Source: Squalus acanthias
Lineage: Eukaryota
Direction: 5' to 3'
Assembly: GCA_030390025.1 (NCBI GenBank)
Contig: CM059431.1
Coordinates: forward strand, 115,756,001-115,820,000
DNA: 64,000 nucleotides
How positions within the stretch are numbered: the stretch's first letter is position 1; each line of letters opens with the position of its first letter. The notes under the pieces are model-generated. The model was not told the DNA's origin and searched no databases. It saw only the letters and a list, made by a program, of their open reading frames with translations. Shown piece by piece: positions 1 to 64,000 of this stretch. The position numbers and the translations under genes are program-made.

Positions 1-1158
1 CAAATTGAGGAAATCATCTAATGTAGGAAAGTTGTCCCTCAGGAAATGATTTTGTTCGCCAGAGCAGCAAAGGAATTGCTGCATTTTCTAAAATATATGG
101 AAGACATGTTGTATTTAGAACATAGAAATCTGCTACTTGTGTTTACCCTCTTCCCCGCCATATGATGTCTTCAGATGTGGATTTTTTATGCTTTTATAGA
201 TGAAAAATGCATTAACCACCATGCTGTGCTTTGCAAATGTGGTGAGGCAGTAAAACGTCTTCGTCACAGTGTTCTTAAGTGGAATAACAAGCCTAACCCA
301 GAATGTATTACGTTCCCTGCCAAGTTCCACCAAATGGAAAGAAAAGTTTTCTGTGGAAATGAAAGAGTTTTATTACTGTTACAGAAGAAAATGCGGGGCC
401 AAAGATTTCAGCTAAGTTTGCACTGAATGCCAAATTATTCCCAGATAAGTAAGAACTGGTAACTAGTGAAACGGGAGGTGTCATGAGCAAAGTATAAGGA
501 GGGGCCCTCTGTTCTGGTCTCTGTCTCTGTGGGCTAAATGACCCCAATTAAAGCATAACATACGAACAAGAAGACAGAAATGGTTTTGCGTTCTCCAGCA
601 TGAATGCAGTATCCATGATTCATGTGGCAGAAGAAGCAATAAACAGCAGGAAGGAAATAATCCTGAATCAAAACAAACCAGAAATAAAAGGACAATGAAA
701 TCACAAGACCAGTGTACTGTCTCCAACTGATTTAGCTTTGACCGAGGCGGTTTTTAAACAACAAATGGGTCAATGATTAATACTACGGAAAAATAAAAAT
801 ATTTGCAAATGGATGGCAGAAAAGGTCAAAAGGATAAATGACATATTAAATGAAATAAAATGGATTGAAACAAGGTTTCTGTTGTTTTAAGAAGTATTTG
901 TGCTGAGTTGAAGGTGCATATGTCAAAAATCACATTTCCAGGAACAACATGGACAATGGATATATCCTCTCAAAATGGACAAAAGGTCTGCTACCAGATA
1001 CCAATGATCCTTACAGGGAATTGGGACTGTAATTGGTAAAAGTTAACTGACACATTCATAAATTTGCTACATTTGGGAGAGATTCCTGAGGACTGGAAAG
1101 TGGATAAAAGAATTCTGGTATTTATGACCAAAAGAGATGTCTAGAAACTATAGACTGT

Positions 1159-1307
1159 GGAGTTAAATTTCTGCAGGTATTCTCCCACTGGTCTGCCATG
1201 ACTTGATGAGCGACGGAAATCCTAGAAAAACGGCATAAAGGGTGCTTACACTTCTTCCACCAAAGTTACAGTGAATGAACAAGAGAATCTTCATAGAAAT
1301 TCACCCC
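1159..1307. mobile_element. Short degenerate Harbinger-type MITE
   Basis: Ends GGAGTTAAATTTCT / AGAAATTCACCCC are imperfect TIRs; it interrupts the CR1 NYRP-SLT motif. Confidence 0.6.
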
Positions 1308-1429
1308 CTTTAAGTTTAACATGATTATAGGGAAAATCTTTGAAGTGATTTTGAATGATCTAGCAAATGAACACTTGGAAAAACATACTTGATAAAGCTT
1401 ACTCAACATGGATTGAGGAAGAAGCTTTC

Positions 1430-2025
1430 CCTGAATTTCTGCAGGACTCTCTGGGAGTGCAAAGGAACGTGTGGGAACTAGGCTAGGATCTGGATAGGCC
1501 AGATCGCAACCTGTGCTGGAAGTTTCTGGGAGGGCCTATTTGGGGTAGAACTCCATGATGTTGGGAAGTGATATAGCTGGGGAAAAGAATTCCAAGGCTG
1601 GGGAAGTTCAACGGCCCTGGTCTGGATTACACTGGCCATCCGGCACACTGGGAGGAATAAGGCATACTGGCCTTGCGAGAGAGATGTCTGAGGACCACCT
1701 GGGGATCTAAGCCTGGGTTCTGGCCTGGGCTCCTAAAGACAGCTCTTTATTGAAACTGGGTCTCCTTATAAGAGGGGCCAACTGACATGCATTAAACACC
1801 TGATTGTGCAGTGGTATCAGCTGGCCTGCAAGTGGCTGGCTTCCGCCACTTTCACTGTCACCCTCTTCTGGCAGGGGCCCAACATGTACTCATTGTGGTG
1901 CAGGAATTTGCTGATAATATGTTAATGAGGGAACTTCTGCCCTCAGATACTTTGGTGGCATCAGGAGCAGAAGTTCCCAGTTGGCGCTCCCTTACACTGG
2001 CAGAGTGGCACCATGGAATTTTGGA
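1430..2025. mobile_element. Degenerate non-autonomous DNA element inserted in CR1
   Basis: GC-richer block with CCTGAATTTC / GAATTTTGGA ends, separating the CR1 QHG and CLTNL motifs that are normally adjacent. Confidence 0.5.
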
Positions 2026-2465
2026 TCTGTTATGCTTAACTAACCTGTTGGTGTTACTGGAAGATATATCTGACTTTGTACATAAGGATAAGTCAGTTGA
2101 TATCTGCTTGGATTTTCAGAACGCTTTTGACAAGGCTCCATATTGGTGATCAGTGACTAAAGTAAGAAGACGTAGGTGATGTTTGATGGATAATTGATTT
2201 GGAAACAAGGGACAGAGGCGAGACATCAAAGGGAAGTTTACGAGTTGGAAAGAGGTTACAAGCAGGATGCCCCAATTATTAGTATATATAAATGATTTGT
2301 ATAAATGGTATTGTGAGCAAAGTTTCTGAATTTTTAGATGATACCAAAACAAAAGGCAGAGGAAAAAACGAGGAACAATGCATCCTGTGCTAAACTTCAC
2401 ATTTCTGCAAAATTGGGAGTATTATTCTAGTGTTAGTGTGACACAAGAAACTGTCCTGTACCAAC

Positions 2466-3360
2466 GAATCACAGAATGTCACAGCACAGAAGCAGGCCAT
2501 TCTGCCCATCAAGTCTGTGCTGGTGTGTTTTTTTCTACATGAGCCACCTAGTTTTATCCCACTCTCCTGCTCACTCCCCATACTCTCTTTAACAAGCAAC
2601 TAGCTAATTCCCTTTTAAAAGAATCTATGGACTCTGGTTTGTTGAAATGATTTGAAGATTCTAACCAGTTTCTGTGTAAAAGAAATAAAAACAGAAAATG
2701 CTGGAAATACTCAGCAGGTCAGGCAGCATCTGTGGAAAGAGAAACAGACTTAACGTTCTAGGTTGATGACCCTTCGTCAGAACGTTGGTGATTCGATGGT
2801 ACAGGACAGCTTCTTGTGTCACACTAACACTAGAATAATACTCCCAATTTTACAGAAATGTGAAGTTCAGCACAGAACATTCTGACGAAAGGTCATCGAC
2901 CTGGAACGTTAACTCTGTTTCTCTCTCCACAGATGCTGCCTGACCTGCTGAGTATTTCCAGCATTTTCTGTTTTTATTTCAGATTTCCAGCATCCGCAGT
3001 ATTTTGCTTTTGTATCTGTGTAAAAGAACTTTCTTCTAACCTGTCCTTTAATTCTTTTTGTGATAATCTTAAATCTGGCTCCCTCTCCTTACTGTCTTGC
3101 TAATCGGTGGAAATTAAACGCTCACTATTTATTTTATCATAACCCTTGATGACCTCTATCAGGTCATTCCTTAATGTTTTCAGCTCTATTGAAAGAAAGG
3201 TCGAACGTCCTGAATCTTTGTAACACTAACCCCTCCTCTCTGGTAACATCTGAATGAATCCACACTGGACATTTTCCATTGCTTTTCTATTCTTCCTATA
3301 ATGGAGCACTCAAAACTGTTCACAATACTCCAACTGCATCCTAATTAAGGTCATTCTATG
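2466..3360 (-). mobile_element. CR1 LINE 3' fragment, interrupted at 2685-3014
   Basis: CR1-type 3' tail (gaatcacagaat...gaagcaggccattctgcccatc) and decayed ORF2 C-terminus on the minus strand. Confidence 0.75.
2682..3014. mobile_element. Penelope-like element 3' end as an inverted repeat with captured spacer
   Basis: About 105-bp arms at 2682-2786 and 2876-2980; flanking direct repeat TCTGTGTAAAAGAA (2671-2684, 3015-3028); decayed hammerhead-like CTGACGA-stem motif; same family as 63481-63612. Confidence 0.75.
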
Positions 3361-4132
3361 AAACTTCCCTTTACTCCTATCTGTTCCTTTCTGCCCGCCA
3401 ACTATCTCTCTATCCATACAGCCACATTCCCCTGGATTCCATGGGCTATTATCTTTGGCATTGCTCTCTAATGCGGTAGCGTATTAAATGCTATATAGGC
3501 AGTATAAGTGAGCATGAAGCTGTAATATACCTTTCGCCATGATCTCGATATGTTCATTTCTGATCTGTATCATCAATCACACTGTGCTTATAATTAGAAC
3601 TGGAGCAGTCAATTATAGATTACAGTATTGTGATAAAATCTAAACAATTTAAAAACGTGATCAAGATTAGGATCATGTGTAGGGCAAAGTCATTTGTTGC
3701 GTTAATTAATTTACCGTCACTCAGAAATTGGCATTTTCACTGCCTTCGGGAATTTTTAAACAAAATTGTTCTCGGACAGTAAATCATGTTACATGTGGGG
3801 AATGAAGAAATTCATGGGATTTGATGCAGAATGAAGCATCACACCAAACTATTTGGCCCAATTAAGGGTCTTTGAGGGAGAAATACAATTCATGGCTGCC
3901 AGTTTTTTTTGGATAAAATTGCTGTAAGGCCTCCAAATTTCACGCTGCGATCGGACGTGCCCGAACTACGCCAGAGTTACGCCGGTCGCTATGTTGACTC
4001 GGGTGACTTTTAGTCATCCAGGGTGCCTGCCTGAAAGCAGCGGGAGCCTCAGGAATCTATGTAAATTAGAGCCCTGCGACTGGTTAAGGACCATTCTGCC
4101 AAACTGAACTTTGCGAGCGTTGTATTCATTCA

Positions 4133-4657
4133 TTCTACAAAGTCTTGGTTAGACCACACCTGGAGTACTGTGAGCAGTTCTGGGCACCACACCTTAGGAA
4201 GGAAGTATTGGCCTTAGAGGGAGTGCAGTGTAGATTTACCAGAATGATGCCTGGACACCAAGGGTTAAATTACGATGAGAGATTACACAAACTAGGGTTG
4301 TATTCCCTGGAATTTAGAAGGTTAAGAGGTGATTTGATCGAAGTTTTTAAGATATTAAGGGGAACTGATCGGGTAGATAGAGAGAAACTATTTCCGCTGG
4401 TTGGGGAGCCTAGGAAGCGTAGTCTAAAAATTAGAGCCAGACCTTTCAGGAGTGAAGTTAGGAAACACTTCTACACGCAAAGGGTGGTAGAAGTTTGGAA
4501 TTCTCTTCCATAAACGGCAATTGATGCGAGGTCAATTGTTAATTTTAAATCTGAGATTGATAGATTTTTGTTAACCAAAGGTCACAGATCAGCTATGATC
4601 TAATTAAATGACAGAACAGGCTCGAGGAGCTAAATGGCCTACTCCTGTTCCTATATT
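4133..4657 (+). mobile_element. CR1 LINE 3' fragment
   Basis: ORF 4145-4513 [15 protein letters not shown]...LGLYSLEFRRLRGDLIEVFKI...FYTQRVVEVWNSLP plus CR1 3'UTR. Confidence 0.95.
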
Positions 4658-4949
4658 CTAAACCCCCACCGCCCCCCCACCCCCCCATACACACATAAAT
4701 CCTAGGCAGCAATAGTTGGGAAGAAGATTGCAACAGTGTTATTTAATGGGATGCTCAGCTGCATTCAGGTAAGTCTCTGGTTAACTGCTTTAGACTGCTG
4801 GTGGATGTTTGGGCTTAGATCTGGCTGTGCCGGCTGCTCTAGCTGGGTTAACAAATTGTGGAGAGTTATTTTATGGGATGCAGGACAATCACTTCCCAGG
4901 GACTCGTGCACAAAGTTACTCTGCCGACGTGGGCGTGCTGCTCGGTCTA

Positions 4950-6617
4950 GCGTTTGGGGCAGGAGGATGAGGAGGAGGAGGAGGAGCAGCGAGTCAGAGT
5001 GCAGAGGCCTACAGCTGCTGGGAGAAGAGGGCGCGGGAGATCTTACACCATGTGAGTGCACAGGAACAGGCCATCTCACCTCCAGTTAACTGAGGAGCAG
5101 TGTGCCCGCCAGCTCCACTTCACCAGGCCATGTATCACCTGTCGCAGCTCCAATTGCAGCCCAGCACCAGGCCACTTCATTGTCTGTGGCTCTAAAGGTG
5201 ACTGTGGCCCTGCATTTCTACACCTCAGGATCATTCCAGGCTGCCACAGTTGACGTTAGCAATGTCAGACTGTTTGCAGTGCGTTGCTGGCCAAGCAGGG
5301 GACGATGCGCTCTTTGCGAAGTGAAAACAATTCATCACTTTCCCCGTGGAGGCAGCAGGAAGACAGAGCTTTGGGAGTCACCAGGATAGCAGGCTTCCCC
5401 CAGGTGCAGGGCATAATTGATTGCACCATCTGTGCTCCAAATCAAGAACCCGGAGTATACCTGAACAGGAAGTGCTTCCCCTCACTCAACGTTGAGCTGG
5501 TGTGTGACGACAGGCAGTGCATCATGTAGGTCTGTGCCCAGCTTCCTGGCAGTTGTCATTATGCCTTTATCCTGCTCTAATCCTCAATCCTCTCTCTCTT
5601 CCACCCAGACCATTGGGTGTTAGTCTGGCTGCTTGTGGACAAGGGGTATCCCCTGAGCACGTGCCTCATGATACCTGACCACAGATTTAGAGGAGCGATA
5701 CAATCAGAGTCATGCTTCTACCAGTGTCCGATTGAGCAAACCATCGGCATCCTGAAACAGAGGTTCCGCTGGATAGGTATGGAGGTTTCCTGCAATATAG
5801 CCCCGAGAGAGTCTTCAGAGTCATTTGCTGCATGCTTCATAACTTTAACCTGTACCCAGGCCTTTGTTACCTCTAGACTTGACTATTCCAACACACTCCT
5901 GACCGACCTCCCATCTTCCACCCTCTGTAAACCTGAGGTCATCCAAAACTCTGCTGCCCGTATCCTAACTCGCTCCAAGTCCCGTTCACCCATCACCCCT
6001 GTGCTCGCTGAACTGCACTGGCTCCCGGTTAAATTAAACGCCTCAATTTTAAAATTTTTATCCTTGTTTTCAAATCTCTCCATGGCCTCAGCCCCCCGTT
6101 TCTCTGTAAACTCTTCCAGCCATACAACCCTCGGAGATATCTGCACTCCTCCAATTCTGGCCTCTTGAGCATCCCTGATTTTAATCGCTCCACCATTGGT
6201 GGCCGTGCGTTCAATTGCCAAGGCCCTAAGCTCTGGAATTCCCTCCCTAAACCTCTCTACCTCTCTACCTCTCTTTCCTCCTTTAAGACACTCCTTAAAA
6301 CCTACCAATTTGATCAAGCTTTTGGTCATCTGCCCTAATATTTCCTTATGTGGCTCGGTGTCAAATTTTGTTTGATAACGCTCTTGTGAAGCGCCTTGGG
6401 GCGTTTTACTGCACGAAAGGTGCTATATAAATAGAAGTTGTTATTGTTGTAGAGAGGGCTGCCCTTAGAGCCACCTGGAGAGAAAGAGGTGGAGGTGGAG
6501 GTGCAGGAACAGGAAGATCAGCAGGATGCCGTGGATGCTGAGGAAGAACAAGAGCCACCAGTCCTGCCAGCTGCCAGAGCTTTGTGGCAGCAAATCATCA
6601 AGGAGCGCTTTGTTTGA
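4950..6617 (+). pseudogene. Harbinger (HARBI1-like DDE) transposase pseudogene, split by L2 at about 5858-6450
   Basis: LSVALKVTVALHFYTSGSFQ; IAGFPQVQGIIDCT; NRKCFPSLNVELVCD; WLLVDKGYPL; IEQTIGILKQRFR; acidic C-terminus ending ARALWQQIIKERFV; frameshifts and stops. Confidence 0.9.
5858..6450 (+). mobile_element. L2 LINE 3' fragment
   Basis: QAFVTSRLDYSNTLL...IQNSAARILT...PITPVLAELHWLPV, then 3'UTR ending ggtgctatataaat...gttgttattgttgt. Confidence 0.9.
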
Positions 6618-7044
6618 ATCACCCCTTCTTCCCCACCCCCTCACCAATAGTCCCTCCTACCAGCAGAAACAGTCCTTACACCCTCCAGATGAATGCCCTC
6701 AAGTTAAACATCAGTATGGTATTGCTGTTGCAAACCGTTCATTTTTCAGTTGGGAGCAAACAAGATGGTCATCCTTGTGCAAACCCCTAGTGCCTTTCTT
6801 AAGCACCTATTCTGGTTCTCCTACAAAGTGCTACCCCAGTGGCTGCAGCTCATGAACTAGGGATGCTTCAGATGGTTGTGGTGGGTGACCGTGAGGATCT
6901 CTGGCTTTAGACGGCTCATCTACAGACCACAGCATCTCACTGGCAGCTGAGCAGTCTGGCCTGCTGGCTGTCTGGCACCAACAAAGGCACTGGTTGTGCG
7001 GCTGGTGGGGAGCAGATTTGTTGTTATTGAGGGAGGACAGCCTG

Positions 7045-7500
7045 TGTCTTTCCCATGGTGCTCAGTTGGTAGCACTCTGGCTCTGAGTCAAAAAGACATG
7101 GGTTCAAGTCCCACCCCATTTTAAGCACAAAATCTAGGCTGACACTCCAGTGCAGTACTGAGGGGGTGTTGCACTGTTGAAGGTGCTGTCTTTTGGATAA
7201 GACGTTAAACCGAAGCTCTGTCTGTTCTCTCAGATGGATGTAAAATATTGCATGGCACTATTTCGAAGAAGAGCAGGGGAGTTCTCCCCGGTGTCCTGAC
7301 CAATATTTATCCCTTAACAACGCCACCAAAACGTATGATCACATTGCTGTTTGTAGGATCTTGCTGCTTGCAAATTGGTTGCCATGCTTCCTACATTACA
7401 ACCGTGATTACACTTCAAAAGTACTTCATTGTCGGTAAAGTGCATTGGGACGTCTTGAAGTTGTGAAAGGTACTATATAAATGCAAGTCTTTCTTTCTTT
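7045..7500 (+). mobile_element. tRNA-derived Deu-domain SINE (SacSINE1-like)
   Basis: A box (gctcagttgg) and B box (ggttcaagtcc), central conserved domain, tail tatataaatgcaagtctttctttc. Confidence 0.85.
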
Positions 7501-8777
7501 CTCAAGGCGCCACTGCCACTGGCATGGGTCTACACCTCAACATTTCTAATGCTCTGCAAGAGAACAGAGTGCAGGAGTGATGTAATGGTTTGGAAGCCCT
7601 TATCAATGTTTTCTTTCATGCCTTGTAAGTTGGAAGAGATATTGGAACCCAGTCGCACAAAGTCAGCAATCTGAGCTTCCACTGAAGCAGTTGGAGCTGC
7701 CACCCAAGGCTCCATCATTGAAGGCCCTGCTGTCGTGTGTATAGAGAAGGCCACAATCTCTATGGTTGACTGCATTGCTCCCATGACCTTCTTGATGACC
7801 CCACACAAGTTGGACATGGACTCCTTCGTACTGTCCGGCATGGTGTGCACTCTCCCTGGCAGGCAGTCCAATGCACTGAGATGTGCAGTTGGAGGTGCGC
7901 AGCCATCAGACCTCTTCTACAAGCTGGACCTTTGAAGTCAACATCACTGCCCTCTGCAGTAGGGTTTGGATGTGGTCTCGCCGTCCAGCAAACTGGTTCC
8001 TGGACCATCCTAACCCCTGCCCTTGCTCCTGCACACCTGCACTCAGTGAATCTCTAAACCTTCTAAACTATGTGACCCTCCAGTTTCTGAGTTGGTGCCT
8101 GCAAAACACAGTATGCCTTCAAAAGGACTGTCCTCCTCTTCCTTTGCTGCAGTTGGGCCCATTATCTACGATGGACTGGAAAGAGAAGAGAGGAACAAGG
8201 GTTAGCAGTTAGTCGCAAGGGTTAGCAGGGACTGATGAATGGCAGCTCAAAGTAGCACCACTTTGTCCTGTAGAGTGCGTAATGGAGAAAGGAAAGGTTG
8301 GTAAGATGGTCAAATACCCTGCAAATCAAATCCTCCAGCCTCACCAGTTGTGACACTCCTGACATACCCTCTGCCCACGAGTTCCAGTGCAGCCTCTTCC
8401 AATGGGCACAGGACTTATAGAGACAGAGCCTTCTCCTGTTCTGTCCCTGATATTGTGTGCCAGCTTGTTCTACAAGAAAAAAGGGAGTGTGTTAATGTGT
8501 GGCCTGCTGAAAAGGTTGTAAAGATGTGCATGTCAGGCTAGAATAACGTGGATGGTGTGTGAAAGATGCCACAGATATGGGGAAGTGAGGGAAGTAATTG
8601 TGAGGACAGTAGTAGGTGCAAAGTGTATAAGTAGTAGCAGAAGGAGATTCAGTGAAGTGTGCTGCTGTAATTGGAGGAGAATGAAGAGAAGCTGGGGAGG
8701 GAAAGCTTGTGAGTGCTTGGACTACAGGTGGTGCAGCGCTAAGCAGAGAGTAGGAGAGATGTGAGTAGGAGTCTTAC

Positions 8778-9020
8778 CTTAGAAGCTCTGGTCAGATCAT
8801 TGAATTTTTTGTGGAATTGAAACCAGGAACTGGGCATAATACTCCTTGCATTAAGCTGCTCTGGTACCTCTGACCACTGCTGCCAAGCTATTTGCCTTAG
8901 TGTCCTACAAGCATCTGCTGGAAAGAGCAGCTCCCTCCTCCTGGTCACCTCCTCCACAAGGACCTCCAGAGCAATATCTGAAAATCAAGGCACCCTTATA
9001 GAACTTCTCTTAGCCGCCAT
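8778..9020 (-). pseudogene. Harbinger Myb/SANT DNA-binding gene exon 1; further decayed exons extend to about 6840
   Basis: MAAKRSSIRVP*FSDIALEVLVEEVTRRRELLFP...W.EV...LNARS...KKFNDLTR, followed by AAG/gtaag donor; in-frame TGA. Confidence 0.85.
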
Positions 9021-9824
9021 CGCCACTTTAGAGCAATGACTGAGACTTATGATTCAAGACAGCCAAAGTGCGCCGCCCCTTTAAGAGGTGCAGGTTGCCT
9101 TTAAATAGTGTCACTGACGCCCAAATTTTCAGCCCCCTCACCGCCCCCCCCCCCCAATTGGCAAGCTGCCAATAAACAGCAGGCGTAGCGTTGGCACATC
9201 GCCAATCATACTCAAATGAGGCACAAGCACCAGTTTGGCTCATGATCCTTGCCGACGTTATTTGGCGCACATATGAGCCTCCGTGCCCACTTTGCGTCCA
9301 TTTTCGGCGCAAGTTGAATTTCTTTTCCTGTGTTTCATTACACATGATGTTACAGAAGGTCTAAAAAAGGTGTGCCCAGAACTGTGACACTGTTCAAATA
9401 TGAGATATAGTGCCCTACATAGACACGTACACCCTCAATAAATCCAGAAAAAGAAGGTCGGTTTAATGTTCTTGGTAAAACATCACATGCCAAGACTATT
9501 AGTCTCACCCATCACATAGCCCCATGAAGGGAGTGTGTAGAAATGTCAGGTCAATTTGTGGTAGTGTCTTGCCTGTTGAACCCTGAGTCTGACCTTGCCC
9601 TTTCATAGGAAACAGCTAATGAAGGCAGCTGAAGAATCTCCTGTCCTCATACACACATCCTTCCGCTGGAAGAAGTAAGTATTGAAAAGGCCTGTTATAC
9701 GCTGGGTTTTCAACAGAATGAAAGGATTAATGGCAGATTGCAGGAAGTTAAATTGCTTTCAGCCTCCAGACTTGGGCTTACTCACAAGCTACAATCATTT
9801 CTATTTCAAGTTGCCTTATTCTAT

Positions 9825-9878
9825 ACACACACATGCACACAGAGACGTATGCACATGCACACACACACACACACACAC
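9825..9878. repeat. Imperfect (CA)n microsatellite
   Basis: Direct reading. Confidence 0.85.
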
Positions 9879-10109
9879 AAGCACTTTTTTGTTAACTCTG
9901 TCTAAACAGATTTTTGCACAAATCCAGAGCTATTGGTGGTAACAACATTTGAATTGCTAGCAAGGTTTGTGAGTGAGCTTTACCAATGACAGTTGCAGAA
10001 AGAAACGTGCTTCCTCCGAAAACGAAAAATATAACATTACATTTATATCTAAGTGACTTGAAGGTTCTTTTGTAGAAGGGTTTCTTTCTGAAATGTTTGA
10101 GGAAATAAT

Positions 10110-10891
10110 GGCCTAGAAATAACGACGTTCATTTTCGGGCGCTCTCCCCCCACCCTCCCACGCGGGTGATACTTAATCCTGCGCATGAATGGTAAGGTCC
10201 GAGGAGCCCCAGATACTGGGCCTCAGACTTTATTCGCATAGGAACGGCGCTGCGGGAGGAGGCCAAGAAGGTAAGTGGTGGAAGTTTGGGCCACTGCTAA
10301 TACCGCAGCGGCCCATAGGTAGGTGTTGGCCTCTGGGGTGGAGGGGGGGATCGCAGGCCTTGGAGGGATTGTGGGCCTTGGGGGGAATCGCGGGCCTTGG
10401 CGGAGTAGTGATTGGTGGCCGCGGTGGTGGGGGCAGGGGGGGGAAGGAATAGAGTCAGCTGGCAGCAGCCTGCAGGATTGTGGCCTAAGTTGGGGCTGGT
10501 GGGGAGGGCGATTGGGCATTTCTGGGCCATGGTGGGGAAGGGAGATTGCCTCCCAGCTCCACTTTCAGAGGTAAGTGACTTACCTTTTTTGTTGCAGGTT
10601 TTCTACAGGGTTGGTTTCCCCGAATGCAACCCCTGGTGTCGATGGCTGCCTCAGGACAAACCAATCATGCAGTGGGAAATTCAAGTAGACGTTAGTCCCC
10701 TTATTTGCATATTGCAAAGGACCTAACGTCTGATTCAGGCATGCGTAAAGGACGCCTCTTGTTTGTCCCAATATGACGCCCGACACACTTCCGGTCAGAA
10801 GTATGCGAGCGCTTCCTGCCCGTCATTTTGGGGACTTGGGAGACCACACAGCACCTGAAAAATGGGCGCTATGCAGCCCAATTTCTAGGCC
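10110..10891. mobile_element. Harbinger-type MITE
   Basis: TIR GGCCTAGAAAT / ATTTCTAGGCC with 3-bp TSD AAT/AAT. Confidence 0.9.
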
Positions 10892-10961
10892 AATGAGTCT
10901 TTACATAAATTGATGAGTATACTGTCTCCAGAGCAGTTTTGGTGTTTTTTTGAGGTACATT

Positions 10962-11713
10962 GGCCCAGAAATTCGGCTGTTGTCGGGTGAGTACGCGCTG
11001 TGTACTCACCCGTAAGGCCACTTGAAGTGCCGGTTTCCTGCATGCACTGCGCATGCGTGGGAAACCGGAACTTCCGGTCTCGTGAAGGGAGGGGTACAGA
11101 GGTGAACCGCGTGTGCGGGAGAGGCTGCGCGCACGCAGCGAACTTCGTTTTTTTTTTAGGTTTCTCCGGGAAGGTAAGTATGGAAGAAGCTGCGCTTTTA
11201 AAAAGGAGGCGCAAGACCCGTTTTTAACAAGGTAAGTGGTTAATTCATTACAATTAAAAAAAAATTTCAACAGGTTTATCTTTAAAGAAAGGTAAGTTTA
11301 TTTTTAGCACCATTAAAAAGTATGGTAATTTTTTCAAAAATTTTAATTTTTGTTTAAAGTAGTTAATTTATTTAACTTATAGTTATTTTAAAAATGTGAT
11401 GTTTTAAAAAAAATGTATTTGAAGTTTAGGTGTTGTTTTGGGACCGATTTCAATTCATAGATTTGACAGGTCTCCCTGTCAAATCTATGAATGAAAATGG
11501 CCTGCTAGGATTGGCTCTCCATGGCCCACGTGATCCCAGGGGACGCTTCGAACTAACTGCGCCCCTGGGACACGCAAGCACTGCGCGTCGGCAGCTGGAG
11601 GAGGCCCAGGACCTGAAGTTCTCGTGGGCCCAAAACACAACAGCAGGCGCGGTAGGTAAATACGCGCGCGATGCTTGCACCCGCAGGAATCCGGAAAACC
11701 GAATTTCTGGCAC
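10962..11713. mobile_element. Harbinger-type MITE, family copy 1
   Basis: TIR GGCCCAGAAATTCGG / CCGAATTTCTGGCAC; flanks ATT/AAT; the empty site (gaggtacATTattttggct) is seen in the paralogous segment at about 15612-15630. Confidence 0.92.
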
Positions 11714-11914
11714 AATATTTTGGCTACGGTATGGGAAAAAAATCATCTGTTTTCAACTAGTGAGAGAGAGCTCGTGATCAATTGTACAAAAGACACTCAT
11801 CTTACGCATAACCCCATAAATTAAAACATGCTGGTGCTTCCCAGAGAGAATCTTTGATCAGTATATCTCAGTCATGGTGTGCAAAGATATTGGGGGTAAT
11901 TTCGTGAGCACACA

Positions 11915-12110
11915 CTGACCTCTCGTGCATCCTGGATTTCCTTTGTTCCACCATTGGTGGCCGTGCCTTCAGCTGTCTAGGCCCTAAGCTCTGGAATTCC
12001 CTCCCTCAACTTCTCCACCTCTCGCTCCTCCTTCAAGATGCTGTTTAAAACCTACCTCTTCGACAAAAGCTTCGTTAAAGGCAGTATATCCATGCAAGTT
12101 GTTGCTGTTG
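11915..12110 (+). mobile_element. L2 3' fragment (paralogous copy at about 15822-16016)
   Basis: ccaccattggtggccgtgccttcagc...ctctggaattccctcc, similar to 6190-6320. Confidence 0.75.
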
Positions 12111-12217
12111 TGAAGAACCTTGCCTGCCACTTGCACATTTCAGGCGTGTTGCTCATCATTTTCTGCTACATGCTGCAGCGGACAAGTTTCCTCAGCACCA
12201 GTATAATAGTCAGAAAA

Positions 12218-12660
12218 TAAAAAGAAAGACTTGCATTTATATGGCACCTTTCATCACAAAGTGCTGATCACACAGCCAATGAAGTACCGTCACAGATGTA
12301 ATGGCGGAAACACAGCAGGCAATTTGCATGCAGCAAGATCCCACAAACAGCAATGAGGTAATGAGCAGATCATTTGTTTTTGATGTTTGGATGAGGGATA
12401 AATATTGCCCAGGACACCAGGGAGAACTCCCTTGCTCTTTTACAAAATGGTGCAATGAGATTTTTTTACGTTCACCTGAGAGGGGAGACGGGGCTTCGGT
12501 TTGACGTCTCATCTGAAAGACGGCAACTCTGTCAGTGCAGCGCTGCCTCAATACTGCACTGGAGTGTCACCACAGATTTTTGTGCTTGAGTGGGACATGA
12601 ACCCACAACCTTTTGACTCTAAAAGCAGGAGTTCTACCCACTGAGCCACAGCTGACACAA
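12218..12660 (-). mobile_element. Deu-domain SINE
   Basis: Reverse-complement similarity to 7045-7500. Confidence 0.85.
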
Positions 12661-13289
12661 TGGTGAGGGGGAAGGGGAGGGTGCCAGGGGGGATAGGTCT
12701 CTCGGGGGTGGGGGAAAGGTGGGGTCAGCAAGGTCTATTTGAGGTTAATTGATTGGGAAGTTCACGAACAGCAAGCACCATTAGAATATGCTCGAAAAGG
12801 TCATCTTCTGATGTGCCTGGTAAAGATTCTCAATGGGGGAAAGTGCGGGGGGGAGGGGGGAGAAGGGCCTTCTCCCAGGCTTGGGAAAATTTGTGTAGGA
12901 TGTTGGGGCAACACACATACTCACTTAATAGGTACCTTTATGAGGTTTTAGGGGCCTGGAGCATGATTTTCAATAGAGAGACAGTCATGGACCATTCCAA
13001 AATGAGGTGCACAAAATATATCAGCACAGCAGCAGTACCTGCACAGGGAGCTTGCCTATTTTATAAGTATAAATATCGGGCTGTTTGCCTCCCCAGCAGC
13101 ATCCTGAAGATAAGTATGAGATGGGAAGAAGAATGGGAGGGGGCCAATTGCAATACACTGGAGTTCCAGCTTAGATTTTGTGTTCAAGTCTCCATGGAGG
13201 GGGATTTGAACCCACAACTTCTTGATCCAGAGGCAACGAGAGCTACCCACTGAGCCGCACCTGGCACTTCTAAGTGTCCAGCCCCATGT

Positions 13290-13506
13290 AAATACAGCAA
13301 CTTCACGCATGCATTTCAATGGTGAGCCAGACAGCGAGACGCAGTTTTCGCGAAGCTAATGGCGGAGCGGCGTAACTCAGACAGCAACTTTTGAATATTT
13401 GAGTTCAGCCGCCCAGCTGCTCCTCGCCTGAAGTCGCTGTACCATTTGCGCATAAATAACAGCGCGCCGTCAGCCTCAGCGTTATTTTGACAGGAAATTA
13501 TGGCCC
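13290..13506. mobile_element. MITE fragment (right end)
   Basis: CpG-rich block ending GGAAATTATGGCCC followed by AAT. Confidence 0.5.
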
Positions 13507-13845
13507 AATGTGGTTTTTCTACAATCCTCTGTTTGCAAACACTGTGATGGGGGTATTATCTTATTGATAAAATGTGCAACAAAACTTCTTTCATTTGTTT
13601 TTGAATATATGATGTAACGATGTAAATCGTATTGTAATGTACTAATTTGCCGATACATATAAGACAAGTAACACACGGCTCTTCTGTCTGTTCCTGGAAG
13701 AAAAAAAATTGCCATGCACTATTTGAATGGAGACAGCCTCTCAAGCTATCTTCTAATCTTGTGCCAAATGCTTGATTCATTGTGGTTCAAAGGGGGAACA
13801 GGCTGGTATATGATTCACGGCGAGGCTTGTTTTCACTTGTGAAGT

Positions 13846-14170
13846 TCACAGAACAGAATCACAGAATCCCCACAGTGCAGATAGAGACCATTTCGGCCCA
13901 TCGAGCCTGCACCGACACATATCCCACCCTATCCCCGTAACCCCACGTATTTAATCCCCCCTAACACTAAGGGTCAATTTATCATAGCCAAATCAACCTA
14001 ACCCGCACATCTTTGGACTGTGGGAGGAAACCAGAGCACCCGGAGGAAACCCACGCAGACATGAGGAGAATGTGCAAACTCCACACAGACATTCACCCGA
14101 GGCTGGATTCGAACCTGGGTCCCTGGCGCTGTGAGGTAACAGTGCTAACCACTATGCCACCATGTTGCCC
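13846..14170 (-). mobile_element. HE1-like V-SINE with CR1-derived tail
   Basis: tRNA-like head (gggcaacatggtggcatagtgg...ggttcgaatcc), V-domain (gtgtggagtttgcacattctcc...tgcgtgggtttcctccgggtgctc) and short-repeat tail on the minus strand. Confidence 0.88.
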
Positions 14171-14432
14171 AGTTGGGGCACTGACTGTTCTATCTATCCC
14201 GGAACAATTCCGACATCCAAACCTAGGAGAAGTATGTTCCCTTTTCCCAGTAGTATATTTGACAATGGGTCTGCATCCACCAGCAGTGGCAGTGCTCTCA
14301 CCTCTCAGTCTAGATTATGTCCTCCAGACTCTGGAAGTGGGGTTCAAGCCCTACTAGTTGGAGCAGGAAACATCTGTAGATTAAGAAGAAGAATTATGGA
14401 GGATAGAAAAGTTAAAAGGAAGCAATCCAAAA

Positions 14433-15371
14433 TGGTCTGAGGAAGTTGCAGAAACAACATTAAAGGAGGTAACAAGACACAGCTTAATCCGAGAAAATTG
14501 GGGAGAAAGAGAAATATAGAGGGTGAAATCGTAACTTTTTTTGTTGAAAGAAACACATAACAATTGGAGGACAGAGGTCTGGTATATGATTCTAATTGGC
14601 ATACTGCATCTTTAGGTAGCCATTATGACAGGTATAACATAAGATTGCCTAGTAGGCACTTACCTTGAATTATCATGTTCAACCGTTACAGAATAATTGT
14701 CTTTATCAAAGTAGACAGCAAAGGATGCAAATAAATCATCAACCTTTGTCACTTAATATATTTTTTCTGTTAATTTTTTAGACGGGTACAAGTAAATAAA
14801 ATGACAGTTCATGCAGAAATGAAAGGTTCTCACAATTATTATGTACATCTCTTCTGTCAGAACATAGCGATGAAAGGATCTTTCTGTGATTTTTTCATTG
14901 ACAGTGTTGTCACATTGAGTTAAATGAATCCTCGGTCTGCACTGAGTTAGTTGATCCAGGCCAGAGCAGTGTTAAGGGTGCTGAAATTGTTAGCAGTGCT
15001 CCCGAATTGAGGAAGCGAATAATCAGCCAGGCTTCCCACTCCTAATCCTGATACATCGATACTGACTGGAAGGGCATGAGTGAGTACACTAAGTGAGGAC
15101 AGAAATCAAGCTCATCTGTGATGCCTTCCACAGTTGGATAACCTGACAGCACTCGCTATCAACGCACCAGTGGGTGACTGCCCTCAAGTCCTAGGGAAGC
15201 CCATCCCAGTGAGATAGTCAATTGGGAAAGGAGAGGAGAGGAGAAAACTGGAGGAGAAAATTGTAGAGAAAAAAAATCAGAGAAAGGAGGACAATTAAAA
15301 TGCAAGTCTAAAAAGAAGGCTGTTGTAACTAATACAGACATAAATTCATTTTTGATGTACTTTGCAGAAAT
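14433..15371 (+). repeat. Local duplication segment X', paralogue of 21014-22195
   Basis: Near-identical by eye; lacks the 21934-22148 insertion. Confidence 0.95.
14925..15170 (+). mobile_element. Old SINE-like repeat, possibly UCON3-domain related; paralogue at about 21525-21765
   Basis: tctgcactgagttagttgatc...aatcagccagg...gtgaggacag...ctgtgatgcc resembles an ancient vertebrate SINE domain from memory. Confidence 0.4.
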
Positions 15372-15380
15372 CTAAATCAA

Positions 15381-16822
15381 AACGTCTGATTCAGGCATGG
15401 GTAAAGGACGCTTCTTGTTTGTCCTTACCCAATATGACGCCCGGCGCACTTCTGGTCAGATGTGGCGAGCGCTTCCTGCCCGTCATTTTGGGGACTTGGG
15501 AGACCGCACAGCACCTGAAAAATGGGCGCTATGCAGCCCAATTTCTAGGCCAATGAGTCTTTACATAAATTGATGAGTATACTGTCTCCAGAGCAGTTTT
15601 GGTGTTTTTTTGAGGTACATTATTTTGGCTACGGTAGGGGAAAAAAATCATCTGTTTTCAACTAGTGAGAGAGAGCTCATGATCAATTGTACAAAAGACA
15701 CTCATTCTTACACATAACCCCATAAATTAAAACATGCTGGTGCTTCCCAGAGAGAATCTTTGATCAGTATATCTCAGTCATGGTGTGCAAAGATATTGGG
15801 GGTAATTTCGTGAGCACACACTGACCTCTCGTGCATCCTGGATTTCCTTTGTTCCACCATTGGTGGCCGTGCCTTCAGCTGTCTAGGCCCTAAGCTATGG
15901 AATTCCCTCCATCAACCTCTCCACCTCTCGCTCCTCCTTCAAGATGCTGTTTAAAACCTACCTCTTCGACAAAGCTTCGTTAAAGGCAGTATATCAATGC
16001 AAGTTGTTGTTGTTGTGAAGAACCTTGCCTGCCACTTGCACATTTCAGGCGTGTTGCTCATCATTTTCTGCTACATGCTGCAGCGGACAAGTTTCCTCAG
16101 CACCAGTGTAATAGTCAAAAAATGTAGCTATTATTAATAAAAAGAAAGACTTGCATTTATATGGCACCTTTCATCACAAAGTGCTGATCACACAGCCAAT
16201 GAAGTACCGTCACAGATGTAATGGCAGAAACACAGCAGGCAATTTGCACGCAGCAAGATCCCACAAACAGCAATGAGGTAATGAGCAAATCATCTGTTTT
16301 TGATGTTTAGTTGAGGGATAAGTATTGCCCAGGACACCAGGGAGAACTCCCTTGCTCTTTTACAAAATGGTGCCATAAGATTTTTTACGTTCACCTGAGA
16401 GGGGAGACGGGGCTTCGGTTTGACGTCTCATCTGAAAGACGGCAACTCTGATCAGTGCAGCGCTGCCTCAGTACTGCACTGGAGTGTCACCACAGATTTT
16501 TGTGCTCGAGTGGGACCTGAACCCACAACCTTTTGACTCTAAAGGCAAGAGTTCTACCCGCTGAACCACAACTGACACAATGGTGAGGGGGAAGGGGAGG
16601 GTGCCAGGGGGAATAGGTCTCTCGGGGGTGGGGGAAAGGTGGGGTCAGCAAGGTCTATTTGAGGTTAATTGATTGGGAAGGTCTCGGACAGCAAGCACTA
16701 TTAGAATATGCTCGGAAAGGTCATCTTCTGATGTGCCTGGTAAAGATTCTCAATGGGGGAAAGTGGGGGTGAGGGGGGAGAAAGGCCTTCTCCCAGGCTT
16801 GGGAAAATTTGTGTAGGATATT
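15381..16822 (+). repeat. Local duplication segment Y', paralogue of 10725-12905
   Basis: Near-identical by eye, including the right end of MITE 10110-10891, the L2 piece and the SINE; lacks MITE 10962-11713. Confidence 0.95.
16137..16580 (-). mobile_element. Deu-domain SINE (duplicated copy of 12218-12660)
   Basis: Same flanks and same internal deletion pattern as 12218-12660. Confidence 0.85.
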
Positions 16823-17573
16823 GGGCCAGAAATTCAGCTCTTGTCGGGTGAGTACGCGCTGTGTACTCACCCGTAAGGCCACCTGAAGTGCCGGTTTCCC
16901 GCATGCGTGGGAAACCGGAACTTCCATTCCCCTGAAGGGAGGGGTTCAAAGTCGAACGTGTGCGCGGGAGAGTGAGCACGCACGCAGCGAACTTCATATT
17001 TTTTTTCAGGTTTCTCCGGGAAGGTAAGTATGGAGAAGCTGCACTTTTAAAAAGGAGACGCAAGGCCTGTTTTTAACAAGGTAAGTGGTTAATTAATTAC
17101 AATTTAAACATTTTTTCAACAGGTTTATCATTATTACATACTTTAAAGAAAGGTAAGTTTATTTTTAGCACCGTTAAAAAGTATAATTTATTTTTTCAAA
17201 AATTTAAATTTTTGTTTAAAATAGTTAATTTATGTAACTTATAGTTATTTTAAAAATGTGATTTAAAAAAAAATGTATTTGAAGTTTAAGTGTGGTTTTG
17301 GGGCCGATCTCTATTCATAGATTTGACAGGTCTTCCTGTCAAATCTATGAATGAAAATGCCCTGCTCCGATTGGCTCTCCATGGCCCACGTGATCCCAGG
17401 GGACGCTTCGAACTAACTGCGCCCCTGGGATATGCAAGCACTGCGCGCCGGCAGCTGCAGGAGGCCCAGGACCCGAAGTCCTCGTGGGCCCACAGCACAA
17501 CAGCAGGCGTGGTAGGTAAGTACGCGCGCGATGCTTGCACCCGCAGGAAGCCGGAGAGCCGAATTTCTGGCCC
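16823..17573. mobile_element. Harbinger-type MITE, family copy 2
   Basis: TIR GGGCCAGAAATTC / GAATTTCTGGCCC, flanks ATT/ATT; colinear with 10962-11713. Confidence 0.92.
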
Positions 17574-17907
17574 ATTGTTATCTGGTCCGCTCTATTCACC
17601 AATCACTATAGAAATAAGTTTGTATATTAAAGTCTTAGTTCTGCCTATGTGTCTGAAAAATCTCATTATAAGTTAAGTTCTGATCTTAAGCCTTCCTTTT
17701 GTGCTAATTCTTACAATTCACTTAACAGCCTTAGATGAGTCCATGGCCCAAGTATCTGCATTACCGACTGCTGGTCCATGTTAGGTGAGATTTATACATC
17801 GGTCCATTGGGCTAGTCCCAGTACAAAGATGATTCTACTGTTTTGGAGACCATTAGTTATGTGGATGAATTTTCACTGCAGGCTTACTTGAGAAGTCTCA
17901 AACAAGC

Positions 17908-18055
17908 AACATAGGAACATAAGAAAAGGAATAAGCTATTCAGCCCCTCGAGTCTGTTCCACCATTCAATTAGAGCACGGCTGATCTGTATCTTAACTCC
18001 TTCTACCTACATTGATTCTGTAACCCTTAATACCCTTGCTTAACAAAAATCTTTG
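17908..18055 (-). mobile_element. CR1 3' end
   Basis: aacataggaacataag...cagcccctcgagtctgttccaccattcaat...gctgatctg. Confidence 0.8.
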
Positions 18056-18310
18056 CAACAGCATGAAAAAAAAATGAGTTGGCCAACTAGAATCGATTGG
18101 GTTCCTAAATCCTATAATGTGCCCAACATTCTCTTGTTCTGACGTAGGGACCACACCCAAAACATTAACCCATCTTTTATCTTTTCAGATGTGCATGGAG
18201 CTGTTCTGTCCGCCCAGGATATTTCATTTTTATTTCATTTCTGCTGTACTTTGACTTGGTGGAATCACAGTAGGTTCAGCAGAGCACCAATCATACCCGT
18301 CACAGAAAAT

Positions 18311-19605
18311 GGCCCCGGAATTTGCGGTTGTAATGACAGTGAAACTGTCAGCGTTTGCCGTCATTAAAAATGGATTTTTGACAGCGTACTGAGCCATTAC
18401 TACTGCTGAACAATAGTTCTGGCCCTGAAAAACAAATCTAATATTTGTGAAATGTCAAATTTTTCCATTATGATAAAAAAAATCGATCGGGAGAGAAATT
18501 CGGTACTTGAGTGCCTCCCGTTATCACCTCCGGGGGGGGTGATAATGGGGCGCTAACAACTTACCGATCGGGCGCGGCAAAATGAACGACTCCCGCTAAA
18601 TTGGCCGAGAGGTTTGCGGTGGCGGTAACACTTTGCACCACGATCTCCTGCGCCCGGAGACCGTGACATCATTGCCATGCGCATCGCCCCGGTAGCGCTC
18701 CGGACCCGAACTTCGGTTCTGCCCCCTGCTGCATCGCTGGGCGAAAACACCGACAGCTGCAGGAGGCGTTGTTCGGGAGGCTGGGAGCTTTGGAGGTGCA
18801 AATAAAAGGGAATGTTGGCGCGGGTAGGAGAAAAATTTTAACAACACTTCACCTGATTTTTTTCCGATTGCTCCTAGGCCGCGATCGATCAGCCCGGCAC
18901 TCTGCTGGAGTACATGGGGCAGATCGGGCCGGATCGCGGCTGCCGTCGGGGACCAGCTCACTGGTCCCAATGCAGAGCCTGCAGCGATGGCCCTTCCCTT
19001 TAAGGGAAGGGAAGAAGCCTCGGATTGTGGCAACGCTGCACGGGATATTGTGCAGCGCTACCCCGCCTGCGTCCTTTAGCGCTCCAGGAAGAAAGCGGAG
19101 CACTTGATTTAGCGCTCCACTTCCTGCCTGGGGCGCAAACACCGAATTTTGAAAAAGCTGGGAATCATTAGCGCCTGGCGCTACGTTTCCCAGCTTTCAA
19201 AAGTTAGTGTCCCAAACGGGGCAATACTGAATTTCACTCCCATGGTTTTTAATATAATTTAAAAAAATTAAGTTTGTTTATATTTCAGCTTTTACCTTAA
19301 CCCCATGTGTATGTCCCAATCTTTATTTCGCTCTCTGTAAAATGATTAAAAAGTGAAGGATAATCAATGCGTTTTACTTCCTGGTTTGCTGTCTGTGAGA
19401 ATTCTTCAATGTGATTGGCTGCTTAGCCAGCTTGATGACATCACTGTTGCTGGACACAGGAGATCCCCTAGACTTGGCGCCAGAATCAAACTAACAGCGG
19501 GAGAGGTGAAATCAATGCCACAGAGATCGCTAGATCTTTGTGGGCAAATTTCTTCGAGTTCAGCGGCGAGCACCATCACCTCGCCACTGACTGCAAAATC
19601 GGGCC
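18311..19605. mobile_element. Harbinger-type MITE hosting a nested MITE
   Basis: Ends GGCCCCGGAATTTGCGG / CTGCAAAATCGGGCC, flanks AAT/ATT. Confidence 0.7.
18489..19241. mobile_element. Nested GC-rich MITE
   Basis: TIR GGGAGAGAAATTCGGTA / TACTGAATTTCACTCCC, flanks ATC/ATG. Confidence 0.85.
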
Positions 19606-21933
19606 ATTATGTTTTGTTTCTTATATTGTAGATGCGTTCAAGCCAGCTGTGTGTGCAAAAATGTCATTCAAAGCCCTGAGTTTTGGTTCCATTTCAGTTC
19701 TGAAGTGGCAAGATGATAACTGTTGAAGTCGGAAAGCTTTAATTACTACAACAACAACAACTTGTATTTATATCTTCATACCTTGTATATTTTGTACAAA
19801 GCTAATGCAAACTGCTTCAAGAGCAGTTGTTCATTAAAATAAATAGCAATTTTGTTGGCCTAGTGACATTTTAAACACACTTTAAGGCATTTTTCTGTCT
19901 CAACAGATACAATTGAATCTTGATAAATACTTAACTCACTTGCCAAGCCATTTTATGCATGGATCACAAATGTGACTGGCTTACAATTAGGGATTTGTCT
20001 GCATGCAGAAGCTGAGAAGCTGGATCATCGTAAAAGGAAAGGAAAACATGACAAATAAAATTAAATAGGATTAAAAATATTTGCGGCTGGTTTTCTTGGA
20101 GACAGCATCTGAGGAAAGCCTATTGCCCAGGTGCAGAGGTCAGAATAAGGCAGAGCAGAGACCTGTCGCACCATGTCTCTACCCCATTTGTATTGTCCTA
20201 GGGTTTCTGAAGCTATTCCCAAGGGGTAGAGCAGACTCTGCACCTGTATAGGTGCAGGCCAAATGCTGCCATGGAAATGAGGAGGGAAGGGACGTTTCTG
20301 GTCTATTCACCTCACTTTCCTGTCATTATCCTGGGAAGCGAAGCCAGATGCAGGGACCCTCGAAAAAGCCAGCCATGGGGCTTGCGCTTGGGCCTCCCTC
20401 AGATCAGGGTGGGGGAAGTGCGGGGGTACGGGGGGGATGTAGGGGTGTAGGGGTGGCAGGCATCAAGGTGAAAAAGGCCCTAAAGCTGACTGGCCTTTTT
20501 GTTGCAGGGTCTGGAGGCCTTCTAACTATTCTCTAGAATCAACCTGATAGCGATAAGTGATGAATCAAATTCAGTACGCGAATTAATACAAATGAAACAA
20601 TTTCAGATTAACATGCAAATAAATGAACTTCATTCAATTTTAAAATGTGTCCCTTTAGAAAATGCTATCATGTACACAAAGCAAGTCAGATGTCTCTCTG
20701 TTTGTGTGCCACCAATGCACATCACCTATTATTGATTTCTTGCTATTATGATGGTTGGTGGAAAGTTATTTCCATCAGTACCTGGAACATCAAGACTAAG
20801 TGGCGTGTTACTTGATTTTATTATTTTCTTGATTTTATTATTTTAAAGTGCAGGTATGAAAATATTGGAGTGTCTTTGGGTGGGCCCCATTGCTAGAACA
20901 GGATGTCCAATAACCCAACTGCAAAGCCTCTGTCTTGGTCAGTACAGCAAGTTTGTTCTGAAGCAGACCTTACAGCTGTTGCATTGCGAATGTTTACAAT
21001 CTACTTTTCACATTGGTCTGAGAAAGTTGCAGAAACAACATTAAATGAAGGAACTTTCAGGAGGTAACAAGACACAGCTTAATCCGAGAAAACTGGGGAG
21101 AAAGAGATATATAGAGGGTGAAATCGTAACTTATTTTGTTGAAAGAAACACATAACAATTGGAGGACAGAGGTCTGGTATATGATTCTAATTGGCATACT
21201 GCATCTTTAGGTAGCCATTATGACAGGTATAACATAAGTTTACCTAGTAGGCACTTACCTTGACTTACCATGTTCAACCGTTACAGAATAATTGTCTTTA
21301 TCAAAGTAGACAGCAAAGGATGCAAATAAAACATCAACCTTTGTCACTTAATATATTTTTTCTGTTAATTTTTTAGACGGGTACAAGTAAATAAAGTTAC
21401 AGTTCATGCAGAAATGAAAGGTTCTCACATTTATTATGTACATCTCTTCTGTCAGAACATAGCGATGAAAGGATCTTTCTGTGATTTTTTCATTGACAGT
21501 GTTGTCACATTGAGTTAAATGAATCCTCGGTCTGCACTGAGTTAGTTGATCCAGGCCAGAGCAGTGTTAATGGTGCTGAAATTGTTAGCAGTGCTCCCGA
21601 ATTGAGGAAGCGAAAAATCAGCCAGGCTTCCCACTCCTAATCCTGATACATCGATCCCGACTGGAAGGGCATGGGTGAGTACACTAAGTGAGGACAGAAA
21701 TCAAGCTCATCTGTGATGCCTTCCACAGTCGGATAACCCAACAGCACTCACTGTCAATGCACCAGCGGGTGACTGCCCTCAAGTCCTAGGGAAGCCCATC
21801 CCAGTGAGATAGTCAACTGGGAAAGGAGAGGAGAGGAGAAAACTGGAGGAGAAAAATTGTAGAGAAAAAAAATCAGAGAAAGGAGGACAATTAAAATGCA
21901 AGTCTAAAAAGAAGGCTGTTGTATCTAATATAG

Positions 21934-22148
21934 GTCATGATGCGGAGATGCCGGTGTTGGACTGGGGTGGACAAAAATGAGAAGTCGCACAACACCAGGT
22001 TATAGTCCAACAGCTTTATTTGAAATTACGAGCTTTCGGAGCTCTGCTCCTTCTTCAGGTACAGACAGGTACAGCAGAGCTCCGAAAGCTCATAATTTCA
22101 AATAAAACTGTTGGACTATAACCTGGTGTTGTGCGACTTCTCATTTTT
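21934..22148. mobile_element. Penelope-like palindromic insertion
   Basis: 78-bp arms at 21971-22048 and 22073-22150; TSD GTATCTAATATAG (21921-21933, 22149-22161); absent from the paralogue at about 15324-15337. Confidence 0.85.
22030..22060 (-). ncRNA. Putative minimal hammerhead ribozyme core
   Basis: Minus strand reads CUGAAGA-A-GGAGC-AGA-GCUCC-GAAA, i.e. CUGANGA box, stem II and GAAA box, as known for Penelope-like elements. Confidence 0.55.
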
Positions 22149-22992
22149 GTATCTAATATAGACATAAATTCATTTTTGATGTATTTTGCAGAAATTAGAA
22201 TGCATTTCTGAAAACTTAAATGGCTATTGGAACTAATGTCGAAATAAATGCAACTGTGATCTATTTCGCAGAAGTGCTGCGATCCCTCAGAGCCATTGAG
22301 AACAGAGTACTAAGTGCAGTTAGAAATGTTGTCAGACATAATGAAGGAAAACATGGAAATGTCATTCGGTCACAAAGGGAGACAGCCAGAGTTACAGCAA
22401 CACACACAGAATCTATTTTCATGTGGATACAAGATTACCTGAAAGACAATTGGCTAAGATTACAAAGAGAGCTGCATAATCAATTCCCACATCATGTTGT
22501 AGAAACATGGCTTCCTGACCACATCCCCTCCAACATTCTTGGGATCATCCATCATGTTTACAGCGGATTGTTGCTGCTCTAAAATACAGGAAAAGATTGC
22601 GAGACAGATTCCCCAGACCCAGACAGACCCACATGGCCCTGAGCACCCCGCTAAAACTATCCCACACTGCAGTCCAAGTAGATAATGTTTTCTTTGGGGG
22701 GGGTTTGGGAATCTTTGCTCCTTCTACAATAGTGAATGTTCTTTCAATTTGTGCACACCATTGCAAAATTGAATAGCGTTTTCAGTCATTAAATAAGGAT
22801 TCGTAATTAATCATGAAAAAGGACATGCATGGAAAATATATTTTCTAATTTTATTAATTAGTACCATTGACATGTGGCTTTGTTCCATTCCCATCAAAGA
22901 ATAATTAAAGAAAATTATAACAGGATTCTTTTCTTTAACAATCTGGGAGAGAATGCTCTTTTAAAATGGAGCATTTAGAGTGATCACACAAC

Positions 22993-23152
22993 GGGGTAGA
23001 TTTTGACTTTGTAAAGTGGGTGATCGTGAGTCGGCGGCCTATTTTACATCTCTCCCGATTCCAATGGAAATAAAAATTGAAAGAGATGTAGAATGGGCTC
23101 CCGTCTCGCTATCACTGGCTTTACACACTCGCACAAAGTTAAAATCTACCCC
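22993..23152. mobile_element. 160-bp fold-back MITE
   Basis: TIR GGGGTAGATTTTGACTTTGT / ACAAAGTTAAAATCTACCCC with an internally palindromic body. Confidence 0.85.
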
Positions 23153-23303
23153 CATGTTTGAAAGATTCGCTTCTTGAGTTCCACCACGTCTGACCGTGAA
23201 AAATTTCATTTAATTTACAGTGAAATACCTTTAATCAAATTAAGTTTCTAAGTGCCAGTTTATTGCTGTGATATTTCCAGTGTTTCATGGTCTGCCCCGC
23301 AGC

Positions 23304-23513
23304 GAGTCATGCTTCAGAGGAGGATAAAAAAAAAACTTCTCTCTCTGCACTCCACCGCATAGCAGTCAGTCAGGCAACAGAAGATCAAAATGGCCACACT
23401 GACCACATGCAGGAACAATAAGGAGGTGGTCTCCGTGGGGATTTTGATCTTTTTGTTGCCCGGCTGCTATGCGGTGTAGAGAGAGAATTCTCTTTTTCTC
23501 TGAAGTATGACTC
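23304..23513 (+). other. Long imperfect inverted repeat / candidate RNA hairpin
   Basis: Arms at 23304-23406 and 23426-23513 pair in blocks; most point differences within paired blocks are G-U compatible on the + strand. Confidence 0.65.
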
Positions 23514-24121
23514 CCATCCTGCTAAAAAGGAGACTTGCAGAGAAATTGTGAAGGAAGTAGAAGTTCAGGAATTGGCCAGTGACACAATCGCATATGATTG
23601 CCAAAACACTTAGGCAGGGCACGTTCTGACTAATGTTCCCTGTAATTTTTTGAGGGCCACGCGGTCCCTTTAATGGGCTATGCTGCCCATTCAAAATACC
23701 ACACATGTGCTTCTTTTTCCATTTAAAAGCCGGTTCACTAGCTGTGAGGGACCTCCAGAGCACTGCGCTGTGCGGCTGCGGCTTAAAGAGAACATTGGTT
23801 CTGACTCCCCAAGCCCTGCTGTATCCAAGGATCATACCCAAATTGCCTTAAACCTTAAAAGTGCATTATCCCCAGTGTTTGCTCAACTGAGTCAGCAATT
23901 CTAATGCGCCAATGTATTTTCTTGGAAGTAGTACTCTACTGAGTTAATAGCATATATCAATATCTTACTAAATATTTTACATCTGCACGCTTTTCCTGTC
24001 CACAACCTTGCTTCCTGTTGTTACATTTTTTCATCAGAATTTGGTGTCGCCTTTTCCCACTGCAAGTTCCTGTGTTACATTTCCCATTCAATTGTCCTAT
24101 GTCAACTGGTTCCTGTCACTG

Positions 24122-24155
24122 TGCAATTACAGGCTTTGATCACTAGGCGGTGCTG
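24122..24155 (+). promoter_or_regulatory. Candidate CTCF site with upstream motif
   Basis: TGCAATTAC-N6-TGATCACTAGGCGGTGCTG resembles the upstream motif plus the CCACTAGRKGGCRC core. Confidence 0.45.
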
Positions 24156-25479
24156 TATTATCATTTCTCCACAAGTCACTCAAAATGCATTCTGAAAACA
24201 TTTTCATCGACCATTTTTTCTCTCAGTACCTGACATTTCAATTGTCTAAAATACATTTTTAAATAAAATAGAAATAGTGGTGTTGTAGTCGGTGGGGCAA
24301 TGGGGGGACATTGCAATTTGGGGCAGAACCCAATTCTGCTTGGTTTCTGCCCCTCTGATTTTGCCCCTGCATTTCCAATCCAGGAGGGGTGAGTGCTTCT
24401 TCTTCCCACCCAGTCACATAATTCCAGCAGTTTTGGGGGTATTTCTGACGGCAGTTCCGGGCTTCACAGGGAATTCTGCCCAAATCAGTTCCAATAGGCC
24501 CAGCAGGAGCTGTGGATGCTGAGCTCCAGTTAAATCCCACAATCTGTGGAAGGATCAGATTCTTAACATGTCACTCCAGTCAAGGTGGGAGATTTTTCAG
24601 ATGATGTTTTCTCATCATTAACTTCTGATTTGAATACCTCTGCCCAAATATGGGTGGTAATATTCAACACATTTAACTAAGGAACAGGTACCCCAGCCCC
24701 ACTCCTGCCCCCAACCACCCTGCTGCTATGCGAAGTCAAGTGGGAGTGTTGGGGAAAATCCATCCCCCGTGTCTTTCTTAAATCAATCTATGTTATGTTT
24801 GCTGATCCAAGGTGATGCCAACATCCCCACAAGCTTGTAAAATTCAGCACATCAAAAACAATTATACGTCAAGTTCCTGCACTTTATCTCCACTCAGACC
24901 CTTTCCTCACACCACCAAAAAAGTGGCTTTGTGTGATCTATCTTCTACTGATGCATTATTTTCTGAATATTAAACTAGATTGAATGCAATTCCTGGCACT
25001 AAAACGTTTTTACAATGGTAAATAGCCTAAAAGTCTTTTTACACTGATGCTAAAAGATGTTAAATTGATGGCATTGTCTAGCATTCATCCAGATCTAAAT
25101 ATGCGGTAATGGCCAACAATTTGGAACATGCGATACAATACCCACTTATCGCTTGATTTCTGCCTGTTCGAAAATCACTGAGGCGGCATTAAAGGTGGAG
25201 CGTACTATGGTCCTTTTGCTGTGTGTTAGCCTTGACTTGAGAGTTGCTGCTGCCATAATTGTTCATTAAGGGGGTAGTATAGCAAATTACAGCCGTCATG
25301 CAGAACATGCGCCATGCACGCTTACTGCTCATGTGAATCAGGCGTTACAGCTAAGCCCAGTTCATGCCTGTAGGAACTTATGCTTCACTGAGTTTCTGAT
25401 GACAGGAAGTTCTGTATAATAGGGTTTGCTTTCAGTGCCCCCTAGGCACTTGATTTAGTTGAGGAGCCTGAGCAGGAGC

Positions 25480-25935
25480 AGCAAAGGGCTACCAGAGATG
25501 ACAGATGGCAAAAAAAGACATTCAGATCTTCTCTATGCCACCTATTGGACTCCAAGGTAAATACAGCTACTTGGCAATGATTGAAGAACACTGCTTCTGC
25601 AGGCTGAGACTTAGCAAGGAGACAGAAAGCTGTGTTAGTGACTTCAGCAGTACCCGCAGACACCCATGCACCTGGGTATGGCACTGCCAGTGGCCGTTAA
25701 GCTTACCACAAACCTCAATTTTTATGTCTCTTGTCTCTGCCATGCGAGTCCAGATGACCTCAGCAATATCAGCCAATTTGCTGTACATGCATGCATCAAA
25801 GAAGTAACTGATCCTTTATTCGGGAAAGCCAGCACCTTTATGTCCTTTCCCACTAACCAAGATCAGCAGCAATAACAGGGTTGTCTAATCCCACTGGATT
25901 GCTAGCTTTCTGCTGGCACATATATGGCCATCTAG
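25480..25935 (+). pseudogene. HARBI1-like transposase remnant
   Basis: YSYLAMIEEHCFCRLRLSKE and ALPVAVKLTTNLNFY...LSNISQFAVHACIKEVTDPLF...FMSFP, homologous to 5090-5350. Confidence 0.85.
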
Positions 25936-26051
25936 GCCCTTAGACACAATGGCATGGTTGTATTTTTCCAGTATTTTATTTTAATTCCAGATTAACAACA
26001 TTTCCAAGTTTTTAATTTTCAAACTCCTTTTATTAACTAGTTCTGTGAGGT

Positions 26052-27372
26052 CAGAATCCCTAGGGATTGCAGTTTAGATGGAAACCATGCTAGCCCAGAA
26101 TTCCTCGGGGCTGCAGTGGGGGCACAAACGGTGCTAGCCCAGAATCCCCAGGGGCTGCAGTAGAGGCGGAAACCGTGCTAGCCCAGAATCCCTAGGGGCT
26201 GCAGTAGAGGCACAAACGGTGCTAGCCCAGAATCCCTAGGGGCTGCAGTAGGGGTGGAAACCGTGCTAGCCCAGAATCCCTAGGGGCTGTAGTAGAGGCA
26301 CAAACGGTGCTAGCCCAGAATCCCTAGGGGCTGCAGTAGAGGCACAAACGGTGCTAGCCCAGAATCCCTAGGGGCTGCAGTAGAGGCACAAACGGTGCTA
26401 GCCCAGAATCCCTAGGGGCTGCAGTAGGGGCGGAAACGGTGCTAGCCCAGAATCCCTAGGGGCTGCAGTAGAGGCGGAACCCGTGCTAGCCCAGAATCCC
26501 TAGGGGCTGCAGTAGAGGCACAAACGGTGCTAGCCCAGAATCCCTAGGGGCTGCAGTAGAGGCACAAACGGTGCTAGCCCAGAATCCCTAGGGGCTGCAG
26601 TAGAGGCACAAACGGTGCTAGCCCAGAATCCCTAGGGGCTGCAGTAGGGGCGGAAACGGTGCTAGCCCAGAATCCCTAGGGGCTGCAGTAGAGGCGGAAA
26701 CCGTGCTAGCCCAGAATCCCTAGGGGCTGCAGTAGAGGCACAAACGGTGCTAGCCCAGAATCCCTAGGGGCTGCAGTAGAGGCACAAACCGTGCTAGCCC
26801 AGAATCCCTAGGGGCTGCAGTAGAGGCACAAACGGTGCTAGCCCAGAATCCCTAGGGGCTGCAGTAGAGGCACAAACGGTGCTAGCCCAGAATCCCTAGG
26901 GGCTGCAGTAGGGGCGGAAACGGTGCTAGTCCAGAATCCCTAGGGGCTGCAGTAGAGGCGGAACCCGTGCTAGCCCAGAATCCCTAGGGGCTGCAGTAGA
27001 GGCACAAACGGTGCTAGCCCAGAATTCCTAGGGGCTGCAGTAGGGGCACAAACGGTGCTAGCCCAGAATCCCTAGGGGCTGCAGTAGAGGCACAAACGGT
27101 GCTAGCCCAGAATCCCTAGGGGCTGCAGTAGAGGCACAAACGGTGCTAGCCCAGAATCTCTAGGGGCTGCAGTAGAGGCACAAACGGTGCTAGCCCAGAA
27201 TCCCTAGGGGCTGCAGTAGAGGCACAAACGGTGCTAGCCCAGAATCCCTAGGGGCTGCAGTAGAGGCACAAACGGTGCTAGCCCAGAATCCCTAGGGGCT
27301 GCAGTAGAGGCACAAACGGTGCTAGCCCAGAATCCCTAGGGGCTGCAGTAGAGGCACAAACGGTGCTAGCCC
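26052..27372. repeat. 44-bp minisatellite, about 30 units
   Basis: Unit GGTGCTAGCCCAGAATCCCTAGGGGCTGCAGTAGAGGCACAAAC; period confirmed at 26221 and 26265. Confidence 0.97.
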
Positions 27373-27960
27373 ACCAGGCAACAGGCGGCTGCTCTTCAGC
27401 TGCAACCATTACTTGCTCCTTACCCGTGCACTGTAACCTCTCAGTGTTCATCTCCTTGAGGTTGCTATCTGTATCCTCTAGGGTACGTGTAGCTGTGCTG
27501 GTGCTTGGTAAAGGAGGTAAGAATGGTGTGGGATTCAGAGTTGCTCAGCAACACTGGGTGTGGACAGTCTTCTTCCACAGGCCTATAACAAACAGAAGAG
27601 GAAAATGTCTCAAAATGCTGCTTCAAAAAAGAACCTTCAAGCAGTTTTTCGGCGAGTGTACTGTACATGATATTCTTAAGGTTGAGTTTATGCCCTAGAA
27701 GCTGCACAGAGAGAAAAGGCAGAGCACTAAGTTGGTAGGAGTGGCCCTGAGTTTAGGAGCGGCGGCATCTAGATTCACCTTCTCTTACTGTCTTAAAACC
27801 TTTGCACGGTATAATGCTCAGTGTGACCTCCACAAATGGATTCAAGGGCTTGTACTGCCTGAGACACCTTCCAGTTTGGGTCTGCTCCCTTGCCATCTTG
27901 TCCAAGAGCAGATCAGTAGTCTTGAGATTTTGCATATATTGTTGCCAATGCTCCGGCCTA
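27373..27960 (-). pseudogene. Probable decayed exons of a Harbinger Myb/SANT partner gene
   Basis: Convergent with the 25.5-kb transposase; minus-strand acceptor (tttgttatag near 27583) followed by Ser/Thr/Pro-rich remnants; no intact domain is visible. Confidence 0.4.
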
Positions 27961-28939
27961 AGATTTTTAAGCTATATAGCTGACGTATTTATTCCATTCT
28001 GCAATAAAACCATGCACGGTAAATATTCAATGCCCTGTTTCTCTCATGCTATCACTGCAGAGGATAAGCTACTATTAAAGGTCATTGTGACTCAGCACAA
28101 AATGATTTACAGACTATCAAGATACACTTTGTAGCATGTCTACTTTAGGCCAGTACTTGGAATTCCAAACTGTACTTTAAAATGACAGTAGCTGTTTTCA
28201 GGATGCCAACCATCTTCTCACATCTCTTGAGGTTCACTGGGGTCCGTAAACCCTATATTTGTTCTTAAACCCAAGGTATCTGGCACATCTGGAAGGGTAC
28301 ACTTTAGTTCCATGAAAGTACTGCCCTCTTGCCCTTTACTTCCTGTGTGAACCCCTGGCTGGCTCTCCCCTGTGCTTCCTTATGACAGTTAAACTTCTCA
28401 GTCTTGCTATTATAGCGTGTGATGCACACCTGTGACAGAAACCAGCAGTATTGGGGTTAATGAGTAAGTCTTAATTCTCTCGGAAGCACGTAGTGACTTG
28501 CTGTTAATCTCCAAATAACACCTCCATTAATTTCTAGACCATTATGGTGTGCTTTTATTCAATTTCTGGCTTGTGTTATGGTAGCGACAGTTATCAGCGT
28601 GGATTACAGCTGTCGGTGTGCATGCATCTAATGTGGCCCCACTGAAATATTAGCAATTGTTACTTCGCCAAAGCAAGTTTATCAAGAAATACCATGAATT
28701 TTCAGGTATAATATTTCCTCCATGCATATTCAGCACCTCCTTCACGTTGAGCCATGAATTTTAGGAAAAATACGAATAATTTAGATATATTTTAGTACCT
28801 ATATATAATGTACACACTACACTTCTGGATTTGTTTTTAAGGGGAGGGGGATATGAATTGTATTCTAAAATTTATGGTCATTTGCACTTATTCCCTGAAA
28901 TAGGGCGGTAGCATCCAGGAAAACGCGGGGAAAGACTTC

Positions 28940-29732
28940 GGGGGAAAAACTTGGTTGGTTAGCACCTCCCGTTAGCGCCTCCGGGGGCACTAACGGGGAG
29001 CTAGGAACTTAGCTCCCGAGCGCGACGATTTTAGCGCCGCTCGTGAAATTGCCCAGTCGTTTTGCGGCGGCGCTAAACACTACCGCCACGATCTCCATCA
29101 CCCGCAGATCGTGACGTCAGTCAAGTGTGCAATGCCCCAGACCGGATATTGAGTCGCGCCTCCTGCCTTAGCGCCTGCCACTAGGAACGACAGGTAGAGG
29201 GGAACGTTTTCAAGTCAGGAAGGGGCTGGGGGAAGCGCTATTTAAAGGTGGGCCCTTCCTGCCTTTTTTTGTCAGCAAAATGTTTGGTTTTGACGCTGTC
29301 CGAAGGAGTTTTGGCCCTCAGCACCACTTTTGAGGTTCCTAAGTGCCGAGCTCTTTCCCTGGGCCTATCCATTAGTGCTTCCAACACAATTGCTTTAGAG
29401 GTCTCGCCAGGCCGAGATTCAAGGCTGCAATGAGCAGGGAGTGGCTAGCCAGCAAGATGGCCCCACCCCTTTAAGAACTGGACGGCGCCAGTCTGTCTGG
29501 CTTCCATGGTAACTGACATCGCCTGAGCTTCGGTAGCGTTCTGAGGTAGCGCCTCGCTCCCTGACGTTTGCGCCTTAAGAGAGGTGCGTAGTGCCTGATT
29601 TAGCGCTCAAATCACCTCCAGGGGCGATTGAGGTGAATTTTGCAGTCGGAGGCAATAATTAGCGCCGGCCACTAAACTTTGCGCCCGGCCAATATTAGCG
29701 CCCCAAAATGGGCGATACCCAATGTTTCCCCC
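28940..29732. mobile_element. GC-rich MITE, same family as 36565-37451 in opposite orientation
   Basis: GGGGGAAAAAC / ATGTTTCCCCC ends; internal blocks are reverse complements of 36565-37451. Confidence 0.85.
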
Positions 29733-29990
29733 TTACCGTTCCATTCCCGCCATTGCACATCCATTCCCCCCCGCCCCCCGTCTACCCCAGGCCTACCGTT
29801 GGGCAGTCGACGCACCCCTCTGAGTCAGGCGATAGGTCCATTTAAAATGCAAATCCATGTCCTATGACGCACCCCAATTGCCAATTTAGGAGAGAACTGG
29901 TCGAAGTGCACGCCACGCAGACTCCATCCAGTGTCAACTGGTGGTCCAGCTAAAGAGGATCTGACCAGTAAGTCTGTGTTTGTTTTTGTG

Positions 29991-30443
29991 GAGCCAGTGC
30001 TCCTCCGGGCCAGTGCTCCTCCGAGCCAGTGCTCCTCTGAGCCAGTGCTCCTCCGGGCCAGTGCTCCTCCGGGCCAGTGCTCCTCTGGGCCAGTGCTCCT
30101 CCGGGCCAGTGCTCCTCTGAGCCAGTGCTCCTCCGAGCCAGTGCTCCTCTGAGCCAGTGCTCCTCCGGGCCAGTGCTCCTCCGGGCCAGTGCTCCTCTGG
30201 GCCAGTGCTCCTCCGAGCCAGTGCTCCTCTGAGCCAGTGCTCCTCCGGGCCAGTGCTCCTCTGGGCCAGTGCTCCTCTGAGCCAGTGCTCCTCCGGGCCA
30301 GTGCTCCTCTGAGCCAGTGCTCCTCCGGGCCAGTGCTCCTCCGGGCCAGTGCTCCTCTGGGCCAGTGCTCCTCCGGGCCAGTGCTCCTCTGGGCCAGTGC
30401 TCCTCCGGGCCAGTGCTCCTCTGGGCCAGTGCTCCTCCGGGCC
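29991..30443. repeat. 16-bp minisatellite, about 28 units
   Basis: Unit GCCAGTGCTCCTCYGR. Confidence 0.97.
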
Positions 30444-30463
30444 CCACAAAATAAACTGCCTGC

Positions 30464-30740
30464 CCGGGGTCATAAATATGAGATAGTCACTAACAAATCC
30501 AATAGGGAATTCAGGAGAAACTTCTTTACCCAAAGAGTGGTTAGAATGTGAAACTCGCTGCCACAAAGAAAAGTTGCGGCAAATAGCATCGATGCATTTA
30601 AGGGGAAGCTAGATAAACACATGAGGGAGAAAGGAATAGAAGGTTGTACTGATAGGGTTAGATGAGGAGGGGTGGGAGGAGGCTCATGTGGAAGATAAAC
30701 GCCAGCATAGACACTTGGGCCGAGTGCTGTAGACTCGACG
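30464..30740 (+). mobile_element. CR1 3' fragment
   Basis: RGHKYEIV...REFRRNFFTQRVVRM*NSLP plus 3'UTR. Confidence 0.9.
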
Positions 30741-32537
30741 TAACTCCATCTAACTCCTCGGCCTCGACTACCGCACCTTAGACGATCAACCAGGCAGCTG
30801 CCACCAGTGTCCCCGAGACATTCTTGTGGCCAAAAACCGGTGAGCTGCCTTGGGATGCCCGTTTGGTCTCCGGAGCTTACCAGTCTCATCCCGCTGAAAT
30901 GGGTAGCCGGCTGGCTGGCTCTCTCTGCTGGTTGGCTGACCGAAAACCCCCCCTCTGTCTCAAAAATATTATAGTGAAAAAAAACTCCTCAGGGAATTAA
31001 GAAACAGAACTTACGCATTAGTTTTGTTTTTTTAATCCCTATTGTGTATCCTTGCTGTCTTTTTTTGGAGTGGTGCAAAATGCAACTCAAAGGGTTAAAT
31101 GCTTGTTCATTGGTAAAGAAAGAACTTGCATTTATATAGCGCCTTTCATGACCTCAGGAGGTCCCGAAGCACTTCACAGACAGTGAAGTACTTTTGAAGT
31201 GTAAGGGACATACAGTATTTAGCAGTCATTCAGACAGGAACATCAACTAACCAGCACTTTAAAAAAAATGGAACATTTTAATGTTAATTCTTGGTCAGGC
31301 TTTTATAGCTTTACTTTTCCGTTAAAAAAAAGTCTTTTGACAACAACACAGTTTTGCTGACAGTTCGCAAAAGCTATTTCTGACACACTGTCCACCATTG
31401 AAAACTTAAGCTATAAACATGGGCCATTGAGAAATTCTGCAGATTTCTGTGAAAAGAATTACCTTTTCGAATTCATAATGACTTTTGAAAAGCAGGTCAC
31501 ATGGGTCATCATCAGTGCTAGCACTGTAATCTTGCTCGTGGTAAGCCAATTACCCTGCGCCACTGTGTGCATTCAGCGCTGGGACCTTTCCCAGGCTCCA
31601 GCCTGCACTGTTTCAATATATTCTGCCAGTCTATCAGCTGTTAGGTAGGGCTTGGGCAACAGCTGCCAGCAACTGCAAACATCCGGCCTCTACTGAGAGG
31701 CATAATGGCCCGTTTGATGCCAGCAAACTCCGGGATGCTTAGAAATTCCTTTAAGTTTACAATTAAATTCGAGGAAAAGTTACCTTATATCACTACATAC
31801 AGCTGAATCACAATCCCCCGTTGTGGAATCATTTCTGTTTTACTTTCACATACATTTAGACACTGGCTTTTTGTCTCTGAGCTCTTGCTGATTGTGGCGC
31901 TTGGCAAAGAGCCCAATGTTCTTGTGATTAGTTTCTAAACAGGATGTCCTTGCAAATTGAAAAAAAAACAAGAGAGCACAGCAAAACTTCCTCCCAATGG
32001 GAGAGGATTGGATATTGGCATGCAGGATGAGTGTAAATGTACAGGCATCGAGTCCAACTGCTGCAAACTGAGTCTGGCAAATGTCAAAGGTGCTGGGAGA
32101 GCCCGCTGATAGGCCTGATAGTGGTGAAGAGGTATTTGCAGGGTTAAGTGCTGACACGGGAAGTTTTTAAATTAAAGCACAGAGAATTCTCTATCCCGGG
32201 ATTGATGGTTAATTACTTTTAGGAAATTCAGCGAAGAGCTAATCAGTTCAGCACTGCTTAGTTAGCACAGCAGAGGTTTGTTTTAAAAAAGAGGTCAATT
32301 CTATTTTCTGTTAGTAGGGTCGTGAACTAAGCTGAACTTAAAAACTGAAGGAACCTGAATTGAGCCATTTTATATGAGTTGGGAATACTTTCCCCAATAT
32401 GGACCATTTGAGAAAGGATGGCTTGTTCTTTCATACGATAAAAAAAATGGCAGTACAAATGAACCACTTTGATCTAATGTCGATATTTTTTTTAAAGTCG
32501 GTGGTCTATTGAGAGTTGACTGATCTCTGGCAGTCTA

Positions 32538-32668
32538 AAGAAAGAAAGAAAGACTTGCATTTATATAGCGCCTTTCACAACCTCAGGATGTTCCAAAGCG
32601 CTTTACAGCCAATGAAGTACTTTTGAAGTGTAGTCACTTTTGTAATGTAGGAAATGCGGCAGCCAATT
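32538..32668 (-). mobile_element. Deu-SINE 3' fragment (another at about 31115-31203)
   Basis: aaagacttgcatttatatagcgcctttc...gaagtacttttgaagtgtag. Confidence 0.8.
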
Positions 32669-33109
32669 TCTTTCTTTCTTTCTTCCTTCGTTCTTTCTTT
32701 CTTCACAGTGTAGTGAAGAGCATCTGATTTTTGGTGGTCTCATTGAGGGATTGTTTTTTTTTTCCTGGCAGCATTTGTGGCTTGATCCATGCAGGTAGTG
32801 GGATCTGAATTTGATTCCATGCATTGCAGAGGTGAAGGTATATCTCATTACTCGAGCAATATAATAGGCAGGGTACCTCCCTATTCTAGGGAGACTTACA
32901 TGTCAGTCAGCAGGATTCAGACTGGGATCATAAGCTTTGTAAAATCCAAACTTTACAGGCTGTAAAGAAACCCAGATTTACACTCTTACTGTCACTCTTA
33001 CCAGATATTATTTGTTTATCCATACATAACTTTTTCATTCACAAAAGGTTGATTTGTTTCATAATTTCACATTAATGAGCTTCTGTGAACATCTGTATAT
33101 TATATAGGT

Positions 33110-33590
33110 GCCTCTTCTCCATGTAGGAAGTCGGACTCCAGCCAGAACTCTGCGGGAATCACTACCTGGCCGGAGGACGGAAGTGGGATTACGAGCAGCA
33201 GGAGGCTGCTGCTGGGGACCCAAGGGAGCGTGGTGTAGCGGGACGGGGGTGGAGAGGGGGCGGCAGGGAGGGGGTTCGGATCTTGGTTAGGGGAGAGAAG
33301 CGCTCCTGCTCCTACTGGTCCACAAGGAAACCAGCTCCTACTCGCCGCCATGTTTGACTGGCGGGTTTGGCACTTGTGAATGTCTTAATTGTGTCACAGG
33401 ACCCTGAGATTTAAATATTGATGAGTCGCCCACCAGCCTGCGTCGGGCGCCGCCGCCCCCCCCAATACTGTGGAGAACCCAGCAGTTAAAATGGCGGTGG
33501 GCGAAAATGCAGCCGGTAGCGCCTGGTCACTGTTTCAATCACTCGCCTGCCCCGTTCCCGTTGGGTGGGCAGGGTTAAAATAGTGCCTGA
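33110..33590. mobile_element. Degenerate GC-rich MITE fragment
   Basis: CpG-rich block ending gggcagggttaaaatagtgcc. Confidence 0.45.
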
Positions 33591-34383
33591 TAAATTGACA
33601 TACCTGCCTGAACAGAGCCTTTGTGACCTTCTTAACACAATGGGGAAATGGATCTCTGCCATTTTCTGGTGGTTTTCAATGAACTCCCGCTGGAGTTACG
33701 GCACAAGTCCAGCAGAACCTATGAGGAAATTCTGGGCCACTTGGGACCTCTCCCCAGCACGATTAGACACCTACCCCTCTCCCATTGTCTTGGACCACAG
33801 CACCCTCTCCATATCCTGGAACCTCTGCACCTAGTACTGACAGGTCCTGGTACCTTCACCCAATGCTCCCAGATCATGACACTCCACCGTCATACAGCAA
33901 GTCCTCTAACTGCTGCTAAACCCAGAACCACCACTCCTCCTCACTGCAACTAACTCACAAGTCTTGTAAGCACTATATATAGAAACACAGTAGAATTCTT
34001 TGGAACAATGAAGTCTCACGCATCCAGTAAGTTTGTGACAATACCAAACCAAACCATCTCTGCTAATATTCTGCAGCTCAAGATATTTCATGGGTATATT
34101 TCATACCCATGTAAATGTTCAGACCAACTCCCTAATATCACAGTGTCCTCCCATTCATGTTTTTATCCTGCACAAGTCAAAGTTAACAGAACTAGCCTAT
34201 ATTTTGATGCACACCACCTGTCATCCGCACCTATAAAAATATTTTCACGGTTGATCATTAATGAAGAATGAAGACACTCAACCAAAAAGGTAGTCATTCA
34301 TTGTGAGAAGCGGCAACAGAGTATTGTTTACTGAATAACAATCTCAGGCCTTTGCAACTAAAACTTCATTACTAGGGCATTGA

Positions 34384-34412
34384 ACACACACACACACACA
34401 CACACACACACA
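34384..34412. repeat. (AC)n microsatellite
   Basis: Direct reading. Confidence 0.95.
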
Positions 34413-34749
34413 TTCGCCATGACGTGGTGAGTCAGAGGATATGCTGTTTTCAACAGGGATGTTATGCCATGTAATGCATTGTGCATTATTATTATTAGGG
34501 CCACTGATTTAATATAATTGAATAAGTCAATTCTATTTTTATTACATGACAATCCCTGGACTTTTACCAATATTTTGGAGATCGAATTCCATGATTGTCC
34601 TTTTTACATAAAAACATGTAAATTCATGGTGTTGATAAATACTATTGCATTTAATATACTTATGTGTTTAATATTTATCTCTTACCTTTTTTAAAGCCAG
34701 CACGAGAAAATAGTAGGTAACCTGCAGCAGTTTAGAGGGAGGAGTATGT

Positions 34750-35705
34750 GGGGGAAAAATTCGGTGTCGCCCCTTTAGGGGCGCTAACGTCGCCGGGGCG
34801 CTAATTTTAGTGGCCCGAAAAAATTAGCACCCCTCCGCCTGAAATTCAGTAGTATCGTCCCAAACAGGAGGTGGGCTCTGCTGGACGCGCTCCACCTCCT
34901 ACTTGGGGCGCTACAACTGGATATCGCGGCACTACGTGCAACAGCGCCACACGCGTCGGCACGTAGCGCCGCATCATTGCAGGCCTCCCTCCCCTGATTA
35001 AAGGGGAGGGGCCTAGCGCTGTGTGCACCTGGGCCATGCTGGACCACCGGGGAGCGGGGTGCTGTGAAAACAGCCCGGCACACAAGAGAAGAGCCGGGCT
35101 GAGCAATTGCGGCCGGCACCCCGAAGAAAATAGGGGAAGGGGGCAGGTGCTGACAGTCGGCCCCCAAAATAATGGCCGCCCACCACCTGCCCTTTAAGTA
35201 GCGCCGCCGCAGCTGCAAAAACGCCACCCTGACCCTGTCGGACATATTGTCCGGCGATAGGTCAGGGGGCGCAACCCAAGTTTGCGGCCGGGGTGCGAGC
35301 GGGGCGCTGCGATGATGTCATCTGGAACTCACTGCCTGAGAGGGTGGTAGAGGTAGGAACCCTCACAACATTCCCCAGTCACAACATTCAAGAAGCATTT
35401 AGATGAGCACTTGAAACGCCATAGCATACAAGGCTACGGACCAAGTGCTGGAAAATGGGATTAGAATAGATAGGGCTTGATGGCCGGCACGGACACGATG
35501 GGCTGAAGGGCCTCTTTCTGTGCTGTATAACTCTATGACTCTATGGCGCAGCACCGCGCCGTGCTACCAGCTACCGCCACCGCTAACCTCCCGTTGAATT
35601 TTGCAGGAGATGTTAGCGGCGCCCCGCCTGGGCGCTAGGGGATTTGCACCCCATTAGCGTCTCCCCGGTCGCTAACGAGAGGCTCAAATCAACCCAATTT
35701 TTCCC
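34750..35705. mobile_element. GC-rich MITE with nested CR1 3' end (about 35321-35544, +)
   Basis: GGGGGAAAAATTCGG / CCCAATTTTTCCC ends; the nested piece encodes WNSLPERVVE and ends in a (ctctatga)n tail. Confidence 0.8.
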
Positions 35706-35743
35706 TAGTCAGCGAGTCTATTCCCCTCCCTGGCTGAACCCGA

Positions 35744-38410
35744 GGGCTGGATTTTTCCAAACTCGGCGGGTCCAAGGCGGGCGACATCCGTGGCGTGTGC
35801 GGACCCCGCATTTATCTCGATCCCAGCCTCCAACAAGATTTTCCGTTGATTGGGCTTGTTAAGCCCGCCCTGCGAGGTTCCCAGCCAATTAATAGGAAGC
35901 AGGTCTGATGACGTCATTTGATGACGTGTCATCAGCCGGTTTCCTTAAAGGGACCATGTCCACAATCATTTTGACAGTTGTGCTGTCAGTGTTCTGCAGC
36001 ATTGAGTTGCTGCAAACACTGACAAGCACTGCACAAAGATACACGGCTGCACCCAGGCTCTCCCATTACTCCCTCCAGATGCTTATGGAGGGAGTCACAG
36101 CATGCAGGGAGGTTCTCTTCCCTTCCAATGGGTGGAAGACACCTCAACATGACACCAACACAGCCTGGTTGCACATTGCACAGGAGGACACAAGCAGGGA
36201 TGTCATCAGGAGGACCAGGCTGCAGTGGCACAAACCTTTCAATAATCTCAGTAGATCACAAAACGTTAATGTAAAGTCACACTCAACCTCATCCTGCTCT
36301 GCTACTCATCACATCCCCATCACTCTCCTTCCCTACCATACTCCTGCACGTCCTTACTCACACCAACTTACCTTGCACCTCCACCAATCCTTCTTTATCT
36401 ACATTATCACTTCCCCATCTCACTAGCCACCCCTCACACTCACCCTCATTCTTGCCCAATCATACCAACTAACAATACACAAGGGTAGGCAGTTGGGTGT
36501 TATTGCCAATATTCATGTAAAGTTCCGTTAATGTGCTGTCAAACATTGAAATCTTTATTTCCAAGGGGGAAAAATTCAGTATCGCCCCGTTTGGGGCGCA
36601 ATTATCGGCCGGTCGCAAAGATTAGCGCCTGGCGATAATTATCGCCTCCGACTGCAAACTTGACTTTTATCGCCCCTGGAGGTGATTGGAGCGCTAAATC
36701 AGGCGCTTCACAGCTGTCTTAAGGCGCAAAGGCCGAGGAGCGAGGCGCTACCTCAGAGCGCTGGCGAAGCTCATGTGATGTCAGTCAGCAATGGAACACA
36801 GACACAATGGCCCCGGCCAGTTCTTAAAGGGGAGGGTTGATCTTACTTTCCATCCACATCCTGCTCATTGCAGCCTTGAATCTCGGCCTGGAGAGACCTG
36901 TATATCAAATCTGCTGGAAAGAACAATGGAGAGAACCAGGGAAAGAGCTCAGAGTGCAACCCCCACAATCTCTTCTAAATCGATACAAGGAAGGGCAAAT
37001 CAAAATGAACCTGCAAAGTGCTGCTCAGTACCCAAAACTCCTTCACACAGTGTTGAATCTCTCCAGAAGTCTCTCGCTCTCTCTCTCAGAATGTGTGGTT
37101 CAATAATGTCGCCAACAAAAAAAGGCAGGAAGCGGTCGCCTTTAAATAGCACTCCCCCAGTCCCTTCCTGACTGCAAAACGCTCCCCTCAACCTGTCATT
37201 GCTAGCGGCAGGCGGTAAGGCAGGGGACGCCACTCAATATCCGCTCCGGGGTGCTATCGGGGCGTTGCGCACTCGACTGACATCACGATCTGCAGGAGAT
37301 CGTGGTGGTACTGTTTAGTGCTGCCGCAAAATGTCTAGTTAATTTCGCGAGCGGCGCAAACATCGCCGCGTCCGGGCGCTAGTTGCTTTGCGCCCCATTA
37401 GCGCCCTCTTAATGCACTAACGGGAGGCGCAACCAACTGAATTTTTCCCCCCAACACTTTGCCTTCTTGGACAGATCTGTGTGCACCTTTGGAAATGACT
37501 TAGTGAGTTGCAATGAATGGTGAGGCATAACGGTACCCCGCCCCACCCCCCCTATGTTGATGAGTGTGAAAGGAATGTCTTGGTCATTGTAGGGATGCTT
37601 TATGGTGTTGGTGTGGGGTGGTGCCAACCTGGCACATCATGTGGCAACCAGGGTGTACAGCGTCAAGTGAAGTAAATCTGGCCATGGTGAGGCCATCCCT
37701 GGTCTACCAGGCAACAATGTGCTCGGGTGCTGATGCCCTGTGTCCTGTGCAGCATCAGGTGATTGCAGAGAAGGTTGGTGCTGTTGTTGGTGCTGCTGGT
37801 ATTGGGGCTGATCTTAGTGGGATTCTGAGGAGCAAGGTGAGATTTTTTCAAGGGCACCAATGCTGATGGAATAGAAGGCAGATGATGTTGAGATGACAGA
37901 AGCGATCTGTCAATGGTGAGAGAGGTTGCTCCAAGGATGTGACACTGGATAGAGAGTTTACTCCAAACACTTCAAACCTCCATAAAGCTGAAAAGTGTAT
38001 TCCAAATCCTAAAGGTTCCAGCCTCTAAGATTGGAAATTGAACAGCTGTGAAATGGTAGCTGTTATACCGCTTTTGCAGCAGTCAACCATTCACAGCAAT
38101 AGAGAGTCATTGAGAGCCTGACACACTTACCTGACGTGATCCCCGAGCGCCGGGAACCTCGTAAAAAACATGGAAAAATCATTAGGACCTGGTATAATGC
38201 TGCTTAAATACCTTTAAGCAGCTTCTTAAGTATCTCAATTGCCTGACCCGTCGCTTAGTGCCGGGTCTGCAAACTGCAGGCAGAGCCGGCACTTGGGAAA
38301 TTAACAAGGAGGCGGGTTCAGTGCAGACTTCCGCCCCGCTGTCAATCACTGCCATTTTGACAGCGACCCGCCTCCGGACCCGCCCTCTGAGCGCCGGCAA
38401 AATTCAGCCC
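35744..38410. mobile_element. Internally deleted Harbinger element
   Basis: TIR GGGCTGGATTTT / AAAATTCAGCCC, flanks CGA/TGA; Myb/SANT remnant at about 36040-36260 (+): LQMLMEGVTACREVLFP...AWLHIAQE..SRDVIRRTRLQWHKPFNNL. Confidence 0.85.
36565..37451. mobile_element. Nested MITE
   Basis: Perfect 16-bp TIR GGGGGAAAAATTCAGT / ACTGAATTTTTCCCCC with TSD CAA/CAA. Confidence 0.93.
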
Positions 38411-38454
38411 TGACTGTTTGCAACCTCATCATTCTATTTGATCCTGAACCAAGC

Positions 38455-38890
38455 TCCCATCTCCCACCCTCCATAAACTTGAACTCATCTAAAACTCTGC
38501 CGCCCTAACTCACACCAGTTCCTGTTCACCCATCACCCCTGTGCTCATTGACCTAAAATTCTCATCCTCGTGTTCAAGTCCCTCCATGTCTTCGCCCCTC
38601 CCTATCACTGTAACAGCCTCCAGCCCTACAACCCTCCGAGAGTTCTGCGCTCCTCCAACTCTGGCCTCTTGTGCATTCCCCACTTCCTGCATCCCACCAT
38701 TGGCAGCCGTGCCTTCTGCCATCTAGGCCCTAAGCTCTGGAATTCACTCCCTAAGCCTTTGACCAAACTTTTGGTCATCTGTCCTAATATTTCCTTCTTT
38801 GGCTTGGTGTCAATTTTTATCTGATTATGTTCCTGTGAAATGGCTTGGGATGTTTTACTATGTTAAAAGCACTATATAAATGTTGTTATC
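38455..38890 (+). mobile_element. L2 3' fragment
   Basis: Colinear with 5905-6445. Confidence 0.85.
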
Positions 38891-40468
38891 TTACACTAAT
38901 CCTGTATGTGTGTGGGGGTTGAAACCGGACCTTGGCTGTCAAGCGTGCTGTGCACATCCATTTATCTACATATTCAATATCTCACATTACAACATATACT
39001 CCCATGTTATAGGCCCCCCAAATCCTCCATCATAACTTAACTAGCCCCAACTAAAAAATAGTTTAAGAAATCTTGCCTGAGATGTCCAAATATTGGTTTC
39101 TGTCTCCGCTGCAACCCCTTTAACCTCAGTGTTATGCACACTCACTATCATCAGATACTGTGAGGTCCTGGCACTGAAAATTGTACATTCCCTGTCAGAT
39201 CACCGAACCTGGGATCATGCTCAGGATCTCCAGTGCAAAACAGTCACATTTTTCAAAAATAATGCTTCATGCTGTTCGCACTGGGCATGTGTGTGTGCTT
39301 AGGCCTAGCTTTCCACCTCCCAGACATTTCCATTGCTCAGATATTTCCATCTGCGAAAAAGTTCATCAATTTCATATGAAGCGCCTTAAGATATTTTACT
39401 ATGTTAAAGGCACTATCTAAATGCAAGTTGTTGTTGCTGTTTACTCACCACCAGTCTATCGTGATGGAGTAGCCAAGTAACGTCATCATAGAAATGATTG
39501 TTTGTGGTGTTAATGTAAGAACATAAGAAATAGGAGCAGTAGTAGGCCATTTGGCCCCTCGAGCCTGCTCTGCCATTCAATAAGATCATGGCTGATCTTC
39601 CACCTCATCTCCACTTTCCCTCCCAATCTCCATATCCTTTGAATCCCTTAATCTCCAAAAATCTATCGATCTCTGTCTGGAATATACTCAACGACTGAGG
39701 CTCCACAGCCCTCTGGGGTAGAGAATTCCAAAGATTCACCATCGTCTGAGTGAAGAAATTTCTCCTCATCTCAGTCCTAAATGGCCGACCCCTTATTCTG
39801 AGACTGTGACCCCTGGTTCTAGACTCCCCAGCCAGGAGAAACATCCTCCCTGCATCTACCCTGTCAAGCCCTGTAAGAATTTTGTATGTTTCAATGAGAT
39901 CACCTCTCATTCTTCTAAACTCTAGAGAACATAGGACTAGTCTACTCAATCTCTCCTCATAGGACAATCCCCCCCATCCCAGGAACCAGTCTGGTGAATC
40001 TTTGTTGCACTCCCTCTATGGCAAGTATATCCTTCCTTAGGTAAGGAGACCAAAACTGTACACAATACTCCAGGTGTGGTCTCACCAGGGCCCTATATAA
40101 TTGCAGTAAGACGCAATGGGCTAGAAATTTGGTGCATTTGCGCCTCTCGTTAGTGCCCCAGGGGCGCTAACGGGGTGCAAACGACTTTTCGCCCGGGCCA
40201 GGCACCACTAACGACTCCCGCTAAATTTAGCGGCAGTTTAGCGGCGGCGGTAACTGGCAGTGCTCCGCTCCGCTGTGCAGGTGATTGTGCGCAGCTCCCT
40301 GTTTTCTCCCCGCCTGCAAAATTGGCCCGCACCCCCTGAATCTGCGGCAGGTGATGACAGCGACCGATTCAGCGGGCGGGGACGGAGCGGCAGGAGGCTC
40401 GCGGGGTGCTAACTAAAGGGGAGGTGGCGGGCAGGGAAAAAAAATCAGCCGACTTACTTGTCGTGACC

Positions 40469-42308
40469 TAAGAACATAAGAACATAAGATACAGGAGCAG
40501 GAGTAGGCCAATCGGCCCCTCGAGCCTGCTCCGCCATTCAATAAGATCATGGCTGATCTAATCTTGGCCTCAACACCACTTTCCTGCTCTCTCTCCATAC
40601 CCCTTGACTCCCTTGTAATTCAAATGTCTGTCAATCGCCGCCTTGAATATATTCAATGGGCTGGATTTTCTCAATGGAGACGAGTTGGAGGCGGGACTGC
40701 TGCTTGTCGGCTCAATGTCTCGCCTCCATCATCTTCTGGCCAACCAGAGGGATTTTCCTCTGATTGACCTTGTTCAGCCCGCCCTGCGGGCTCAGCAGGC
40801 CAATTAGGGAGGAAGTCACTGACAGAGCACTTCAACGTCAGACGTGCTATCTGTGAAGACTTCTTGAAAGAAGAAATGTCAGCGTTTGACAGCTCTGTGA
40901 AGCTGTCAAACACTGACATTCTCTGTAGTTTGATGAGCCCTTGTGTTCAGGACTCACCAAACCTTTCAACTTTGTAGATTTCAGATGGCTGTTGGGTCGG
41001 AGGATCCAACAGCCAGTCTGTGAAATCGACAAGGAAGATGTCGGGTCTCCCGATCCAGAGCGGATGAAGGCTGTCGGCAGAAAACAAGGTAAGTGAACAC
41101 TTTTTAACACTTATCACTCACCTTACATACTTACCACTCCACACTTGCCCCCATCACTCACCTCTACATCTTACTTTCAGGTGCCTCCGACCCCCGCAGA
41201 CCTCCTTCACGTCTCCTCCAACCCGACGGGGTTCTCCGAGGTCGGGAAGCCTTCACCTGAGAAGGCAAAATGGCACTAATCCTTTTTTCTGCCTGTTAAC
41301 TACCTGTTAACAGGCAGTTAAAAGGATTTAATCTCTTTCCCGCCTCCAGGAGACGGGACCCAAAGCAGCACATCTTCCCGCCTCCTGGCAAAAGGGCACG
41401 GAGGCGGGATGGGGGCGGGTTTGCCATCCGCCCCCACTTTCTGCTACTTTACCGGCAGTCCCGCCGCCATACCCGACTCCTCGGGGCTGAGAAAATCAAC
41501 CCTACGACTCTGCCTCCATAGCTCTCTGGGGTAGAGAATTCCAAAGATTCACGACCCTCTGAGAGAAGAAATTCCTCCTCATCTCCATCTTAAATGGGCG
41601 ACCCCTTATTCTGCAACTATGCCCCCTAGTTCTAGATACCTCCACTAGGGGAAACATCCTCTCACCATCCACCCTGTCAATCCCCCTCAGAATCTGATAT
41701 GTTTCAATAAGATCACCTCTCATTCTTCTAAACTCCAATGAGTATAAGCCCAACCTGCTCAACCTTTCGTCATACGTCAACCCCCTCATCCCAGGAACCA
41801 ACCTAGTAAACCTTCTCTGCACTGCCTCCGATGCAAATGTATCCTTCCTTAAATATGGAGACCAAAACTGTACGCAGTACTCCAGGTGCGGTCTCACCAG
41901 CGCCCTGTAAAGTTGCATCAAAACTTCCCTACTTTTATACTCCATACCCCTTGCAATAAAGGCCAACATTCCATTAGCCTTCCTAATTACTTGCTGTACC
42001 TGCATGCTAACTTTTTGTGTTTCATGTACTAGGACCCCCAGATCTCTTTGTACCGCAGCATTTTGTAGTCTCACTCCATTTAAATAATAATTTGCTTTTT
42101 CATTCTTCCTTCCAAAGTGGATAACCTCACATTTTCCCACATTATACTCCATCTGCCAAATTTTTGCCCACTCACTTAACCTATCTACTGTATATCCCTT
42201 TGCAGACTTTTTGTGTCCTCCTCACAACTTACTAACCCACCTATCTTTGTATCATCAGCAAATTTGGCTACAGTGCACTCGGTCCCTTCATCCAAGTCAT
42301 TAATATAA
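40469..42308 (-). mobile_element. CR1 copy b, split by 40658-41502
   Basis: ORF 41502-42152 ([18 protein letters not shown]...RRMRGDLIETY...WNSLP); 3'UTR at 40469-40657. Confidence 0.93.
40658..41502. mobile_element. Harbinger-derived non-autonomous element
   Basis: TIR GGGCTGGATTTTCTCA / TGAGAAAATCAACCC; left end similar to 35744-35900. Confidence 0.85.
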
Positions 42309-43289
42309 AACCTGTTGCGTCTTTAAACGCGGGGTCCTCTTCTGGCACGACACCCCGCTCCCCGGTGGTCCAGGTAGGGCCCAGCAGAGTTGTGGGCTTG
42401 GGCCCTCCCCTTTAATGAGGGGAAGAGCCCTTCCATGCGGCAGCGCTACGTGGCCCAGTGCGTAGCGCTGCAGAACACACCACCCCGATATTCGGGGTTA
42501 GCGCTCTAAGAAGGAAGTGGAGTGCTTAAATTAACACTCCACCTCCCTCTTGGGGCGCTAAAACTGAAGTTAGCGATCGCCGGCGCTATTTTTTGCCGGG
42601 CACTAAACTTAGCAGCCAGCCGATGTTAGCGACCCAAAATAGTCGCAAATGAATTTTTCCCCCCTTTACTCTTGTACTCAAATCCTCTTGTAATGAAGGC
42701 CAGCATACCATTTGATTTCCTAATTGCTTGCTGTACCTGCATGTTAACTTTCACTGATTCATGTACAAGGACACCCAGGTCCCTCTGAATACCAACATTT
42801 CCCAATCGCTCACCATTTAAAAAATACTCTGCTTTTCTATTTTTCCTACCAAAGTGGATAACTTCACATTTCTCCACATTATATTCCACTTGCCATGTTC
42901 TTGCCCACTCACTTAGCCTGTCTATATCCCCTTGAAGCCTCTTTTGCATCCTCCTCACAACTTACATTCCCACCTAGCTTTGTATCATCAGCAAACTTGG
43001 ATATATTACATTTGGTCCCCTCATCCAAATCATTGATATAGATTGTGAATGGCTGAGTCCCAAGCACTGATCCTTGCGGTACCCCACTAGTTACAGCCTG
43101 CCAACCCGAAAATGACCCGTTTATTCCTACTCTCTGTACTTGTTCCTTTGTCCTCTAATTTAATGAAGGCTTTAACCTCTTTATTTTAATGTCTCAATTC
43201 GTATGCTAACATACACAGTCATTTTGAAGCTATAATCTCACGAGGTAAAAGAAGTCAGCAGATGAATTTGCTCTTTTTATACAAAGAAA

Positions 43290-43542
43290 GGAGAGGAGGA
43301 ATTTCTTCTCTCAGAGGGTCGTAAATCTGTGGCATTCTCTGCCCCAGAGAGCCGTGGAGGCTGGGTCATTAAATACATTTAAGGTGGAGATAGACAGATT
43401 TTTGCAAGATAAGGGAGTGAAAGGGTTATGGGGAGTGGGCAGGGAAGTGGCTTTGAGCCCAAGATCAGCCATGATCTTATTGAATGGCGGAGCAGGCTCG
43501 AGGGGCCTATTCCTGCTCCTATTTCTTATGTTCTCTTATGTT
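43290..43542 (+). mobile_element. CR1 3' end
   Basis: RRNFFSQRVVNLWHSLP...FKVEIDRFL and ttcttatgtt tail. Confidence 0.9.
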
Positions 43543-44333
43543 AAACAATCAGCGAGAGGATCAGAAAAGTAGAAATCAAGAGGAAACTGGAAAGGTTCTT
43601 GAATTAAATGAAAACAGGGCTTAAAAACTTGTTGGAAAGAAAGAAATTGCCAAAATAAGCTTAAATTTAGTAATCTAAAAATTCAGAAGGTATCAGAATT
43701 GGCAATTTTGCTTGAAATTTAGGTTTTTTTAATTTACTTTTGACTGTATTTTGCTTTATAGTGGAAAGATATGTAGGACAGCCATTGATAGCAGGTCAAT
43801 CGGAAGGGGCTGGAACAGAACAATTCAGGTGCAATATTGTAAGCTTTGTTAGCAAGGTCGTGCTGGAGGATGCATTGATCCAATACACCTTCAACAAGAT
43901 TGACCTCTGCAATAACTCAACTACCATGCAGGCCAGTCTTTTGATCTGTTAAAACTTGTTCTACACCATCTGAAGAAAACTCTCTGGACACAGTTGAAAT
44001 GAAATGCACCAACATTTATTTTCCTAAATTTGATCAGTGTATGTGGTTAGTGGTCTTTGACCCGGCTCTATTCCTTGGTGCAGTGCATGTTTTGTGTGTT
44101 CTAGCTCCTAATCTTATTCTGCCTCTAACTGCTTCCCCAGTGGCACGGGTAAATGAGGTGGCTGGGTCCTGGGTGCCAGAATGAAAGCGTTGTAGCAGCT
44201 CCAAGGGACTGGCGCAGACTTGCATTAACCTTCTGTGGTGATCACACACCAGTTATACATTGGTGGAGTGGAAGCTCTTCTTGTTGGCATAAGCTGCTGG
44301 CTCGCCTTCTAGTGCCCCGATAGCTACATGAGT

Positions 44334-45327
44334 TCATGTTATTGTGCCCTGGACACGAGGGAAGCCTGCCAAATCCCAGAGCTCTCTCATTCTAGCTGTT
44401 GCCGTCCATCGCAAAGGTAATGTACTGGTTTTCTCTTGCTTGGAGAGCATTGGTGACCTGTTTGATGCAGCTGGGCACCGCAGACTGGGAGAAACGGGTG
44501 ATGTCCCCTGTAGCAGCCTGGAAGGAGCTTGTGTCAAAAGATTTAATGGGGGTTGAGACTTTGACAGCCACTGGCAAAGTATGGTGCCCTAGTCCAGCAG
44601 GCCACAGGTCCTGCTGCAACAGGCTGCATAGGCCAGAAACAGCCTACCTGGTGAAGCGCATTCTCCTTCTGCGCTGATCTTCAGAAATATCCAAGGAAGC
44701 GACTCTTGGCCTTGTGTGCTGAGTAAGGCCTTCTACAAGCAACCTCCTGCACCTGCTGTCTTCTAACAGGCGCAGCTGCTGTTTGTCCTGGTTCTTGAGG
44801 CTGCTGCTCCTCATCCTCCAAGTGTTCATCCATCCAAAGGAGTGAAGCAAAAAGAGCTCCCATGATAAGCAGTGCACGCTCAATGAAAAGGAGATAAAAA
44901 TCAGAAAGAAGCAAACTGAAAGCTCAGAACTGGCTTGAAAATGCACTGCTCACAATGGCGCACAGAGCCTGATGACCTAAGTGCTTGCAGGTGAGTGTTT
45001 CTTTAAATGCAGCTCCCAGTCGCGTCGGACAGTTTGTGAAGCAAATGTAGCCAAGTTTTACTCAGCAGTTTTGCTGCTGTGCAGGACTTCTGACCCGCCC
45101 AATTAAAATCGTGTTGAGGTCCAATGATGCCAGCGGACCCCTATTTAAATTAATTCATGAGGCACCTGCCTGTTTCTACTTGGTACATTCCTGATCCAGG
45201 TTAGCTCCGGAGTTAAGATGGCGATCGGCAGGTTTCTGGCGGGAACTGGGCAATAAGTCTAATGTTTGTGATTTTAACCGTTGCCCCGCCCCATTCCTGC
45301 CAAGCGAGTTGGGTTGAATTGGGGCCG
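44334..45327 (-). pseudogene. Harbinger end with HARBI1-like transposase remnant
   Basis: LDISEDQRRRRMRFTR; TLPVAVKVST...SSFQAATGDITRFSQSAVPSCIKQVTNAL; AGFPRVQGTI; terminus ...gggttgaattggggcc. Confidence 0.88.
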
Positions 45328-45837
45328 ATACCTTTGATATATTGGTGAAAGAATCACTGATTGAAAATCAACTCAACAATCTGTCAAATTAATTTAAAGA
45401 AGAGAATTTGACAGCATATCTGCCAGAAATGTTTCTAAGCGCTTCACATACAATGATTTACTGTTGCAATGCACTGAGTATTGTGTTGCAAATGCAGCAG
45501 CCATTTTGTGTGAAGCAAGTTGCTACAAATAGCACTGAGATGAATAACCACTAAGTCTAGTTTTGGTGCTGTTGGTTGATGAAGGAATGTTGTCTGAACA
45601 CAGGAGCAAGCACTGCTTTTCTACAAATAGTGCCGTACGATCTTATATATGTATATATATATGGCACTGCTCAATGGAAATTGGAGGGTGTGGTATTTTA
45701 TAGGGAAGTGGATACATTAATTGTTGCTGCTGATGGTAAGCGAGGGGATATGGTATTTGGTTTGTGAGGAATTGGGATGTGGTGAGGGAGTATTTTAGAA
45801 GCTTGGAAGTGAGAATTAATGGGGATTAGTCAGTAGT

Positions 45838-45985
45838 TAGAAACATAGAAGATAGGAGCAGGAGTAGGCCATTTGGCCCCTCGAGCCTGCTCCGCCATTT
45901 AATGAGATCATGGCTGATCATCCAAATTCAGTACCCTGTCCCTGCTTTCTCCCCATATCCCCTGATCCCTTTAGTCTTAAGAAAT
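45838..45985 (-). mobile_element. CR1 3' end
   Basis: tagaaacatagaa...ggagtaggccatttggcccctcgagcctgctccgcc. Confidence 0.85.
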
Positions 45986-46431
45986 ATATAGATAAAAGTA
46001 ATGAGGATTTGGAGTAGTGGGTAGTTGGTAAAGAATATTGAGTGATGAAGGGATAGGGAGGTGAAGTGAGTATTTGAAACCACAGGGAATATGTGTAGTA
46101 AGTATTTGGGTGAATTAATACTTGGTTTAAGTGGGTCAGCAGTGGGGATTTGGGGTAGAGCAAGGGCGCTCGGAGGGTGCCAGGAGTGGCAAAAGATGGC
46201 AGGAAGGAGCGAGTAATGGCGGGGGCCAAGGTACAAGCATTTAGGTTAGGGTGCAAGAACGGCAAACCCATGGGGTGGGGGGGGGGGGCGGTGGTGGGGT
46301 GGTGATGTGGAGGGGGGGTGGAAAGAAGGGCAGAGGAACAGCAAAGTAACAAGCAGGGGAAAGGCATGGGCAATCGGACAGGTGGGGCTGGGAGTAGAGT
46401 GAAGAAGAATGAAGGTTCGAGGCTGGCATAC

Positions 46432-46579
46432 CTTGATTTTCCATCCATTTAAACTAATGACTGGAAAGGGGGAGCTGCAGGCCGACCAATGTCTGAACAG
46501 CGGTCACTGCGCGTGTCGATCCACACTGAGATCGCCCCAGCCTAGTAAGCCAGCACCTCGTGTGTTGTGAGCTTCAGGA
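46432..46579 (-). other. Candidate spliced exon (5'UTR or start-codon exon) of an unidentified gene
   Basis: Strong acceptor ttttctttccttcccctccag, donor AAG/gtatgc, CpG-retaining non-repeat sequence, two ATGs near the 3' end; no through-frame ORF. Confidence 0.3.
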
Positions 46580-47403
46580 CTGGAGGGGAAGGAAAGAAAA
46601 TTGTTTAAAAAACATTAAAAATTGAAAAGAATATATATTAAAAGAAAGGTACCCAGAATACATTAAAAAATAAGAGGCACTCAGCTCCTTTAACAGAACT
46701 GGATGGGGAAATAATTCCCAGCAGGATCAAACTTGCTTGTAAGTGAAACGCACTCTCCTCTGACTTGCTGTTAAGTAGAGTAGCCTGTACAAATATTTTT
46801 CAGAAAGTCCTCATATTACCTATTTATCCGCTGGGTACAAATCTAAGCAGAACTTTATATCTGAGCTGCTGAAATCATGAATAAGTGTTTAAACTTTTCT
46901 CACATTTGAACAAAACCTCAGAGAACAAAATAACAGCACATGACCTTTTATGAACCTCTCAAGAATGACCCATAAAATAAGTTGTGCTTTGAGCTGATTT
47001 AAGGAAAAATTCTACACATCTTGCACAAAAATAAGTTTACTCTGTATTTTTTGGATATTACTGCACTAGCTGCATTGCCACATCTCAGTAATATTCTAAA
47101 TCCTACCCCCATTCCTCCTGGTACATTTCATTTTTGTGTTTTTGTAAAGGATGGAGATAGACCGATGTAGTGTTGTTATGCTAGACGAATCATTGCCAGC
47201 TGCATCTTACTGCAAAATGCTCCACGGAGGGATGATGTATAAGTACTGTATATGATAAAGAACTTTTTATTTAAAGAAGTAAAAGAAAACATCAGCATCT
47301 GTCCCCAATATGTCCTATTGGCCTTCAGTGTTATATCATCAATGTGGATGTATACTAGCAGACCTCCAATAGCATTGTTCCCAATGAGTCAGAGGTTAAA
47401 TAC

Positions 47404-47852
47404 ATAGATTTACACAAAACTTACAGCACAGAAACAGGCCATTCAGCCAACTGGCCCATGCCTGTGTTTATGCTCCACATGAGCCTCCTCCCACCCCTTT
47501 TCATCTAATATTATCAGCATAACCTTCTATTCCTTTCTCCCTCATGTACATATCTAGTTTCCCCTTAAACACATCTATGCTATTTGCCTCAACTACTCCA
47601 TGTGGTAGCGAGTTTATGCTCCACACAAGCCTTCACCCTCCATGCTTCATCTAACCCCATCAGCATATCCTTCTATTCCTTTCTCCCTCATGTACTTATC
47701 CAACTTTCCCTTAAATGTATCTATGCTATTCGCCTCAACTACTCCCTGTGGTAGCGAGTTCCACATTCGAACCACTCTCTGGGTAAAGCAGTTTCTCCTG
47801 AATTCTCTATTTGGTTTAATAGTGATTATCTTATATTTATGGCCCTTAGTTT
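47404..47852 (-). mobile_element. CR1 3' end with an internal tandem duplication of about 148 bp
   Basis: ORF 47647-47856 (FTQRVVRMWNSLP); 47466-47613 resembles 47614-47760. Confidence 0.85.
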
Positions 47853-47995
47853 TCATTGCAGCGAATGGCAGTTGCTGGATGTGAAAATGGGAGAGCGGTG
47901 TAGCTCTCCACTGAAAGGATTTGGAAAGAAGTTTGGAAGATATTGTTCAAATATTTTTTGATTGATTCCAAGAAAACAAAAACAGAGTGATTGCA

Positions 47996-50900
47996 GGATT
48001 GGTGCTCAGGGTCGGGAATGATGCTCAGTGTGGGGAATAATTCTCAGTGTGGGGAGTGGTGCTCAGGGTGGGGAATGATGCTCAGTGTGGGGAATAATTC
48101 TCAGTGTGGGGAGTGGTGCTCAGGGTGAGGAATGATGCTCAGGGTCAGGAATGATGCTCAGTGTGGCGAGTGGTGCTAAGTGTGGGGAGTGATGCTCAGG
48201 GTCAGGAGTGATGCTCAGGGTCAGGAGTGGTGCTCAGGGTCGGGAGTGGTGCTCAGTGTGGCGAGTGGTGCTCAGTGTGGGGAGTGATGCTCAGTGTGGG
48301 GAGTGGTGCTCAGGGTCGGGAGTGGTGCTCAGTGTGGCGAGTGGTGCTCAGTGTGGGGAGTGGTGCTCAGTGTGGGGAGTGGTGCTCAGTGTGGGGAATG
48401 GTGCTCAGTGTGGGGAGTGGTGCTCAGGATCGGGAGTGATGCTCAGTGTGGGGAGTGGTGCTCAGTGTGGGGAGTGGTGCTCAGTGTGGGGAGTGGTGCT
48501 CAGGGTCAGGAGTGATGCTCAGTGTGGGGAGTGGTGCTCAGTGTGGGGAGTGGTGCTCAGTGTGGGGAGTGGTGCTCAGTGTGGGGAGTGGTGCTCAGTG
48601 TGGGGAGTGGTGCTCAGTGTGGGGAGTGATGCTCAGTGTGGGGATTGATGCTCAGTGTGGGGAGTGGTGCTCAGTGTGGGGAGTGGTGCTCAGTGTGGGG
48701 AGTGGTGCTCAGTGTGGGGAGTGGTGCTCAGGGTGGGGAGTGGTGCTCAAGGTGGGGAGTGGTGCTCAGTGTGGGGAGTGGTGCTCAGGGTGGGGAGTGG
48801 TGCTCAGTGTGGGGAGTGATGCTCAGTGTGGGGAGTGGTGCTCAGTGTGGGGAGTGATGCTCAGTGTGGGGAGTGATGCTCAGTGTGGGGAGTGGTGCTC
48901 AGTGTGGGGAGTGATGCTCAGTGTGGGGAGTGATGCTCAGTGTGGGGAGTGGTGCTCAGTGTGGGGAGTGGTGCTCAGTGTGGGGAGTGATGCTCAGTGT
49001 GGGGAGTGATGCTCAGTGTGGGGAGTGATGCTCAGGGTCAGGAGTGATGCTCAGTGTGGGGAGTGATGCTCCGTGTGGGGAGTGATGCTCAGTGTGGGGA
49101 GTGGTGCCCAGGGTGGGGAGTGATGCTCAGGGTGGGGAGTGGTGTTCAGTGTGGGGAGTGATGCTCAGTGTGGGGAGTGGTGCTCCGTGTGGGGAGTGAT
49201 GCTCAGTGTGGGGAGTGGTGCCCAGGGTGGGGAGTGATGCTCAGGGTGGGGAGTGGTGTTCAGTGTGGGGAGTGATGCTCAGTGTGGGGAGTGATGCTCA
49301 GTGAGGGGAGTGGTGCTCAGGGTCAGGAGTGATGCTCAGTGTGGGGAGTGATGCTCCGTGTGGGGAGTGATGCTCAGTGTGGGGAGTGGTGCCCAGGGTG
49401 GGGAGTGATGCTCAGGGTGGGGAGTGGTGTTCAGTGTGGGGAGTGATGCTCAGTGTGGGGAGTGGTGCTCAGGGTCAGGAGTGGTGCTCAGTGTGGGGAG
49501 TGATGCTCAGTGTGGGGAATGGTGCCCAGGGTGGGGAGTGATGCTCAGTGTGGGGAGTGGTGCTCAGGGTCAGGAGTGGTGCTCAGGGTCAGGAGTGGTG
49601 CTCAGTGTGGGGAGTGGTGCTCAGGGTCAGGAGTGGTGCTCAGTGTGGGGAGTGATGATCAGTGTGGGGAGTGGTGCTCAGTGTGGGGAGTGGTGCTCAG
49701 GGTCAGGAGTGGTGCTCAGGGTCAGGAGTGGTGCTCAGTGTGGGGAGTGGTGCTCAGGGTCAAGAGTGGTGCTCAGTGTGGGGAGTGGTGCTCAGGGTCA
49801 AGAGTGGTGCTCAGTGTGGGGAGTGATGCTCAGTGTGGGGAGTGGTGCTCAGTGTGGGGAGTGGTGCTCAGTGTGGGGAGTGATGCTCAGTGTGGGGAGT
49901 GGGGCTCAGTGTGGGGAGTGGTGCTCAGTGTGGGGAGTGGTGCTCAGTGTGGGGAGTGATGCTCAGTGTGGGGAGTGGTGCTCAGTGTGGGGAGTGATGC
50001 TCAGGGTCAGGAGTGATGATCAGTGTGGGGAGTGGTGCTCAGTGTGGGGAGTGACGCTCAGTGTGGGGAGTGGTGCTCAGTGTGGGGAGTGATGCTCAGT
50101 GTGGGGAGCAATGCTCAGTGTGGGGAGTGGTGCTCAGTGTGGGGAGTGATGCTCAGTGTGGGGAATGGTGCTCAGTGTGGGGAGTGGTGCTCAGGGTGGG
50201 GAGTGATGCTCAGGGTCAGGAGTGATGCTCAGTGTGGGGAGTGATGCTCAGTGTGGGGAGTGGTGCTCAGGGTGGGGAGTGATGCTCAGTGTGGGGAGTG
50301 ATGCTCAGGGTCAGGAGTGATGCTCAGGGTGGGGAGTGGTGCACAGGGTCAGGAGTGATGCTCAGTGTGGGGAGTGATGCTCAGGGTCAGGAGTGATGCT
50401 CAGTGTGGGGAGTGGTGCTCAGTGTGGGGAGTGGTGCTCAGGGTCAGGAGTGATGCTCAGGGTCAGGAGTGATGCTCAGTGTGGGGAGTGGTGCTCAGTG
50501 TGGGGAGTGGTGCTCAGTGTGGGGAGTGGTGCTCAGGGTCAGGAGTGATGCTCAGGGTCAGGAGTGGTGCTCAGGGTCAGGAGTGATGCTCAGGGTCAGG
50601 AGTGATGCTCAGTGTGGGGAGTGGTGCTCAGTGTGGGGAGTGATGCTCAGGGTCAGGAGTGGTGCTCAGGGTCAGGAGTGATGCTCAGGGTCAGGAGTGA
50701 TGCTCAGTGTGGGGAGTGGTACTCAGTGTGGGGAGTGGTGTTCAGTGTGGGGAGTGATGCTCAGTGTGGGGAGTGGTGCTCAGTGTGGGGAGTGGTGCTC
50801 AGTGTGGGGAGTGGTGCTCAGGGTCAGGAGTGGTGCTCAGGGTCAGGAGTGGTGCTCAGTGTGGGGAGTGATGCTCAGTGTGGGGAGTGGTGCTCAGTGT

Positions 50901-53900
50901 GGGGAGTGATGCTCAGTGTGGGGAGTGGTGCTCAGTGTGGGGAGTGGTGCTCAGTGTGGGGAGTGGTGCTCAGTGTGGGGAATGGTGCTCAGGATCGGGA
51001 GTGGTGCTCAGTGTGGGGAGTGGTGCTCAGTGTGGGGAGTGGTGCTCAGTGTGGGGAGTGGTGCTCAGGGTCAGGAGTGATGCTCAGTGTGGGGAGTGAT
51101 GCTCAGGATCGGGAGTGATGCTCAGTGTGGGGAGTGGTGCTCAGTGTGGGGAGTGGTGCTCAGGGTCAGGAGTGATGCTCAGTGTGGGGAGTGGTGCTCA
51201 GTGTGGGGAGTGGTGCTCAGGGTGGGGAGTGGTGCTCAGGATCGGGATTGATGCTCAGTGTGGGGAGTGATGCTCAGTGTGGGGAATGGTGCTCAGTGTG
51301 GGGAGTGATGCTCAGTGTGGGGAGTGGTGCTCAGTGTGGGGAATGGTGCTCAGTGTGGGGAGTGGTGCTCAGTGTGGGGAATGGTGCTCAGTGTGGGGAA
51401 TGGTGCTCAGTGTCAGGAGTGATGCTCAGTGTGGGGAGTGGTGCTCAGTGTGGGGAATGGTGCTCAGTGTGGGGAGTGATGCTCAGTGTGGGGAGTGGTG
51501 CTCAGTGTGGGGAATGGTGCTCAGTGTGGGGAGTGGTGCTCAGGGTCGGGAGTGGTGCTCAGTGTGGGGAGTGGTGCTCAGTGTGGGGAGTGGTGCTCAG
51601 TGTGGGGAGTGATGCTCAGTGTGGGGAGTTGTGCTCAGTGTGGGGAGTGGTGCTCAGTGTGGGGAGTGGTGCTCAGTGTGGGGAGTGATGCTCAGTGTGG
51701 GGAATGGTGCTCAGTGTCAGGAGTGATGATCAGGGTGGGGAGTGATGCTCAGTGTGGGGAGTGGTGCTCAGTGTGGGGAGTGGTGCTCAGGGTCGGGAGT
51801 GGTGCTCAGTGTGGGGAGTGGTGCTCAGTGTGGGGAGTGGTGCTCAGTGTGGGGAGTGATGCTCAGTGTGGGGAGTGGTGCTCAGTGTGGGGAGTGATGC
51901 TCAGTGTGAGGAGTGGTGCTCAGTGTGGGGAGTGGTGCTTAGTGTGGGGAGTGGTGCTCAGTGTGGGGAGTGATGCTCAGTGTGGGGAGTGATGCTCAGT
52001 GTGGGGAGTGGTGCTCAGTGTGGGGAGTGATGCTCAGTGTGGGGAGTGGTGCTCAGTGTGGGGAATGGTGCTCAGTGTGGGGAGTGATGATCAGTGTGGG
52101 GAGTGATGCTCAGTGTGGGGAGTGGTGCTCAGGGTCAGGAGTGATGCTCAGTGTGGGGAGTGGTGCTCAGGGTGGGGAGTGATGCTCAGTGTGGGGAGTG
52201 GTGCCCAGGGTGGGGAGTGATGCTCAGTGTGGGGAGTGGTGCTCAGGGTCAGGAGTGGTACTCAGTGTGGGGAGTGATGCTCAGTGTGGGGAATGGTGCC
52301 CAGGGTGGGGAGTGATGCTCAGTGTGGGGAGTGGTGCTCAGGGTCAGGAGTGGTGCTCAGGGTCAGGAGTGGTGCTCAGTGTGGGGAGTGGTGCTCAGGG
52401 TCAGGAGTGGTGCTCAGTGTGGGGAGTGGTGCTCAGTGTGGGGAGTGATGCTCAGTGTGGGGAGTGGTGCTCAGTGTGGGGAGTGGTGCTCAGTGTGGGG
52501 AGTGATGCTCAGTGTGGGGAGTGGTGCTCAGTGTGGGGAGTGGTGCTCAGTGTGGGGAGTGATGCTCAGTGTGGGGAGTGGTGCTCAGTGTGGGGAGTGG
52601 TGCTCAGTGTGGGGAGTGATGCTCAGGGTCAGGAGTGATGCTCAGTGTGGGGAGTGGTGCTCAGTGTGGGGAGTGATGCTCAGTGTGGGGAGTGGTGCTC
52701 AGTGTGGGGAGTGGTGCTCAGGGTGGGGAGTGATGCTCAGGGTCAGGAGTGATGCTCAGTGTGGGGAGTGATGCTCAGTGTGGGGAGTGGTGCTCAGGGT
52801 GGGGAGTGATGCTCAGTGTGGGGAGTGATGCTCAGGGTCAGGAGTGATGCTCAGGGTGGGGAGTGGTGCTCAGGGTCAGGAGTGATGCTCAGTGTGGGGA
52901 GTGATGCTCAGGGTCAGGAGTGATGCTCAGTGTGGGGAGTGGTGCTCAGTTTGGGGAGTGGTGCTCAGGGTCAGGAGTGATGCTCAGGGTCAGGAGTGAT
53001 GCTCAGTGTGGGGAGTGGTGCTCAGTGTGGGGAGTGGTGCTCAGTGTGGGGAGTGGTGCTCAGTGTGGGGAATGGTGCTCAGTGTGGGGAGTGGTGCTCA
53101 GTGTGGGGAATGGTGCTCAGTGTGGGGAATGGTGCTCAGTGTCAGGAGTGATGCTCAGTGTGGGGAGTGGTGCTCAGTGTGGGGAATGGTGCTCAGTGTG
53201 GGGAGTGATGCTCAGTGTGGGGAGTGGTGCTCAGTGTGGGGAATGGTGCTCAGTGTGGGGAGTGGTGCTCAGGGTCAGGAGTGGTGCTCAGTGTGGGGAG
53301 TAGTGCTCAGTGTGGGGAGTGGTGATCAGTGTGGGGAGTGGTGCTCAGTGTGGGGAGTGGTGCTCAGTGTGGGGAATGGTGCTCAGTGTCAGGAGTGATG
53401 ATCAGGGTGGGGAGTGATGCTCAGTGTGGGGAGTGGTGCTCAGTGTGGGGAGTGGTGCTCAGGGTCGGGAGTGGTGCTCAGTGTGGGGAGTGGTGCTCAG
53501 TGTGGGGAGTGATGCTCAGTGTGGGGAGTGGTGCTCAGTGTGGGGAGTGATGCTCAGTGTGGGGAGTGGTGCTCAGTGTGGGGAGTGGTGCTCAGTGTGG
53601 GGAGTGGTGCTCAGTGTGGGGAGTGATGCTCAGTGTGGGGAGTGATGCTCAGTGTGGGGAGTGGTGCTCAGTGTGGGGAGTGATGCTCAGTGTGGGGAGT
53701 GGTGCTCAGTGTGGGGAATGGTGCTCAGTGTGGGGAGTGATGATCAGTGTGGGGAGTGATGCTCAGTGTGGGGAGTGGTGCTCAGGGTCAGGAGTGATGC
53801 TCAGTGTGGGGAGTGGTGCTCAGTGTCAGGAGTGATGCTCAGTGTGGGGAGTGATGCTCAGTGTGGGGAGTGGTGCCCAGGGTGGGGAGTGATGCTCAGT

Positions 53901-56900
53901 GTGGGGAGTGGTGCTCAGGGTCAGGAGTGGTACTCAGTGTGGGGAGTGATGCTCAGTGTGGGGAATGGTGCCCAGGGTGGGGAGTGATGCTCAGTGTGGG
54001 GAGTGGTGCTCAGGGTCAGGAGTGGTGCTCAGGGTCAGGAGTGGTGCTCAGTGTGGGGAGTGGTGCTCAGGGTCAGGAGTGGTGCTCAGTGTGGGGAGTG
54101 GTGCTCAGTGTGGGGAGTGATGCTCAGTGTGGGGAGTGGTGCTCAGTGTGGGGAGTGGTGCTCAGTGTGGGGAGTGATGCTCAGTGTGGGGAGTGGTGCT
54201 CAGTGTGGGGAGTGGTGCTCAGTGTGGGGAGTGATGCTCAGTGTGGGGAGTGGTGCTCAGTGTGGGGAGTGGTGCTCAGTGTGGGGAGTGATGCTCAGGG
54301 TCAGGAGTAATGCTCAGTGTGGGGAGTGGTGCTCAGTGTGGGGAGTGATGCTCAGTGTGGGGAGTGGTGCTCAGTGTGGGGAGTGGTGCTCAGGGTCAGG
54401 AGTGATGCTCAGTGTGGGGAGTGATGCTCAGTGTGGGGAGTGGTGCTCAGGGTGGGGAGTGATGCTCAGTGTGGGGAGTGATGCTCAGGGTCAGGAGTGA
54501 TGCTCAGGGTGGGGAGTGGTGCTCAGGGTCAGGAGTGATGCTCAGTGTGGGGAGTGATGCTCAGGGTCAGGAGTGATGCTCAGTGTGGGGAGTGGTGCTC
54601 AGTTTGGGGAGTGGTGCTCAGGGTCAGGAGTGATGCTCAGGGTCAGGAGTGATGCTCAGTGTGGGGAGTGGTGCTCAGTGTGGGGAGTGGTGCTCAGTGT
54701 GGGGAGTGGTGCTCAGTGTGGGGAATGGTGCTCAGTGTGGGGAGTGGTGCTCAGTGTGGGGAATGGTGCTCAGTGTGGGGAATGGTGCTCAGTGTCAGGA
54801 GTGATGCTCAGTGTGGGGAGTGGTGCTCAGTGTGGGGAATGGTGCTCAGTGTGGGGAGTGATGCTCAGTGTGGGGAGTGGTGCTCAGTGTGGGGAATGGT
54901 GCTCAGTGTGGGGAGTGGTGCTCAGGGTCGGGAGTGGTGCTCAGTGTGGGGAGTGGTGCTCAGTGTGGGGAGTGGTGCTCAGTGTGGGGAGTGATGCTCA
55001 GTGTGGGGAGTAGTGCTCAGTGTGGGGAGTGGTGCTCAGTGTGGGGAGTGGTGCTCAGTGTGGGGAGTGATGCTCAGTGTGGGGAATGGTGCTCAGTGTC
55101 AGGAGTGATGATCAGGGTGGGGAGTGATGCTCAGTGTGGGGAGTGGTGCTCAGTGTGGGGAGTGGTGCTCAGGGTCGGGAGTGGTGCTCAGTGTGGGGAG
55201 TGGTGCTCAGTGTGGGGAGTGGTGCTCAGTGTGGGGAGTGATGCTCAGTGTGGGGAGTGGTGCTCAGTGTGGGGAGTGATGCTCAGTGTGGGGAGTGGTG
55301 CTCAGTGTGGGGAGTGGTGCTCAGTGTGGGGAGTGGTGCTCAGTGTGGGGAGTGATGCTCAGTGTGGGGAGTGATGCTCAGTGTGGGGAGTGGTGCTCAG
55401 TGTGGGGAGTGATGCTCAGTGTGGGGAGTGGTGCTCAGTGTGGGGAATGGTGCTCAGTGTGGGGAGTGATGATCAGTGTGGGGAGTGATGCTCAGTGTGG
55501 GGAGTGGTGCTCAGGGTCAGGAGTGATGCTCAGTGTGGGGAGTGGTGCTCAGGGTGGGGAGTGATGCTCAGTGTGGGGAGTGGTGCCCAGGGTGGGGTGT
55601 GATGCTCAGTGTGGGGAGTGGTGCTCAGGGTCAGGAGTGGTACTCAGTGTGGGGAGTGATGCTCAGTGTGGGGAATGGTGCCCAGGGTGGGGAGTGATGC
55701 TCAGTGTGGGGAGTGGTGCTCAGGGTCAGGAGTGGTGCTCAGGGTCAGGAGTGGTGCTCAGTGTGGGGAGTGGTGCTCAGGGTCAGGAGTGGTGCTCAGT
55801 GTGGGGAGTGGTGCTCAGTGTGGGGAGTGATGCTCAGTGTGGGGAGTGGTGCTCAGTGTGGGGAGTGGTGCTCAGTGTGGGGAGTGATGCTCAGTGTGGG
55901 GAGTGGTGCTCAGTGTGGGGAGTGGTGCTCAGTGTGGGGAGTGATGCTCAGTGTGGGGAGTGGTGCTCAGTGTGGGGAGTGGTGCTCAGTGTGGGGAGTG
56001 ATGCTCAGGGTCAGGAGTGATGCTCAGTGTGGGGAGTGGTGCTCAGTGTGGGGAGTGATGCTCAGTGTGGGGAGTGGTGCTCAGTGTGGGGAGTGGTGCT
56101 CAGGGTGGGGAGTGATGCTCAGGGTCAGGAGTGATGCTCAGTGTGGGGAGTGATGCTCAGTGTGGGGAGTGGTGCTCAGGGTGGGGAGTGATGCTCAGTG
56201 TGGGGAGTGATGCTCAGGGTCAGGAGTGATGCTCAGGGTGGGGAGTGGTGCTCAGTGTCAGGAGTGATGCTCAGTGTGGGGAGTGATGCTCAGGGTCAGG
56301 AGTGATGCTCAGTGTGGGGAGTGGTGCTCAGTTTGGGGAGTGGTGCTCAGGGTCAGGAGTGATGCTCAGGGTCAGGAGTGATGCTCAGTGTGGGGAGTGG
56401 TGCTCAGTGTGGGGAGTGGTGCTCAGTGTGGGGAGTGGTGCTCAGTGTGGGGAATGGTGCTCAGTGTGGGGAGTGGTGCTCAGTGTGGGGAATGGTGCTC
56501 AGTGTGGGGAATGGTGCTCAGTGTCAGGAGTGATGCTCAGTGTGGGGAGTGGTGCTCAGTGTGGGGAATGGTGCTCAGTGTGGGGAGTGATGCTCAGTGT
56601 GGGGAGTGGTGCTCAGTGTGGGGAATGGTGCTCAGTGTGGGGAATGGTGCTCAGTGTCAGGAGTGATGCTCAGTGTGGGGAGTGGTGCTCAGTGTGGGGA
56701 ATGGTGCTCAGTGTGGGGAGTGATGCTCAGTGTGGGGAGTGGTGCTCAGTGTGGGGAATGGTGCTCAGTGTGGGGAGTGGTGCTCAGGGTCAGGAGTGGT
56801 GCTCAGTGTGGGGAGTAGTGCTCAGTGTGGGGAGTGGTGATCAGTGTGGGGAGTGGTGCTCAGTGTGGGGAGTGGTGCTCAGTGTGGGGAATGGTGCTCA

Positions 56901-59900
56901 GTGTCAGGAGTGATGATCAGGGTGGGGAGTGATGCTCAGTGTGGGGAGTGGTGCTCAGTGTGGGGAGTGGTGCTCAGGGTCGGGAGTGGTGCTCAGTGTG
57001 GGGAGTGGTACTCAGTGTGGGGAGTGGTGTTCAGTGTGGGGAGTGATGCTCAGTGTGGGGAGTGGTGCTCAGTGTGGGGAGTGATGCTCAGTGTGGGGAG
57101 TGGTGCTCAGTGTGGGGAGTGGTGCTCAGTGTGGGGAGTGGTGCTCAGTGTGGGGAGTGGTGCTCAGGGTGGGGAGTGATGCTCAGGGTCAGGAGTGATG
57201 CTCAGTGTGGGGAGTGATGCTCAGTGTGGGGAGTGGTGCTCAGGGTGGGGAGTGATGCTCAGTGTGGGGAGTGATGCTCAGGGTCAGGAGTGATGCTCAG
57301 GGTGGGGAGTGGTGCTCAGTGTCAGGAGTGATGCTCAGTGTGGGGAGTGATGCTCAGGGTCAGGAGTGATGCTCAGTGTGGGGAGTGGTGCTCAGTTTGG
57401 GGAGTGGTGCTCAGGGTCAGGAGTGATGCTCAGTGTCAGGAGTGATGCTCAGTGTGGGGAGTGGTGCTCAGTGTGGGGAGTGGTGCTCAGTGTGGGGAGT
57501 GGTGCTCAGTGTGGGGAATGGTGCTCAGTGTGGGGAGTGGTGCTCAGTGTGGGGAATGGTGCTCAGTGTGGGGAATGGTGCTCAGTGTCAGGAGTGATGC
57601 TCAGTGTGGGGAGTGGTGCTCAGTGTGGGGAATGGTGCTCAGTGTGGGGAGTGATGCTCAGTGTGGGGAGTGGTGCTCAGTGTGGGGAATGGTGCTCAGT
57701 GTGGGGAATGGTGCTCAGTGTCAGGAGTGATGCTCAGTGTGGGGAGTGGTGCTCAGTGTGGGGAATGGTGCTCAGTGTGGGGAGTGATGCTCAGTGTGGG
57801 GAGTGGTGCTCAGTGTGGGGAATGGTGCTCAGTGTGGGGAGTGGTGCTCAGGGTCAGGAGTGGTGCTCAGTGTGGGGAGTAGTGCTCAGTGTGGGGAGTG
57901 GTGATCAGTGTGGGGAGTGGTGCTCAGTGTGGGGAGTGGTGCTCAGTGTGGGGAATGGTGCTCAGTGTCAGGAGTGATGATCAGGGTGGGGAGTGATGCT
58001 CAGTGTGGGGAGTGGTGCTCAGTGTGGGGAGTGGTGCTCAGGGTCGGGAGTGGTGCTCAGTGTGGGGAGTGGTACTCAGTGTGGGGAGTGGTGTTCAGTG
58101 TGGGGAGTGATGCTCAGTGTGGGGAGTGGTGCTCAGTGTGGGGAGTGATGCTCAGTGTGGGGAGTGGTGCTCAGTGTGGGGAGTGGTGCTCAGTGTGGGG
58201 AGTGGTGCTCAGTGTGGGGAGTGATGCTCAGTGTGGGGAGTGATGCTCAGTGTGGGGAGTGGTGCTCAGTGTGGGGAGTGATGCTCAGTGTGGGGAGTGG
58301 TGCTCAGTGTGGGGAATGGTACTCAGTGTGGGGAGTGATGATCAGTGTGGGGAGTGATGCTCAGTGTGGGGAGTGGTGCTCAGGGTCAGGAGTGATGCTC
58401 AGTGTGGGGAGTGGTGCTCAGTGTCAGGAGTGATGCTCAGTGTGGGGAGTGATGCTCAGTGTGGGGAGTGGTGCCCAGGGTGGGGAGTGATGCTCAGTGT
58501 GGGGAGTGGTGCTCAGGGTCAGGAGTGGTACTCAGTGTGGGGAGTGATGCTCAGTGTGGGGAGTGGTGCCCAGGGTGGGGAGTGATGCTCAGTGTGGGGA
58601 GTGGTGCTCAGGGTCAGGAGTGGTGCTCAGGGTCAGGAGTGGTGCTCAGTGTGGGGAGTGGTGCTCAGGGTCAGGAGTGGTGCTCAGTGTGGGGAGTGGT
58701 GCTCAGTGTGGGGAGTGATGCTCAGTGTGGGGAGTGGTGCTCAGTGTGGGGAGTGGTGCTCAGTGTGGGGAGTGATGCTCAGTGTGGGGAGTGGTGCTCA
58801 GTGTGGGGAGTGGTGCTCAGTGTGGGGAGTGATGCTCAGTGTGGGGAGTGGTGCTCAGTGTGGGGAGTGGTGCTCAGTGTGGGGAGTGATGCTCAGGGTC
58901 AGGAGTAATGCTCAGTGTGGGGAGTGGTGCTCAGTGTGGGGAGTGATGCTCAGTGTGGGGAGTGGTGGTCAGTGTGGGGAGTGGTGCTCAGGGTGGGGAG
59001 TGATGCTCAGGGTCAGGAGTGATGCTCAGTGTGGGGAGTGATGCTCAGTGTGGGGAGTGGTGCTCAGGGTGGGGAGTGATGCTCAGTGTGGGGAGTGATG
59101 CTCAGGGTCAGGAGTGATGCTCAGGGTGGGGAGTGGTGCTCAGGGTCAGGAGTGATGCTCAGTGTGGGGAGTGATGCTCAGGGTCAGGAGTGATGCTCAG
59201 TGTGGGGAGTGGTGCTCAGTTTGGGGAGTGGTGCTCAGGGTCAGGAGTGATGCTCAGGGTCAGGAGTGATGCTCAGTGTGGGGAGTGGTGCTCAGTGTGG
59301 GGAGTGGTGCTCAGTGTGGGGAGTGGTGCTCAGTGTGGGGAGTGATACTCAGTGTGGGGAATGGTGCTCAGTGTGGGGAATGGTGCTCAGGGTCAGGAGT
59401 GATGCTCAGTGTGGGGAGTGGTGCTCAGTGTGGGGAGTGGTGCTCAGGGTCAGGAGTGATGCTCAGGGTCAGGAGTGATGCTCAGTGCGGGGAGTGGTGC
59501 TCAGTGTGGGGAGTGGTGCTCAGGGTCAGGAGTGATGCTCAGGGTCAGGAGTGGTGCTCAGGGTCAGGAGTGATGCTCAGGGTCAGGAGTGATGCTCAGT
59601 GTGGGGAGTGGTGCTCAGTGTGGGGAGTGGTGCTCAGTGTGGGGAGTGATGCTCAGTGTGGGGAGTGGTGCTCAGTGTGGGGAGTGGTGCTCAGTGTGGG
59701 GAGTGGTGCTCCCGGTCAGGAGTGATGCTCAGGGTCAGGAGTGGTGCTCGGTGTGGGGAGTGATGCTCAGTGTGGGGAGTGGTGCTCAGTGTGGGGAGTG
59801 ATGCTCAGGATCGGGAGTGATGCTCAGTGTGGGGAGTGGTGCTCAGTGTGGGGAGTGGTGCTCAGTGTGGGGAGTGGTGCTCAGGATCGGGAGTGATGCT

Positions 59901-62900
59901 CAGTGTGGGGAGTGGTGCTCAGTGTGGGGAGTGGTGCTCAGTGTGGGGAGTGGTGCTCAGGGTCAGGAGTGATGCTCAGGATCGGGAGTGATGCTCAGTG
60001 TGGGGAGTGGTGCTCAGTGTGGGGAGTGGTGCTCAGGGTCAGGAGTGATGCTCAGTGTGGGGAGTGGTGCTCAGGGTCAGGAGTGATGCTCAGTGTGGGG
60101 AGTGGTGCTCAGTGTGAGGAGTGGTGCTCAGGGTCAGGAGTGATGCTCAGTGTGGGGAGTGGTGCTCAGGGTGGGGAGTGGTGCTCAGGATCGGGATTGA
60201 TGCTCAGTCTGGGGAGTGATGCTCAGTGTGGGGAGTGGTGCTCAGTGTGGGGAGTGGTGCTCAGTGTGGGGAGTGGTGCTCAGTGTGGGGAGTGGTGCTC
60301 AGTGTGGGGAGTGGTGCTCAGTGTGGGGAGTGGTGCTCAGTGTGGGGAGTGGTGCTCAGTGTGGGGAGTGGTGCTCAGTGTGGGGAGTGGTGCTCAGTGT
60401 GGGGAGTGGTGCTCAGTGTGGGGAGTGATGCTCAGTGTGGGGAGTGATGCTCAGTGTGGGGAGTGATGCTCAGGGTCAGGAGTGATGCTCAGGGTGGGGA
60501 GTGGTGCTCAGGGTCAGGAGTGATGCTCAGTGTGGGGAGTGATGCTCAGGGTCAGGAGTGATGCTCAGTGTGGGGAGTGGTGCTCAGTGTGGGGAGTGGT
60601 GCTCAGGGTCAGGAGTGATGCTCAGGCTCAGGAGTGATGCTCAGTGTGGGGAGTGGTGCTCAGTGTGGGGAGTGGTGCTCAGTGTGGGGAGTGGTGCTCA
60701 GTGTGGGGAGTGATACTCAATGTGGGGAATGGTGCTCAGTGTGGGGAATGGTGCTCAGTGTGGGGAGTGGTGCTCAGGGTCAGGAGTGATGCTCAGTGTG
60801 GGGAGTGGTGCTCAGTGTGGGGAGTGGTGCTCAGGGTCAGGAGTGATGCTCAGGGTCAGGAGTGATGCTCAGTGTGGGGAGTGGTGCTCAGTGTGGGCAG
60901 TGGTGCTCAGGGTCAGGAGTGATGCTCAGGGTCAGGAGTGATGCTCAGTGTGGGGAGTGGTGCTCAGGGTCAGGAGTGATGCTCAGGGTCAGGAGATGTG
61001 CTCAGGGTCAGGAGTGATGCTCAGGGTCAGGAGTGATGCTCAGTGTGGGGAGTGGTGCTCAGTGTGGGGAGTGGTGCTCATTGTGGGGAGTGATGCTCAG
61101 TGTGGGGAGTGGTGCTCAGTGTGGGGAGTGGTGCTCAGTGTGGGGAGTGGTGCTCAGGGTCAGGAGTGGTGCTCAGGGTCAGGAGTGGTGCTCAGTGTGG
61201 GGAGTGATGCTCAGTGTGGGGAGTGGTGCTCAGTGTGGTGAGTGATGCTCAGTGTGGGGAGTGGTGCTCAGTGTGGGGAGTGGTGCTCAGTGTGGGGAGT
61301 GGTGCTCAGGATCGGGAGTGATGCTCAGTGTGGGGAGTGGTGCTCAGTGTGGGGAGTGGTGCTCAGTGTGGGGAGTGATGCTCAGGATCGGGAGTGATGC
61401 TCAGTGTGGGGAGTGGTGCTCAGTGTGGGGAGTGGTGCTCAGGGTCAGGAGTGATGCTCAGTGTGGGGAGTGGTGTTCAGTGTGGGGAGTGGTGCTCAGG
61501 GTCAGGAGTGATGCTCAGTGTGGGGAGTGGTGCTCAGGGTGGGGATTGGTGCTCAGGATCGGGATTGATGCTCAGTGTGGGGAGTGATGCTCAGTGTGGG
61601 GAGTGGTGCTCAGTGTGGGGAATGGTGCTCAGTGTGGGGAGTGGTGCTCAGTGTGGGGAATGGTGCTCAGTGTGGGGAATGGTGCTCAGTGTCAGGAGTG
61701 ATGATCAGGGTGGGGAGTGATGCTCAGTGTGGGGAGTGGTGCTCAGTGTGGGGAATGGTGCTCAGTGTGGGGAGTGGTGCTCAGGGTCAGGAGTGGTGCT
61801 CAGTGTGGGGAGTAGTGCTCAGTGTGGGGAGTGGTGCTCAGTGTGGGGAGTGATACTCAGTGTGGTGAATGGTGCTCAGTGTGGGGAGTGGTGCTCAGTG
61901 TGGGGAGTGGTGCTCAGTGTGGGGAGTGATGCTCAGTGTGGGGAGTGGTGCTCAGTGTGGGGAGTGGTGCTCAGGGTCAGGAGTGATGCTCAGTGTGGGG
62001 AGTGGTGCTCAGTGTGGGGAGTGGTGCTCAGTGTGGGGACTGGTGCTCAGTGTGGGGAGTGATGCTCAATATGGGGAGTGGTGCTCAGTGTGGGGAGTGG
62101 TGCTCAGTGTGGGGAGTGGTGTTCAGTGTGGGGAGTGATGCTCAGGGTCAGGAGTGGTGCTCAGTGTGGGGAGTGGTGCTCAGTGTGGGGAGTGATACTC
62201 AGTGTGGGGAGTGGTGCTCAGTGTGGGGAATGGTGCCCAGGGTGGGGACTGATGCTCAGTGTGGGGAGTGGTGCTCAGTGTGGGGAGTGGTGCTCAGTGT
62301 GGGGAGTGATGCTCAGTGTGGGGAGTGGTGCTCAGGATCGGGAGTGGTGCTCAGTGTGGGGAATGGTGCCCAGGGTGGGGAGTGGTGCTCAGTGTGGGGA
62401 GTGATGCTCAGGGTCAGGAGTGACGCTCAGTGTGGGGAGTGGTGCTCAGGGTCAGGAGTGACGCTCAGTGTGGGGACTGATGCACAGTGTGGGGAGTGGT
62501 GCTCAGTGTGGGGCATGATGCACAGTGTGGGGAGTGATGCTCAGTGTGGGGAGTGACGCTCAGTGTGGGGAATGGTGCACAGTGTGGGGAGTGGTGCTCA
62601 GTGTGGGGAGTGGTGCTCAGTGTGGGGAGTGATGATCAGGGTGGTGAGTGATGCTCAGGGTGGGGAGTGATGCTCAGTGTGGGGAGTGGTGCTCAGTGTG
62701 GGGAGTGATGATCAGGGTGGTGAGTGATGATCAGGGTGGTGAGTGATGCTCAGGGTGGGGAGTGATGCTCAGTGTGGGGAGTGGTGCTCAGTGTGGGGAG
62801 TGGTGCTCAGTGTGGGGAGTGATGCTCAGTGTGGGGAGTGATGATCAGGGTGGTGAGTGATGCTCAGGGTGGGGAGTGATGCTCAGTGTGGGGAGTGATG

Positions 62901-63203
62901 TTCAGTGTGGGGAGTGATGCTCAGTGTGGGGAGTGGTGCTCAGTGTGGGGAGTGGTGTTCAGTGTGGGGAGTGATGCTCAGTGTGGGGAGTGGTGCTCAG
63001 TGTGGGGAGTGACGCTCAGTGTGGGGAGTGGTGCTCAGTGTGGGGAATGGTGCTCAGTGTGGGGAGTGGTGCTCAGTGTGGGGAGTGATGCTCAGTGTGG
63101 GGAGTGGTGCTCAGTGTGGGGAGTGATGCTCAGTGTGGGGAGTGATGCTCAGTGTGGGGAGTGGTGCTCAGTGTGGGGAGTGATGATCAGGGTGGGGAGT
63201 GGT
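47996..63203. repeat. 19-bp G-rich minisatellite array, about 15.2 kb and about 800 units
   Basis: Unit AGTGTGGGGAGTGRTGCTC with major variant AGGGTCAGGAGTGRTGCTC. Confidence 0.99.
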
Positions 63204-63229
63204 TTCATACTATAACCTCGACCCCTATG

Positions 63230-63612
63230 TTTTCTTTTCTCTCTCACATGGCAGCTGTTGATGATTCTGTCAGTGTCATTTACACCTCATCTAGAGTCAT
63301 CTTTTGTTTCTTAACTTGTCCCATTACCATCTCCTTTTGCCTGCACCATCATCCCTCTTGTCTTTTAATCTCTCCTGCCTTCCATCCTATCACAGACCTT
63401 CCCTTTGTTCTGTTCTCCCCTCCTCCCTTTCCCTGCCCTACACTTGCTTAAAAATCTGTTACTTCTCCAATTTTTTCCAGTTCTGACGAAGTGTCAACGA
63501 CCTGAAGCGTTAACTCTGTTTCTCTCTCCACAGATGCTGCCTGACCTCCTGTGTGTTTCCAGCATTTTCTGTTGTTATTTCAGATATCCAGCATCTGCAG
63601 TATTTTGCTATT
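63230..63612 (+). mobile_element. Penelope-like 3' fragment
   Basis: Pyrimidine-rich tract, then ttctgacgaa...cagatgctgcctgacc...ccagcattttctg, matching 2880-3012. Confidence 0.75.
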
Positions 63613-63638
63613 GAACAATAGTACAATACTTTCAGAAG

Positions 63639-63738
63639 TTCACAGAATTCACAGAATCCCCACAATGCAGATAGAGGCCATTTCGGCCCATCGAGCCTGC
63701 ACCGACACATATCCCTCCCTATCCCCGTAACCCCACGT
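63639..63738 (-). mobile_element. HE1-like SINE tail fragment
   Basis: Near-identical to 13846-13948. Confidence 0.85.
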
Positions 63739-64000
63739 TATAGGTTGTCACCTATTAATATAAATAATTAATTTTAAACAAATGCAAACCAGTATAAACA
63801 AATGAAAGAAAATCAGCTGCTGTCATATTGCTTGGAACATGTAACAAAATATAATGATTCCACTTTGAAATTGTTCAAAATTTAATTTGTCACACATAAA
63901 ATAGACTGTAAGCAATTGCTTGAATATAGTAACCTAAATTGTTTCATCAAAACTGTGTAACTGTTTTATGTCTATTGTAGTACATACCATACTTCCAGCA

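Follow-up and report, generated by a model that had tools for sequence, protein, structure and literature searches.

The hallmarks of Penelope-like insertions include a one-sided tail of 30 to 40 nt and an inverted, 5'-truncated copy (PMC8557442; PMC3846280). A minimal type-I hammerhead, with a bulged base before helix II and a palindromic helix III, has been described in Penelope terminal repeats (PMC4209133). An anole element cuts and extends both strands, and its reverse transcription has two start sites, which mark the limits of the tail (PMC11167929). Locally templated insertions are also known for L1, with 22 cases that are typically <250 bp (10.1101/2024.08.27.596794) and three more in cells (PMC11702581).

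In the window, by which we mean the whole 64,000-nt stretch of Squalus acanthias DNA analyzed here, a pair of putative Penelope-like terminal repeats holds between its arms an inverted copy of the neighboring chromosome. With EN+ Penelope insertions (Pen2a_Av of Adineta vaga, PMC3846280; PMC8557442; anole Poseidon in vitro, PMC11167929), this insertion shares head-to-head repeats, a one-sided tail of 30 to 40 nt and a single target duplication. A palindrome at the inverted junction and a hammerhead motif are common to both as well, and host DNA between the repeats has been described (PMC3846280). However, the window insertion has no coding part. Moreover, the captured DNA in A. vaga lies mostly between direct repeats and, in the available part of that report, is not traced to the insertion's own flank, whereas the window has an inverted flank copy in the center of the inversion.

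The L1 insertions likewise copy in nearby genomic DNA of <250 bp, which is attributed to cDNA strand transfer or break-end processing (10.1101/2024.08.27.596794; PMC11702581). Their templates typically lie ≤15 bp from the site, in contrast to 199 to 286 nt here, although the supplements of 10.1101/2024.08.27.596794 may hold longer-range cases. In L1 twin priming, the inverted part of the RNA is a different one, whereas the two window arms represent the same segment. Inverted insertions made by Pol theta end joining or MMBIR (break-induced replication mediated by microhomology) resemble the window spacer in being inverted copies of DNA behind the break, with short imperfect microhomology at both ends and a possible extra slip (PMC11292364; PMC8421209). 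The Pol theta products measure 3 to 30 bp (PMC11292364) and the search in PMC8421209 was limited to templates lying ≤100 bp away, whereas the window copy is 88 nt long and lies 315 nt from its source. The revision of palindromes in mouse transgenes (Akgun 1997 and Cunningham 2003, via the review PMC8701086) is similar in that a perfect palindrome is stabilized by a change at its center. There, 93% of 118 outcomes were deletions (PMC8701086), whereas the window has an insertion with a 9-nt duplication, and its precursor is inferred.

The finding adds one case to an established type of junction scar. Each of its ingredients is known: inverted Penelope ends, local templates in L1 insertions, inverted templated insertions and repair of palindrome centers. 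The literature search, judged from titles and the starts of abstracts and with older Penelope structure papers and most subscription papers outside its scope, returned no description of a flank-derived inverted spacer in a Penelope pair, nor of inverted Penelope ends combined with a locally templated inverted insertion.

Anatomy of the insertion

Self-comparison of the window revealed two inverted arms of 105 nt (2682-2786 and 2876-2980) that are 94% complementary and have 89 nt between them. The arms pair over all 105 nt without gaps, and change is confined to the center. The 14 nt at 2671-2684 recur without a mismatch, as a direct repeat, at 3015-3028 (chance of ~7e-6, allowing 900 offsets). 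It is AT-rich, with A or T at 10 of 14 positions, and its last 3 nt fit the arm as well, which leaves a target duplication of 11 to 14 nt. From its sequence, the insertion at 2685-3014 is read as a head-to-head pair of Penelope-like terminal repeats. Its parts and surroundings are as follows.

2385..2472, plus strand: source segment, ordinary flank just past the 3' end of the host LINE relic; its sole other copy in the window is the spacer
2462..2479, plus strand: sites that may have primed the switch into the source, with matches of 4 nt (2463-2466) and 8 nt (2472-2479), chosen post hoc
2467..2684, minus strand: 3' part of the host LINE (CR1-like), left of the insertion, which aligns to the 3' ends of window paralogs
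2671..2684, plus strand: left copy of the target-site duplication, 14 nt, the final 3 nt common to arm 1
2685..2783, minus strand: arm 1, an inverted, tail-less, putative Penelope-like terminal repeat, whose outer end is the family end pile at 2683-2684 in four of four runs
2778..2786, plus strand: first copy of a 9-nt direct repeat, containing the palindrome center AACGTT
2787..2875, minus strand: spacer, made up of an extra G and 88 nt that copy 2385-2472 in inverted orientation; both of the runs from the window's organism cover it
2873..2881, plus strand: second copy of the 9-nt direct repeat, with its CpG decayed; its first 3 nt, CAG, are the spacer's last 3 nt
2879..2983, plus strand: arm 2, a 5'-truncated, putative Penelope-like terminal repeat, 91% identical to the solo copy at 63481-63613
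2882..2914, plus strand: decayed candidate minimal type-I hammerhead motif, core GAAA changed to GGAA, likewise in arm 1
2984..3014, plus strand: "tail" of ~31 nt, which arm 1 lacks; four of four runs show a pile of family ends at 3012-3015
3015..3028, plus strand: right copy of the target-site duplication, exact over 14 nt
3016..3351, minus strand: C-terminal ORF2 relic of the host LINE, right of the insertion (tblastn E of 1e-15 to a window paralog)

At 84 of 88 positions, the spacer (2788-2875) agrees with the reverse complement of 2385-2472, as stated in the original prediction, which gave an 88-bp inverted copy with four mismatches; G2787 is one additional base. A match this good would arise by chance somewhere in the window with a probability of ~1e-37. 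Source and spacer are 315 nt apart. The source, placed beforehand some 200 to 300 bp upstream of the insertion, was measured at 199 to 286 nt left of the target duplication. The sequence following the source had been said to match the inner ends of the arms, and the 8-mer at 2472-2479, which overlaps the source's last base, does so at seven of eight positions in arm 1 and at all eight in arm 2 (reverse strand). The self-comparison of this region that had been suggested recovered the inverted arms, the spacer copy and the target duplication, in line with the proposed Penelope-like inverted pair and the single target duplication around the whole.

Host LINE and source segment

The host 3' part (2467-2684) scored above 20 shuffles against the 3' ends of the window paralogs in all nine comparisons tried, in one of them marginally. 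The host relic is decayed, with 34% amino acid identity to its paralog. A paralog at ~4100-4670 is collinear with the host across the insertion and contains the duplicated word once. Among six LINE relics searched against Pfam, one gave a sub-threshold match to RVT_1 and five gave nothing. The earlier statement that a 14-bp target duplication lies inside a CR1 stands as to the exact 14 nt in a LINE relic; its motifs are CR1-like.

Public contigs of four runs, two from the window's organism (two samples, two studies) and two from relatives, were aligned on 2200-3399. The source bin at 2400-2439 has a depth of 18 to 41, at flank level, in all four runs, in contrast to 1e5 to 1e7 on the arms. In each of two related organisms, the source lies within one unbroken 688-nt contig (2200-2585, ~95% identity). 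No further copy of the source besides the spacer was found in the 64,000-nt window. Because the source is in place in two relatives and the spacer is located inside the target duplication, the source is the old local DNA and the spacer its copy. Given the flank-level depth of the source and the lack of another window copy, the spacer is neither part of the family consensus nor an abundant repeat, two of the alternatives raised at the outset.

The Penelope-like family

Between 41,000 and 97,000 contigs were placed per run (75,863, 41,451, 95,894 and 96,886 records), nearly all of them on the arms. In all four runs, the ends of family copies accumulate at two places, 2683-2684 and 3012-3015, which are ~30 nt apart in family coordinates. 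The outer end of arm 1 coincides with the first pile and that of arm 2 with the second. Only arm 2 is tailed because the arms end outward at these different piles. Other copies of the family extend 5' of 2880, so both arms are 5'-truncated. A solo copy at 63481-63613 is 91% identical to the arm and carries the tail. Neither an inverted partner nor a target duplication of at least 7 nt was found for it within 63200-63480.

Our own hammerhead descriptor, with one core mismatch allowed, gave two matches in all over the two strands of the window, one of them at 2882. The bulged base and the palindromic helix III of this motif agree with the minimal type-I hammerhead of PMC4209133. Within the core, both arms share a G where the core consensus and the solo copy read A. 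Rfam returned two chance-level matches and no hammerhead, and RNA folds of three hammerhead candidates were no better than those of shuffles. The insertion thus described shows Penelope-like (EN+) features, namely, an inverted truncated copy, a one-sided tail, a degenerate hammerhead and an AT-rich target duplication. Membership rests on structure, since the insertion has no linked coding sequence for a Penelope-type reverse transcriptase or a GIY-YIG endonuclease.

A 23-nt arm pattern had a single match in prokaryote genomes, rejected as chance (a bare 23 nt in DNA of 68% GC, with nothing else alike), and no matches in viral or metagenome contigs.

Junctions and the duplicated center

The family sequence 5' of 2880 is ...TTTTCCAG, both in the solo copy and in the consensus of loose ends from all four runs. 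Both arms stop inward at the same family base and continue with a non-family AAC, where the solo copy and all four runs read CCA. This AAC precedes the family G in both arms (decayed to A in arm 2). Since the first three family bases are its reverse complement, each arm ends in the palindromic hexamer AACGTT. After deletion of the spacer and one hexamer, the inverted repeat pairs from the first base outward at 35 of 40 positions. Removing the spacer and one copy of the center therefore leaves a palindrome with zero spacer, which means that the capture is superimposed on an inversion junction.

A copy of the 9-nt direct repeat stands on each side of the spacer (2778-2786 and 2873-2881), and the three bases with which the repeat begins also end the copied segment. 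The chance of both 3-nt extensions together is ~3e-4, and that of the CAG overlap is ~0.012 (post hoc). Microhomology amounts to 3 nt (CAG) at the right junction and, at the left one, to either 4 nt with a 2-nt slip or seven of 8 nt. Priming at the 8-mer 2472-2479 predicts CT, which is found replaced by one G. Priming on 4 nt at 2463-2466, followed by three more bases and a slip back on 2 nt of homology, explains all bases if A2796 is a later change. These two parses compete, and at least one of the microhomology matches is a coincidence; the 8-mer may have primed the switch.

Among the 15 of 937 family inversion joints that were listed, 10 have both ends inside the arms and were counted; the 5 left out are a joint from 2783 to 2880 and four others that end at the arm limits. 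None of the 10 is exactly symmetric (offsets of -39 to +35). The 2783-to-2880 joint is present in all four runs, with the letters between its ends marked as not known. It could represent the spacer-less palindrome in other copies, or merely longer arms. Short additional letters between the arms occur in 685 family joints (12 listed). A spacer-less center had no match elsewhere in the window, and no spacer-less allele was seen in the contigs of the four runs or in the window.

Coverage by public contigs

The contigs of both runs from the window's organism break at 2409 and 2438, the very points at which source and spacer begin to differ, and the bin of the spacer has cover. By rough arithmetic, its depth is close to flank level (11.9 versus 12.1 and 22.9 versus 21.1), contig depth not being copy number. 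Base 2450 is G in all four runs, matching the spacer, so only three of the four mismatches separate spacer from source. The outer junctions are crossed by contigs by 20 and 23 letters, less than the tool's bar of 31 letters, and no contig across the whole structure was present among the assembled contigs listed. A reading of the doubled depth at 2400-2439 as two-copy coverage was rejected, because most of it comes from two adjoining contigs that overlap.

In the relatives (organisms E and F, runs X12 and X14), contig cover is absent at the spacer bin 2800-2839 and at 2648 and 2662, absent cover not being evidence of absence. The right-hand contigs of these runs cease to fit at 3042, leaving surplus ends of 22 and 17 letters. 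The insertion site in the two relatives (region 2586-3041) may differ from the version in the window. It is compatible with an empty site, a spacer-less palindrome or a local deletion.

Other features of the window

A second head-to-head insertion that resembles Penelope-like elements, but belongs to another family, occupies 21934-22148 (within 21920-22162) and has 78-nt arms that match at 97%. Its 14-nt target duplication is single in a paralogous segment near 15323-15336. The left arm carries a tail of ~37 nt, and an intact-looking minimal hammerhead motif is located at 22058 on the minus strand. The arms are asymmetric, and their junction holds a short tandem piece and not a flank copy. Inversion thus occurs in the window without flank capture.

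A strongly G-skewed satellite of ~15 kb spans 47996-63203 (19-nt unit, 90% matches). Minisatellites are present at 26052-27373 (44 nt, 30 copies) and at 29993-30443 (16 nt, 28 copies), the latter at the 3' end of a LINE relic. Local duplications of 88 to 95% identity link 10725-12910 with 15381-17574 (blocks reordered) and 14433-15371 with 21014-22195. The segments at 13841-13948 and 63635-63738 are the common 5' part of a dispersed repeat and are 93% identical. The copy at 13841, presumably SINE-like, continues to ~14165; the other, at 63635, is truncated and lies directly against the solo Penelope-like copy. Nested imperfect inverted repeats at 22984-23497 could form a long hairpin.

Proposed origin of the spacer

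The anatomy of the insertion, the source of the spacer, the direction of copying and the duplicated center can be read directly from the locus. Symmetric ends and a duplicated center together imply that a perfect palindrome would have been the precursor. We consider it probable, though well short of certain, that the palindrome came first and that the flank was captured second, by a repair-type templated insertion at its center.

A Penelope-like protein would have nicked both strands 11 to 14 nt apart, and reverse transcription would have begun from both 3' ends, each using a different one of the family's two start sites ~30 nt apart, which yielded two facing copies of which one is tailed. As the junctions suggest, these copies would have ended at the same base and been joined without a spacer into a perfect palindrome centered on AACGTT. 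In the same event or later, the palindrome center would have broken or stalled a fork. A 3' end at the center may then have primed ~315 nt leftward on the chromosome through 4 to 8 nt of imperfect microhomology. From there, 88 nt would have been copied inverted before a return to the center through CAG, whereby 9 nt of the center became duplicated. The resulting spacer would stabilize the inverted repeat. The likeliest copier would be a host repair polymerase, either Pol theta-like or acting in microhomology-mediated break-induced replication.

This order is favored because the family sequence stops at one and the same base in the two arms and gives way to AAC in each, because the listed family joints are otherwise asymmetric (0 of 10 symmetric) and because the arms share the non-canonical base in the hammerhead core. 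The match of the outer ends to the family's two preferred 3' ends argues for separately primed arms. Capture of local flank is indicated by the presence of the source, in place, in two relatives at ~95% identity. Inverted local copies flanked by microhomology are a published signature of repair (PMC11292364; PMC8421209), which points to repair-type synthesis. Perfect palindromes are unstable and spacers stabilize them (review PMC8701086), hence the view of the spacer as a stabilizing patch.

Several observations weigh against a palindrome-first order. A spacer-less allele was not among the contigs or in the window. The GTT may come from fold-back of a cDNA end on its own hammerhead AACGTT, although that hairpin is weak (-2.6 kcal/mol in arm 1). 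The left junction has two parses, the odds are post hoc, and the joints compared are 15 of 937. A copy of 88 nt from 200 to 300 nt away exceeds typical repair insertions. The second insertion of the window (21934-22148), with its asymmetric arms and short junction piece, fits joining during insertion. Divergence between the arms (6/105) is indistinguishable from that between spacer and source (3 or 4/88; Fisher p of 0.51 and 0.76), and both are similar to the 4 to 5% distance to the relatives. Ages thus do not decide, and a single event fits equally well.

The original prediction held that two template switches, from element to local chromosome and back to element, occurred in one insertion event and that the structure records how such inversions form. 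It is partly supported. The out-and-back switch into the flank holds, and the divergences fit one event as well as a later capture. The arms were apparently primed separately at two family ends, with the capture on top of the inversion junction, so the locus does not record the formation of the inversion itself.

A repair version of the same idea is the main rival, though distinctly less likely than palindrome first. In a single event without a finished palindrome, twin-primed cDNA ends would have been trimmed and extended on internal hairpins, and one would have snapped back onto the flank before a repair polymerase or end joining sealed the two ends. The shared hammerhead change gives 4 nt of self-pairing at the exact stop, which would account for the identical stops and the GTT on both arms; the indistinguishable ages of arms and spacer, the 685 family joints with short additional letters between the arms (12 listed) and the uptake of local templates by L1 during integration (22 cases, 10.1101/2024.08.27.596794; three, PMC11702581) fit it too. 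However, self fold-back adds GTT and then AA, not CTG, and the hairpin is weak. In addition, the CAG overlap and the left 8-nt match reach 6 nt past the center, which indicates that the other arm was already joined.

It is improbable that the element's own reverse transcriptase laid down one continuous strand from element to chromosome to element and that this detour made the inversion. In its favor, jumps between templates and self-priming have been put forward for Penelope elements, whose terminal repeats can have host DNA between them (PMC3846280), and a single target duplication bounds everything here. Yet the family would have to be read antisense and then sense, and neither the start of arm 1 at the second priming site nor the duplicated center is explained. 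Inverted pairs with short or unknown spacers are common in this family (937 joints), so inversion needs no flank detour.

A transcript reaching from the 3' end of the host LINE into the flank would give the orientation seen, and the source does start at that end, but this is a very unlikely origin for a spacer beside a host relic decayed to 34% amino acid identity with its paralog. An assembly artefact, with the spacer made by a chimeric or fold-back read, is hardly credible even with no listed contig spanning the structure, as spacer and source differ at three to four positions and the arms at six, and the spacer is covered by contigs that branch at the divergence points in two samples from two studies.

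Implications

The origin of inverted Penelope ends is still open (PMC8557442; PMC11167929), and this locus keeps junction detail that orders the steps. With the palindrome placed first, the order read from it is two primed copies, a symmetric join and then a flank patch. A single event proves no rule, but its signature of symmetric arm ends, a duplicated center and a flank-derived spacer is countable. Scoring that signature across this very abundant family would separate the element-made from the host-made parts of inversions.

More speculatively, twin-primed Penelope insertions in sharks may regularly make perfect palindromes with a stop point set by a hairpin in the hammerhead region, which the host would regularly defuse by copying flank from hundreds of bases away into their centers. 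We regard this generalization as doubtful at present. If true, the very numerous inverted pairs in these genomes would let Penelope end joining and palindrome repair be assayed naturally in the germline, and they would be a steady source of small local inverted duplications.
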